Assembly (NCBI GenBank): GCA_051294905.1
Contig: CM119371.1
Coordinates: forward strand, 14,510,001 to 14,574,000
Reading direction: 5' to 3'
Length of the DNA: 64,000 bases
DNA from: Botryllus schlosseri
Lineage: Eukaryota
Position numbers and translations under genes: made by a program
Shown: piece after piece, positions 1 to 64,000 of the stretch
Position numbering within the stretch: position 1 is the first letter of the stretch
Layout: each line of letters starts with the position of its first letter
The notes under the pieces: generated by a model
Seen by the model: the letters and a program-made list of their open reading frames with translations, nothing else
Told to the model about the DNA's origin: nothing
The model's database searches: none

Positions 1-221
1 GCATCCAGCTTCTCGATTGGTAGGTCGTGGGTTCGATCCCCGGCCGGGTCAGATCAAAGACTCGAAAACTGGTATCCGCGGCTGTCCTGCTAGGCGCTCA
101 GCAATCACGGATAGCATGGAGGAGAAAAAACCGGGGGTGCAGACTAGATGGCCTTACTATAAAGGCCGTATCGCATCTCCATCGTCAAAGCATCTCGATG
201 GTGCAGGCGAAAAAGAATACC

Positions 222-266
<45 letters not shown>
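1..266 (+). mobile_element. tRNA-derived SINE with Nin-domain-like core and (CT)n tail; 5' end outside window
   Basis: B box GGTTCGATCCC followed by GGGTCAGATCAAAGACTCGAAAACTGGTATCCGCGGCTGTCCTGCTAGGCGCTCAGCA, which resembles the Nin-SINE domain; (CT)n at about 225-266. Confidence 0.7.
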
Positions 267-271
<5 letters not shown>

Positions 272-2295
272 CCCGTAGATCCCTAATTGCGGGTTTCCGG
301 TTTTAAATGTTATCGGCATTTTAATGTTGAAACAAGATATCTTGCTCTCATTCTCTGTCTGTGTTTGCCAGACTACATATGTTGCGTGGAACGGATTGTG
401 CGCCAGGCTGCTACAAACTGGCTCAATTGATTCCAGATACGTTCAGCTCTGAATACCGCATTGCTTCTAACACATCCTTATTATATCACTGTCAACGTAA
501 TTGACAACAGGAGCCTAATAGCCCCAACTCAAAATTGCCATCGATTTTACTGGACCTGCTTCGGTCTACCACAGGGGTCGCCAACTCAAAATGGGTCGCG
601 GGCCACTTTTCAAAATTCCTAGAGGCCGCGGGCCGCATGACTTCAATATCGAGAATAACATAGCCAACACAGCTCTCTGCTGTGATCTCTTACATGGGCG
701 ATGGACATAGTCACCACAAAATAAATGATATTTTATTGAACAAACACAGATACAACAAAAAATATCATGCTCATCAATTTCATTATATTTTGAACTATTA
801 GCTGCACACGATACTATTACTGCACACTCTGTAGCAACTAAAACATCAGGGGTGGGCAACCTTTTTGCTATTCACGGCCACATTTCGATTACTCATGTAG
901 CCCGCGGCTGCATTCCGGTGCATAGTGGTGATAAACAAACTGGGGCCAAATATCCACGTCAAACTCACCATGTCCATTGCTGGTACACTCCGGACAAATC
1001 TATTTACGCATATCGGCTTACTATGGGCACCGATACCGTGAACATAGTCATGTTATGAAGAACGACAGGGATACGCACTGTAGTCGCGCGAAGCGCGAAA
1101 ACTTTTTCATGTTTATGAGTGAATTTCATCATTTCATATTAGTATAGTTTCACATATTACTATCAAATATTCATCCTTTCTCCGCCCATGTGATCAGATT
1201 CACCGGTAGAGTTTATGCAGGGGGGGGGTGCAAACACTCAGAGAACTTATTAATGCTGGGGTGCATCTTTGGGTAGTCCAATTCTCATTAGTCCCCTATG
1301 TTGCATGCAGTTATTTCTTGACCTCCCATTAGAATTGTCGTTATAGTGGAAATATATTGGATTCGCCCAAACGCAGACCTACCAGAAAAAAAATCGGGAA
1401 GAGGAGAACACGATTCAAAATTGGTATTTCTTTATGGGTCGCATCATTTTCTCCACTGTTCACATCTGTACTGTGGGACTCAGACTACAAAGGACACTGC
1501 TGTATTAAAATCAAAAATCAACTCGCATAAAAGCGCAGATAGCGCGAAGAAAATTTCAAGAATAATTCTAACCTCACATTAATTAGGGAGTCAATTCGTA
1601 AATTCAATTTGCATAATATTGACAGCCACCAACACATCCTAATTGCATTGAGTATTGACGGCCGCATAATTTTTCTTCTACTGCCGCAGATTGGCCGCCC
1701 CATGATTAAAGAATCGATATTGGGGCTAGTTGTAGACACGGAACGACGGTAGCCTATTTGCTAGAAAACTATCTCCTCGTAAAGCATGATTTATTGGAGA
1801 GTCCGAAATCGTTTATCAAGCCTCCCGGTCTTGGCAGTGGTGGGCCATTGCACGCCAAGGCAATATGCCCATTCATATCAGCAAATTATTCGTCCATATA
1901 TAATGGTATTACCATGCCGAACCGCAGGAATAGTTTGTTTTTGTTTGTTTGTTTTATTGATACAAGAACAGTGGCGCTTTTCGCCTAGTAAAGCCATGTG
2001 CGCCACGACAGTAACATTTGTAATATTTCATTGTCTTTGATTTTCGTCATCTTCCGGGCGACTTTGCACACTCGCATTCTTTCACCATCGGCCTCCCTCG
2101 TTTTTCATGCGCCCGTATCTTCGTCTGTACTGCCGACTTATCGACGCGGCTCACCATACATCTGGGCTATTCGTACGACACTACACATGCAGTGGAGGTC
2201 AGCGATGAGGAGCCAGATAAACCTCCGACACATAGAAGTAGGTCCGAACCGCGATTCGAACCACTAACATTGATGTCGTGACAGCGGTGCATAAC

Positions 2296-4241
2296 CAGTG
2301 TTGCCAATTTAGCGATTTTGTCGCTAGATCTAGCGATTTTTTATTCGGTTTAGCGACAAAAATATCGATCTAGCGACTAGCGATAAATCTAGCGACTTTT
2401 GAAAAATATTTAGCGATATTCTAGCGATTTTTTCTCAAAAATATCTGATATCAATCAGTTAGTTATGAGCAGCAAACATCATGCGCGTTCAGCGTTCACC
2501 ATATCATATAAGCGCGTCTACACCTCAGCACGCATCGCCGATCTGCATTCAGGTCGCGTTCGCGTGTATGGACACTGGGCAGGGACGTCAACTAACTTTC
2601 TTGGTCATGGGAGCGAAGTTCGCCGTAACCTTTCCAGCCATAAAATCCGCCGAACTTGTCAAGATCCTGACCAATTGACCGCCAATACATTACGAGTAAT
2701 CACAATCATTCTCACTCAATGAAATTTGCAATACATGTTCCGATATATGAATTAATTCTTTACGCCCACGTAGGACGAAGATAGGGTTCCCCAATTCCGC
2801 ATCCCACTAAAACTGAAATCGCTATTTTGCATCGGACTTTTGACACCTACACGAGTCTAGGGATTTCTATAATTCTAGATATCCCTGACGAGATGTAACA
2901 GTATCAGTACTAGGGCTGGGCAAAATCGAGTACCTTAGTGATTTGATTCTGAATCGAGTATTTTGCTTTGAGTCTAGTGTCACTCCTTATGACGTCATAA
3001 CATCATTTATTAATGTCAAGGTTCAAATATGCAAATATGCGTCTTTTCTGCCACCACAAACAATACAATGCCCGTTATATCTATCACATTAAAGATACTT
3101 TGGTATTTTTCGACCATAACGATTTCATTGCAATTGGTGACAAAGTTGTTGAGATGATCAGGACTTCGGAAATGTGTTATTTTCAGTCGTAGCTTTGCAC
3201 TATCTGTTTCGTATGCCGCGATACGGCCAATCATGGTTTCAAGGCCTCCACAGTGGAAAATGAGTATCGAAACTACAATTCCCGTTGACAACTTAACTTT
3301 TAGTGGCGATGAGCACATAATTTCAGTACTTTACTCGAAAAAATCGTCTTTCACTACTCGACTCGATTCAGTAAACTTAATACTCGATGTCGATTCAGAT
3401 TCGAGTACTAGAATCATTGTGCCCAGTCCTAATCAGTACTATAACACTATTCGTACCAATATCGAGATCCAACGAACGGGTTTAAATCGCCCTCCCTCAA
3501 ATTGCCTGAATACACTCACAGTTTTATATCATATTCGTGTAAGATAAATCAAAACAATAAACGATTACGTTGCGTAATACTTTCGACACCAAGATCAGAT
3601 GGATGATAGGGAAATAGAAAGATAATTGGATGGTCAGCCGCTAGTATTATAGTCTAAAGTGCACGTTGCAACTTATGATGGCCGGCAAACCCGGTGTGGG
3701 TCATGTCGACTTCAAGTACTCCCACCCAGTTACAGGAAGGCAAGAACGTTTCCGCAATTATCAGTCGGCCTATATTGCATCAATGCATATTATATATCAT
3801 TGATCGTATTTCGCGTATTCACGGACGCATCGAGCAAGGCACTTGTATATCTATGATGCTTTTCACTTCAAATTCCCTTCAGCGGCAGTTTGTGTCACGC
3901 CTTAATAGAGAATGATGACTGCAAACCTGGTCAGTGGTCACGCAGAGCAATATGGTTTCTTGAAATGTACCGCACAATTTGTCTCGTTTTGAGATGACTG
4001 ACATGACTCTTGGGTATTATAAACTAGAATATGATAAGTGGCGTTTGAAACAGACGATTAAAATATAGCTAATAAAAATGTATGGAATATATATGGATAT
4101 TCTGGTTAAATTCAACAACTTCAGGGATTAAAATCAGATTTAGCGACTTTTTCTAGCGATTTTGTTTCAAGATTTAGCGACATCTAGCGATGTTCGACGC
4201 CAGTTTTAGCGACTTTTGTCCAGCCGGAGTTGGCAACACTG
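2296..4241. mobile_element. Non-autonomous hAT element
   Basis: TIR CAGTGTTGCCAA...TTGGCAACACTG; TAGCGA subterminal repeats; TSD TGCATAAC. Confidence 0.92.
2911..3431. mobile_element. hAT MITE
   Basis: TAGGGCTGGGCA...TGCCCAGTCCTA; TSD ATCAGTAC. Confidence 0.9.
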
Positions 4242-4623
4242 TGCATAACCAACTGCGCCACTCGCTTCCCCCCGCAGGAATAGTGATATTGGGCACAGTA
4301 GAATGGCTTTACTTTGAACAACAACAACAATATGTTTAAACTGAAATCAATTTCGGCATTTCGAAATGGCTTTCTGACCGTTCTTCAAAAATTTCCCCAA
4401 ATCAGGCCGCGGGCCGCAAAATATGACCTCGCGGACGGCGTGTTGGTGACCCCTGGTCTACCATATAGTGAGGTTCATGTTCGCGTTCTATGTGTTAACC
4501 ATGGAAATTTAGAGGTTCACGTTCGCAAATGAACCTTTGTAGGTAGGCAATCATACAACATCATGAACGAAATACACTACATGTAGGTAGTCAGCAAATG
4601 ATGCTTATTCAATTCATCCAATC

Positions 4624-6632
4624 CAGTGCTTTTCAACCTTTTTGAGCTCCATTCGCACTTTCTTTGTGAAATAAATTTCATTCGCACAAAAAGATGAAGA
4701 TAGGCCTACTCAACATTTTGTTCAGATGTGCAACAATATGGATAACTATGTAGCTTAAGCTACCAAATGTCTCATTAAAAAGGCAACTTTTTTCGCTCGT
4801 TTTACTTCCAATTATTTCAATACAACACTTCTCGACCAAAAAATGTTGTTCGGAATTTGTACAAGAACGTCTACTAGTGCTTGGATGCCCAGGTCTTAAA
4901 ATCTGTTCTGCACTCCTATCCCAAATATAGCGTATTTTTCGCGAGTGAAAAATGCTTGCGGGCTGAAATCGTTTATGAGAGCTGACACAAAGGTCCCGCG
5001 AAGCTCCAGTTTTTCGAAAGGATGAAAAACCCACACGTTTGTGTTGAGGTTTTTGTCTTATGTCTTTGGAACATAAGGTGCAAAACGATCAAGAAGAGTT
5101 GGCACATTAGAGCTCGATACCTGATGACACGTTGCTCCAACTTCTGTCTCTCAAGTTTATGAGAAGAGCAAATACCCCATGGTAGGCCTACTGCGTGCTC
5201 TACTCTTCACCCCAATCTAACTTGAGAATTCATAACAGTTTGATAACGGTAAACCAGCTTTTAGACTACCACCAAAATATGAGTTTTTGTGGAATCTCGC
5301 GACCCGAGCCTCACCCATGAAGAGGAATTTAGATTTAATATTACAGTTGTATGCTACGATGTTACGGGCATATATGACAGGACATACAGAACGCGCACAT
5401 CACAATTCTAACCAACACAGCTCTACGACACATGTCTGACGTAGCCTACACGATTTCAAATTAGGGCGAATTAAATTCCTCTGCGTATCACAGTTGTTCT
5501 ATATTGTCGACTCAGATTGCAAGAACGCGACTATTCCGTGCCGACAACGGAGCATATCCAATCCATCTCGAAAGGTTTGGCCATCCAGCATCGGTCATTT
5601 TTAGACCAAGGTTTTGTCGCCGCTCATGTTTTTGGCACCGCATTTTATCAGCGGTTTATTCGCCAAAACGTTAGTTTTCATGTGCCCCGACGCAGAAGGG
5701 GTTGGCCTCGAAATGAATGAGTCTCATAGGCCTGAACTCGCTCGTTGCACACCCCTACACTAGTTCATCCCAACGGTCTTCGACCATGATTTCCAGAAAA
5801 AAACAGTCGGACAAATTTGATCATGAATTCCATGCCATATTTGTTGCGCGTCTCGCTCATTGGCTACAGTAACCAACACAGTGACCTTGGATATGTAAAA
5901 ACGATCGCAGGATGTTTTGCAACAAATTCAATAAATATTACATAGCCTACATATTCACAGATAGCTCTGGCACCGTGTCGACCCAAAATTATACCCTTTG
6001 CAGTCCCTACTTTCATAACCATGAAGGGGTAAAAATTTGACGTTACAGTAAACTTGCGAATGTGAGTCGCTGTAATGATGGTATTTGCTACTATCCTCGT
6101 ACCTCGCGCTAATCGAACAGTTATTACGAAAATATGATGATTGTTTAGCAAAAGGAAGCAGAAAGTCAATTTGACATCATTTTTCGAGCCTGTCGCAGGA
6201 TCAGACGGGCTGATATACTGTATGTCTGCCACTATACAGATTGTAGAGATCTCTATACTGCCACTACACCAGCTTCCAAACCAGACTTTTGGTGACGTAA
6301 TAATTATAGTGTGGGAATATTAATTCACCACGGCTTGTAAGAGCTACGATTAGTGGTGCGTCGTATTCAGTTTTTACAATTGCGTCGCAACTACAAAAGT
6401 TACACTGATTCTAAATTTCCTATTAAGTTTATTTGAATTATTCCTCGTCAGAAAAGTTAACAATTAATCATTCGCACTTAATCCGGATTTTCATTCGCAC
6501 TATTCGCACCACCTTCGTCATTCGCACTTGACCCGGATTTTCATTCGCACTGTTCGCACCACCTTCGTCATTCGCACTGCAATTTTTTTCATTCGCACCA
6601 GTGCGAACCGTCACACAGGTTGAAAAGCACTG
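4624..6632. mobile_element. Non-autonomous hAT element
   Basis: TIR CAGTGCTTTTCAACCT...AGGTTGAAAAGCACTG; TSD ATCCAATC; CATTCGCAC subterminal repeats at 6470-6600. Confidence 0.92.
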
Positions 6633-7088
6633 ATCCAATCAATAAAATCGATATAAAGAATACATTGTAGTCTAATGTAAAATATCTAGCAGGCGTAGGG
6701 CATCCATCTTGACTTGATGTGTTTATTGTATCATAAAAACTAATTCCGTGCTATTAAGGTGTTGGCTCATCTGTATTATGGTCGTATCTTGACTCGTTTT
6801 ACACTCTGCTCAATATCAATTATGTGATAGTCAGACGCCGAATACATTTTACGGTCTGGCCTAGACTATTAAGACGAAAGCTAATATTCCCTTGTAATTC
6901 CTCGCCGGAATTGTTGGCAAAGCGATGGAAGGTATCGATTTTATTTGATTACTATAGCATTTAATAGCTCCAGTTGATACATTTGGTGACGTTTAACAAG
7001 TCAGCATTTGCTTCAGGATTGTCATTGCGTCATCCATAGTTAGAAGCCCATTGTTGAAACAATAATAGATAGAAGTAAACTAAAACGT

Positions 7089-7161
7089 TGATCCCGAAGG
7101 GACTCGAACCCTCAATCTTCTGATTCGAAGTCAGACGCCTTATCCATTAGGCTACGAGACC
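7089..7161 (-). tRNA. tRNA-Arg (anticodon TCG)
   Basis: GGTCTCGTAGCCTAATGGATAAGGCGTCTGACTTCGAATCAGAAGATTGAGGGTTCGAGTCCCTTCGGGATCA: full cloverleaf, A and B boxes, TTTT terminator just downstream. Confidence 0.95.
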
Positions 7162-7787
7162 GGTCGTTAGTGCGGAGGCTTTTCTTATATTGTCTCTATA
7201 TGGCACCTTCAAATTTATAATTGTATCAATGACTCTGCTATTTTGTCCACTCGAATTATCCAATATAACTTAACATGCCATCAAGCCGTAACTCGACTCA
7301 GGGCCATTACCATATCCTTGCCTCATATCGAAGTTGGTCTCTAAACGACCAGATTTTCGAGTGCGACTGTGATCTTGCTTATACATCGATGACTCACTCG
7401 TCTGGCTCCTTGGAGTTATGGTCTCTACTGTACGTAGGGATACCATATGTCCTCTTTTAAGGGGATTTGTCCACTTTTTTCAATAAAACTAAAATGTAAT
7501 CCGAGACCGCCTAAATGTATGATGTTTAAGCAGTTCGCCCTCTCGTTTTCTTTCGAGTGTAAAGCGACTATACCAGGGGTGGGCAAACTGCGGCTCGCGA
7601 GCCGCATGCAGCTCTTTCAGCTATTGACTGAAGCTCTTGATTTCCATTGTACTGGAGAGGTTTAACCTGATTATAAATTGATACATTTTATCGCGTATAA
7701 ACAATACGAGTATTGTTTCCGTGTTGTTCCTTTCCTCAGAAGTATTTCTGGTTCTTGGCCGCTGAGTGATGCTATATTTACATTAAG

Positions 7788-7823
7788 TATAGATAACTAA
7801 CCTACGTAGGTTAGTTATCTATA
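7788..7823. repeat. 36-bp perfect palindrome with 7-bp flanking duplication (collapsed TIR element)
   Basis: TATAGATAACTAACCTACGTAGGTTAGTTATCTATA flanked by CATTAAG / CACTAAG. Confidence 0.7.
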
Positions 7824-10800
7824 CACTAAGTTTCCCTAAAAGAACTCTAGCCTCTATTTTACTCATAATTAGGCAAGTTTCTGATGCAGTCAAACCCGCG
7901 GACAGTTGCACTTATTTTTCACAAAAGTTGCAGTAAGAAATTGCATTTCATTTTCACAAAAGTTGCACGAAAAAGTTGCATTTATGGACCACTTTCTTGA
8001 AATTATTGCGGTATGAGATGCTCGAATCGTTCCGTGTACAAGGCACTGTAGCAAAACCCAGTGTTGGCGACTTCAACAAAATCAATAGCCTGAAAAAATT
8101 GATCCAGTGACAATATTATTTTCGGCGGTCTATCCTGAATGTACGTAAAATCAGAAAGGACCTCAAATTTACACGACAGTGAAATAATCAATCGATCTGT
8201 ATACATATATTGCTAAATATTTCCAGTAAATGATTAGTTGCATAAAAACTCGAAAAAAGTTCCATAAAGTTGCATGAAAAAATGAAGAAAAGTTGCAAAA
8301 AGTTGTAGTATAAGACTCCTCCAAACAGCTTAAAACACCATACTACATAACTTCTGAGTATTTATAGGAAGCTGCCGGAAGTTGTAAAAGTTGCAAAAGT
8401 TGCAAAAAACCTGCCCTACTTATCATAGATGTACGTTCAGTCTTAGTGGCCTCGCGATGATGATCCTGGTCTGGCGAAATGTAGAATCCGTTTGTCAGAA
8501 ATATATGCTTGTCAGTAATATTTCAAACGTTAGACTCCGCTGACACTTGATTGACTTCCGGTATAGTCCCCACGTCAAGTAACGAAGTACTCCTACAGTT
8601 TCGAAGTAGGCCTACTCAAGTACGTTGTCACGGAAATACATTTCAACGCACACGTGATATACTGATGCAGAAAGCATTGACAATTGGCATTACGTCGCAC
8701 TGCTACAAACGTCGCACGGTCTCATATCGTCACAACAGAAAACGGAAATGTTGGTGGTATGGTTTCACGGAAGTGCTACTTGCACGGAAAAATGTTGCTG
8801 CCTAAGCACGAGGGTGCAGCCGACTGCAGTGTACATCTTAATCCGAGTGCAGAGAAGAAATCATATATGCAGTTAGATCACCGAAATCAATCAGGGCAGG
8901 ACGAAATTGTTGAATAACAGGTAGATTTACCATATGTCCACCGTGGTGTGAAATGAAAATAAATTCTTAGGTACTTTCTACTGAGTAATACGGCCAGAAC
9001 TTCTATCACCTCTCGTTGAGTTCGTCCTGGCCAGCAATGTGTTAATTTAAGCAATTTATAGTTATGTCATTTGCGACGTGTAATACGAGATTTTTGCCGT
9101 AGCGCACCAGATCGATAAGGTGATAAGCACTACAATGTCTCAATGTCTTAATTGATTATTGTTTTAAATGCAACCCTAATTATCACCAAGGTTTGTTAGT
9201 CGGATGTTGTACCAGGAAGTATCGAAATCCTAATTTTGCATCACTTTTGCATCCATCACATATGTACACATCAGGGCGTGAACCAACATTACAAATATAT
9301 GCAAAGAGATACAGTTAAACGTGCTCTCTTACCACGCGGACAAATGGCAAAACGCATTGATAGATCTGCCCGTCATGTAGCAAGTTCATTAAAGTGGTAA
9401 CAATATTCTCTCGCTTACAGATTTTCACGCAAACTTTAGTGTAGTGTTTGTAATTGCGGCAAGTTCATAAATAATAACTGATCCTCTCTTCTTTAGGGCA
9501 TATTGATCAATTAGGGGAATCTGATATTCCCAATTTGTATAGAAGAGCTTGTAGTTTGCGATATTCGGTTTTTACACGTTTATAGATATTAGATTTGTTG
9601 ATACCTTTGCAATAGCCTGTTGAGGTATGCTCTGTCGTGAAACGTTGAGAAATATTTAGTAGCTTGGTGAGATCTGTCGGATGCTGAGTAGTGCGTATTC
9701 TATACGTCTTCAGAAGCGAAGCACCGATGTCACGTTCAGCAGGTTTAAGTTTTTGGGATATCTGTTTCTAATCACATTGCCCTTCCGTTAATATTCCGTT
9801 CGGTTATACGCTTTTAGATACTAGCGACCGCCGCAACTGGTTACCGAATATATAGTTTTTTTTTATTATTAAGTTTTAAGTGGCGCGTGTCGCCGTTTCC
9901 GGCCTTGTGCACCACGGACAAAATATGTTATCAAGGATCGAGTTTTCGTGCTCTGGGACATAGGCTTATAATAAATTTCAAACTATATAAACTTTCAAAC
10001 TATATATACAAGTTACATGAAATAATAAACTCGGCGACCGGCGTAAATAATTGCGGCATAGTAGAAGTTACACATGACCATCTGTACAATATCTACATAA
10101 ACTAATATGTTGAGGTGGTCACATGGATCTAAAAGTATATAACCGAATAGAACATTGACGGGATGGGTTATTGTGGTTGTAATTCTATGTCGATGGCGTG
10201 CAACACACGGACACCGCGCTGGATGCGACTTATGAAAGGATTCTTTTGTGACTCACGGTAACTCTTCGGTCCCAGTGGACATTGTGGTAGATCGTTTATC
10301 AACTGCTAACGAGAAGGCATTGATGGTATTCAACGAGAATCCAAAAAAATGTTTGATTGGGTGAAACGGCTGAATGAATAATGAGTACTCTAATTTAGTT
10401 CCACAATCCAGGAAGTTGTATGACTATGAAAGTTTTCAAACCACTATTCAGGCGATGTCGTTGTGTGGGCATTGTCGAATTTATTCACTCATCAACATAT
10501 AACTGAAGTATGTGAAGAAGAGCTACGGTGTTCGTGTAGGTTGGAAGGAAGGAACAACCACTGCAGGTGTAGGCATCCTACAGGCGAAACCGTTCTTAGC
10601 TGAGGGCTGTCAAACTTCGTTCGTATAGTACTTGAAACACAAATATCGGACCACCATCAGAATGTATGTTCTGGATCAAAAGTATCGATATTACCATGTT
10701 CTAAATTTGTTTCCTAAGCCTTATTTCGAAACTAGTGAAAGATAGAATTAGTTGATTGAGCTCAGCGGGTTTGAGCCAGAGGTAACCCATGATTGACCAA

Positions 10801-10884
10801 CCATTCTGCCGATTTCGAGTGGAACTGCAAATATGTAGGTCGTTTCTGATGCCCGATATATATTATAGTATATACATTGTAAAT

Positions 10885-11432
10885 CAGGGGCGGCTAACAT
10901 ACGGCCGGATCCGAGATTTTGAGCGGACCGCAGCCAGTTTCTACCTTGAAACTGAAATTCTAATCTGAAAGCATTGACAAATATTATGCGTCACAGAATG
11001 AATCCAAGTTTGCCAACCTCATGGCATTACTTGTTCTATTCGGGCCTACATACATTTGCGAGCAAACTTTTTCGACCATGAACATTAACAAGACCATACT
11101 GCGTTCCAATATAAGTGATGTTAACGTGCAGTTTTTACTAAGGATCTCTACATACGACATGCAGCCAGAGTTTCCAAGAACGCGTGGACATGGACAACTT
11201 TGATCGACCACAAACCATACATTGACTTCAACAGCTATTGAGTTGCCTACATTAGGTTGATAAATTCATCGAATACTGTTTTGGTATCTATACCTAAATT
11301 TTACAATGGATACGATTTATTCTTGAATAGATGGATAAATGCTCGATTAATGAATCGATTCTGTAATCCGACCGGGCAAGTAGTTCATTTTCCCATATCA
11401 GACCCGCCGACCGCAGAAGTTGTCCGCCACTG
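10885..11432 (+). mobile_element. Internally deleted Buster/Charlie hAT element with transposase C-terminal remnant
   Basis: CAGGGGCGGCTAAC...GTTGTCCGCCACTG; TSD TTGTAAAT/TTTTAAAT; FGPTYICEQTFSTMNINK..LRSNISD dimerisation motif at 11021-11203. Confidence 0.85.
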
Positions 11433-12592
11433 TTTTAAATGAAAGTCTAGTAGGCCTAGCTAGGCGATATTTCAACGTGTTTCAAATGTATTTCACAGTA
11501 GTCTATATATGGCTCATCATAAGGTCTGAAAGTGATGTTTCGCAATCTAGCATTTACTTATCATATCGTAATCTAGCATTCCATGGCGTGTCCTAATCTG
11601 GAAAAGTGGATTCTGACTTTTTTTAGTTTTAGAGCTGTTTTAGCATACCGCCTTTGGAACTTTCTGGACTAAAGATATGAAATATATTTTCCGATTTTAG
11701 AAGTAGTATTTATATTTCACTTTCAATTACCAGTATGATATACTTCGAGTTCTAATTAATATCAGTTCTTTTGTCTGGATGACATACATGTCGAAGAATA
11801 AAAGCAAGTGTAGTAATGCCTTTAATTTCCGGAGATAAAGCTACACAATATGGCATTTTAACGATTCACCATATTTTTTTATTAACGTTTACTAATCACG
11901 CAAAGTGTTTACACCGTATTCCATACAACTTCTCCATATTGCTCTTCGACTAAACTACGGGCCCTATAATATGGGGAGGGCGCCATACCATGATATTTTC
12001 TAAAACGTGCTGTTCGAGTAAACAGAGGATTAGTATCCCATTTCCATATCAATACTATCGTTTTCATCCCATGATGCAAACGAATGCTTATGCTGTCGAA
12101 AATTGGATATTTCCTTGTATGCATCAATATGAATCAAGCTCGGCATATTTCGCATAGCTGAATTTGCACCTTTTGACATAGTCCATGCGAACGAATTACT
12201 ATCGTTTTCTCAACTACTTACTTACTTCGGTAGATCTAAAGACAGTCTATTCTACTTCTACTTCAAGTAGTTTTAGGTTGCTTATGGAATAAGTACTTCT
12301 ACTACTCGTACTTGAGTAGAATTTTTCGTCGCTACTTCTAATTCTACTCGAGTAGCTTTCTTGACTACTTTGACCACATCTGCACTGTTTACGTGCAGAT
12401 GGCCGTTTTTCATTTTGTCACCATGTCCATCAGCATTCCATTTAAATAGTGACATAAGTCTTCAATCATTATGCCGACATTAAGAATCCCTGGTTACGTT
12501 ATTCAACTGCGATTAATGTACCAACAGCTGTCGAATATTTTGTAATATTGTACGGATGAGGCCGAAGATAATACAATTCCCTAAATATATCC

Positions 12593-12641
12593 ATGACGAT
12601 GATTACACTTCACGTTTTCGGAGCATTCATCAGTATTTTTG
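12593..12641 (+). CDS. mGluR-like exon 1 (signal peptide)
   Basis: MTMITLHVFGAFISIF(G), hydrophobic; strong GTAAGT donor; phase 1 matches exon 2. Confidence 0.65.
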
Positions 12642-15600
12642 GTAAGTAAACCTTTACTTAGAAGTGCCACCGCTAATGGGGTTGTGAAGTGTGAACTATC
12701 GCCACATGTAACGATCTTACCGCACGTTATTAATAGCCTCTGTAGGGTTCATTACATGTTTCTATGTGTCGGAGGTTTGCCTGGGCTCCTCATCGCTAAC
12801 CTCGCCGCCTGATCGAAAAGCCCAGGGTCATGGGTAGCCGAGCCAATAAGGTCGGCAGTAGAATAGTAAGTTGCGGGCGCATGAAAATCGAGAGAGACTG
12901 ATGGTGGCGTGTGCATGGAAGTCGTCCGTAATATGACGAAAAGACCGTAAAAGACATGTGACGTTATTGAAATTAACGTACTTGGCGCAAATGACCTTTC
13001 AGGTGGTAAGCGCCAAGGTTGTGCGACAACAAGTCGGGTATAATAACATGTATTCGTCCGAGCATTTTCATATTCTTGTGTGAATATGTCAGTTAGAAAT
13101 TTTAATGGCGATCAATCAATAAAACCATAGCGAATATGACCAAGACCAAGCGTATGCTTACGGTGCTCTGTATTTATCATATTCATGGAACATCTTACTA
13201 TCCGTCATTTGCCCACAGGTATTATAGACGGAGGAACCACCCAATCGGTTAAGGTGAGTAGAATACTAGTACAAGTTTCTCTAGCGTTACGTTTGCGACA
13301 TCATACCCAAACGGGCATGAGAGGATAAACTGTGGGGTTTCTGGTAAGTACCAAGCAGGTTATCAGGCCCAATACATACCTAGTTGTACAATAGCGATGT
13401 CAGCAGAGGTGGTCAGTAACGACGTACTTTTTATTTTCTGCGTACCGAAGTATGTTTTGCAAGCTTGCACTACTTACTCAAGTGGCTATGTTGGTCAAAT
13501 ACTTCCTCGTCTACTAATAAGTTTTTAAGCTACAACTACTTAAATCTTATGCTTTCAATTCTGTGAATACAGAGTAGTTTCGACTTTCGAGGTAAGTTAT
13601 ACAGTAGGCTACCAACAGCACTATCTGCTTGGTCGCGATAATTTTAGCCGCCTCATTTTCATAATGCTGTGAGGACACGGATGAATTGTGAAAGGCAGAA
13701 CAAAGATTTCGTCATATAGTCCAAGTCAAAAATTAAATGGGAAAGGTCGTCATTTGTAAGAATCGTTTGCTGATGCCATTCTTATCTTGTACAATCGGCC
13801 TGGGTTACCATATTTTGGAAATGTGAAAAGGGGACATTTTTTCAAAATTTTCACACTTACGATTATGGAGTAAAATCTGGAAAAAGTGGTAATTTTTCCT
13901 GACTTTGTGGTTGGTCGACTAAAAAAGAAACAAGGTCAACTTTCCGGCTCGGCTCCAAAAATACACACTATTGTTGAGTTCTCTGTCTGCCGATTAAAAA
14001 GAAAGTCAACAGCTCCAGAAATAGCCGCCTGAGCGTTACTACGGTGCTGATTTAATGTATCGCAGTCGAATTTTACTCTATATTCAACCAATATTCTCAA
14101 AAAAGAAGACATAAAAGAGGACATTTGGGAGTCCTCCAAGGATACTTTCGAAAAAGTCAAAAAAGAGAACCAATCATCTTAAAAGTATGGTAACCCTAGG
14201 TTTACTTTCAGCCAACTTCGCGGCGAAATGCGGATTATGAAGTTCAATATCGACCAGGCGATATCGTTATTGTTGGCCTGGTGCCGGTGCACAGTAGAGA
14301 AAGCGAGAACTGCACCATCATTCGGGAGAGTGGGATACAAGCTGTCGAAACGATGAACATGATCATTGACCAGGTGTTTGAATATTTAGCATACGTCTTC
14401 AGTAACGAATCACTTCTACTTTTCTGGAGTTCTCAAATTGGGTGGGGTTGTTTTTGTATTAGGGATGGTGCGAACTCCTTGAACGCGAACCTTTTGGAAA
14501 GGTTCTGAGGAACGCGAACGTGAACCTATGACATCACGTGACGTCATGTTGCTAATTGCAACCGTACATTTCCGTAAAGTTATATATTATGTTTACTTGA
14601 TAACTGGCGACGACTCATGCCATATTATACCACAATGCTGAAGTACGTGCCGACTTTTCAAGCGTCACATATAATGTATCAAATTGAACAACCAAATGCT
14701 ATCATAATTCTACAAAATCGCCTTATTTACAATCTCGATGAGGGCTCGGCTGGACTGGGCAGATGTATTTTTAATAGCGAAACATCGATTTCTATATTTG
14801 CTCCAGATATTATCTCAAAAGCAGGTTATACAGTAGCCAACGCCTCAATCGGACAGATTTAGTTTTTATGATGCAATAAGGATATCAAATCAAGATAAAT
14901 CCATCCCGTCCGCCTGATAGATTTTTTACGTTAGACATCGATACATTCTTTATGTCAATTCCGTTAAAGTAAATAACTTATTAGTTGACTAAGCACAATT
15001 CACTGACTCCCTACACGTAGTGTGCTTCGTTCTTGCTATTGTGTGCTTGCGGGCAAAACTCACGGCAGAGAGTCAGTAAAGATTCACAAACGGACAGCTG
15101 AATAATTCGAGCAAAATTTCAAGCAAATAATTTTCGAATTTGGCAAGTTACCTAAATGCTCGCTTAGTGCTCAATTTCATTTCGTGGTGCCAGCTCATGC
15201 GGAGAGTGGTCCAAAGTTGAAATGCAAAGAAATTCAACCTACGACGCTATAAAGATGTGAAAAATTGTATTAAATGAAAAAGGTTCACAGTGCTGAACCT
15301 AGCAAGGTTCGTTTGTGAATGCAAACCTGCAAATTCCAAACTTTCACACCCAGAATGCGAACGTGATCCTCACGTTCACGCCATCCCTAGTATTATACAA
15401 CTTCTATTTATACGTAGAAATTATTTACAGAAAAATACTTAGTTTTCACACTTTGGAAATTCTGAAAATTTGAAAGCTGTGTTGCAATAAGTTTGCATCT
15501 CTTTTCTGAGTGAAATTATCATAAGAATCGCATGAAAGAGCCCCTGTATCATGGTGACTTAATATTGTTGCGAAGATTCTATTTATCATTAGTGTCTTAC

Positions 15601-18600
15601 AGTTCTTTTCCGTTAATTGCGAAGAGTAATCTGACAAATACGAATAACAGCTAAACGTGTTCGACCCCTCTACCAAATCTGCTTTTGAAACTACCTTGAG
15701 TAGTTCATAAACAAAAACAACCTTGAGTAGTTTTCATGCCTTCAATTTCCTGCTTCGCCTTGAAGTAGTTCCGGCCAGTCTTGGGAACATATTATTCTAC
15801 TTGAAAATAAATATAAATCGATGGCGTTACGTCAACGTCTACTCGAGTTTTATCGTTGCCCGTATGTACCGCTAGATATCTCTTGATAACTGCAGATCAG
15901 ACTGTAAGCTTAATGCCGGGCGATAATAAAATATCGTATCTATACACCGCGTCCATATATTGAATTGTTTGATCATAAAATAGATTCATTGGATTTACGA
16001 AGTGTGTATATTAAGGATATGTTATATAAAGGCATCGCATTGACAAAATTGGTAATAAAATTGTGGTGGCAAAGAAATTAGATTAAAGTAATTTGCTCTA
16101 ATACGATACTATCACGGTATGGAAATAAACACGGACGAATTCCATCGCAGGTGAACGCTGATGAGAAGATTCTGCCCGGAATCAAGCTAGGTAGCATTAT
16201 CATTGATACGTGTAACTCGGATACTGAAGCTGTACGGCGGGTAAGAGTTAACATTGTTACAACTGTGTTGCTATATGTTGTTGTTGATAACAATGATATT
16301 ATTCACTTGATACCGACATTATTAAATCATCAAACAGCTAATTGCATACTTTGGTAATCTATCGTGATATCTCAGGGGAAAGAGTTTTGTACCCGATATC
16401 GATATATACTGGGAATATGAATATGCTTATTTGAAACACACAATAACGTGTGTACTGTGGTCTCAAGGACCATAGTGTAATGATGGGTCTGAATTAGTGG
16501 CGGTAAGGCAATCGCAACGTATGCTTTTCTTTCTAACAGTTAATTTCGAATATCATACCGCACGTTTCTGACGAGGATGCACAGTGTTCCCATCTTCAGA
16601 CCGATGAACTATCGCGTCCTCTTGTAGCGGGTACGGAATAAACTTATTCAATAGATGATTACTGCTCATCATCATGGGTATGAAAGACGATTTTATATCC
16701 CCGGGTCTTTTTTATGTATGGCGCTCATAGGAGTCAGCGGTGGCGCATCTAGCTCCGTATCGATTCAGGCGGCGAATATTCTACAAGCATTTTCAGTTCC
16801 CCAGGTTAGTAACCCACTTCACTGAACTGACGAAACATCTTGGGCCTTTTTCAAACCAGGACAAATTCGATTTTTCGGAACTCGAAAAGAAGTATTCTCA
16901 TGATAAAATTAGTGACATAGTCACAAACTAAAATTGATGGCCAAAGTATCAAGCGTTAGCACATAAGTGCAGCCAACGGAAAAAGGGGGGTGAGTCAGGG
17001 TTGTCACCAAGTCACAAGGCTCCGAGTCACTAGTCAATCTCACTTTTACAGTTTTGACTAGAGTCAAGTCGAGTCATTTTCAATTCACCACCTAGTCAAG
17101 TCAGCGAGCAGCTAGTCGAGTGCGAGTCACGGTATTATGAATCGATTCCGAGTCCAAGTCATTGTGTTGACTAATCAGTTTCCAGTATTTTGTTAAACCC
17201 AATTTTTGTGACTGTTTGGTGATATCGAATGGTTCTCATTTATAATATATTAATATTCCTCCCTTTTAGCAGTTTCTGGTCGCATTTTCAAGTACCAGTG
17301 CCAGTAGACGTAATGCCAATAGTCTGGTTACTTTACAATTTTTCGAAATTACAATGAAATGTCGGTTTTGGCCGTCTGAGTCTCGAGTAATATGACTTTA
17401 TTCGAGTCGTACGCAATGAATCGAGTCCAGGTCGAGTCAATACACAGATTGACTCGAGTCGAGTCGAGTCATTTCCGTATTTTGAGAAAATGACTCGAGT
17501 AGAGTCTAGTCATCAGAAAATCCTGACTCTAGGTCTAGGTGACCCTGGGTTGAGTATTCTTTTAAAACGTAATGTCATTGATACATTGTCCGATAATAAA
17601 CAAAGTCTCACAAACACTCTACAAATCCGAGATCGGAGGGGTGAGGCTAGCAAGCTTGTATTGACATCCGTTCGCCATCTGGTTACGTCAGAGATACAAA
17701 ATACAGAGTTGGCTCGTAACGAAGTTCTAGTTTTTTTGAAGTATGGTATGGTACAGTGGTTCCCAACCTTTTTGTCTTCATTCTCCACTGCCGATTTATT
17801 CCGAGCTTTCATTCCCCACTACCCAAAACTTTTGTCATTACGGAGTAGCTATTTGCGTGTTTGAGTACACAAGAAACACAGCCACAACAGTACGCAAGAC
17901 AATCGGCTGTAACTGCTACATAAAACGTACTGTGGACCGATATCGGTAACCCTAAAAATTTAGTGAAAGCGTTATTTCACGTCATACTAGTCGAAGTCGT
18001 GCTGGATGCGTTTTTGACGATATCATTGGTTATCCAGAGTTAAAAATGAGGTTTTTTGAACAACAATATAACAGAGATATAATTTTCGATACATACATTT
18101 TAGAGCAGTTAACTAGTATCGGTAATTGCGCATGCGTCTCCGTAAATATGTAGACTGTCCTGTATATCATTTTGAACAAATGCGTCTATTCCCCACCAGA
18201 AACCATTGAATTCCCCACCAGTTTTGAATTCCCGGTTGGGGACCATTAGTATAGTAGGTTTTGCCTAATTTCACTACTTACTAATTGTACTACTTTGCCC
18301 AATTCCACTTGTATTCAATAGTTTGCTGTAGTGTCCACAAAGGCCCAGTAATCGCTACTTGTAGTTGTATTTGTATGCGTCGAAATTTACGACGTAATTG
18401 ACTACTTTACACCTATGACGACAATATATATAGGCCTACCCCTACATATACAGAGAGACGCTTTGGAGTACAGAACCTCATAATGCATTTGAATATTATA
18501 TTCTGACGGTATCCCCTGATGGGTGTCAACCGAAAAGCTTCGAGAAGAAATATGACTTCATTATTCAAATGCAATATACATGCATGTGGGTGTTGTTGTG

Positions 18601-21600
18601 ATTAACAGTCATTCTTGCTGCGTATATAATGGTTGCTGCAACTACCTTTGTGAATAAAATTAATAACTCGATTCTTTAGCCTCGCCCATGCATAGGCAAA
18701 TATAGTTAGGGATGTTCACGATTGCACGACAATACTTGAAATCTTATCTGACACCCACATCCTCGGCAAAAAGATTTATGCAAACTATCGGTTGTGCTTC
18801 ACTCAAAGTAAACTAAGAGTTAAACAATTTACATAAACTTCCTCAAGCGTCGGGATCGATGGACCACTATCTAATGTGTGCGGTAAATTTGTGGCAATGA
18901 ATGTGATGTCACAACGCAAACTATGACATGAAATGCCGTCATTCCTGTGCGATATAAAGGCGTCTTCACGTTCATCTCTTTTCATGTCAAACACCAAGAA
19001 TTGTATATGATGTTAAACTTAAGCCATGAGTTTGGGTGAGATCTTGTGTCATTACGAATTAACGTTATCCCTGACATGTTACTAGTACTGTTTAAAACTC
19101 ATCGGATTATTGGTTTTAGGTCAGTTATTGGTCAAGTAGTTCTGAGCTCAGCAACAAAGAGCGGTACAAGTATTTCTTCAGAGTCGTGCCTCCGGATGAC
19201 AAGCAGGTGAACAATCATATGTTTTATTGCGTTACCAAGATAGGTTTGATATGGCCGTTAGAATACTATTATAATGAATGTGAAAGGCTTATCGTGGTAG
19301 GCTCGTTTTACCTATTTACCAGACCTCAATCGGGGCCTACGATACTTACGGCCTAATATGGCACATTACACCTGCAGGATATAAGAGGCCGACACTCCCA
19401 AACAGACATCACGATTGACTCAGCGATTGTTTTAATTTGCTTGTCGACAATACTAAATGCCTCCCAACCTGAAGCAAAATGCACTCATTTCACTCGGCGA
19501 GATCTAGCTAGACCAGGGGTGGGCAAACTTTTGAGCTCGCGGGCCGCATTCAACATCTGAATCCATTCGCGGGCCGCACTATATAAAATTGGGATTATAA
19601 ACTATTCAACTTTTGGTTCAGTTCCAGGACACAGAATGCTGACAGCATCATAACCATGTTAGCTTCAAACACGCTTCTACTATATGTGGATAAAATACAA
19701 ATAACCTAATTCTACGCATTCAGAAAACGAATTTACCTAATACACGCGCGAATCGTATTTTTTTTATAAGCACGTCACTGAAATAATTTAAAACTTGAGA
19801 GGCCAATCTGAAATCACACTCGTGATCTGAATTATGTCATGCGATCTCGTTTAGGATTGCGATGATGTTTAGCAGTTGAAACCTTTCAAACTGCGTGGGC
19901 CGTGAGATCGAGCTGTCGCGGCAGATATGTAACATGAAAAATAATACAGGAAGTATTTACGTTAGAACAGTGGTTCTCAAACTTTTTAAGACACGCCCCC
20001 CCCCTCATGATGGTAAAATATTTTCTGCCCCCCCCCCCCCCCCCTTATTGTCATATCACAAAACGCAACTATGATGCTAGCAAACCTAACGGATTGTTTC
20101 GACTGTGGATGAGAAATGTGAAATACAGACTAAATACAGAGCTATAATTATGAATGGAATGTAATTCGCGCGGAGCGTGAAATTTTTTCCTGTTGAGCTC
20201 AGCTTCGCGCCCCCCTTCAGATGCTTTCACGCCCCTAAGAGGAGTGTTTCCCCTGTTTGAGAACCACTGCCTTAGAATTATTACGGTGAAATTTACCAAG
20301 AAAAAGTTTAATCAAGTCCCTGCAGTATTCGATTTTCAGTGTGGATTTTATCAATATTTTTAATAAGTTTCTTTAGACTCTTGCGGGCCGCACAGGACGG
20401 TGTGAAGGGCCGCATGCGGCCCGCGGGCCGTAGTTTGCCCACCCCTGAGCTAGACGTATGCATCTGGTTATATGCTGCTGTATATGCTTATAATACAAGG
20501 TAGGCTACTGTTACTGTGAAGTTGCGATTGAGCTAATCACATTTTGAGGCAAGGTTTTCGAGCTGGTCGCCAAGTTAGAATTATTATTTAATGGTGTCAC
20601 GATCAGCTATTACCGTAGTACAACTCTGTACGATTGCAGTGAAGATATGGTTAGGTGCTGTTTGGACCATCCGGTAGCATCTTGGTATAGGGTAATTATG
20701 TAGTTGGAAATAGTACTTCATGTTGCACTAGTTGCAGTATTAAACAAACTAATATCGGATAGAATTCATGGTGGTATTTTATGCAGAATTTATGACAGTG
20801 AATTTTGACATATTATATGTATGCTTGACGGTTCAGGCTTGGCTTAATGTATAATTGAACGATAATGATCAACAAATGCTGTGTTTATGGCTGTAAATCT
20901 GGAAATTTAACTACTGAACAAAATTTTTCGTTGTTTCACTTTGCATTTGATGATGCGGAGTTACAAAACAAATGGATATATTTTGTGAAGAGGCGCGATT
21001 GGAAGCCAACTCTCAATTCTGTAATCTGTGAATTGCACTTTGAATCAAAGTACATCAACGACTTTGGCTTGCGAAAACGACTATGTTTGGGCGAAAAACC
21101 AGTCCTGGTGAAGGCATTGCCAGAGACCGAATTTACGGGAACTTGGTAAGCGGGGCAATTGCTGGATTGTATTTCAACTCTCAATCGCCATGGATTTGCT
21201 GTTCGAGGACTTGTGTCGGATAATCATTCTTCCATGTAAAAACATTTGCATTAATGAGAAAAAAATACCCTGGAAATGATAAGTTCTCTTTTCATCATCA
21301 TCCTGCGCCAAGAAAAAGTATCTATTTTTCGATACTGTACGTACATCTTGTAAAGAGTATACGAAACAATTTACTCCGAGCCAAGAAATTCGTTTTTCCT
21401 CCATTCTCATTCACCATTGATTCTTCAAGTATATTATCGCCTGGTGGATTCGTTGCATGGGACGATCTTCTCAAAATCAGGAAATGTGATGATAAGCTGG
21501 ATTCGAATTTGTGTAAAGCGCCAAAATTGACATTTGCCTCATTGCATCCAAGCAATAACAAACAGAATATCAACTTAGCTCTTGCTCCATTCCATGAGTC

Positions 21601-24600
21601 AACTATTGCAGCTTGCAAAAGTTGCTTGCCTCACAGGGAAGATATGGCTTCATTTTTGAGTCTTACTAATGCTTGGTGTACAATCGTCAATTTCTGTCAA
21701 GAGATTTTCAGCGAACCCCTAGGCCAAAGGTCCCACAAGATGCAAAAATTGATTATTTTCAAGACTTTGCTAATTGGCTTATAAAATGGAATGGATATAA
21801 CCCCCAGAACTAATGTCTGTCAAAGCAAACCTTCAAAGCTCCGATTGTCACCCTGCAGTCGCAGTCACTGCTTATGCAAAATTTGTTAGCAGAGGGGTAT
21901 GAATATGTTATTCCCTGAAAATTCCAAAGTGATCCGATTGAAAGAAGGTTCTCGCGGTATAGGCAAATGAGTGGGGAGATTTCTGTATGTTTAACAGAAG
22001 TTACCAATTCTGAAAAGATAATTCTGCTCCGTTTCATCCTAAAAATTGAGGTAAACTACTGGGAGCATGATATTGGTGTTTCAAGTTCAACTCATTTTGA
22101 TCATTTCAAACAAGTCATTGAAGATGTGGCGATTGAAATTACCGAATCAATTCTATCTCCTGACAACGAGGAGGTGTCGTATGTTGTGGCTGGGTACAAT
22201 GCTAAGAAGGTCCTCGAATAATTGTCTTGTCAAATATGTTATGAGTCCTTTTTGATGAGTCCTGTGGTGCCCGTACTGCAGTAATTCATTTCACTTGCAG
22301 AACTTCTATGGCTAAGCTTCATGTAAGTTTTTCAGAGTAGTTCCAAATGAATGAATTTCATTTTCACGTGCTTGAATTCGTTTTACCAACATGCAATAAA
22401 ATCCTTCTACATGCTCAAGTTGGGGATTCTCGTTACATTGTCTTCTGCGTTGGTGGATAAAGACGTTGCGACGCTGTCACTTGGCTCTTAATTGGGTTGT
22501 TTCACCTGAAAGTACTAATTTTGCCTGTTATACAGCTTTATTAGACTTGTCTGGCGAGGCGTCTGGTATCGAGAAGTGAGATCGCAAACAATCATTGAGT
22601 CAGTCGTGATGTCTGTTTTGTAAGCGTCGGCCTCTTATATCCTGCAAGTGTAATGTGCCATATTAGGCCGTAAGTATCGTAGGCCCCGCCTCAATATAAT
22701 CCAACGAATCAAGTTAGCGATCGGTTAATCATCCGCGGTGGCACTATGGCGCTCCATAACATTTCCGGTCGTGAAAGGTTGCACAAACCAATCGACAGGA
22801 ACGTCCGTATATTACCCGCTAAATCACAGCGTACTAAGGAAACTGTGTCGCTTGTCAAGGGTCAACTGAATTTCAGTAAAATGACTCACGAACACTGCTA
22901 TTCTATTTCAGGCGAAAGCAATTGTTGCATTCGTAAAAGAACGCGGATGGACCTACATATCGATAGTTTACGATGACGAGACATATGGCATAAATGGTTT
23001 TCACGGTAATGAACATATAGATACTATAGCATAATATTGTTGGTTCGTAAAGTATATTGGTATTGGGTTACTCGTTCAGGGTTCTTATTGAAATCCGAAC
23101 AGGTTTACTGACAACTTCCCGATAGTTTTGATTGGAAACCCTGTTTTGTAAAAATCTTATGCTGAATTTAGAAATGAAGGTTCCTGCTAGTGCAGAGCGG
23201 ATCGGCAAATTCTCTGATCCTACTCCGATCCTGTTTTCCAAAGCTCTGGTCCGACTCCGGTCCGACTCCTAGGCCGGATTCTAGAAATGACAGTGATCCG
23301 GTCCGAAAAACTCAGATAATACTCATGTACTCACAGGATGGTATTAAATATTGATTCAAACAATGCAAACAGGAAATTAAAACCTCAAAGATCAAACCCA
23401 TCTCAAACTTATCTCATGTAATTATGCCAACTTGGACTTTGCGTGACTGTGAGAAAGCTGTGTCCTTGTATTCTGTGTCTGCTTTCTTGCGGTGACGCTT
23501 AAAATAAATAATTCATTTCGACTGCTGCAATAAAATAGAATTTACTGTTCTCTAACAACTCATAACGAGATGCAGCGCAATTTTAGAAGTACGAGATCAA
23601 GCGAGGGCAGAGGGCATATGCATCGGCACTTTTCAAGCTATTCCACGCACTCCTACAAAACAATATCTTCGAAATATCGTGAAGAATCTGTTGCATCAAA
23701 AGTCGAAAGGTGGGCTAATGTTTCTAGTATAGGCATTGCCTTCCCAACGAAATGCTCTGCGTGAAAACCTCACACAAATTCGCAAGTTAAGCACTCCGAA
23801 CGACCCAATAATCAATTGTCGTCAGGTTATATTTTTATCTGAGCAAGGTGCACACAATGTTCAATGCGATGTAATGTTCTTGTCTTTTGATGTTAGTCTC
23901 TATCCAGCGGATCTTTCTTGCTCTTTCCCATGTCTTGTGAGTGCGCTGGGTCTTTTTCTGGGCTTCTCCTCGCCGTAAGAATAGGGACGTGGGGAAAGAG
24001 GAGCCCAGAATAACCTCCGACGCGGAATCGAACCCTGGCCGCCGAGCGGCAGGTCCTTATCATCACCATCACGCTATCTTCCCTGCAAACCAATCGCTCT
24101 TTAAAACTTCCCGAGGCTTGAATAACATCTACCTTGACTCTTAACGGCGTGGTAGAATCATGGTATTTCATTTTTCATGATGACAATGGCATGATAGGGA
24201 TGTTTCTAATTGGAACGGTTTTTAAAAAGTGTTCCGAGGGGATTAGGAGGCCACTTGTTCGGTTTTCTTTTTTAATTTGACCATCGTTACTTCATAATAT
24301 TGTAAAACATGACATGGTGATATTGTCATTACGTTATTTCTACATCTCGGTGTTTGTAGGCGTGTTGGTTGTAATGTATTTAGGGTCAGCGGTACATGAA
24401 ACATATGGCTCATTTGAGTATATACGAATCTGGAGCTCTGCGTTTGACTGAAGGACAGGTTGATAACTCTCGCGCCACTGTGTTCGATGATGATGCGCTG
24501 ATATTATACATCAACTTGATAATTTGCTAGTGGCACTTACGTCGAAGACTATTGCGTTTGATGTGAAAATTCTTATCATACCCCATTTTAATGGGACTTC

Positions 24601-27600
24601 AATATCAGCACCTGAATTGCATCGCATCACAATTTGTATATAACTGGTTCAGGTATGCTACATGCGCAACAGCTTCGCGTGAAAGGGCTATTTGGTGTGA
24701 TTGACTCTCGCCACTCAGCAAACACGGTTCTCGAGAACTGTTGTCAACAAAAACTGCCCAGGCCGATGAGACAATTAAATGTACCTACCATGTGATGATT
24801 ATACTGTCGATTCCGCCCGAGTCCTCTGATTCGATGGGAAAAGGCTAATTTGAACCAATCAATGCGTGAATCCAGTGTGATTCCGTGATGCGTATCACTG
24901 AGACGATGTAATGATGTAAACTAATTGCAGGCCAATGCGCTACAATCTCAAACTTAAAAATGACCTGATCTTTTTCAGTCGTCGTGCTGTTCACAAACGC
25001 TGTTTCAGCATCCAGGGTGATGCTGGCAGCGCAGGAATTCGGCGATGTAGCGAATGAGCTTTTGTGGATAGGCTCGGATGCCTGGACCAATGGGATCCCT
25101 ACTGCAAGAGACAGTTTCAATGACGAAATTCTGCACGGTTCACCGCGTTCATAGTGCGTCAAGACACACTATGTCACGCCAAACTTGTGTTTCAGGTGCG
25201 GTAGGATTTCAACCAGCAGCTAAAGAGTTAGAAGCATTTCCATCCTATTTTCTGAATCTTACGTTGAGCAATTCAAGCAATCCGTGGTTCTCGGAGTATC
25301 TGGAGCACATATTGTGTACTGTGGGTACGAAATATAATCAGTATTCGGAGCTCAATGCCTTTCACAGAACCACCAACATTATGCCAGCTTTACTCGCCAT
25401 GTTTAGTCTCTGAGTTAATACTGGTACAAGCATCTGGTCATCAATATAAATGTAAAATCGGAATATAACAATGTTAGATTCGTTTGGACAACCAAAGTCT
25501 GTCATAAGACGGATCGGGAAAGGAGCTTATACCATATTTAGCTTGATGAATAATTTAAACAAGTCTGGGCTTCGCAATACATTAGTAACGATGAGAATAG
25601 AACTACGGTTAGGGTCACCATACGTCCTCTTTTAAGAGGATTTGTCATCTTCTTTTGGAATTTTGGGTAAATATAGGGTAAAATTTAACTGAGATATAGG
25701 AAATCAGCACTGAAGTAACGCGCCGGTGGCTTTTCGGGAGCTTAGCCGGAAAGTTGACCTTTTTTAGCCACCCTACGGAAAATACAACGAAAGTGTAAAT
25801 TGCCGCAGCCGATTCGGTAAAATGACTTTTTTAATTTTTAAAAAGTGTCCTATTTTCAGATTTCTAAAATATGGTAACCCTAACTAATGTGAACTTATGC
25901 GCAGGAAACGACGCCAGTGAAAGTGAATGTGATCTCAATCAGAAAGTGGATCCAAACTTGTTTCATAATAATCCACGAATGCAAGTAAGTTGATTTGGTA
26001 ATTTCATTTAGCACGATCTTTGGTCCATGGTACATCTCATAGTGTTCTGATCGAGGGTCAGGCCTAACTTGTATGATTTGCGTGGAGTGATTTCGCTAGG
26101 TCATGGGACGCGTTGATCCGAATTTCAATATCGGTAATAACAATAATCCCTTCACAAAATTATTGACCAACATATCAGCACGTATTCTTAGTAAAGTTTC
26201 TTCGCCGTGAATGCGTGAACCAATAGTCACCGTGATGAATTTGTACCCGCTAAACAAGACGGCTTTCAGTAATATAATGCAAAACCATTATGCACTTTTC
26301 GTTTATATTGGATAATATCGGTTTAAGTTACAATGCATATTTACAGCAACCCTGTCCAATTTGTTCACACAGCGAGAGAAGTGTCGTAATAGCCCCGTGA
26401 GGCTTCTGAGAAAGCGAACATCAACGGCATGTGAGCATAATAAGTACTGCAATATTTCAATGACTCCTCGTTATTCTCGCTACGGGGACCCAAGGTTATA
26501 GAAACCATAGTCCCAAAATATTCCAATAACATTTCAGTTCATATAAATTTAAACACGGGGCGTAGCACACGCATTACAATATGTATGCCTGCCTTACATA
26601 GCCCTGCAAAAGTTTAGAAAGGTCGTAGTTTGAAATAAACACCGCAGCTAACCTCATAAGCACTGTATAGCGTTTACCTTGTTATTCGTCGTATCAGCGT
26701 AATGACTAGGGCCATTTTTATATGACCTTAAAAAATCCATAATATTACTTTATTTTTCGGAAAATATGACTTTATATGACTTTATTTGAAAATAGTGTAT
26801 TTTTACATGCAAACAACGTCACTCACGGAACTAAAGAGTAAAACATACGCAACATAACACATCCATTTTTATTAAAAGCCACTGTTGGAGTACAGTTTCA
26901 TGTAGTGCGGAATGTTAGAGTCTTTGAAGTTACGATTTGGACGTAAAATGACTTTAGTAAGGAAAATGAGCGCTCCACAGACGCTGATGTGGGTTGACAT
27001 TTCTGCAGTTTTGCATAAGGCGATGGTGAAATGTCTCGTCTTTGTAGCTCCATAATTTTTTTCATATCGTTTTTGTCCTATTGCTTCCTAATGTAATTTT
27101 TGAGCTCGGGTCTTTTCCGAAATCAAGGGCATTTAGATCAGCATGGGCGTGTACGTAGGCTATTTATAACTTTCCATTACAACATCACATCTGTATTACA
27201 TCACAACTGTATTAAGTTTGAAATATTGTTATAGTGGAGGCAAATTGACTGAATAGTCAACTTTGGATGGTTGACTGAATTTTTGATGCTATCTACAATA
27301 ACTTCACCTTCCTACGTCTCGGCATAATATTGAGCAGCATTCGACCAGCTACCCCAACGATTAACTGCCTTAGTGCTTGATTGCTTCGCCGCGTAAATTG
27401 GTACTTTTTATTTAATCTATACTAAAAATATGACTTTAATGACTTTAAATGGCCCTAGTAATGACTCGATTCACATTTTGTTATTCTAATTTACTTATGT
27501 AATTTATTGAATATGGAAACTGACTAGAATCGATTTGAGTCACATTGTGTGATGACTCAAAGTGTTCTAGTCCGAGTCACAAGGCTCGATTAATTACATG

Positions 27601-30600
27601 TGGTTTGATCCAAATCAAGTATTGTAATATACTTTCTCGGGTGTCTCATGTATACTGTCATATTTCGGTACACTGATTTAGCGATGCAATAATCCCTCCA
27701 TTGTCGCATCTCAATTCACGTTACCGGAATACTATATAACGCACAATATGAGCACTGAGCAGTTCTGTACACGAGATCGTGCACACGTAGCCATTGTGCG
27801 CAGGGAACCGACGCCTGGAATTTTGCATCCAGATATGTTTTCGTTTCAGCATAATAGTTGTTGGTATAACTTTGCCGTTACTAATATAGAAATATATGTA
27901 TATACATAATTAGTTGAGTAAGATAACAATGTCCATTTTCCACAAATGCACTACTGAATGAACGTAAAATCTAGTAATTGATAGCCAAACTCGCGTTTGA
28001 TGTAGCGATCTAACGAATTTTCGTAAATGTAAATCAATTAATTAGGCTATAGTTTGAACATGAATGCATGTATAAAATTGCGTATAAATCAGAAGCATTC
28101 TTGAGCACGCAACGTCGTGATTTTCTATTCAAGTACAATTAGAATGTGAGATTTCCAAGTAAGTAAAGCGTAGGTATTCTAGGCCTGAATTGCTTAAAAA
28201 CTGACAACTGAATAAGAGGAAGTGCAGTATAAAATTAAACTCACATGAATAGGAAGTGCAAGTATAATCCAAACTGATTTAAGTACTCCTAAAAAGTAGA
28301 ACTACCTCGTAACTAAGTACATCTCCGGTTTTAAGCAGGCCTGAGACAGTGGCCTACATCATCAGCCCCCCTACCTAATGAAAATGTTGGTCACTAGCTT
28401 AAAAGCACGTTTTATTCTTATACGGAATATGTCTATGTTTGTATCTAGTCGTGCGAAGAGTGAAAATATTTTATACTAAGAATTGAATTATGTCCATAAT
28501 ATTCGTAATTGCACATATTGCTAGTACTTTTTCATCGTCTCCAAGTCCTCCTGATCAGATATACTGGTTGGGCTGAGGGAGGTGGTGACTTCGGATATAG
28601 CAATCGAAGGAACATCAATCAATCAATCAATCGATGGATTAGATATTTTCATCTGCCCAACACACACACACAATGTACAATGCGATATACAAGACACACA
28701 ATGCGATGTAATAAACAGATAGGGGGATGTAGAACGACCGACCAGTTGGGGTCTCTTGAACAGGCATCCTCCTCGACCTAGTGCCTGATGTCACAGTCTT
28801 CTCCGTTGTTATTCTTTCTTCGTCGGTCCTTTTTAGAAGCTTTTTCTTGGTATTTTTCTTTCTTTGTCGGGTCTCTCTTTTCTGCGCTTTTTGTCGCCGT
28901 AAGAACAGCGACACGGGGGACGAGGAGCCCAAAATAACCTTCGACTATTCCGCGCCTATGAATAATCGACATTGGACAATTTTCAATACGGTATATATAT
29001 TAATGGTTTCGGTCAACATGCGGATCTAATTTTCGACCACGGTTTTATTTGGTTACACACTTCGCGAAGTCGCATGTTGACAGAACTCCAGTTGTCTTGG
29101 TGTGTCGTGGAGAGGTAATGGCCGGCGCTTAAATGCCTATTTGTTTATAAATGATGCGCGTTTTTCCTTGTGCGCTGCAGGTACGCATTATAAAAGTGTA
29201 CATTTAATTACACTAAATCGCGCCCAGCGAGAAGAAAATTTTGAAGTTGTACCGAATCTCACACAAAACACTCCTCAATTCATGTTGATTTACGAAATAA
29301 TTTTGGGCCCCCTTCGAGCTCGCTCCCACCCTACGTGGGGGATTTGGGATGCGGCATTACGGCCCTGGATTTAAGGTACCATACCCATTCAGATCTTACG
29401 CTGTAAAATCAGCCTTTCGCTAGACAGGAGTTCGGAAGCTATCGATGAGATGGTTTTACTTGAGTAAAAATGGAAATCGGAAAATGAATTGCGACTCGTG
29501 TCCTCATGACTGGGCGGCAACCCTGCGGCGTAGGCTACTTTACATGAATCAAATATGTTCCATTACAGCAGGTTGGAGATTCCGTCTTGGCAATCGTACA
29601 TGCACTTGATGAATATCATAATGCTGCATGTAATGGGAGTCGTGGAATGTGCCCAGCTATATCGATACAACGTGGAACTAATCGCCTCGCCTCAATGCTT
29701 ATACCGATATTGAAAAACATTAACTTCACAAGTAAGGTCATCAAATTGCCATGGTAAAGCGGAGTCTCAGTTACTGTTTAATTACTACTAGTTTTTGACA
29801 AGGATTACATTGAATGCTGCATGGCAGATGAGCTCCTTGCCCACCCAGAAATGAGTTATGTCATAGCGGAACATTCGTCCAACCATGCACGTGTAATCAG
29901 ATGTATACTATACGCCTAACGGTATAGTGCATATAGTCTAAGTCAAGATTATATAGCAATACCGTAGCAGTTTAGTTGGATGATCATTTTCTTATCATTT
30001 TTCCTGCCTTTGAGCAGATTCCAATGGACATCATGTGTCTTTCGATGAGAATCAAGACGGAATGACAATCTATCACATTTTCAACACTACAACGCAGACA
30101 AAACAGTTCCTGACGGTTCTTTAAGAGAAAAATGGACATTGGTCGGACAGTACAAAAACAAAGGTAGAAGCTATGGTATTTTGACCAGTTTGTACCTCTC
30201 CTAGTCGCCAGCTCACTACACACCATTGATGGGATCAAGTCACTACCTTCGAGTCACGAGTCATTTCGAGTCATTGCACATTTTGACTTGAGTCAAGTCA
30301 AGTCAATCGGTTTTCGAAGGGGACTCGAGTCAAGTCAAGTCACTCGAATTTTGGAGGTGACTCGAGTCAAGTCGAGTCGAGTCAAGTCACGAGTCAAGTC
30401 ACAATTCAAGTCAAGTAGCCTATTTGAAGTATTAGGAATGATTACGTCATTGCATTTTACTAGCTGCCTGATATACAGATTGAGTGGTCATTGACTCTGA
30501 ACCAATGAACGAATATAGAGTTAACTATACATGCAAAATGGCGCTGTATTGCTCACATATACGAACAGAACAGCCTCCGTTTATAGTCACCAGCGAAAAT

Positions 30601-33600
30601 AGAGAATAGAGAAAAGAATTTATAACATACAATACATTGGCCATTTACAAATTGATATAATACAATTCGAGCCTGCGCCAGTGGGTGAGGACTACATAAA
30701 CTATATTCGAGTTCAATTTCAATCAAGCAATATGTTTGGTTAAGGTAAGAACAGAGAACAGAAATATACATTTTGCTATTAAATTACTTTACTATACTAG
30801 TTTACGACAACGTAAGCTGTAAGTTTCGATCAGTTCGTTTGCGGTCAATTCATTTGTGAGAGAACAATGGAGGGTCAGTAAAACGCACGATCATTGAATG
30901 ATTGGTCGCTTTCACGGGTTACACCAGCATATTTCGCTAACAATCCGACCATATGCAATATACAGTGATTTCTATCGACGCCGATTACTTGATGATTTGA
31001 AATTGACTCGTGAATTTTGCTTCGAGTCACGAGTCAATCCACATGACTGATATGCCGAGTCAAGTCAAGTCATTTTAGCAAAGTGACTCGAGTCAAGTCA
31101 TACGAAAAACGTGACTCGAGTCATTCCAACACTGCTACACACGACACTTGCTACCAAAACAAGGCAATGCCATCTTATCAGCCTTAATCAAAACATGAAA
31201 TGATCATGAAAGCGATCTTACGCGGTTACTAACCCTATGTTTCCTTTACAGCCATACAATTGGAGAAGGAGTTGAATGAAAAGGTTTATAATACGGAATC
31301 AGTATGCAGCAAGCCGTGCGGATCTGGACAGGCTATTGTGATTCAAACGGAGGTCTGTCAATACATCTCAACATATAGCAATCGATGCAGATATAGCTAT
31401 ATACTTTATCATTTCCGTTTACGTTCAGTGCTGCTGGCATTGTGAGCAATGCGCTGATAATGAATTCGTATCTGACAACGGCACAGCGTGTACCACATGC
31501 TCACCGGGACACAAACCCAACTCGGAGAAGACTGGATGCCATCCTCTCGTGATAATGTATGCTAATGGCAAATTGTTAGCTAAATCACGAAATTATACGA
31601 GTTTATATCTGTCGTGAGTAGTATAGTCGATCGGTCGTGAGCGGCTATTGGCTCTTATGGGCGCGGCGGTGAGGTGCCTGGAAACTCGTGGTGGCATGCT
31701 AATGTTTTTTGGTATACGTGCGGCGACATGCTAACGACGATAAATGTGTCTGTCATGTATTCTTACGGGATCTGTGGTGACTCGCCATGTGTTCTTATGG
31801 GTGCGGTCGCATGCGGCTATTGTGTCTTATGGGTGCGGTCGTGAATCGCCCTTTCGGTATAGACATCTCTGGCACGTCGTACTTTCGCATGTCGTGCTTT
31901 CGCGTATAGGTTGTGTTGGTGATTCGCCATGTGTTCTTATGGGTGCGGTCGTGATTCGCACTTTCAGGCATCTCTCACGCGGTGTTGAATATGTACGAGT
32001 CACCAATAATAACCGCACAAACGGAAACGTGGCTTGCAAGAGAATTAAGCAGTGCGTGCGACCTATATTTCGAATGACCTGCGTGCGGAATTGTTTCCCG
32101 GCCAAATGCGTGCTACTATCGATTATTACACTAATCCATTCAGTGTGAAATAGTTTGCTAAATCTAGGAGTCACTTCCAAGGTAATATTTTGGTAATTAG
32201 TTTACCACAGAGCCGGCGTAGACGATGATTCGAATATCAACAATAACCGCGTTCACAAACTAAAACTTCAAAAATGTGTGAAATAGTTTGCAAAACCCCG
32301 CGATCGCAGACAAGATAATGTCTCGGACATAACCATCTTTCGCGACTTGGTGTTACAGCCATATCGATCGCTCACGCGGTGAAATATTCGTAAGCATCAC
32401 TCGCAGAATTATATTTTGGTAATTATTTTGTCACAGAGCCGGCGTAGACGGTGATTCCAACACCAACAATAACCGTGCACACAAACTAACACTTCAAAAA
32501 AGGTGTGAAATATTTGTAAAATGCTACGATCACTCACAAGATAATGTCCCAGACATAACCATCATTCGTGACTTGATGTTACATACATACCAATCGCTCA
32601 CAAGGTAATATTTTGATAGTTTGGTACGGAACTTGATTTCACTCGTAATATTTATTAAGTAACGAATAACAGACCGCCAGTGTCGGTAACTTGAATAGCG
32701 ACAAATTGTCACTTATTTCCGCTCTAACCCTAATCCTTTGTGAAGTGAACGCTTATTCAAAAGGGTGTGATATAATTTTAAAATCCAACGACCACTCACC
32801 GGATAATGCTTCAGACATAGCAATCCCTCATACCCGCTCACAAGGTAATATTTCGGTAATTAGTTTGTCACAGAACCGTCGCAGGCGGTGATTCGAAAAC
32901 CGACAATTTGTCACTCGCCCACGATCGCTATATGTTTCAAGCCTCCAGAATAGTGGCTGACTTTATTTGCGTGATAAGATCCATGAAAATATTCAATCGA
33001 TGTGTTAGTTTGTCAACTTGAAATGTAACTCACTACACAAATCAAGTTGAATCGTATTTGAATGTATTGATTCGACCCAACTCAAATCCTTTGACAAATC
33101 CTATTAACGCGATCTGTTGAATCGAACGTAAACTGAATATTACTGACGCCAACATTCACCCGCATCGGATCATTCACACATTCCACGCCGCTGTTTTAAC
33201 ACTTATAGAATCAATACCAACTATCTCTAACCTGATAATATTCAATCATTTTGGTAATTTCCCAACTTTAAATCCATTCGCGGGCTGTACTAAAGGTAAA
33301 TCCAAATAATCCAGAATGAAATATTTGGACTTTGACATTGCGCGAATTGAAATAGGTTTGACAAACATGACCACCAACTTTCACCCAGTCACATTTCAAG
33401 ATTATACTTTGAAACAATCCTTGAAACTTACAACTCTATTCACGACTGAGTTTTCCGTTTATCAAATAGAGTTTCAGTAAATACTATCGCGATATTTTAA
33501 TGTGTTACTACACACAATAGAATCATTCAATGAAATAACACCTGTTGTAAATATTTCTAACTTGACAACCACTCGTGCATACCGCGATCGACTTGTGACG

Positions 33601-36600
33601 CGATGAGTTAAATCGGAATATTTCAATCTATTTGTCGAAACCTTGAACAAACTATCAGGTTATTTTTTGTTGCAATCGAGTGAACGGAAATAGTATTACG
33701 TCTCAACATTTCAACATCTTCCCATACACAAAAGAGTAAAATACAAAAAACCTTGTCAAGTCAATCCGTTTGTAACTTACCCAACCAGAACAAAAAGTAT
33801 CCTTATGAAAAGTAGACAAGACTACGCAAGTAATCACTACAACAGGGCCGGCCAACCCGTGGCCCGCGGGCCACATGTGGCCCGCGAGAAGGTTTTGGGT
33901 GGCCCGCGAGGTAATTTCCGAAATTTCTAATATCAAAAATGGATTGCACAGATTGTGAACTTGCAAGGCCAACCAAAAATTTGATTAGTTTGGCCGCAAC
34001 ACTTAAGATGTGATGACTAAAATATCAGTTCCGACGCATTGACAGATCCATCAGCCAGTCACATATTGGTATATCTTCGTACACTACAATAAAGCAGAAT
34101 AATTTGGGATGGATTTATCAAAAATAAAAAAAAAATTCTGCATGCTTAGCGCAACATGTTGTCACTCGCTTCCTTGTTTTTAATATTGCTGCCCTTTTCG
34201 TGAAAATGGAAGAACGTATGATGTATCAGATTGAGTCTAACTATATTCGCGATTACGGGACAAAGTGTCGTTCAACATATGCGACCTTGCGTTTGCACTC
34301 ACAGTAAGATCGTTGACTATGAAACCTAGGCACGGAAAGATTGACGCATGTTGGTCGCAGCTTTCGATATCGATATGTCCATGCGTCGAATAGCCCATTA
34401 CCCGCAAACTTAGCCCAGCGATATACGGCAGGCTCGCAATATAGTCAAGTGACAATATTATTGACCTATGAACTTCAAAAAATTTTCGCACTTCGCGCGG
34501 TAAGTGGCCCGCGCAATATTTCGTCCATCGAATGTGGCCCTTTGGCTGAAAAGGTTGGCCGGCCCTGCACTACAACCAACAAACATATCAAGTTCGGTTT
34601 TAGGCATATACCACCAACTCGTCTTATTGGAATGTCAGCAACTCTTTACGGTCATAGTTACAACCGCATTAACTAATTTACCCGGCCAACACGTCATGAT
34701 CATTCCTGAAATCAACACAAACGCGGTCACTGACTTGAGTTAACCACAAAACGGCATCAAGTTTTTAATCCACTTGTAGCTGACGGATTATTCGAATGCG
34801 TCGATGGAGAATATTATTGAACTCGTCGGTATTGTTACTTCAACAAATTACACCGACTGCGAAAGTTAATATCGAATGGTAAGACTTTTATGAAGTTGTG
34901 TGTTTAATGAAAGCGATTGGTTACAAGTATGTGTTGGGGAAAGAAAATTTATTTTTCTGTATGTGACGAAATGAAAATAGATTCGTGGTTCTAATTGAAT
35001 TGTGACTGTGTTGTTTTAATGTAAGTTTCAACAGGTAGACTTGACACTGAACAACAATTCGACCCACAAAAGATATTCGTTGTATGATTTGTCACTGGTG
35101 TGTAAAGGGTTAGGAATATTTTGAATGATAATATCTACTAGCTGTTTTGTTGTGAGGGCGATCATGTGATGACTCAGCACTTTTCGTTAGCAAAGTAGAT
35201 TGATCTATGTGAAAGATGTAAGGACCGTGACTAGAAAACTACTTTGTTGTTGGGGTACTGCTATGGCATTGACATAACCCTCTGGGAGTGAGTATGCTTT
35301 TCTTTCACGAAAGTTTACGTACCCCCGTTGTAATAAATTTGTGTTAACTAGACTAGGATGGATACCGCAATTGTGCTTGACTTACACATGGTATTCGCAT
35401 ACTGTACACATACAAACTTTTGTGTAAACAACTCTCTGATGTTTCTGTTAGTACTAGTTCTGTGTTGAACTATTTGATTATTAAGATACATGAACACCCA
35501 TTCAGACAATAAAGGTCTTGTGATATCGAAACAGTTTGTAGAGTCTGACCAACCATTCTTTAGTTTCGTAATGCGAGAATATCGAGTAAAGTTAATTACT
35601 TAGTGTGATGTTAATATCCTTCGTACTTTTGTAAGAGTTGTGGAGTAACATGCAAAGTAACTAGTTGACACAAACAAAATATTGAATGACTGCTAACGCA
35701 TTGAGTTCATAATCCAAGAGGGTGAAATTTGTTTACTGTTAAACTAACATAACTCATATCCAGCAAAACAGATACAATCCGATGATGTGATGTTGGTCAA
35801 TATCCATTTTGTAAAGATTGAGTAAATCCTCCTCCGTCAGGTGGGTGTGATTCGAATCAATAGCATGTTACACATAAACATCATTTGTATTGAGGGTGAT
35901 ATTGTGAAGATGATGCCGCAACAACACAACAAGTAATATTTTGTATCGGGTGTTTGTACTTTAGGAATAGCGGAGTGTGCGATATTTTGGATATGTGTGC
36001 ACTAGGGTTGTTCAGAATTGATCGACTTTCAAAATGTCGTGGTTTTCAGTCCGATTCCCATGCCTTATACCATAAAAACATATTTTAGGTACTTTTTTTC
36101 GTAATTCATCCCTTGCATCCGTGTGCACATTGAGCTGGAAGAATATCGGCTAAAAATAGGGGATTCCCCTAAAATTTGAGTGTCGCTATTCGGACTAGGC
36201 TAGTAAAACGTCATATATAAGTAGGTTTTATGTAGCTATTGCGGTTAGAGTGCTACATAACCTCACTATAGAAAGTATTGTCAGTTCAGGACACCATTTT
36301 CATGTCCCACAATGCCTTAGAACTCCTCAAAACTGCCTAAGACTGATAGTCATTTTGTTGGATCACCTATCCTACACTCCTCAACCCTACCGGAGATTAT
36401 TCATCAATTGCCGGGATCACCACGTGCAAGAATACAACTGTAAATGTATCATTCACTCACAGCCACATTATAAACATCACATTGTTCAAAGGAAACGAAA
36501 CAAAAAGGCAAAGAAACAGATCAACTTGGCAAATACTACTTAAATCAGGTCCGGATGAAATGGTTGCTTTAGAGCACTGGTTCCCAACCTGTGGTACGCG

Positions 36601-39600
36601 TACCACTAGTGGTACGCGAAGGTCTTCCAGGTGGTACGCGAGTAGATTCTGTTTTTTTCCGACCGAAGGGAGTTACTAGTTCGGGTAAGGTTGATTTTGA
36701 GGTTTTTGAAGCCGTCGTCTCACGCTATTCCCCATCAGCTGCTAATTTTCCCTTATACGTGGGAATGCAAGCAAGGATTTTCATCCCTGATGACTATCAA
36801 ATCGAAGAAACGAAACCGACTTGTTGCGCCCATACATGAGTTTTGATGCGCTGTAAGCAAACGTACACCACGCATCGACAAGGTAGTGGAAAATAGACAA
36901 AATGCAGCAATCGCATTTAATAAAGTGACTTTCGAATGTGTGTTGATATTTCATTATCTTGTTCTTCTTGTGACTGGTGTTGAAAAAACAATTCCATACA
37001 TCCCATCAACCCTGGGTGATAATGCCTAGTTCAGGGGTGTCAAACTCAAATTGAATCGCGGGCCGGATCGAAGTCATGAAATCGCTCGCGGGCCGAACCA
37101 GTCAACGGAATCCAAAATGTTGCCTCGTGCCATTGCTTCTTGCTGGAATACTTTATTATCAATCATATACTATATAGATAATACACGGATCGTAGGGGTT
37201 TCATTCTAGCGAGTCGCAACACCATTATTTGCGAGCAATGAAATTGACGAAAATACGATGTTTGTCCGGTTGAATACAATGGCATTACCGGCGATACAAT
37301 AAGACATATTTCAGTGTTCCCTTTGCTTTAGTCCAGGGGTGGCCTACCTAAGGCCGTAAGAGGGAATTTGTGCGGCCGTAGACATGCAATTCGGATTTAC
37401 GAATTGACTCCCGATTTCTTGAAAGATTTTAATTAATCTTGAAATTTTCTTCGCGCTGGGCGCGATTCAATGCGACTACATTTTTCGATTTTAATATAGT
37501 AGCACCCTTTGCAATCAGAGCCCCAAAATACAGATGCGAACATCAATGGAATGCGCCTCACATGGAAATATCAGCTCGGAATCGTGTGCTCCTGACTATA
37601 CTAAAAATCCTGATGGCAGGTCAAGAAATAACTGCTTGCTACAAAGTTACTAATACCAATCGTCCCACCCGAGGATGCATCATAATTTATAACTTGCGTT
37701 AAATTTTCGAAAACACCCCTACATCAACTCTATACCAGTGAATCTGATCACACGGGATGAGAAAGAATAAATGTTTGATGGTATGATGTAAAACTATTAA
37801 TATCAATGATGAAATTCATTGGTGAAACTGATTTTTTTCGCGCTTGGCACGACTATGAGCACTTCCATCCTTAACATTACCAGTGACCACTCGCCATTTT
37901 GGTGCGCATTAAGCCTACCATTAAATAGATTAGTCCGGAGTTTACCAGAAATGGACATAGACACATTAACCTGGGTATTTGGCGTCCAACTCGTTCATTA
38001 CGACTATGCCCTGGAATGCGGCCGTAGGCTACACGAGTAGTCGAAATGTGAATGACAAAACGGTTGGCCACCCCAGCTTTAGTCATAATCTGGCGTTATC
38101 CCTGCGTATGCGTTGTGATGAATACAAGATATTTAACTGTCAACGCGGACTTTGTAATTTGGTTTATTATTGTGGATGTCGTGGATAATAGAATCTTTTT
38201 TCAATGTACTCAGAATTGCTATGCGGGCCTAATAGAATCGTCAGGCGGGCTGGATCCAGCCCACGGGCCATTATGTTTGACATCCCTGCCTAGTTTATTA
38301 GAATTTGTTAATACACCTCGCATAGGTCAAATATGTGAGTATGACGTCATAAATGGTGGAAACGCGCGTAACTTATATAGGTGGTACGCGAGCACTGCAT
38401 AAAACCTCAAAATGGTACGTGGGTGGAAAAAGGTTAGGAACCACTGCTTTAGAGAAATCGGCATATCTGTTCCCGTTATCTTCCACGGCTTGTAAGAGGC
38501 TCGCTCGCTGTTTTTTGTCATCTGTTTTGAAAGCATCAAAGTCGGTATTCAATTTCACCAAACGCTCTGCTGCGCCGTTTACTATTTCAACGCCACTCAC
38601 AAATTCTTGAGCAGTCACGAAATGCGAATCAGTATGCCATTCCGAAACTGGAAGACTAAACCAATCATGTTCGACATGTATAGCATTGAATAGAAACCAT
38701 GATTCCGGTTCAATTAAAGCAACCATACTCATTGACTCAGAGACAGAGTCAGAGATTAGACTCAGAGGTATAGCCTACCTCTGCGAAATTGTTCAAGGAT
38801 TGGCATTTGCAGCAATTTAGCAGCCATCGCTTCCTCCACTTTGTCAGGAATCTTTGGTTTAGCCGAGAACATTGTTGATACCACCGTTTCCTCGGTGAGA
38901 TGCCAATGATGTTCGCGCATCTTTTTATATGCCACATCAGCAACTGTGAAATCGCACAATGAAAAGTCTGTCATGCCATGAAGGAATTTGAGATCAATAT
39001 ACTGTGCGTCACATGCATTACCAGTTTTCAACCAAGCTGGGACATAAAACAGGGCAACTTTCTAATGAACTCTTCAGAATAGCCCATTTGCTCTCTCCAC
39101 ATGAACATTTTTGACAGTACAGCACTTGACTCATCCATCCAGTGCTATTAGTAGCACCAGGCTTGCGAAAACGATTATCAATATATTGGGCTGCTACAAT
39201 CGCCAAGGTGCCTGTTGTACATTCTCTGTAGTCATTTATTATCAAGACTTCTTTCTGCTTTCCATTATATGGCTTCATCAGTGGAATTATTTCTTGCTTA
39301 GCTTCATCAGCTCTGATCGCCAACCAGCTGCATTCATCAAACTGAAGTATTTAGAGCTTCTTAATTGATCAATATCTTTCCACTTCTTGGAAGGTATTAA
39401 AATCTGTGTTTTCAGGGCCTGTGGTCGCAGATCCAAACACACTTCACTTCCAGACCTCCCCGGGTGACTAGTTCATAAATATGATGGCGACAAGCAGAAG
39501 TAGAAAGTAGAAAACTTTTCTGTTTATCAATTCTTCAAGTAACAGAACCGCACCTTTTTTTTTCCATTGTTTGAGGGTGTTGTGTCAAACACAAGAGCTC

Positions 39601-42600
39601 TGACATTATTTGTTAAATTATAAAGTTCCAGCAGTTCAAATGACAGATCAGCCTGCGCTTTTCCTGTAGCACTCTCCAGAGTTCGATTGCCTTTCTCAAA
39701 TGCGTTGGAATGCGCAGACTATGCCAGCACTGCCGAGGCTTCAAATTTCCCTCCGAAACGACTTCTAGTGAGCTTTGCATCCCAGTGCAATGCAATGTGC
39801 CAAGTTGATCTGTTTCTTTGCCTTTTTGTTTCGTTTCCTTTGAACAATGTGATGTTTATAATGTGGCTGTGAGTGAATGATACATTTACAGTTGTATTCT
39901 TGCACGTGGTGATCCCGGCAATAGATGAACAATCTCGGGTAGGGTTGAGGAGTGTAGGATAGGTGATCCAACAAAATGACTATCAGTCTTAGGCAGTTTT
40001 GAGGAGTTCTAAGGCAGTGTACGACATGAAAATGGTGTCCTGAACTGACAATACTTTCTATAGTGAGGTTATGTAGCACTCCAACCGCAATAGCTACATA
40101 AAACCAGCTTATATATGACGTTTTACTAGCCTAGTCCGAATAGCGACACTCAAATTTTAGGGGAATCCCCTATTTTTAGCCGATATTCTTCCAGCTCAAT
40201 GTGCACACGGATGCACGGGATGAATTACGAAAAAAAGTACCTAGAATATGTTTTTATGGTATAAGGCATGGGAATCGGACTGAAAACCACGACATTTTGA
40301 AAGTCGATCAATTCTGAACAACCCTAGTGTGCACGGTTGTAAACTACGGTTGTTCTTGGGTAGGGATGGTGTGAACCTCTGAAAGGTTCGGGTTCGTGTG
40401 AACGCGAACCTTTTTGAAAGGTTCTGTGTGAACACGAACGTGAACCTCGTGACGTCATATTGCTAATTCCAACCCTATCTTTCAATGAAGTGATAGCCTA
40501 TATTATTGTACACGATATCCAGCGAAGACTCGGGCCACATAATGTCGCATTGCTGAAGTACATATTGGCGTTTTAAACGTCGCTAAATGTATCAACCGCG
40601 GTTATCAAAGGATATAATAATCTCATAAAATCAATACATTCGTCGTTTTGCAAACAATTTCGACGAGGACTTACCAGGAAATATAAGCTTACGCCTTAAT
40701 GGTCTTAGCCAGACCGGACAATGTGTTCGGAATCTGAGTATTGCTACATTGATATTGAGCTGAGTGTAAACGGGTTTCAATACTCGCTACCAATACCATA
40801 AACAACAAGTTATATAGCAGTAGCCAGCACCTTAATCGAACGGATTTGGTTTTAATGATACAGTAAAGATATGAAGTCGAGATTGACCCCATACGCCCGC
40901 TCGATTTTTTACATCAGAAAACGATATCAATGTCATTGATTGGTTGAATAAGCATCATTCGCTGACTACGTATATCGCTCGTGATGTTGTGTGATTGCGG
41001 GTCAAGCTCACAGCAGAGAGTCACTAAATATTCACAGACGGAAAGCTGGATATTTCGAGAAATTTTCGGTAACAAAAATGCAAGTAAATCCTTTAAGGTT
41101 GTCATGGTGCATGCTCGTTTAGTGTTGATTTTTTATGCTGCCAGCGCCATGCATAGAGTGACCCACAGTTGAAATGCAATAAACTTGAACCAAAGATCTT
41201 ATAATAGACACTTACGTGACCTTTGACACGAACCAATCATGTTGCAGCAGGATGTAAACAAAGAACAAGGCCGGGCAAGCTTACTTGAGCTCTTATGGAA
41301 AAAGGTTGAAAAATGAAGGTTTTAAGCAAAATTACGTTGAATTGGGGAAGACTGGCCTTAATGAATAGTAATAGCGTAGAGCTAGTATGTAGTTGCAGCT
41401 TTTAGTCTAGGATGAACATGAATGGTGGCAAGTACGCATCAGCGTGCTGTGTCCAAATGCATGGATTTTTGTAGGATTTTTGACAACTTTTCGGATCAAG
41501 CGACGATTGTTGTATACTATACTATAGGATTGTGGTAATGGATATTTTGACGATTTCATAAGCTCCAGGTCTCGAGCGAAATTTTCAAGCATATCTCATG
41601 TTCAGAAATAGATGCTATAAAATACAGCTGCTGCCACACATCACAATTTTAGTGTATTGATTATGAAACTTGAAAGCTATGGAGATTTTATCGAATTTCT
41701 GGATTTGAGTGGAACAGCATTTTCTTCTAACACCGCGGAGAAAGCTACGAAGTATTTCATGGAGCGCTACGTACACGACTTAGGGACAAAGATTGAGGAG
41801 ACAATCCACTCTTTGTGGAAGCAATATTCTAGTGAAAAGCCAATGTTATCGCAACCTGCGGAAAAGTGAGATACCACACTCAATGGAAATACACATTCTC
41901 AGAAAATCCATTATTGATTCGTCTTGCACTTGTAAGACAGGGTAAGTAAGGAAAAAAACATTTTGTCAGAGACTCCTGCAATAGATATTGTAACCATGAT
42001 TTATTTTCACATTAGGTACTGATATATGCTCTCATGTATATGCATTATGCATTGATTAAGACAATCCAGCACCTGAAGCTACAAGGACTACATTGTGATT
42101 TGCATCAGCATCAGTGAGCTCGATCGTGATTGACAAGCAATCTCTCGACCGTACTCGCAACCGATCAACTCCTGCCTCAAGGTAGATTTTGGTGTATCTG
42201 GTGTCTTCAGTTTTATAACATTCCACCAAATGCAAATAATCCTAGAACATATTCACCTGGAGAATTGTTCATTCAACAAATTGGGCATCTAAATGAGCTT
42301 CAATGCACACCACTGGAATATATAGTATGAATAGACATGCACTGTTGGTACACATTAACCATGGCACCGCGCAATTACGATCCGTAGCATGCTATTAGGC
42401 ATTACGATATTCACAATGGAACTGAATTTTCACAATTGCTGAATATGTTGCATCATTCATTTTCAATTTTCAATCTTGAATTATAGAGTAAGCAATTAGT
42501 CCATATTTGGTTAGTTGATACACAATGCTGCATAGTATGACACCAGACAAAATTTTATCCTCCTTGATTCTTCCGATCAGTTGTTCAATACGAATACGTT

Positions 42601-45600
42601 GTCTCGCCATCTTTCTTGTTGTGGAACAGTCTGGCTCAGGCATTTGACAGTGTGCCAAATCATGTGCAGGAATATTTAAATCTAGATTCAATTTCTTGAT
42701 TTCAGACTCAATGGTGAATCCCTTTACTGCCATGATAGCATTTCCTGGTTCACCTTAGCTGAACTCCATCATTTTCTCGCATTTCTTGTCGAATCCACAT
42801 ATTTCACTAATATTTCGATCTGGAATGGTCCCTTCCCTGTGAACAGTTCCTGCACAAAAGTAAGTGCGCCACAATCCATCAATCCTTTCAAAGTTGTATG
42901 TGATTTATTGACAGTGATTAATCATTCTAGTTTTGAGAAATCATGAATGAATGCCAATGGTGCATTTTTAAGAACCACATATCTACATGGCCCAATCGAA
43001 ATTGAATGAAGCAGTTACATACGGTTGACCCAATGGTTTAATACTATGCTTACAGCAATACTATAAATTTGACGTCAGTAGGATAAGTAGGGCAATTCAG
43101 AAAGAATTTATTGTAGTCTAGCATAAAATTTCAGCTTCTCCGCATCTTTTGACGTTATGATGCTTCACTGAGAACTGACCTTCACAAGCAATAATTGTCC
43201 GTCAATTTGAAATTTTCCTGGACGAGTTTCCTGTTTTGTGCTTCTACTTCTTCCAGAAATTTGATTTTCTTGCGTTTTATCCATCGACTTCCTCTTTCTG
43301 CAGCTTCATTAAAGATATCCGTCAAGCCTGCACAAAATATATAATATGTTTATTTTACAGAGCAACACTGCTGTACAGGCACCTATCAAGGCGTACTCGT
43401 CCAACTCATGCAACGTATCACCTCTATTCTTGAATACGATGCTCTCGACAATTTCAATCCATTACACACCATCAAGCAGCAAATCTGGAGTGGAATAAAA
43501 CGAGACACACACCAAGTCGATTGTGGCATCAAGTGTGACAGCATTTCAGATTGGACTCATTTTGAAAGACAGAATTGTTTCATCTAAATTATGTCACGAA
43601 TCAATATTTTTGGTAGAATAATAGATATGTCATTTTATTAATAAAATGAGAATTCAGATGACTACAAGGAAGTCCACATGCCTTTATCCAGATTTTACAT
43701 TATTCCATGCATGTTATTGGCTCTGGGAAAGGTACAAGCGCACACCAGGAACGGTCTGGGTAGCCATCTCTTAAGTTACACAGGCTATTAGCACAGTGTT
43801 TATCTGGCATTTGTCCTGATTGATTCAATATACATTAGCTAGAACAAAAATTGACGATTTCAGCTGGGAACAGATCATATTGCCCAACATATATCATATT
43901 AATATGATCATTGAATATGCAGACCAGTGTAACAGTAATTTGCTAGATAATGATGCAGACTGTAGACTGTACTATATACGATTCCATAAATAGAATGCAT
44001 ATAACGCCAAGCCCACATAATGAATACCCCAAATATCCTGACTCAAGATTAATCTAATACATGCAATTCGGTACGACAATCTATTAGTATACGACTAAGG
44101 ATAATACAGCAATAGTTGCTTCATCCGAAAAGTTGTCAGAAATCGATTCATTTGGACATACCTTGCTGATGAGTGCTTGCCACCATTCATGTTTATTGTA
44201 CGTTAGAACACTGCAAATACATACTAGCTCTACGCTATTACCATTCACCAAAGTCAGCTATTGCCAATTCAATGTAATTTTGCTAAAAACCTTCATTTTC
44301 CTACCCTTTTCCATAAGCGCTCATAGTAAGCTTGCCCGGCCTTGTTCTTTGTTTACATCCTGCAGCAACCTGATTGGTTCGTGTCAAAGGTCACGTAAGT
44401 GTCTATTTAACAAAAAGGTTCACAGTGCAGAACCTACCAAGGTTCTGTTGTGAACGCGAACCTCTAAATTTCCGAGGTTCACACACAGAACACGAACGTG
44501 AACCTCACGTTCACACCATCCCTATTCTTGGGTCTTGCGTCGAGTAAATTAGAACTATGTCTAGAATTCAAACACATCCAAGTAAGTTCTTTAGCGACTA
44601 TGATTACATCTACTTTGACGAGAGGAAATGGAAAAATTCAAATGGATACTACTGACGAACACAAAGTGCAAAATGGTTTTATCAGATTTAGGTGTAGGAT
44701 ATCTTTTCGATTTCTTTACCAGAGTGTGTTTTACAAATAATTCCAGTACACCTAACTATAGGATACATTTGGCAAACATCGTGTAAATTGTTTCTTTGTG
44801 ATGGTAACGACTTTCGGTGGCTTAGTTTCATGTCGGGAATTATTATTTGAGGGTTCAAAAACAATCAATACTACAAATGAACAACAATACAAAACACGTT
44901 TAGTGAATTATAGTGTAGCAAGTACTTCCTTGATATTACGATTGTTGTGCACCAGACATTTCTAGCTGATTTGAATGCATCTAGCAAACATATTCCAATT
45001 TACTTTTGTAATGATCAAAGTCTTAGAGTGCGACCTCGTGATATTTTACATTTAGCGTGTATTATAGAAAAGTGTGAGCGGAGTTGAGTATTAATCGTGT
45101 ACTTGGTGTAGTGCTTTGATACCAAAGAGATATTTTCGCCCTGTGTAATGTTTCAATTCTCTGTTGTGAATTCCGATAGTAACGACATTGATGTTAAATC
45201 CTCACCCGTGGTTATTGTAAGTGAATCCTAAACATCGCAACAGTCGGTATGGAAATCGAACGCGTGCGTACTTTTAGATAGGCGACACTAACAAGTTTAT
45301 TACATCCGTGAAATACTCTGAAACGTCGATTCGTGATTGTGTTAGCTATATTCATCTTCCATATCTGTGGGCACAAGGATATCTTGACTTCGGTTACAAC
45401 TCACTCGAAACGAATTGTCGCGGGTAATCTAAAAAAGCACAAGTCGAAGACGAATGATCTGATTTCAATGAACTAAAAAAGTCCTTTTGTTTTGATGTTG
45501 GATTTAATACAATTTGTATGACTATACCGAATCCGAATCCGAAAGTGAAATGTTACTTTAGTAGAAAAATTGGATGACTCGCATTTTGATATTGATAGAT

Positions 45601-48600
45601 GTGTAGAGTAATATGACTAGTTTATAAAATCTCGGTAATGTTGTCATGTCTGTGATCAATAAATATGTGATCAAGTCTTACCATTCGATATTAACTTTCG
45701 CAGTCGGTGTAATTTGTTGAAGTAACAATACCGACGAGTTCAATAATATTCTCCATCGACGCATTTGAATAATCCGTCAGCTACAAGTGGATTAAAAACT
45801 TGATGCCGTTTTGTGGTTAACTCAAGTCAGTGACCGCGTTTGTGTTGATTTCAGGAATGATCATGACGTGTTGGCCGGGTAAATTAGTTAATGCGGTTGT
45901 AACTATGACCGTAAAGAGTTGCTGACATTCCAATAAGACGAGTTGGTGGTATATGCCTAAAACCGAACTTGATATGTTTGTTGGTTGTAGTGATTACTTG
46001 CGTAGTCTTGTCTACTGTTCATAAGGATACTTTTTGTTTTGGTTGGGTAAGTTACAAACGGATTGACTTGACAAGGTTTTTTGTATTTTACTCTTTTGTG
46101 TATGGGAAGATGTTGAAATGTTGAGACGTAATACTATTTCCGTTCACTCGATTGCAACAAAAAATAACCTGATAGTTTGTTCAAGGTTTCGACAAATAGA
46201 TTGAAATATTCCGATTTAACTCATCGCGTCACAAGTCGATCGCGGTATGCACAAGTGGTTGTCAAGTTCGAAATATTTACAACAGGTGTTATTTCATTGA
46301 TTGATTCTATTGTGTGTAGTAACACATTAAAATATCGCGATAGTATTTACTGAAACTGATAAACGGAAAACTCAGTCGTGAATAGAGTTGTAAGTTTCAA
46401 GGATTGTTTCAAAGTACGATCTTGAAATGTGACTGGATCAAAGTTGGTAGTCATGTTTGTCAATATATTTCAATTCAGACTATGTCAAAGTCCAAATATT
46501 TCATTTTGGATTATCTCGATTTACCTTTAGTACATCCCACGAATGGATTCCGACGCCGCGCTATAACATTTTTGATGATAAGGACTCGAGGATTTTCATG
46601 ATAGAGTTGACGAGTGATTAGATGCGTGTTTTTGTTAAGAGTTTGATTTCATGTTGATAAAGACAATAACTGTATAATGCACATACTTGTGATTCTTGAT
46701 TCTTGTAGAATTATAGTTGGTATTGATTCTATAAGTGTGAAAACAGCGGCGCGGAATGTGTGAATAATTCGATGTGGCTGAAAGTCGGTGTCAGTAATAT
46801 TCGGGTTATGGTCGAGTCAAAAGATCACGTAAAGATTTCTCAAAATAATTAGAATTGTACCGAATTAACACATTCAGATACGAATCAACTTGGTTTGTGT
46901 AGTAAGTTTCATTTCGAGTTGGCAAATTGATACATTGATTGAATATTCTCATAATTCTTATCGCGCAACTAAAGTCAGCCACTATTCGAAGTGTCAAAAC
47001 ATATAGCGACCACCAGAAAGTGTCAAATTGTTGGTTTTCGAATCACCGGCTATGCCGGCTCTGTGGTAAACTAATTACCGAAATATTACCTTGTGAGTGA
47101 TCGGTATGTCTTTAACACCAAGTCACTAAAATGGTTATGTCCGAGACATTATCTTGTTAGCGATCGCGGGATTTGTAATCTATTTTACACTTTTTGAAGT
47201 GTTAATTTACGAGTGTGGGTATTTGTTGGTTGCTTTTCGTGTCGCTGCTGAATACTGAATACTCCTGAATGTAACAGTGCCGACTGGATTAGTGGAATAA
47301 TCGATACGATAGTGCGCGCTCCGAATTTCCAAAACGGACGTATTTAGTGGGTCACACAGATCCAAAATACAACCGCCAACATCTGGTTTTCAAAATCGCA
47401 CAATGCACTGCGGATTAGTGAATTTCATGTTTAGTGATGCCTATACCCGAAAGTATGATATGCGAGAGATGTCTATACCTAAAAGTACGATTCACGACCG
47501 CACCCATAAGAACACATGGTGAATCAGCAGAGACCCTGTAAGAATACATGACAGACACATTACCGTCGTTAGCATGTCGCCGCGCGTATACCTAAAAACA
47601 TTAGCATGCCACCACGAGTTTCACGTTGGTATGCCGCCGCCGCCTGTACCCAAAAGTACGAATCACCAACGCAGCCTATACCTGAAAATACGAGTTGACA
47701 CCGGTTGAGCGATGCCTATACTCGAAAGTACGAATCACCGCCACGCCCATAAGAACACATGGCGAGTCACCACAGATCCCGTAAGAATACACGACAGGCA
47801 CATCATCGCCGCGGCCTATATCCACAACGTTAGTTCACTACGACACAGGAATCCGTGGGTACATCATCGCCACAGCATATATCTGAAAGTGTACCATCAT
47901 CACCACATAGGCACATCATCACCACATGGGGGTCTGAAAGGGTACCATCACCACCACGAGTTTCCAGGCACCTCACCGCCGCAGCCTATACCCGAAAGGG
48001 TACCATCATCACCGCATCCATAAGAACACATGGCACCTCACCGCCGAGAGGGGGGTCAAAAGGGTGCCATCACCACCACGAGTTTTCAGGCACCTCACCG
48101 CCGCACCCATAAGAGCCCCTGCCACATCACGAGCGATCATACTTACTACTGTCGTGTCCGTGGAAATAGCGGCCAAGATGATAATCTGAACGGACTGTTT
48201 TGAAATCTGTATGGAGGGACAGCGTATAGGCGAAATATTTTAGGAGTGACGTGACTTATTTAAAAGCGGTCGATTTCACGCTTTCACAGTCAAAAACGGG
48301 AATAGCAAAGGTGTTCTTTCGCAAGTACGGAAGGAATAAGACTATAACATATTCTTTGGATCTCAGTTTGGATAGGAAGCGATTAAACAACGACTTCACG
48401 TCACTTAGGCCCTATCATACGTTACCATAGGTAGGAATCGTATGGTACCATTCAGTCAAGTCGATTCAGTATCGGTGGGAATGCCAACATTAAGTTAGCT
48501 ATATACCAATTTAACCTTAATTTTTTCCAGGGAGATATCGTACGATGTTGAATACGGCATTGTTTGCATGTGCGTTGGTTGCGTGGGATTGTTCGTTACT

Positions 48601-51600
48601 TCAATTGTGTCAGCAATATATGTCGTTTATCGTGATACGCCGATAGTCAAAGCCTCCGGCAATGTAAGCTTTAGAAACTATAAGTATATCTTTTGGCCTG
48701 GAAATACCTAGTCTTAACCGATGGGACTTCGAGTGCTATGATAGCGGTATGTCAGTGTTCGACTATTCGTTGACCGAATATTGGGGTCAATCATTTTATA
48801 CCATATAAACTGTAAATGAAAAGGTGCATGTGTTTTGCAGATTTGCAACAATTGCGTGGTATGTCAATCACGTTTGTGGCAGTTTTAGTACACGATTTAA
48901 CTTCTACGCCCATAACAGTTGCTAGCAATAAGACCAAATAAATTCATTCCTGTAATGCTTTATACATGGGGTTCGGATGTTTCTGCCTGTCTGAGCCACC
49001 CGCAAGAAATCGCAAAAAGGCTGTACACGTAAACAGACCCCCATCTCACTTCATGCGTATAAGACCTCGTGTGTATGTTTGTATTTGGTCATTCGCACTA
49101 ACTGATGTAAGTGTAAAGTAAATGAGGTACCAGAAAGCGCCGCTGGATTGACCTGCATGCCACGCTATGGTGCAAATGTTAATAGTACATATTTGCAGTG
49201 TGGATTAGCTGCATCACAGGATTTATGACACGATCACTGTACTGTCGCGAAATTTCTCGCTTTGTAAACCACCATCTAGCGGCAGCGAATAACAATGTTT
49301 GAAATATCAGGATTTGACACGATTCATAAAATGTTTCTGTATGTACTGTACATGTACTCACGAAGTATGAGCATTCGTGTATTTCGCAGCGCATAAGGTG
49401 CAAATCTGGTGAATGACACTTTCCGGTACAAATTATGCTTCCACACCCATTCAAATGAGTCAAAAGAAGTCTACTGAGAGAGACAGACATCGTCTGGGTG
49501 GAGTGCTATCTACATTCATGTATCACACCAGGTGCCGCAATGTTCCCTCTAATTTTTCACGAGTCTGCGCAAATACGCCAACTCACTGCGCAGGCCCTTG
49601 GACAACAGTGCGCAACCAGGCCCCCCATAGGGTGATAAACCGAACTTCTGGGGGGCTTCGCCCCCCAGACCCCCCTCGGGCTACACGCTTTACCCCGCTA
49701 CTAATCATCTGTGTCTGGTCTTCGTTTAGTGGGCGTTCCAACTAAACGCGCGAAGCGCTCAAATTTTCTATAATTCATGATCAAATCGGTCAATATCATC
49801 GAGAAATGCATATATTGCTATCAATTTTAATCCTGTTTCTGCTCACGTAATCACATTTACAGGTAAAGCTGATCGAGTGAGATGTGTTAGTAGTATAATT
49901 GCTCGCTCGTGAAGCGTAAAATACCGGAAGTCAAGAATGTTGCATTTCGAAGCCAGAAACGCAGCATTTTGAGCTAGCTAGCAGTCGAAAATCAGCCTAT
50001 GGAGCTTCGGAAAAGCGTCATTGTGGTGCTTCATGGACGTGCATTGTGTATTTCGTGGAACTAATTACACTGTATATCGTGCATATTGTTGATTTTCCAC
50101 GATCGGTTTTGAAAACAGGTGTTTTTAATGTGTAGTGACCTACATATTCCGCGGGGACAAATGACTATGGTATCCTGTCCACTGAATCACTATAGTGGTT
50201 ATATCGCGAATTGTTTCCCGTGGAATAGGTTGGTCTAGAAGCAATCCGTGAGCGTACACAATACGAACCAAATACAACCGCTCAGCGCAAAACTGACCCA
50301 CTGTGTTAAGTATATCACGAATCACAGATGTATACATTTAATGTGTTTATTAGGCACCTGTAATCAAGCTCTTTACAAAAACACGAACAATTTTATCATT
50401 CTCACATTTTTTATCACCAAAATAATTTAGATACTGTTCAGTTGAAAAACCTTGAGATCTTTTAATTAAATATGAAATACAATGATCAGCGCACATATCA
50501 GATTTTTTACTTTGAAGCTGTTGCCTGGTAACGGTGAAGTCCTCTGGACCTAGAAACTCGACTATCTGAGGTTTTAGGGGTGGGATCATAACCATGTTAG
50601 CTATAAAAACGCTTCTACTATATATGTGTAGATTTCGCGCCCCCTTATCGTCATATCACAAAACGCAACCAGCATGCTATAGCCAACCTAACGGATAGTT
50701 TGGTGGCATGGGAGGTTACGACTATTGATGAGAGATTTTTAAATATGAAATTCATACTAAAATACAGAGCTATAATTATGAATTGGAAGTAAATCGCGCA
50801 GAGTGCGAGAAAATTTTTCAGTTGAGCTCAGCGTCGCGATCCCCTTCAGATGCTTTCATGACCTCAAGGGGCACGGGTCCCCCAGGTTGAGACCCACTGC
50901 CTTAGAATTATCATGGTGAAATATAGCCTTCTAAGAATAAGTTTAATCAAGTCCCCGCATTAATTCGATTTTTAGTACGCATTTTATCAATATTTTAGTA
51001 AGTTTCTTCAGACTCTCGCGGGCCGCACAGTCTAGATATCCCTGAAAGAAGGTTTGGTTACTTCTTGTGACTTTAATTGTAACGGTATAATTTGCTACTT
51101 TGACTTTACTTTGAATCTGGATTAGGCATGTGAGGTACGTATAGGCTGCGTAATCGCGGCATGTTAACGAATGGGCTTGATAGTAAACGAATTTCAGCTT
51201 CAATTTATACATCCTATGGTTTTAGTCCATACACAGCAACATTAAAAAGTAGGTTTTATATTTTCAATTTCAAGCAACCTTTCGCGGGCCGTACAGAATA
51301 GCTCCGCTGGCCGAATTTGGCCCGCGGGTCGCACTTTGCTCAGGCCTGGTATAGGGTATCTTGGGTTTGGAGAGGTGAATAAGACTTTAGATTAGTTCAT
51401 TATCTCCCATCCACTACTACCATATGCATCGTAGTGCTCCGACAAGGCAAAAGTTCGTTTAATCCTGGAAGTCGTCATTTTGTGGCTATTTCCCTGAAAA
51501 ATTGCGTTAAATAATCCCCAAAGGCAACACGCTTTCAATATCAAATATACTGCCCCTCAATATCCCCTCTAATTTTTCACGAGTCTGCGCACACTCAACA

Positions 51601-54600
51601 ACTCACTGGCGCGGTCCCTCGGAAAACAGTGCGTAACGACAGAAAAAAAGGTCATCACTTCGGCTTTCTTGTGCGCGGGATACGTTTTTCTGTGCGCGGA
51701 GACTTCGTCAGCAGTGCGCGGCCGCGCACGCGCGCAGCTTAAAGGGAACATTGCCAGGTGGGCGCAAAAAAGTTGTAGACTCCACCTATTAGATACATAT
51801 GCGTAATTCTTGGTTCATCTGACTCATATACACCCATTGGGATGGATGTGAAAGCAAAATTTGTTACCAGAAAGTGGCGATGGCCTGGTTCTCACCAGGT
51901 TAGTTTGATAGTCAGGTAAATACAGTTCTTTTTTATCCGTGCTTTTATATTGCGATGTCTTTTCAGGAGCTCTGCTTCGTTATTCTCTTCGGAATGGCGG
52001 TTACTTTTTTGAACTTTATCGCCATGGCAGCCTCGCCGACTATCGGCTCGTGTGTAGCATCACGGGCAATTTTAAGCATAGGACCAACGTATATATACGC
52101 CGGTTTGCTGACGAAGACAGCACGAATTGTAATTATTTTTCGATCGCGCTCACGTCTGTCTAAAAAGGTAATGTACCATTCATTTTGAAATCCTGTGGTA
52201 TCGGAGGTATAATGTCCAAGCCTGGTATGATCCAACTTTGTCAATCATTGGAAATCCCACACAGAGCTTGCGATGTTGGGTCTAGATATGGTCATGGGCA
52301 TCTGGTTCTTCAAATATACTGGGAGCACCATGCTACCAAAATGTTTTAGGTAATGTAATAATTGTGTAATGTTGTAATGATCGAACGCCCAATAACAACG
52401 AAAAGCTGTTATTGTTGTTGTTTGTGGTATTTATGGTGTCTTCCGATTCAGATTCATGTTCTTTATTGTTCCGTATCTGCCGAATTGTAGCACGGCCAAC
52501 TTTTCGGCATTTTAAGCCGCCGCTTAGGCGCATTAGATGTCGGTGACTAGCCTAGATATACCTCCAACACTCAGATAGGAATTCTGAAGTCGATCCCGGT
52601 CGTACTCGAACCCGCAACCTTCTGATGTTGCAACGTTGGATCATACCATCACTCTATCTCGCCGCAACAACGGAAAGTCGCCTCTGCTGCCAGTGGAATT
52701 TCAAAGTTGTAATTTTAAAACTAAGTCAAGATATATCTGATAATTTCATGAATATCCATCCCGAACAGAGTGGAGACAAAGTTCTTTTTAAATCGCTACT
52801 AGTTCCTAACGATTACCTCTGACGAGTATACCAGCTGGTAATAGTCGGCTCCACTTCAATGTTAAGATATTATTTAATTATATGTCGAAGTAGTGTACTG
52901 CAAGGAGCCTCTTCAAAATTAACGTTGAAACTCTTGAAATTACACTGCCCTCACGAGGACGTTGCATAGAATGTGATATTTATAAATATATTAGTCCTTT
53001 CGTGAAATATTTTTCTAATCTCTTTGAATGCTGTGATTCTAATGTGTAGAAAACGTATTACAACATAACGCTGCTCGACGTACAGACTTTGTGTCTTCAT
53101 TCTTGTTGCAGATGAAGATGTACCTTCAGCCGCATTATCAAATCGCCTGCACATCAGCACTGGTTGTGGTACAAGTTCTCGTACTGTCGATATGGCTCAT
53201 CCTCAAACCACCCGCAATCGACATTCACTATCCTCCAAACGAGGTCGTGTATCGCGGTTGCGCCTATCTTGTCGATCTCCAAATCTTACTGGCATTGATC
53301 TACCCGTTTCTTCTAATCATCACTTGCACCACATTGGCGACTCTCAACAGGAACATTCCGACCGAGTTTAACGAGACGAAATACATAGGTGAGTTCCTAC
53401 ATTCTCGTTTATTATAGTTTCCCGTTCGATTCAATCCAGACGATACGAGTCAATTTCAGATTAATTCGTAGATAGTCAGCGTTGCTAATTAGTAAGACAA
53501 TTTTCTTAGACCTAAAAACGGAATGTTTTGATCTAGAAAATCAAAATTGTCACATTTTTACCTTAAAACACTTAATTTTGACCACGTAATGTTAGAATTG
53601 TACCTCTTAACGTCATTTCTGGTTCGAACTGTCTGTCCTTACGAAGTCTTTCGGCCTGAAAAAACCTTTTTGACTCAAAAGCTGACAAATTAATAAAAAG
53701 AAACTTTATTTCAACGAACTCTGGCCCTATGATGAACTTCAGTGGCTACATCACGTATTATGGTAGAAGTAATTAAAATCTGTTGTAGTACAACGAAAGA
53801 TACTTTCCTACATTCTTGGGTAAAAAGTGTCTGTCCTTACTTAGTAGCTTGTCTAGAATGGAGAAAGTAGCAGTTGTTGGTTGACAACACTGAAGTTGTG
53901 CGTGCGTGCACTGCTGGTGACACACCGTGTTGCTTCATTCTGACAATTGTGTCTATATAACAATTTTTTTTAATGCGATTCTTGATATAAGAACCATTCA
54001 ATGCCCAAGAAGTTTTGCTTCAGTGAGGATTTTGCGGTAAGCTGTAAAATGTCTAATGATAAGTTCCCCGACAGTGCAAAATCTACGATACAAACGAAAT
54101 GCAGGTTGTAGAAAAATTTTGACTTCGTTTACAATTTCGACATTTTTTGACCTAACGCTACAATTTTCCACCCAAATTTCACTTTTTTGACATATCAAAA
54201 AATATTACCCTACTAATTAGGCAAGAGTAAGAAATGCAGTCGTACTCAATAAGAAGTAGCTGTAGCGAATAGGGATTTCCGAGACATGTCAAAATTATTG
54301 GAAATTGGAAAACAAAAGGCAAAAAAAAGTACACTCAAGAAACTAGTTTTAAAAGGTAGATTTAGTCGATTTGTCGTATACTTTTACCAGTTAATCTGAG
54401 ATTTAGCTATACTTTCAAAATTACGTAACGGTAGTTACACCCACGGACACGAGCATTCTATCACGGGTTTAAATGACTTTGGTTGACATATTATTAGGCA
54501 AAGATCTGCTATACATAGTTTTTCATCGCTACTATTCGCGAGTTCATTAAAATCATTCATGTCTCTCAATTTCTAGGTTTCTCAATGTACGCGACGTGCG

Positions 54601-55857
54601 TTATTTGGTTGGCATTCCTACCAATATTCGTCACGAACACAAAAGATATCAGCCAACGGGTATTATATATGTTGAAATATTACCGCGAAATACCAGCGCG
54701 AATTATATTCGTTCGTCAAGGTTATGACAACATCGATTTGTATGAGTCTGAGCGCAGCTACAGTGTTGGTGTGCCTGTTCGGACCCAAGTGCTTTAAAAT
54801 CGTATATCGTCCCTGGACGAACCAGCCCAGCTCCGTTATGACTTCAAGGTTAGATTACATTTATAGTTGTACTGATTTCATCGCATAGTTGAATGTGAGA
54901 CTAATACTTTCTCATGCATTAAACGAGGTTCTCGGTGAATCGCAAATATTGTCAATTTCCGGTCCTGAATGTTATGACGTGTTGAAATTGGGGTTGCGCA
55001 GGAATGACCACGTCTGGACAGAATTCATTACTCTGTGATCAGCTCCTGAATATTTTAGACAAAATTATTGTACAAAATGATCTCAGAATTTGGACTAGGA
55101 TTCTACAGTGCCTATTTATGGTCACATGAAGTAACCATCTATAGGACCAAATATAATGGCCATATACAAGCCGCTGGCTCAACGGAATACAAAATATTAT
55201 AAAAACGAACATTTTTTTGAATGAACCATGAGGATAAGTGATCCTTACCTATATCTATGCTTGCGTTTTAATATTCACATGAATATGTGTGTGTGTGTAT
55301 GTGTGTTATGACGAAATGGACAGAATAAAGCTATAAGAATCTTTCAGAAATCCGACCAAGTTTACCTTTTGATATTTCACTCTAGAACAGTGTCAAAGAT
55401 GCGGCAATAACATTCTCGGATTGAATTGCATGCCCTACGTTTACCCGGTCCAAACCAGAATGCGAATGGTTGTGATATTTCGTAGGACGAGAGTGATTGG
55501 CAATCGTTCCTATTTGCATCAATATTCACGTTTATGAAGCAAAATTGATGCACAGATGTAGGGATCTAAATTATTTCGGTTCACGTCCTGCTCGACAAAA
55601 CAGCGGGACTCATTTCATGACGGAACTCAAAATCCGAAACATAGATCTATTATAGTAATGGTGAACTTGCAGAAATATTCCCCACTCAGTTTATAAGATA
55701 CGACATAATTATGACCACATTCCGTTGCTAATCTTCTTTTCCGAACGACTGGTTACGTTATGCTATCCGTATATATCCGTACCATTATAGAACTGAAACA
55801 CATGGACGTAAAACCACTGCGCGGACTCCAAGTAGTACAGAAACAACAATGATGTGA
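12593..55857 (+). CDS. Metabotropic glutamate receptor-like class C GPCR, 22 exons, about 865 aa (signal peptide, Venus flytrap, cysteine-rich domain, 7TM)
   Basis: Hand-spliced exons, all GT-AG and phase-consistent except exon 14: 12593-12641, 13219-13253, 14212-14373, 16151-16240, 16540-16630, 16731-16804, 19120-19206, 22912-23005, 23587-23709, 24979-25137, 25196-25324, 25905-25984, 29569-29731, 30018-30163, 31252-31352, 31429-31556, 48531-48663, 51967-52167, 53112-53388, 54577-54659, 54721-54848, 55791-55857 (last exon tentative). mGluR motifs occur in the expected order: [110 protein letters not shown], FGPK. Confidence 0.95.
13219..13253 (+). CDS. mGluR-like exon 2
   Basis: cccacag|(G)IIDGGTTQSVK|gtgagt; phases link exon 1 to exon 3. 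Confidence 0.65.
13801..14198. mobile_element. hAT-like MITE (GGGTTACCATA family)
   Basis: GGGTTACCATA...TATGGTAACCCTA; AGGACA subterminal repeats; homologous to 25610-25882 in the opposite orientation. Confidence 0.75.
14212..14373 (+). CDS. mGluR-like exon 3
   Basis: [54 protein letters not shown]. Confidence 0.93.
14460..15389. mobile_element. hAT MITE (TAGGGATGG family)
   Basis: TAGGGATGGTGCGAAC...GTTCACGCCATCCCTA; colinear with 40361-44524 once the latter's insert is removed. Confidence 0.85.
16151..16240 (+). CDS. mGluR-like exon 4
   Basis: [30 protein letters not shown]; gcag| and |gtaaga. Confidence 0.95.
16540..16630 (+). CDS. mGluR-like exon 5
   Basis: LISNIIPHVSDEDAQCSHLQTDELSRPLVA(G); its Cys lies in the loop that carries the inter-protomer Cys in mGluRs. 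Confidence 0.85.
16731..16804 (+). CDS. mGluR-like exon 6
   Basis: (G)[24 protein letters not shown]. Confidence 0.95.
16996..17547. mobile_element. hAT MITE, GACTCGAGTC-rich family
   Basis: CAGGGTTGTCACC...GGTGACCCTG; TSD GGGTGAGT/GGTTGAGT; inverted homologue of 60553-61108. Confidence 0.85.
17754..18248. mobile_element. hAT (Charlie-type) MITE
   Basis: CAGTGGTTCCCAACC...GGTTGGGGACCATTA; TSD GTATGGTA/GTATAGTA. Confidence 0.75.
19120..19206 (+). CDS. mGluR-like exon 7
   Basis: VSYWSSSSELSNKERYKYFFRVVPPDDKQ. Confidence 0.95.
19514..20447. mobile_element. hAT Charlie-type MITE nested in the P element
   Basis: CAGGGGTGGGCAAACT...AGTTTGCCCACCCCTG; TSD AGCTAGAC. Confidence 0.92.
19968..20269. 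mobile_element. hAT MITE nested in the 19514-20447 MITE
   Basis: CAGTGGTTCTCAAAC...GTTTGAGAACCACTG; TSD CGTTAGAA/CCTTAGAA. Confidence 0.88.
20865..22221 (+). pseudogene. THAP-domain P-element transposase, frameshifted
   Basis: MINKCCVYGC...W...R..W.P..NSVICELHF (THAP); HLVKSIRNNLL; APKLT..LHP.NNKQNI.LA; FQSDPIERRFSRYRQMSG; YVVAGY.AKK; multiple stops and frameshifts. Confidence 0.92.
22912..23005 (+). CDS. mGluR-like exon 8
   Basis: AKAIVAFVKERGWTYISIVYDDETYGINGFH. Confidence 0.95.
23587..23709 (+). CDS. mGluR-like exon 9
   Basis: (E)VRDQARAEGICIGTFQAIPRTPTKQYLRNIVKNLLHQKSK. Confidence 0.92.
23890..24083 (-). mobile_element. tRNA-derived SINE
   Basis: Head GGGAAGATAGCGTGATGG...GGTTCGATTCC; body shared with 28616-28945. 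Confidence 0.75.
24979..25137 (+). CDS. mGluR-like exon 10
   Basis: (V)VVLFTNAVSASRVMLAAQEFGDVANELLWIGSDAWTNGIPTARDSFNDEILH. Confidence 0.95.
25196..25324 (+). CDS. mGluR-like exon 11
   Basis: GAVGFQPAAKELEAFPSYFLNLTLSNSSNPWFSEYLEHILCTV; follows a 58-nt intron. Confidence 0.92.
25610..25882. mobile_element. hAT-like MITE (TAGGGTCACCATA family)
   Basis: TAGGGTCACCATA...TATGGTAACCCTA; TSD ACTACGGT/ACTAATGT (6 of 8 match). Confidence 0.78.
25905..25984 (+). CDS. mGluR-like exon 12
   Basis: (G)NDASESECDLNQKVDPNLFHNNPRMQ|gtaagt. Confidence 0.85.
26707..27457 (-). mobile_element. Internally deleted hAT-related element with transposase C-terminal remnant
   Basis: TAGGGCCATTT...AAATGGCCCTA; TSD GTAATGAC; minus-strand LQKCQPTSASVERSFSLLK/ILRPNRNF near 26925-27010. 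Confidence 0.88.
28616..28945 (-). mobile_element. 5'-truncated SINE copy with (TTGA)n tail
   Basis: Shares CGCCGTAAGAA...GAGGAGCCCA.AATAACCT with 23970-24020; ATCA repeat tail. Confidence 0.7.
29569..29731 (+). CDS. mGluR-like exon 13
   Basis: QVGDSVLAIVHALDEYHNAACNGSRGMCPAISIQRGTNRLASMLIPILKNINFT; tandem CAGCAG acceptor. Confidence 0.93.
30018..30163 (+). CDS. mGluR-like exon 14 (apparent frameshift)
   Basis: NSNGHHVSFDENQDGMTIYHIFN in one frame, then YNADKTVPDGSLREKWTLVGQYKNK in another. The exon is 146 nt between two phase-1 introns. Confidence 0.88.
30224..31134. mobile_element. hAT MITE, GAGTC-rich
   Basis: CATTGATGGGAT...ATTCCAACACTG; TSD CTACACAC. Confidence 0.85.
31252..31352 (+). 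CDS. mGluR-like exon 15
   Basis: (A)IQLEKELNEKVYNTESVCSKPCGSGQAIVIQTE. Confidence 0.93.
31429..31556 (+). CDS. mGluR-like exon 16 (cysteine-rich domain)
   Basis: CCWHCEQCADNEFVSDNGTACTTCSPGHKPNSEKTGCHPLVI. Confidence 0.95.
33843..34567. mobile_element. hAT Charlie-type MITE in the Polinton left arm
   Basis: CAGGGCCGGCCAACC...GGTTGGCCGGCCCTG; TSD CACTACAA; the empty site is visible in the right arm near 45985. Confidence 0.93.
37032..38288. mobile_element. hAT Charlie-type MITE (nest level 4)
   Basis: CAGGGGTGTCAAAC...GTTTGACATCCCTG; TSD (G)CCTAGTT. Confidence 0.88.
37334..38076. mobile_element. hAT Charlie-type MITE (nest level 5)
   Basis: CAGGGGTGGCCTACC...GGTTGGCCACCCCAG; TSD CTTTAGTC. 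Confidence 0.88.
38447..39800 (-). pseudogene. hATm-like transposase remnant
   Basis: FDTT (about 39566-39592), CRHH (about 39465-39498) and VN.AAER.VKL (about 38555-38590) motifs spread across frameshifted ORFs. Confidence 0.85.
40361..44524. mobile_element. hAT MITE (TAGGGATGG family) carrying an ISL2EU-like insert
   Basis: TAGGGATGGTGTGAAC...GTTCACACCATCCCTA; TSD TTCTTGGG. Confidence 0.92.
41203..44407 (-). mobile_element. Decayed PIF/Harbinger-ISL2EU-like transposon
   Basis: About 300-bp TIRs starting AATAGACACTTACGTGACCTTTGACAC. Minus strand has a THAP-like start MPDKHCANSLCN...VPFPEP at 43810 and a DDE_Tnp_4-like segment MAVKGFTI...LNIP...RIRIEQLIGRIK..KIL at 42470-42733. Confidence 0.85.
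48531..48663 (+). CDS. mGluR-like exon 17 (TM1)
   Basis: (M)[44 protein letters not shown]; phase 2 matches exon 16. Confidence 0.95.
50350..50583 (-). pseudogene. C-terminal fragment of an adenain-like (Polinton/adenoviral-type) cysteine protease
   Basis: PP....IVEFLG......RQQLQSKKSDMCADHCISYLIKRSQGFS....F......NDKIV..FV; Q-x6-C spacing matches the oxyanion Gln and catalytic Cys of adenain. Confidence 0.72.
50585..51030 (+). mobile_element. Partial copy of the composite MITE at 19514-20447
   Basis: Matches 19645-19690 and 20040-20392, including the inner MITE end CCACTG, the CCTTAGAA TSD and the outer MITE flank. Confidence 0.8.
51558..51753. mobile_element. Short hAT-like MITE (CAATGTTCCCT family); second left end at 49538
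   Basis: CAATATCCCCTCTAATTTTTC...AAAGGGAACATTG; the same left end occurs at 49538-49620. Confidence 0.7.
51967..52167 (+). CDS. mGluR-like exon 18 (TM2-3)
   Basis: ELCFVILFGMAVTFLNF...SCVASR...[24 protein letters not shown]. Confidence 0.95.
52408..52665 (-). mobile_element. tRNA-derived SINE
   Basis: Minus-strand B box GGGTTCGAGTAC, (AAC)n tail, and approximate CAACG.AAAG flanking duplication. Confidence 0.6.
53112..53388 (+). CDS. mGluR-like exon 19 (TM4-5)
   Basis: MKMYLQPHYQIAC...WLILKPP...YPFLLIITCT...RNIPTEFNETKYI(G). Confidence 0.95.
54577..54659 (+). CDS. mGluR-like exon 20 (TM6)
   Basis: [28 protein letters not shown]. Confidence 0.95.
54721..54848 (+). CDS. mGluR-like exon 21 (TM7)
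   Basis: VMTTSICMSLSAATVLVCLFGPKCFKIVYRPWTNQPSSVMTS; follows a 61-nt intron. Confidence 0.93.
55791..55857 (+). CDS. Candidate terminal coding exon 22
   Basis: Phase-2 compatible (R)TETHGRKTTARTPSSTETTMM*, S/T-rich with a PDZ-like T-x-hydrophobic end. Other acceptors in 55.0-55.5 kb are also possible. Confidence 0.4.
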
Positions 55858-58436
55858 GACACAGGTACGTCAATCTTATATCATATTCATTATACATTTG
55901 TTTTATCAGTTAAAATACGTATGATTCATATGATTTGCAACAGATGATGATTCGCTTGGCTGTTTGTACGGTCGATACGCCTTGGATTCGAATTTGACGG
56001 TGTCATCATTGATTACCTTCCAGGAGACCGAAATGAAACAATGATTTTCATTTTGAGTTGTGCGCAAACTGTGCTGACGTGCAGAGGTAGTCAGCAACGA
56101 AGTGCTTCGTCTTGATCAGACTATACTCAAGTAGAACTTGTCTACTTGTCCGACGGACTCAATTGGCTATTCTTTTAAATTAGTTCAATTTATAGCCTAC
56201 TCGACAGTATTTTTTGGCGTAACTACTACTTTACTTTTGAAATGCAGCAGTTTTGGATTAAGTTTTTATCATTTGATAAGTGAAATTGCCGTAAGAACCA
56301 CATTAAATAGCATCTTTATAACGGTATCTGAATATATTTACCCAAAATTTCAGTTATTTGCAGTAACATTAGACGTTTTAAGTTAATCGCTAAAGTACAT
56401 CTTGCACTGTTGAAAGTAGCCGCCTCCGATCCTATGCTGAAAGTACTCGATCCTGCTACTTACTTGAGCAAATAATTTTTATAGCTTCATTTTCCACTTG
56501 AAGTAGTTTAACGAAATCGCTGTTTCTAATTGATGTACCCCGTTACTTTTACTTCTACTTGTGTACCAACGATAAGTATACTTTAAACACCATATCATTA
56601 TGTGACGATGGCTCGAACCAAGTTTTATATTCTCGATTCCGTCCACGCCTCGTGTAAAGAGATATATCACCTATAAATTCAATTTATTCTTCCCTTATGG
56701 TGATTTTTTCCGAATCAATTTGCGACGCAAACATTGAACGAATCTTTTGACGTGTTCTCATTACTAAGTCAATTTCTTGGGAGATTAACTTCGCCGAGTT
56801 GTTTCGAGTGCCTTCGATCGTACGTTGTATAGCTGTTTTATGCGTTCGAGCAGAACAGAATATGATGGAACGGACCAATGAGACAGAGGACACATCAGCG
56901 AGGGTTTTCCAAGCTTCTGATCAAGACAGTCACTGACATCACATTCACCCAGGGATACGAAACGATCATAGCGATCCACACGTGCTTCATTTCAACTGGA
57001 CTCAGTTTTTCCGACTTTCTGAACGCCTATTGCCCATTGCACAGTGATGACTATGAATTTTCTTCCGTGTATAACCATTCTACATTATCCACGAAATCGC
57101 CTGTACTATGTACGAAATACTTACACCGCTTAAATGTTTTGTTTTTCTTGAATATTTCAATTTGGTTTAACATCAAACACGATAGGCCTACCCATGTCGC
57201 CGTTTTTGTTGATGTCTTGGTATGATCCCTTTGGTAATGTTATTTTCACTTTAATTGGAAACCCAATAATCTCTACCTCCCTCCCTCTCTCTCTCCCTCT
57301 CTCTGTCTGTCTCTCGTGTGTGTGTCTTTGATGGTTTACATGAGATCTGTAGACGTTTAGACAGGTATATGGTTCAGTGCATTATATCCAGGGCTTTGGA
57401 GCTGGGGCTAGGAGCCGGAGCCCCGGAGCCGTGTATTTTCAGCGGAACCGGAGCTCTACATAAAATTCCAGAGGAGCCGGAGCTGGAGCTGGAGCCGTTT
57501 CTATGACAAATAGCTCAGGCTATGATGTATTTCATAAGATGCTATGGTTTTACTGATGACTGAATTCCCATAATTTTGCGATGATCGTTCAAAAAATTAA
57601 GAATTGTGCCTCGTTGGCACCACCTTTTCTACCTAACCAGTAAACATGTTTATACATAGGCGCCAAATCTGGGTAGGCTTGATATGCCGTGCTTACTTCG
57701 TATTTGTTGTATTATAAGTATACCCTCAAATTCGTAATCAGCACAACACCGATTGTCAATCAAAAATAAAGGATACCGGCCTGATGTAAAATGAACAATG
57801 TAGTCGAAACACCATGAATATATAAAAAGCCCAGATTGCTATTACAGTCCGCATATCCTACAATCGCCGCGATGCGCTAATCAATGCGCTGCACTGATGT
57901 TTAATAAGAGGGCAATTAGTGATTGGATGCGCGCTTTCCAATATCATCAAATTTGGGTATTCATTCTTGTCTGCGTGATACATTCCTATTCTTGAATTGT
58001 CGCGCAATGTCACTTGCGAGCTTGCATTATGATTGGTTACTGACTTGTACAGTGCACGACGTTGAATTCAGTTCTCAAATATTGATACCCCACCAGATTG
58101 TCAATGTCACTAATTTCGAGTTTATTCGATTCGTTTGAAGGGCAACCTTCTATAATCCACTAAACTTCATCGACGACGGACGGACTGGTAACGAGAGCAC
58201 AAATATCTAATTTGAAGCCATTTGGTAGATTTGGTTAAAAGTGAATTTCTGTTGATAAGATCGCGACATGCGCTCATTTCTGCAGTTACATCTGAACAAA
58301 TCGCCCCATTTTATGATTAAATTGGACTGTATGGGGCTTGGTATTAACGAGTGCGGTACCGGCACTAAAACATCACGTTACTGTTTTAATGTTGTATGAT
58401 GTGTACAATGTACGATGTACAATTGTACGTACATGA

Positions 58437-58860
58437 AGAGACTCTTTGGGGTACAGAACTTTAATATACATTTTAATAATATATTCATAATAAAATATAT
58501 TAAAACCCGAAGCTTTTCGAGCTGACACTTTTCAAGGGCAATCGTCAGCATATGGAGGATTTCAAAAACATGCATCTAGCTACATTGCAAACAACCAATT
58601 ATGACGTCATAGAAACAAACAACATGAAATACAGGCAAACCGCGAGCACAGCTAGTGGCCAATTTTTAGATTCACTAAAAATTCCTTCTGCTGACACAAG
58701 CGCGGTCGGTGGATTTTAATATAAGTCGATTCCAGTGCAGACAGATGGAAATTAGTGCGGCCTCTGCCTAATATAGAAAATCTTTCATCGCGATAGTTTT
58801 TAGCGCAAGTTGCATTCTCAGCCAAATGCTTGCCGATGGCAGAGTTCATGGCCATGGCCT
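58437..58860 (-). mobile_element. Penelope-like retroelement 3' fragment (GIY-YIG C-terminus plus pseudo-LTR)
   Basis: SAIGKHLAEN..C...Y....FSILGRGR..FHL.ALES.YI....P.LC.QKEF, followed by a hammerhead-like motif. Confidence 0.85.
58506..58538 (-). ncRNA. Minimal hammerhead-ribozyme-like motif (variant core)
   Basis: CCC TTGAAA AG-TGTCAG-CT C GAAA AGCT TC GGG, in a Penelope pLTR position. Confidence 0.55.
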
Positions 58861-60552
58861 GATTACGTTCTAGTAATCGCAGATCAGTACATGCAATCGC
58901 ATGTAGCAAATTGCGCTATCGTATGGATATGACGTCATCGACAAACGACACAAAGTAAATTACACGCCACAGGACTTTGCATACCCTCACAAAATGATGG
59001 TTCCTTGCGACGGAGCTTGGAGCCCGAGCTAATTCATCATAGAAGAGAGCTCCAGTTTGAAATTTACGACTGCTCCAAAGCCCTGAATATCCACCAGGCT
59101 CTTGCGTAATCGCTTGGTTGATTCCAATCGGATTGATTCTAGAGACACTTATTTGGTAGTGTATCATCGCCAACCAGACTGAACGCCTAATAGCCCTTCA
59201 TTTGAAGTCTACCATAATTATGCATAGCTGCCACTGTCCAAACCGTATTGTTATGCAGGGACAGTATTCCGTGAGATTAACGTGATTTAGGAGATTATTC
59301 ACTGTTTCGTGAATCCCGGAACAACAGCATGCATCAGGCTATTTTCCTGTTAATTTGAACGACATGTGAGTTCGTGTGTCGCTTCAGTGACGCAACCAGC
59401 GGGTTGATTTCCACATAGCCGAACACTATACCTACGTGAATAGTTATTCTACGTTTTCGTGAGATGGTCCTATACAACTGCAGCACGGCACAGGAATGTG
59501 CTATGAAATTCATGTGAGGGATAGTTCAAGATAAAATATTCAACAGTCTCAGGTTCATTGCAGGAGCTACATTGTCGTGATGGTGTGATTCCAATACTAA
59601 ACAAGTGCGCGCTTAGTACGCGAAGGGATTAAGGGAAAGTTTGAAATGAGAGCCTTTTCTTCTTCGAGGTAAAGCTGGTTCCAGATTTGCATGCAATATT
59701 TGAGTAGGGGTGACTTTCTTCGCTTCAGGTCTTGCCAAGAATCATCCTAATAAACACTTGAGGGTTCCATCATATGGCAGGTATCAACCCATAAGTGTCA
59801 ATCCGACATGCCATTACTTCCATGTAATGACGGCTATTAGTCAGACATGCAATGTCCCTTTATTAATGATCTACGTAACGCGCATTATGACTGGAAATTA
59901 AATCATCATTTTAATCACCAGAGTGACAGCACTGAACGAATAGCTACATTTACAAAAAAATATAGTTCGGCCGGCGTAAGTAATGAAACAAATGGAAGGT
60001 ATATCCAGTGATTCCCAATCGCGGCTGTCAAAGCTGCAGGCGGCTCCAAGGTAGACTTCTTGCGGCTCTGATTGACCTCTAAATATGTCACAAAAATATA
60101 ATAGAAGATAGTTGTTGTTTGTTTCTATGACTATTAATAGTCAAATTCTGTATATGAATGCTAAAATGTGGGATATTGTTACGTGTAAAGCCGTCCAAGG
60201 CCGCTTCTCAGAACCGGGGAAGACAATTCTTGCACACCACCGTCAAACGCATGGACGAATGAATACCCGTCAGAAAAGGATATATCTTGAATGAATATTG
60301 AGGAACATAGACCTTTATATATCGTCTCAGTGAAGAGTAAATTTGGACGCAGTTTTACTAACATCAAAATAACGACTCCTAGTCAAACATAAATTGCAAT
60401 AAGTCCAATATCACTCAGCGTATAACCCCATGCAAACTGCATGGTGCGTTAAATGCTTGAATGTATGAAGAGCTATAACATAAAGACATTATAGTATGTT
60501 ATAGTAGTGATATGCATTTTCGGTTTATTTAAATGTATAGCACTCCATAATA

Positions 60553-61108
60553 CAGGGTTGTAATGACTCGAGTCACGATTTTCGGATGACTCGACTCGAC
60601 TCGACTCATTTTATCAAAATACGGAAATGACTCGACTCGACTCGAGTCAATCTGTGTATTGACTCGACTTGGACTCGAGTCATTGCGCATGACTCGAAGC
60701 AAGTCATTGACTCGAGATTCTGACGGCGAAGACCGACATTTCATTGTAATTTCAAAGCCAACACACTATTGGGATTTCGTTTGTTGGTACTGGTGCTTAA
60801 AAATGCGACCAGAAACTGCTAATAGTTAGGAAAATTGATATATTATAAATGTGAACCATTCAATATCACCAAACAGAGTTAAAAAAGTGGGTTTAGGAAG
60901 ATATTAACTGGAAATTGAGCAGTCAACACAATGACTTGGACTCGGACTCGAGTCATAATACCATGACTCGGACTCGATCCTCTGTTCGCTGACTTGGACT
61001 CGGACTTGACTCGGTGGGAATTGAAAATGACTCGACTTGACTCGAGTCAAAAATATAAAAGTGAGATTGACTTGTGACCCGGAGCCTTGTGACTTGGTTA
61101 CAACCTTG
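60553..61108. mobile_element. hAT MITE, GACTCGAGTC family
   Basis: CAGGGTTGTAA...TTACAACCTTG; TSD CCATAATA. Confidence 0.92.
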
Positions 61109-61199
61109 CCATAATATGTGCCTATCAATGCTAAAATAACCGATATAGAATCTATAGAGGTCTATGCGCAATTGCGCATGCTTTTGAATTAGCTGGATG

Positions 61200-63210
61200 C
61201 AGGGTTGTAATGACTCGAGTCATGACTCGACTCGAGTCAGACTCGAGTCACGATTTTTTTATGACTCGACTTGACTCGAGTCATTTTCTTGAAATGGGAA
61301 AATGACTCGACTCGACTCGAGTCAATATTTGGATTGACTCGACTTGTACTCGAGTCATTACGCATGACTCGACCCAAGTCATTGACTCGACTTATTTTAT
61401 ATGACTTGAAGATCAAGAAATTCGCGAATCATAATGGCTAGATCAACGCATCCGACGAATTCTGCCGACATCGCTATTTGTCACCACTGCTTTCGTTGCA
61501 CTTGTCTGATATCAGATATGCCGCCGTAAAAACAACAGAAAATGTTTCATAGTAGCAATGCATTGTTCAAAATCGTCCAGTGATGAAGAGGTAATAGATC
61601 CTCCGCAATTAAAGTACTCAAGACTTTTCAATTATAGCCTACAAGCAAACAATTGAATCAAAGTTCAATTAAAGCCAATGAAATGACTCAGATGGTGAAG
61701 AGACTGATAAGCTCATGTGTAGATTTGAAGGCCATGATTCTTTGCATTTTTGGGCGACTAGAGAATGAGTATTCAGTGCTCTTCAGTGTGGTTCAAAAAT
61801 GCTTGTCAATTCCTGCATCTAGTGCACTTGTGGAACGTGTATTCACTATTCAGTAGATGTGGATTCATTATACGGCCATGCCACATTATGCCACATTAGT
61901 ATTTTTGAGGTGTAACTCATTGATTTGATCTGCTGTCTGTGAAAACACGCCATGCTCCTCGTCCATTTGACGTTTTGTTAGGTATGTGCATTGTGCACGT
62001 GAGTAATAATGAATGGCTAATGTTGTGTGATGTTTGTACAATATGGCTGTTCTAAAATAACTTCTTTTTTATTTTACTGGGTGGTTACTTGATAAAATTG
62101 TTATGTTGCAAGGAACACTAAATCTGGCTTAATTTGAAAAAAGTGGAATCAATGATGTGAGAGGAGAATATTTTGGATTTGAAAATAAATGGAGTATTTT
62201 AGTGAGAAATTCTTTCATATAATATAGTTAGCCTACATAGTAGTAAGCCGACTATTTTTTCATATCCAAAACATTCTACTCTAATAACTTCACTTTTTCT
62301 AGTTGGAATTGAGTCAAATTTCCTATGAATCATATTTTTACACAATGTAACAATATCATGAGATAGCCGGTAAAATTCGAAAATCTCTATTTGTAATTAG
62401 TCTAAAATTTTCTTTCATAGCATTGCTTTCTACTGGTTGGAATTGAGCCAAATTTGATTTTTTAGGCAATCTAGCAATTTTAAGAAGTAGCCGGAAAATT
62501 TGAAAAAATGTTTTTGAACAGCCCCATTGTACAATTATTTATCCAATGCTGTAACTGCGATGTAGTCTGTAATGCAATTGGGAAAACCTTTAGTATAATC
62601 AAAAGGTATCTGTTCTGTTGTCACTGCACAATGCACATAGTTGTATGCACGCTTTTACAGCATGCTGGCCTGTTGTAAATACCTCTACATAAACATGCAT
62701 CCATTGATTCTCTATCAACTAGTATCTTGAATTGAATTTGTTGGTTCTCTATCAGGTAGTATGTAGACGTGAATTCGTTGGTTATTCGTGAGCTATCGTC
62801 GATGTGCTCATAATAAAATCTGAATGCTTGTATTGGTGATGCATCAGACTGACAAGAGAGATATTTGATTTTAAGTTCTAAGATTAGTAAAGTTATCTTT
62901 AGCATCGGTAAATGAGGCCAGGGCCTGTGTGCCAAGACTCTGATAGGGACAAAATGAGCATGTTTCGCAAACAGGGAATTCGATATCACCCAAGCAGGAT
63001 TGAAAACATGAATTGAACATGACTTCAATACTGTGACTTGGACTCGACTCGAGTCATAACACCATGACTCGGACTTGACCCTTCAAACGGTGACTTGGAC
63101 TCGGACTCGAGTCTGTGATGAATTGAAAATGACTCGACTCGACTCGAGTCAAAACCACAAAAGTATGATTGACTCGTGACTCGGAACCATGTGACTTGGT
63201 TACAACCCTG
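61200..63210 (+). mobile_element. Internally deleted Ac-type hAT element, GACTCGAGTC family
   Basis: CAGGGTTGTAA...TTACAACCCTG; TSD GCTGGATG; hATC remnant EYSVLFSVVQKCLSIPASSALVERVF at about 61765-61850. Confidence 0.92.
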
Positions 63211-64000
63211 GCTGGATGATGAGATCCAGAGGGAGGCTAGCTATCTTTAAATGTCGTTATAAATACCCTAGGCGAGTGTTTACATGCGCTCCATACGTAC
63301 TCTGAACGTTGGAATGCAGCTCCTGCATCCAAAAAAGTTGGGAACCACTGGTATATACGCAGGTACCGTACTTTGCTGCTAGCTATATCTCTGGGTTACG
63401 GTGTAGGTTAGGTAATAATGTATAGGAGACGGCAATATTTAGTATTTGCAAGTGGATATTCGGGACAAATCAAATGTCCAGCTCTTGGTTTAGTGGAAAT
63501 CATTAATCCGAAAACCATTTCCTTCGTGAACAAAACCAAATCGACGTTATCACGCATACACACGTCGACATAGTTGAACTCCAACGACATTGCTGGCTCT
63601 TCGGATTTGATAGGGTAGCGTTATCTCCTAAAGTCGTGTTCAATATATATATTTAACGGTTACTATGGGGCTTATTTAGCCAAGCGGCTAATTTTTTAAA
63701 CGCTGGAATCGCTTTAAATAATATCCACAAATTCATCATAAATATTAACTGCTATCCACCTGAAATCGTCCACATATTTGCGAATTGGTAGACTTGGCGA
63801 TTGATTTGATATGGACGGGTACAGGTTGGAAAGCTCCGTTTTCAATTAAGCAATCTGCTTTGGTGTAGAAGTTACAATTCAAATTGAACATGAAATCGGT
63901 TGAGAATATGGAATGCCTCATCGTAATTGCATTTTATATGTCCACTGTCTATATGACTGACTCTTGTTAGTTTACGCTTCGCAAGCACGCTATACAACAT

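Follow-up and report, generated by a model that had tools for sequence, protein, structure and literature searches.

The 16,534-bp element at positions 31617-48150 of the window (the whole 64-kb stretch of Botryllus schlosseri DNA analyzed here) is probably a copy, without its centre and laden with insertions, from an abundant palindromic family of 13-14 kb. The family has its ends and target bias in common with autonomous Polintons of the same genome, whose enzymes likely copy and insert it. Its outer arms belong to two haplotypes, which likely came from two free linear copies that took part in one insertion.

The insertion in a receptor-gene intron

The element begins with AGTAGT, ends with ACTACT and is flanked by a perfect 6-bp target-site duplication, GTCGTG (31611-31616 and 48151-48156); its length is given with nested insertions counted. 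Among 189 AGTAGT/ACTACT pairs in the 64-kb window, it alone has identical 6-bp flanks. The termini, the duplication and the inverted homology between 31617-34887 and 45673-48150 had all been noted before and were borne out. The host intron (31557-48530) follows a plus-strand class C GPCR exon that encodes an NCD3G domain (31429-31556) and stops 60 nt upstream of the element; the following plus-strand exon (48531-48663), in frame with it, encodes the first 7tm_3 helix. Without the element the intron measures 434 nt, the length predicted for an empty allele, and short-read contigs of two other samples (X5 and X6) span this unoccupied site with a single copy of GTCGTG. Both junctions of the occupied site were found in short-read contigs of sample X1. 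The window element is a polymorphic insertion in a receptor-gene intron. Two RNA runs (X10 and X14) had 0 reads on the host flanks themselves and so do not bear on splicing across it. By itself the window copy is a decayed insertion.

Three top-level insertions, each with its own duplication, interrupt the element, and subtracting their lengths leaves about 7.3 kb, in agreement with the original prediction. The first (33843-34567) lies in the left arm only and has an 8-bp duplication, CACTACAA; from its ends and duplication pattern we take it to be a hAT-type MITE. The second (36000-40329) is a CACTAG-ended element, presumably of CACTA/CMC type, with 535-bp TIRs (97.8% identical) and a 2-bp TG duplication; it contains broken minus-strand ORFs and more MITEs and has no Pfam match. 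The third (40361-44524) is a hAT-type MITE with the 8-bp duplication TTCTTGGG, into which a 3.2-kb insertion with 313-bp TIRs (83%) has entered at 41203-44407; a DDE_Tnp_4 remnant in this inner insertion falls below the cut-off (E 1e-4). Locus L140 has a copy of the same MITE without the inner insertion.

The arms had been taken for one TIR pair, which does not hold for their outer 1.8 kb. The outer left arm (31617-33404, plus strand) belongs to a haplotype other than that of the right arm, and its terminal 28-mer recurs at 11 other genomic ends. A crossover near 33405-33470 leads into the right-arm haplotype: the inner left arm (33405-33842, plus) is identical at 427 of 432 aligned bases, and the innermost left arm (34568-34887, plus) at 319 of 320 to 45673-45992, with 93-96% identity to its best relatives. 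Measured in 400-bp tiles, identity between the arms is very uneven: tiles of the outer 1.8-2.0 kb reach 30-80%, those further in 99-100% (99% over the inner 750 bp). The paired part of the right arm (45673-48150, minus) is collinear with five relatives (C3, C6, C12, C14 and C15; 92-100%) to about 47300.

Nor is the supposed unique centre of 2.3 kb unique, since both arms of relatives C12, C15 and C3 contain the same sequence. What was taken for a centre is right-arm sequence left without a partner, in two parts on the plus strand: 34888-35999, with 96-98% identity to both arms of relatives, and 44525-45672. The window copy is a deletion derivative of the 13-14-kb unit, joined at a 4-bp ACTT microhomology (34884-34887); the remaining left arm, the loop and the inner part of the right arm are gone. 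A mobilized short subfamily with this deletion was considered but not seen: with 40 of 3315 candidates scored, none of the 39 best matches other than the window copy itself crosses the joint, which is private to the window copy.

The window element contains no ORF of 150 aa. When 104 ORFs from autonomous loci were searched by tblastn, matches in the non-nested parts were confined to GC-rich terminal repeats, and thus no remnant of a polymerase, integrase, ATPase or capsid gene was found there. The original prediction of a gene-less element stands for the window copy as far as core genes are concerned, but not for its family, which keeps a conserved 91-aa ORF in the loop; the window copy lost it with its middle.

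The palindromic family and the autonomous Polintons

The family unit of about 13-14 kb consists of two arms of 6.0-6.7 kb, usually more than 99% identical, and a loop of about 1 kb, so that about 93% of it is stem; hundreds of copies are present in the genome. In six palindromes the arms measure 6.08-6.66 kb (99.3-100% identity). All 20 loop-selected copies have inverted arms (96.8-100%), and 14 have both ends with matching 6-bp duplications, at 13.0-14.4 kb apart from one of 16.3 kb; in two further copies the ends were visible on inspection. Dispersed copies carry distinct 6-bp duplications, and the expectation that other copies would have other duplications was thereby confirmed. Terminal 40-mers are nearly private to each copy (32 distinct among 35), and left equals right in 32 of the 35.

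We give barely any credence to an assembly artefact, in which perfect palindromes would come from arms that the assembly collapsed or mirrored, and haplotype switches would account for the discordant ends. Some copies on small contigs (C17, C23 and C37) do have mirrored flanks and no duplication, as such an artefact would have it. Against this, arm-specific insertions and substitutions are common among family copies, and each copy has its own duplication. An X1 short-read contig also matches the window over the right junction with 0 differences in 607 bases, and another over the left junction with at most 3, too few for the left end to be the right-end haplotype; X1 is possibly the source sample, and is independent of the assembly only.

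The same genome harbors coding Polintons, as had been anticipated. One of 15.96 kb encodes pPolB and an integrase with a chromodomain, shows a weak match to the A32 ATPase and has a DJR-like capsid protein, the ORF of which has no match to solved structures by sequence; no protease was identified in this helper. Autonomous copies measure about 16-16.7 kb, and 144 pPolB loci were scored. The family's ends were found on 8 of 10 further pPolB loci, one of which (C2) is 92% identical over 203 bp to the window right end; a terminal match to another element (C5) reaches 98% over 131 bp. An identical terminal haplotype on helper and satellite was seen once (L041 and L045). Among the duplications, 11 of 23 from non-autonomous and 8 of 10 from autonomous elements have a central CG, against a background of 4.3%. 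The terminal 0.2-0.8 kb, the 6-bp duplication and the CG bias are common to the family and two pPolB lineages, and a third lineage lacks them. The shared ends and duplication support the original view of a non-autonomous element with Polinton-type ends and a candidate helper in the genome, and the ends and target bias suggest that the family is likely copied and inserted in trans by autonomous Polinton enzymes.

The analogy with defective-interfering genomes that had also been drawn fared less well. Apart from the terminal 0.4-0.9 kb, some short blocks and, in two palindromes, the helper's first ORF (in both arms, at 95%), the family arms do not match the interior of the helpers sampled from among the 144 pPolB loci. 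"Satellite" therefore fits the family better than a deletion derivative of the helper. Its 13-14 kb, compared with 16-16.7 kb for the helper, would be compatible with packaging in helper capsids.

Alternatively, the family could be a foldback cut-and-paste element with an unrelated transposase, its arms equalized by chromosomal gene conversion within the element and its Polinton-like ends captured or coincidental. Galileo/Foldback of Drosophila resembles the family in the account of PMC3573991: it has long repetitive TIRs that can be extended, non-autonomous copies made of two TIRs, and chimeras of two subfamilies. Most of the arm sequence, moreover, has no helper match. Yet Galileo moves by P-element cut-and-paste, with TIRs of up to 1.26 kb and 7-bp duplications (PMC3573991). 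A Foldback/Galileo-type P-element derivative, for which a 7-9-bp duplication and a transposase of the P/THAP family would be diagnostic, was rejected for the window element, with its 6-bp duplication and Polinton ends. The termini, duplication and CG bias common to two pPolB lineages and absent in a third, the helper ORF in both arms of two palindromes, and the window arms, which were never equalized after insertion, ends included, also speak against the foldback alternative. We consider it very improbable and already largely refuted.

Discordant ends and a proposed cycle

End-discordant copies comprise the window copy and eight others, whose discordant tracts always include the terminus and vary in length between some 25 bp and a whole arm. 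A perfect 6-bp duplication flanks 8 of the 9 (7 of 8 without the window copy), whereas by chance 3 of 1482 matched (0.2%). End discordance affects roughly 5-13% of copies, about one in ten. The figure varies with the sample: with the window copy left out, 6 of the 27 module-selected elements that could be resolved were discordant, 17 of the 27 being judged from paired motif hits alone, versus 1 of 16 loop-selected copies. Genomic ends were covered by two single-haplotype censuses. The end modules of the window copy and the discordant copy C8 resemble each other, on the left and on the right; shared ancestry of the two was rejected, as tile comparison gave no arm-by-arm collinearity.

The discordant outer arm could also have arisen after insertion, with family and helper unchanged, if a second copy entered in or beside the same hexamer and the pair collapsed by annealing of the direct-repeat left arms, or if an ectopic copy converted the outer arm. 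GTCGTG is itself a preferred target with its central CG, and copies of the family are found inserted within and next to one another. Family ends also cluster (at L134 and L136 an end has others some 50 bp away), so that a second insertion at the same site has a non-negligible chance. Internal discordant patches occur as well. Some copies, such as C6, have concordant ends and a discordant interior, and one (L145/146) has discordant ends with duplications that differ at 3 of 6 bases, which indicates that post-insertion exchange also takes place. As the source of the discordant ends this nevertheless seems unlikely to us, because it asks for exact re-use of the hexamer, or for conversion to within 7 bases of the end without flanking homology, in some 5-13% of copies. 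Some tracts span just 25-40 bp, and no triple-hexamer intermediate was present among the fetched loci. Galileo chimeras, ascribed to ectopic recombination, have non-matching flanks in PMC3573991, whereas 8 of 9 match here.

We consider it more probable that two free copies took part in one insertion and recombined before it or in its course. By analogy with protein-primed viruses, a cycle can be proposed for the family, known here from genomic copies. In phi29 and adenovirus, palindromic snap-back subgenomes are fold-back products of protein-primed replication; they are direct deletions of the helper and are not known to integrate as a family. Here, helper pPolB would prime at the AGTAGT ends, and the displaced single strand would fold into a 6-kb stem. 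Recombination or template switching among co-replicating haplotypes could then yield fine mosaics, and fold-back copying, with one arm as template for the other, would make the arms identical again, which may be why nearly every copy has its own haplotype and yet matching arms. Insertion by the helper integrase would create the 6-bp duplication; where it came before the arms were re-equalized, or used the ends of two molecules, copies of the window type would result. After insertion the unstable hairpin would lose its centre by microhomology joining and collect other transposons. The family also burdens the genome with many unstable palindromes, which lose their centres and attract other elements.

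A bolder proposal, which we hold tentatively and would sooner doubt than assert, sees in the family a genuine satellite of an animal Polinton virus. It would be a free, protein-primed hairpin replicon of 13-14 kb with its own conserved loop gene and a size suited to helper capsids, its haplotypes recombining in a shared nuclear pool and re-symmetrized each round, and the discordant copies would be fossils of recombinants or of two-molecule integration. The replication of animal Polintons/Mavericks is still deduced from their genes; if the proposal is true, the discordant copies are genomic evidence that Polinton-type DNA replicates extrachromosomally in mixed populations. Mosaic copies with matching arms, along with the one in ten with mismatched ends, would offer a countable read-out of free-molecule recombination and end-copying, and the target to look for in tissue would be germ-line DNA in hairpin or linear form, its ends blocked by protein.

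Comparison with known elements

Polintons/Mavericks have (AGT)2//(ACT)2 ends, and particles had not been observed to date according to Barreat and Katzourakis (2021; PMC8097293). The family has the same ends, 6-bp duplication and GC-rich subterminal repeats as the elements treated there and by Arkhipova and Yushenova (2019; PMC6431247). Unlike the autonomous Polintons of these accounts, it is without core genes and has arms of at least 6 kb instead of a few hundred bases. It also differs from autonomous Polintons in consisting of haplotype mosaics with matching arms, the window copy being end-discordant. The window element itself combines Polinton ends and duplication with the absence of pPolB, integrase and the capsid/ATPase/protease module.

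A non-autonomous zebrafish Polinton, Polinton-1N1_DR, is named in PMC9341505. Zebrafish non-autonomous Polintons are likewise gene-poor derivatives. The present family differs in that it numbers hundreds of copies, is extremely mosaic, keeps its loop ORF conserved and has a measurable class of end-discordant copies with intact duplications. Kapitonov and Jurka in 2006 reportedly described long-TIR elements of the Polinton-2N1 type, some 11 kb long and with TIRs near 5 kb, in which an insertion copied into both arms served as an argument for self-synthesis. Our literature search found no palindromic, end-discordant Polinton satellite; that 2006 work, Krupovic and Koonin 2015, the phi29 work and Repbase Reports lay outside its scope and may bear on novelty. 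Non-autonomous Polintons as such are already known.

Butterfly polintons, as reported in bioRxiv 10.1101/2025.02.07.637071, have gene-bearing TIRs of about 2 kb and polB-less mobile derivatives, and thus show TIR expansion and apparent polB-less mobility as here; the derivatives described there keep capsid and protease genes, whereas the Botryllus family keeps neither. Transpovirons are helper-dependent linear DNAs with inverted ends in the description of PMC5499653, as proposed here for the family, but unlike it they encode a helicase, measure about 7 kb and ride giant viruses.

The 91-aa loop ORF has no Pfam match and no relative in viral contigs. A weak tblastn hint of a packaging-ATPase remnant (25% over 79 aa) found no support in a profile comparison (probability 7%). 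The ORF has an Atlas score of 0.76 and an AlphaFold pLDDT of 36, and four outside homologues of its protein lie on contigs of 922-1075 bases.

A polymorphic insertion in a receptor intron

The window copy occupies 31617-48150 (16,534 bp), begins with AGTAGT, ends with ACTACT and is flanked on each side by GTCGTG. Of 189 AGTAGT/ACTACT pairs within the window this is the only one with identical 6-bp flanks, which bears out the termini and perfect duplication of the original prediction. Self-BLAST likewise recovered the expected inverted homology between 31617-34887 and 45673-48150, with identity rising from 73% in places to 99.7% in the innermost part. Three top-level insertions interrupt the copy, at 33843-34567 (with its own 8-bp duplication), 36000-40329 (535-bp TIRs and its own 2-bp duplication) and 40361-44524 (its own 8-bp duplication, and a further 3.2-kb insertion inside it), and their summed lengths leave the predicted core of about 7.3 kb.

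The host gene is a class C GPCR with ANF_receptor, NCD3G and 7tm_3 exons on the plus strand, and the host intron (31557-48530) would measure 434 nt with the copy subtracted. The empty allele predicted to carry this shorter intron was found in two short-read runs. A 195-base contig of X6 (labelled organism B) joins the two flanks across a single GTCGTG. In X5 (organism A), two contigs with roughly equal depth begin at the right junction and continue into non-element sequence, one of them being found on the left flank too. Both junctions of the filled allele are present in run X1, which is possibly the source sample, so that its independence extends to the assembly but not to the individual. The window copy is a real, polymorphic insertion. 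Two RNA runs had no reads on the host flanks and are uninformative either way on transcription. Flank alleles of the host locus differ by up to about 10%, and at 31355-31358, in a small upstream intron, X5 and X6 have about 29 extra bases absent from the window. An earlier intron of the same gene holds a 3.4-kb element (19331-22688). Its 102-bp TIRs are 92% identical, and a THAP domain together with a weak TNP GTP-binding match makes it P-element-like.

The palindromic family and the missing centre

The left end of the window copy matches many inverted pairs spaced 12.5-21 kb apart (40 of 1763 candidates scored). Ten loci fetched from these matches included six palindromes with arms of 6.08-6.66 kb, 99.3-100% identical, around a loop of 0.3-1.0 kb; the remainder were a seventh palindrome, one autonomous Polinton and two copies (C17 and C37) with mirrored flanks and no duplication. 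A second sample, every second match of a loop search (20 of 40), had inverted arms throughout, at 96.8-100% identity. Further copies with 6-bp duplications elsewhere in the genome had been anticipated, and 14 of these 20 have both ends and a matching duplication, at lengths of 13.0-14.4 kb and, in one case, 16.3 kb; in the other six, ends were visible by eye in two, and four were incomplete or ran beyond the fetched stretch. Loop searches returned 1081 candidates by DNA and 1203 by protein, neither of which is a copy number, and all 150 protein candidates scored (of 1203) were strong matches. Family members are also inserted within one another. Variable arrays of 41-42-bp repeats lie near the inner arm end in all nine left halves scanned (e.g., L043:5570-6100), in a region deleted from the window copy. 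The near-identical copies on C17 (L033/L034), C37 (L047-L049) and C23 (L008/L009), mirrored in their flanks too and lacking a duplication, may represent either palindromic arrays of larger size or duplicates created in assembly; that on C37 contains tandem RT and GIY-YIG ORFs (Penelope-like).

The centre of the window copy proved not to be unique. Its segments, 34881-36011 and 44525-45673, are contiguous, and relatives on C12, C15 and C3 have them in each of their two arms at 93-98%. It follows that the window copy itself has lost its inner left arm, loop and innermost right arm, roughly 6-7 kb, with the junction at an ACTT microhomology. None of the 39 other sequences among the best 40 of 3315 candidates crosses this joint. 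Because the joint is private and the nested insertions are absent from relatives, deletion and insertions most likely came after integration. The inner arms differ by about 6 substitutions in 750 bases, a divergence lower than or similar to that between flank alleles (4 and 23 differences in 243 bases). Independent deletion or module-swap breakpoints lie about 20-200 bp from the joint (window 34881) at L054:979-994, L056:907 and L042:1810-1856, hinting at a breakpoint hotspot in a sample that had been selected on the same region.

The family loop encodes a 91-aa ORF (L043:7464-7736), stop-free in 149 of the best 150 of 1203 candidates. The description of the element as gene-less thus holds for the window copy, from which this ORF is absent, but not for the family. 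Two types of the ORF are 63% identical, with dS 0.85-1.04, dN 0.26-0.29 and dN/dS of about 0.3, and four homologues (P0001-P0004; 69-92%) are known from further public data, where their contigs (922-1075 bases) are about the size of the loop. Pfam, Atlas and fold prediction leave the ORF an orphan, and profile comparison gave no support for an ATPase link.

Candidate helper Polintons

An autonomous Polinton on C5 (15.96 kb, 439-bp TIRs) encodes pPolB (PF03175), an rve integrase with a chromodomain, a weak A32 ATPase match and a 432-aa ORF resembling F54H12.2-like proteins, whose Atlas clusters have a DJR-like family in 14-30% of members. A pPolB fragment search scored 144 loci in about three identity classes, ten of which were fetched. 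All eight fetched from the two closer classes carry the same ends as the family, together with 6-bp duplications, so that the autonomous relative expected to share these termini does exist; of two from the distant class, the one with ends resolved has AGTAGT ends but unrelated subterminal sequence. Among copies whose two ends were both located, CG lies at the centre of the duplication in 11 of 23 non-autonomous elements and in 8 of 10 autonomous ones, against a background of 4.3% (both p < 1e-9), and the GTCGTG of the window copy agrees with this bias. The common target bias points to one integrase behind both kinds of insertion.

Apart from the ends and short blocks, the arms match none of the sampled helpers, and on this comparison "satellite" describes the family better than "deletion of the helper" does. 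Of the two origins originally offered, satellite or defective Polinton, the former is thus favored. The helper's first ORF (214 aa, about 95%, no Pfam hit) is intact in two palindromes (L043:1212-1853, L044:5254-5895, L050:1325-1966). It was seen in both arms of a palindrome on C8, so palindromes can take up and mirror parts of a helper. In 2 of 12 pPolB-bearing loci examined, an autonomous Polinton lies inside the arm of a palindromic copy (L045/L046, G000:C5:728137-744095; L124/L125, G000:C14, about 12.14-12.16 Mb), which suggests a preference for family DNA or local hopping.

Copies with discordant ends

In the window copy the inner arms hardly differ: 427 of 432 aligned bases agree at 33405-33842, as do 319 of 320 at 34568-34887, and the second of these segments is just 93-96% identical to relatives. 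The outer 1.8 kb of the two arms agree at only 82% in the first 40 bases and 61% across 300, which is no closer than unrelated copies (means of 74.5% and 65%, respectively). Decay is excluded as the cause of this mismatch, since tiles of either arm are 92-100% identical to other family members over most of their length; by these matches, the window copy is a chimera of two haplotypes.

End discordance is a recurrent class. Terminal 40-mers are assembled from interchangeable short modules, and the 35 copies in which both ends are present show 32 distinct ones. The two ends are nonetheless the same in 32 of these copies; another two show substitutions or small indels between their ends, and in L096/97 the first 37 bases belong to different haplotypes. 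The left 28-mer of the window copy occurs 12 times in eight elements: four concordant, three discordant (the window copy and copies on C1 and C8) and one truncated. A 23-base right-end module occurs 47 times in 30 elements, comprising 17 inverted pairs (judged from paired motif matches), four concordant with substitutions, seven discordant including the window copy, and two unclassified, one of which has discordant ends and duplications differing at 3 bases. With the window copy left out, 6 of 27 module-selected elements are discordant, or about 12% once it is taken into account that a chimera has two chances of being sampled; among loop-selected copies the count is 1 of 16. In all nine discordant copies the tract reaches the terminus, spanning about 25, 37, 40, 600, 1200 or 1800 bases or whole arms (in one whole-arm copy most of the left arm is gone). 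The duplication is perfect in eight of the nine and has a single mismatch in the ninth, whereas unrelated duplications match by chance in 3 of 1482 comparisons. One fully discordant copy (L139/L140, G000:C8:21225962-21239531) has 31 bases in common with the left end of the window copy and, at its right end, a 33-base block in common with the right end of the window copy, whose module is in only about 30 elements; the two interiors are not collinear.

Protein-primed, strand-displacing replication starting at AGTAGT ends is the mode expected for Mavericks (PMC8097293). A strand displaced in this way from a family member would fold back on itself as a 6-kb stem. To produce mosaics that are unique and yet have two matching arms, haplotypes must exchange sequence and one arm must afterwards serve as template for the other. 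Two free linear copies that underwent one crossover or template switch would give exactly a foreign outer arm on a native remainder, and both ends of such a recombinant would stay integrase-competent. Alternatively, one end from each of two molecules may be integrated, as retroviral integrase chemistry would allow, and the homologous arms then anneal. The data do not separate these two routes, which we infer. It is also conceivable, because family ends cluster and exchanges in element interiors do occur, that outer arms changed after insertion, by re-insertion into the same hexamer and collapse or by ectopic conversion. We consider this unlikely, as such change would have to recur at about 10% and account for tracts that cover just 25-40 bases right at the terminus.

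Long-TIR non-autonomous Polintons were reportedly described by Kapitonov and Jurka in 2006. The Maverick end motif and duplication, the same as in this family (PMC8097293), and non-autonomous Polinton families are already known; families of this kind carry names in zebrafish (PMC9341505), and butterflies are reported to have 2-kb TIRs and mobile derivatives without polB (bioRxiv 10.1101/2025.02.07.637071). Neither an abundant palindromic Polinton satellite nor end-discordant copies with intact duplications were found in the full-text literature, as far as its accessible portions go and with Repbase Reports and supplements outside that coverage. What this analysis adds is the class of end-discordant copies and proof of the empty allele. 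In Galileo, flanks do not match in chimeras that combine TIRs from two subfamilies (PMC3573991), in contrast to the perfect duplications of eight of the nine discordant copies described here.
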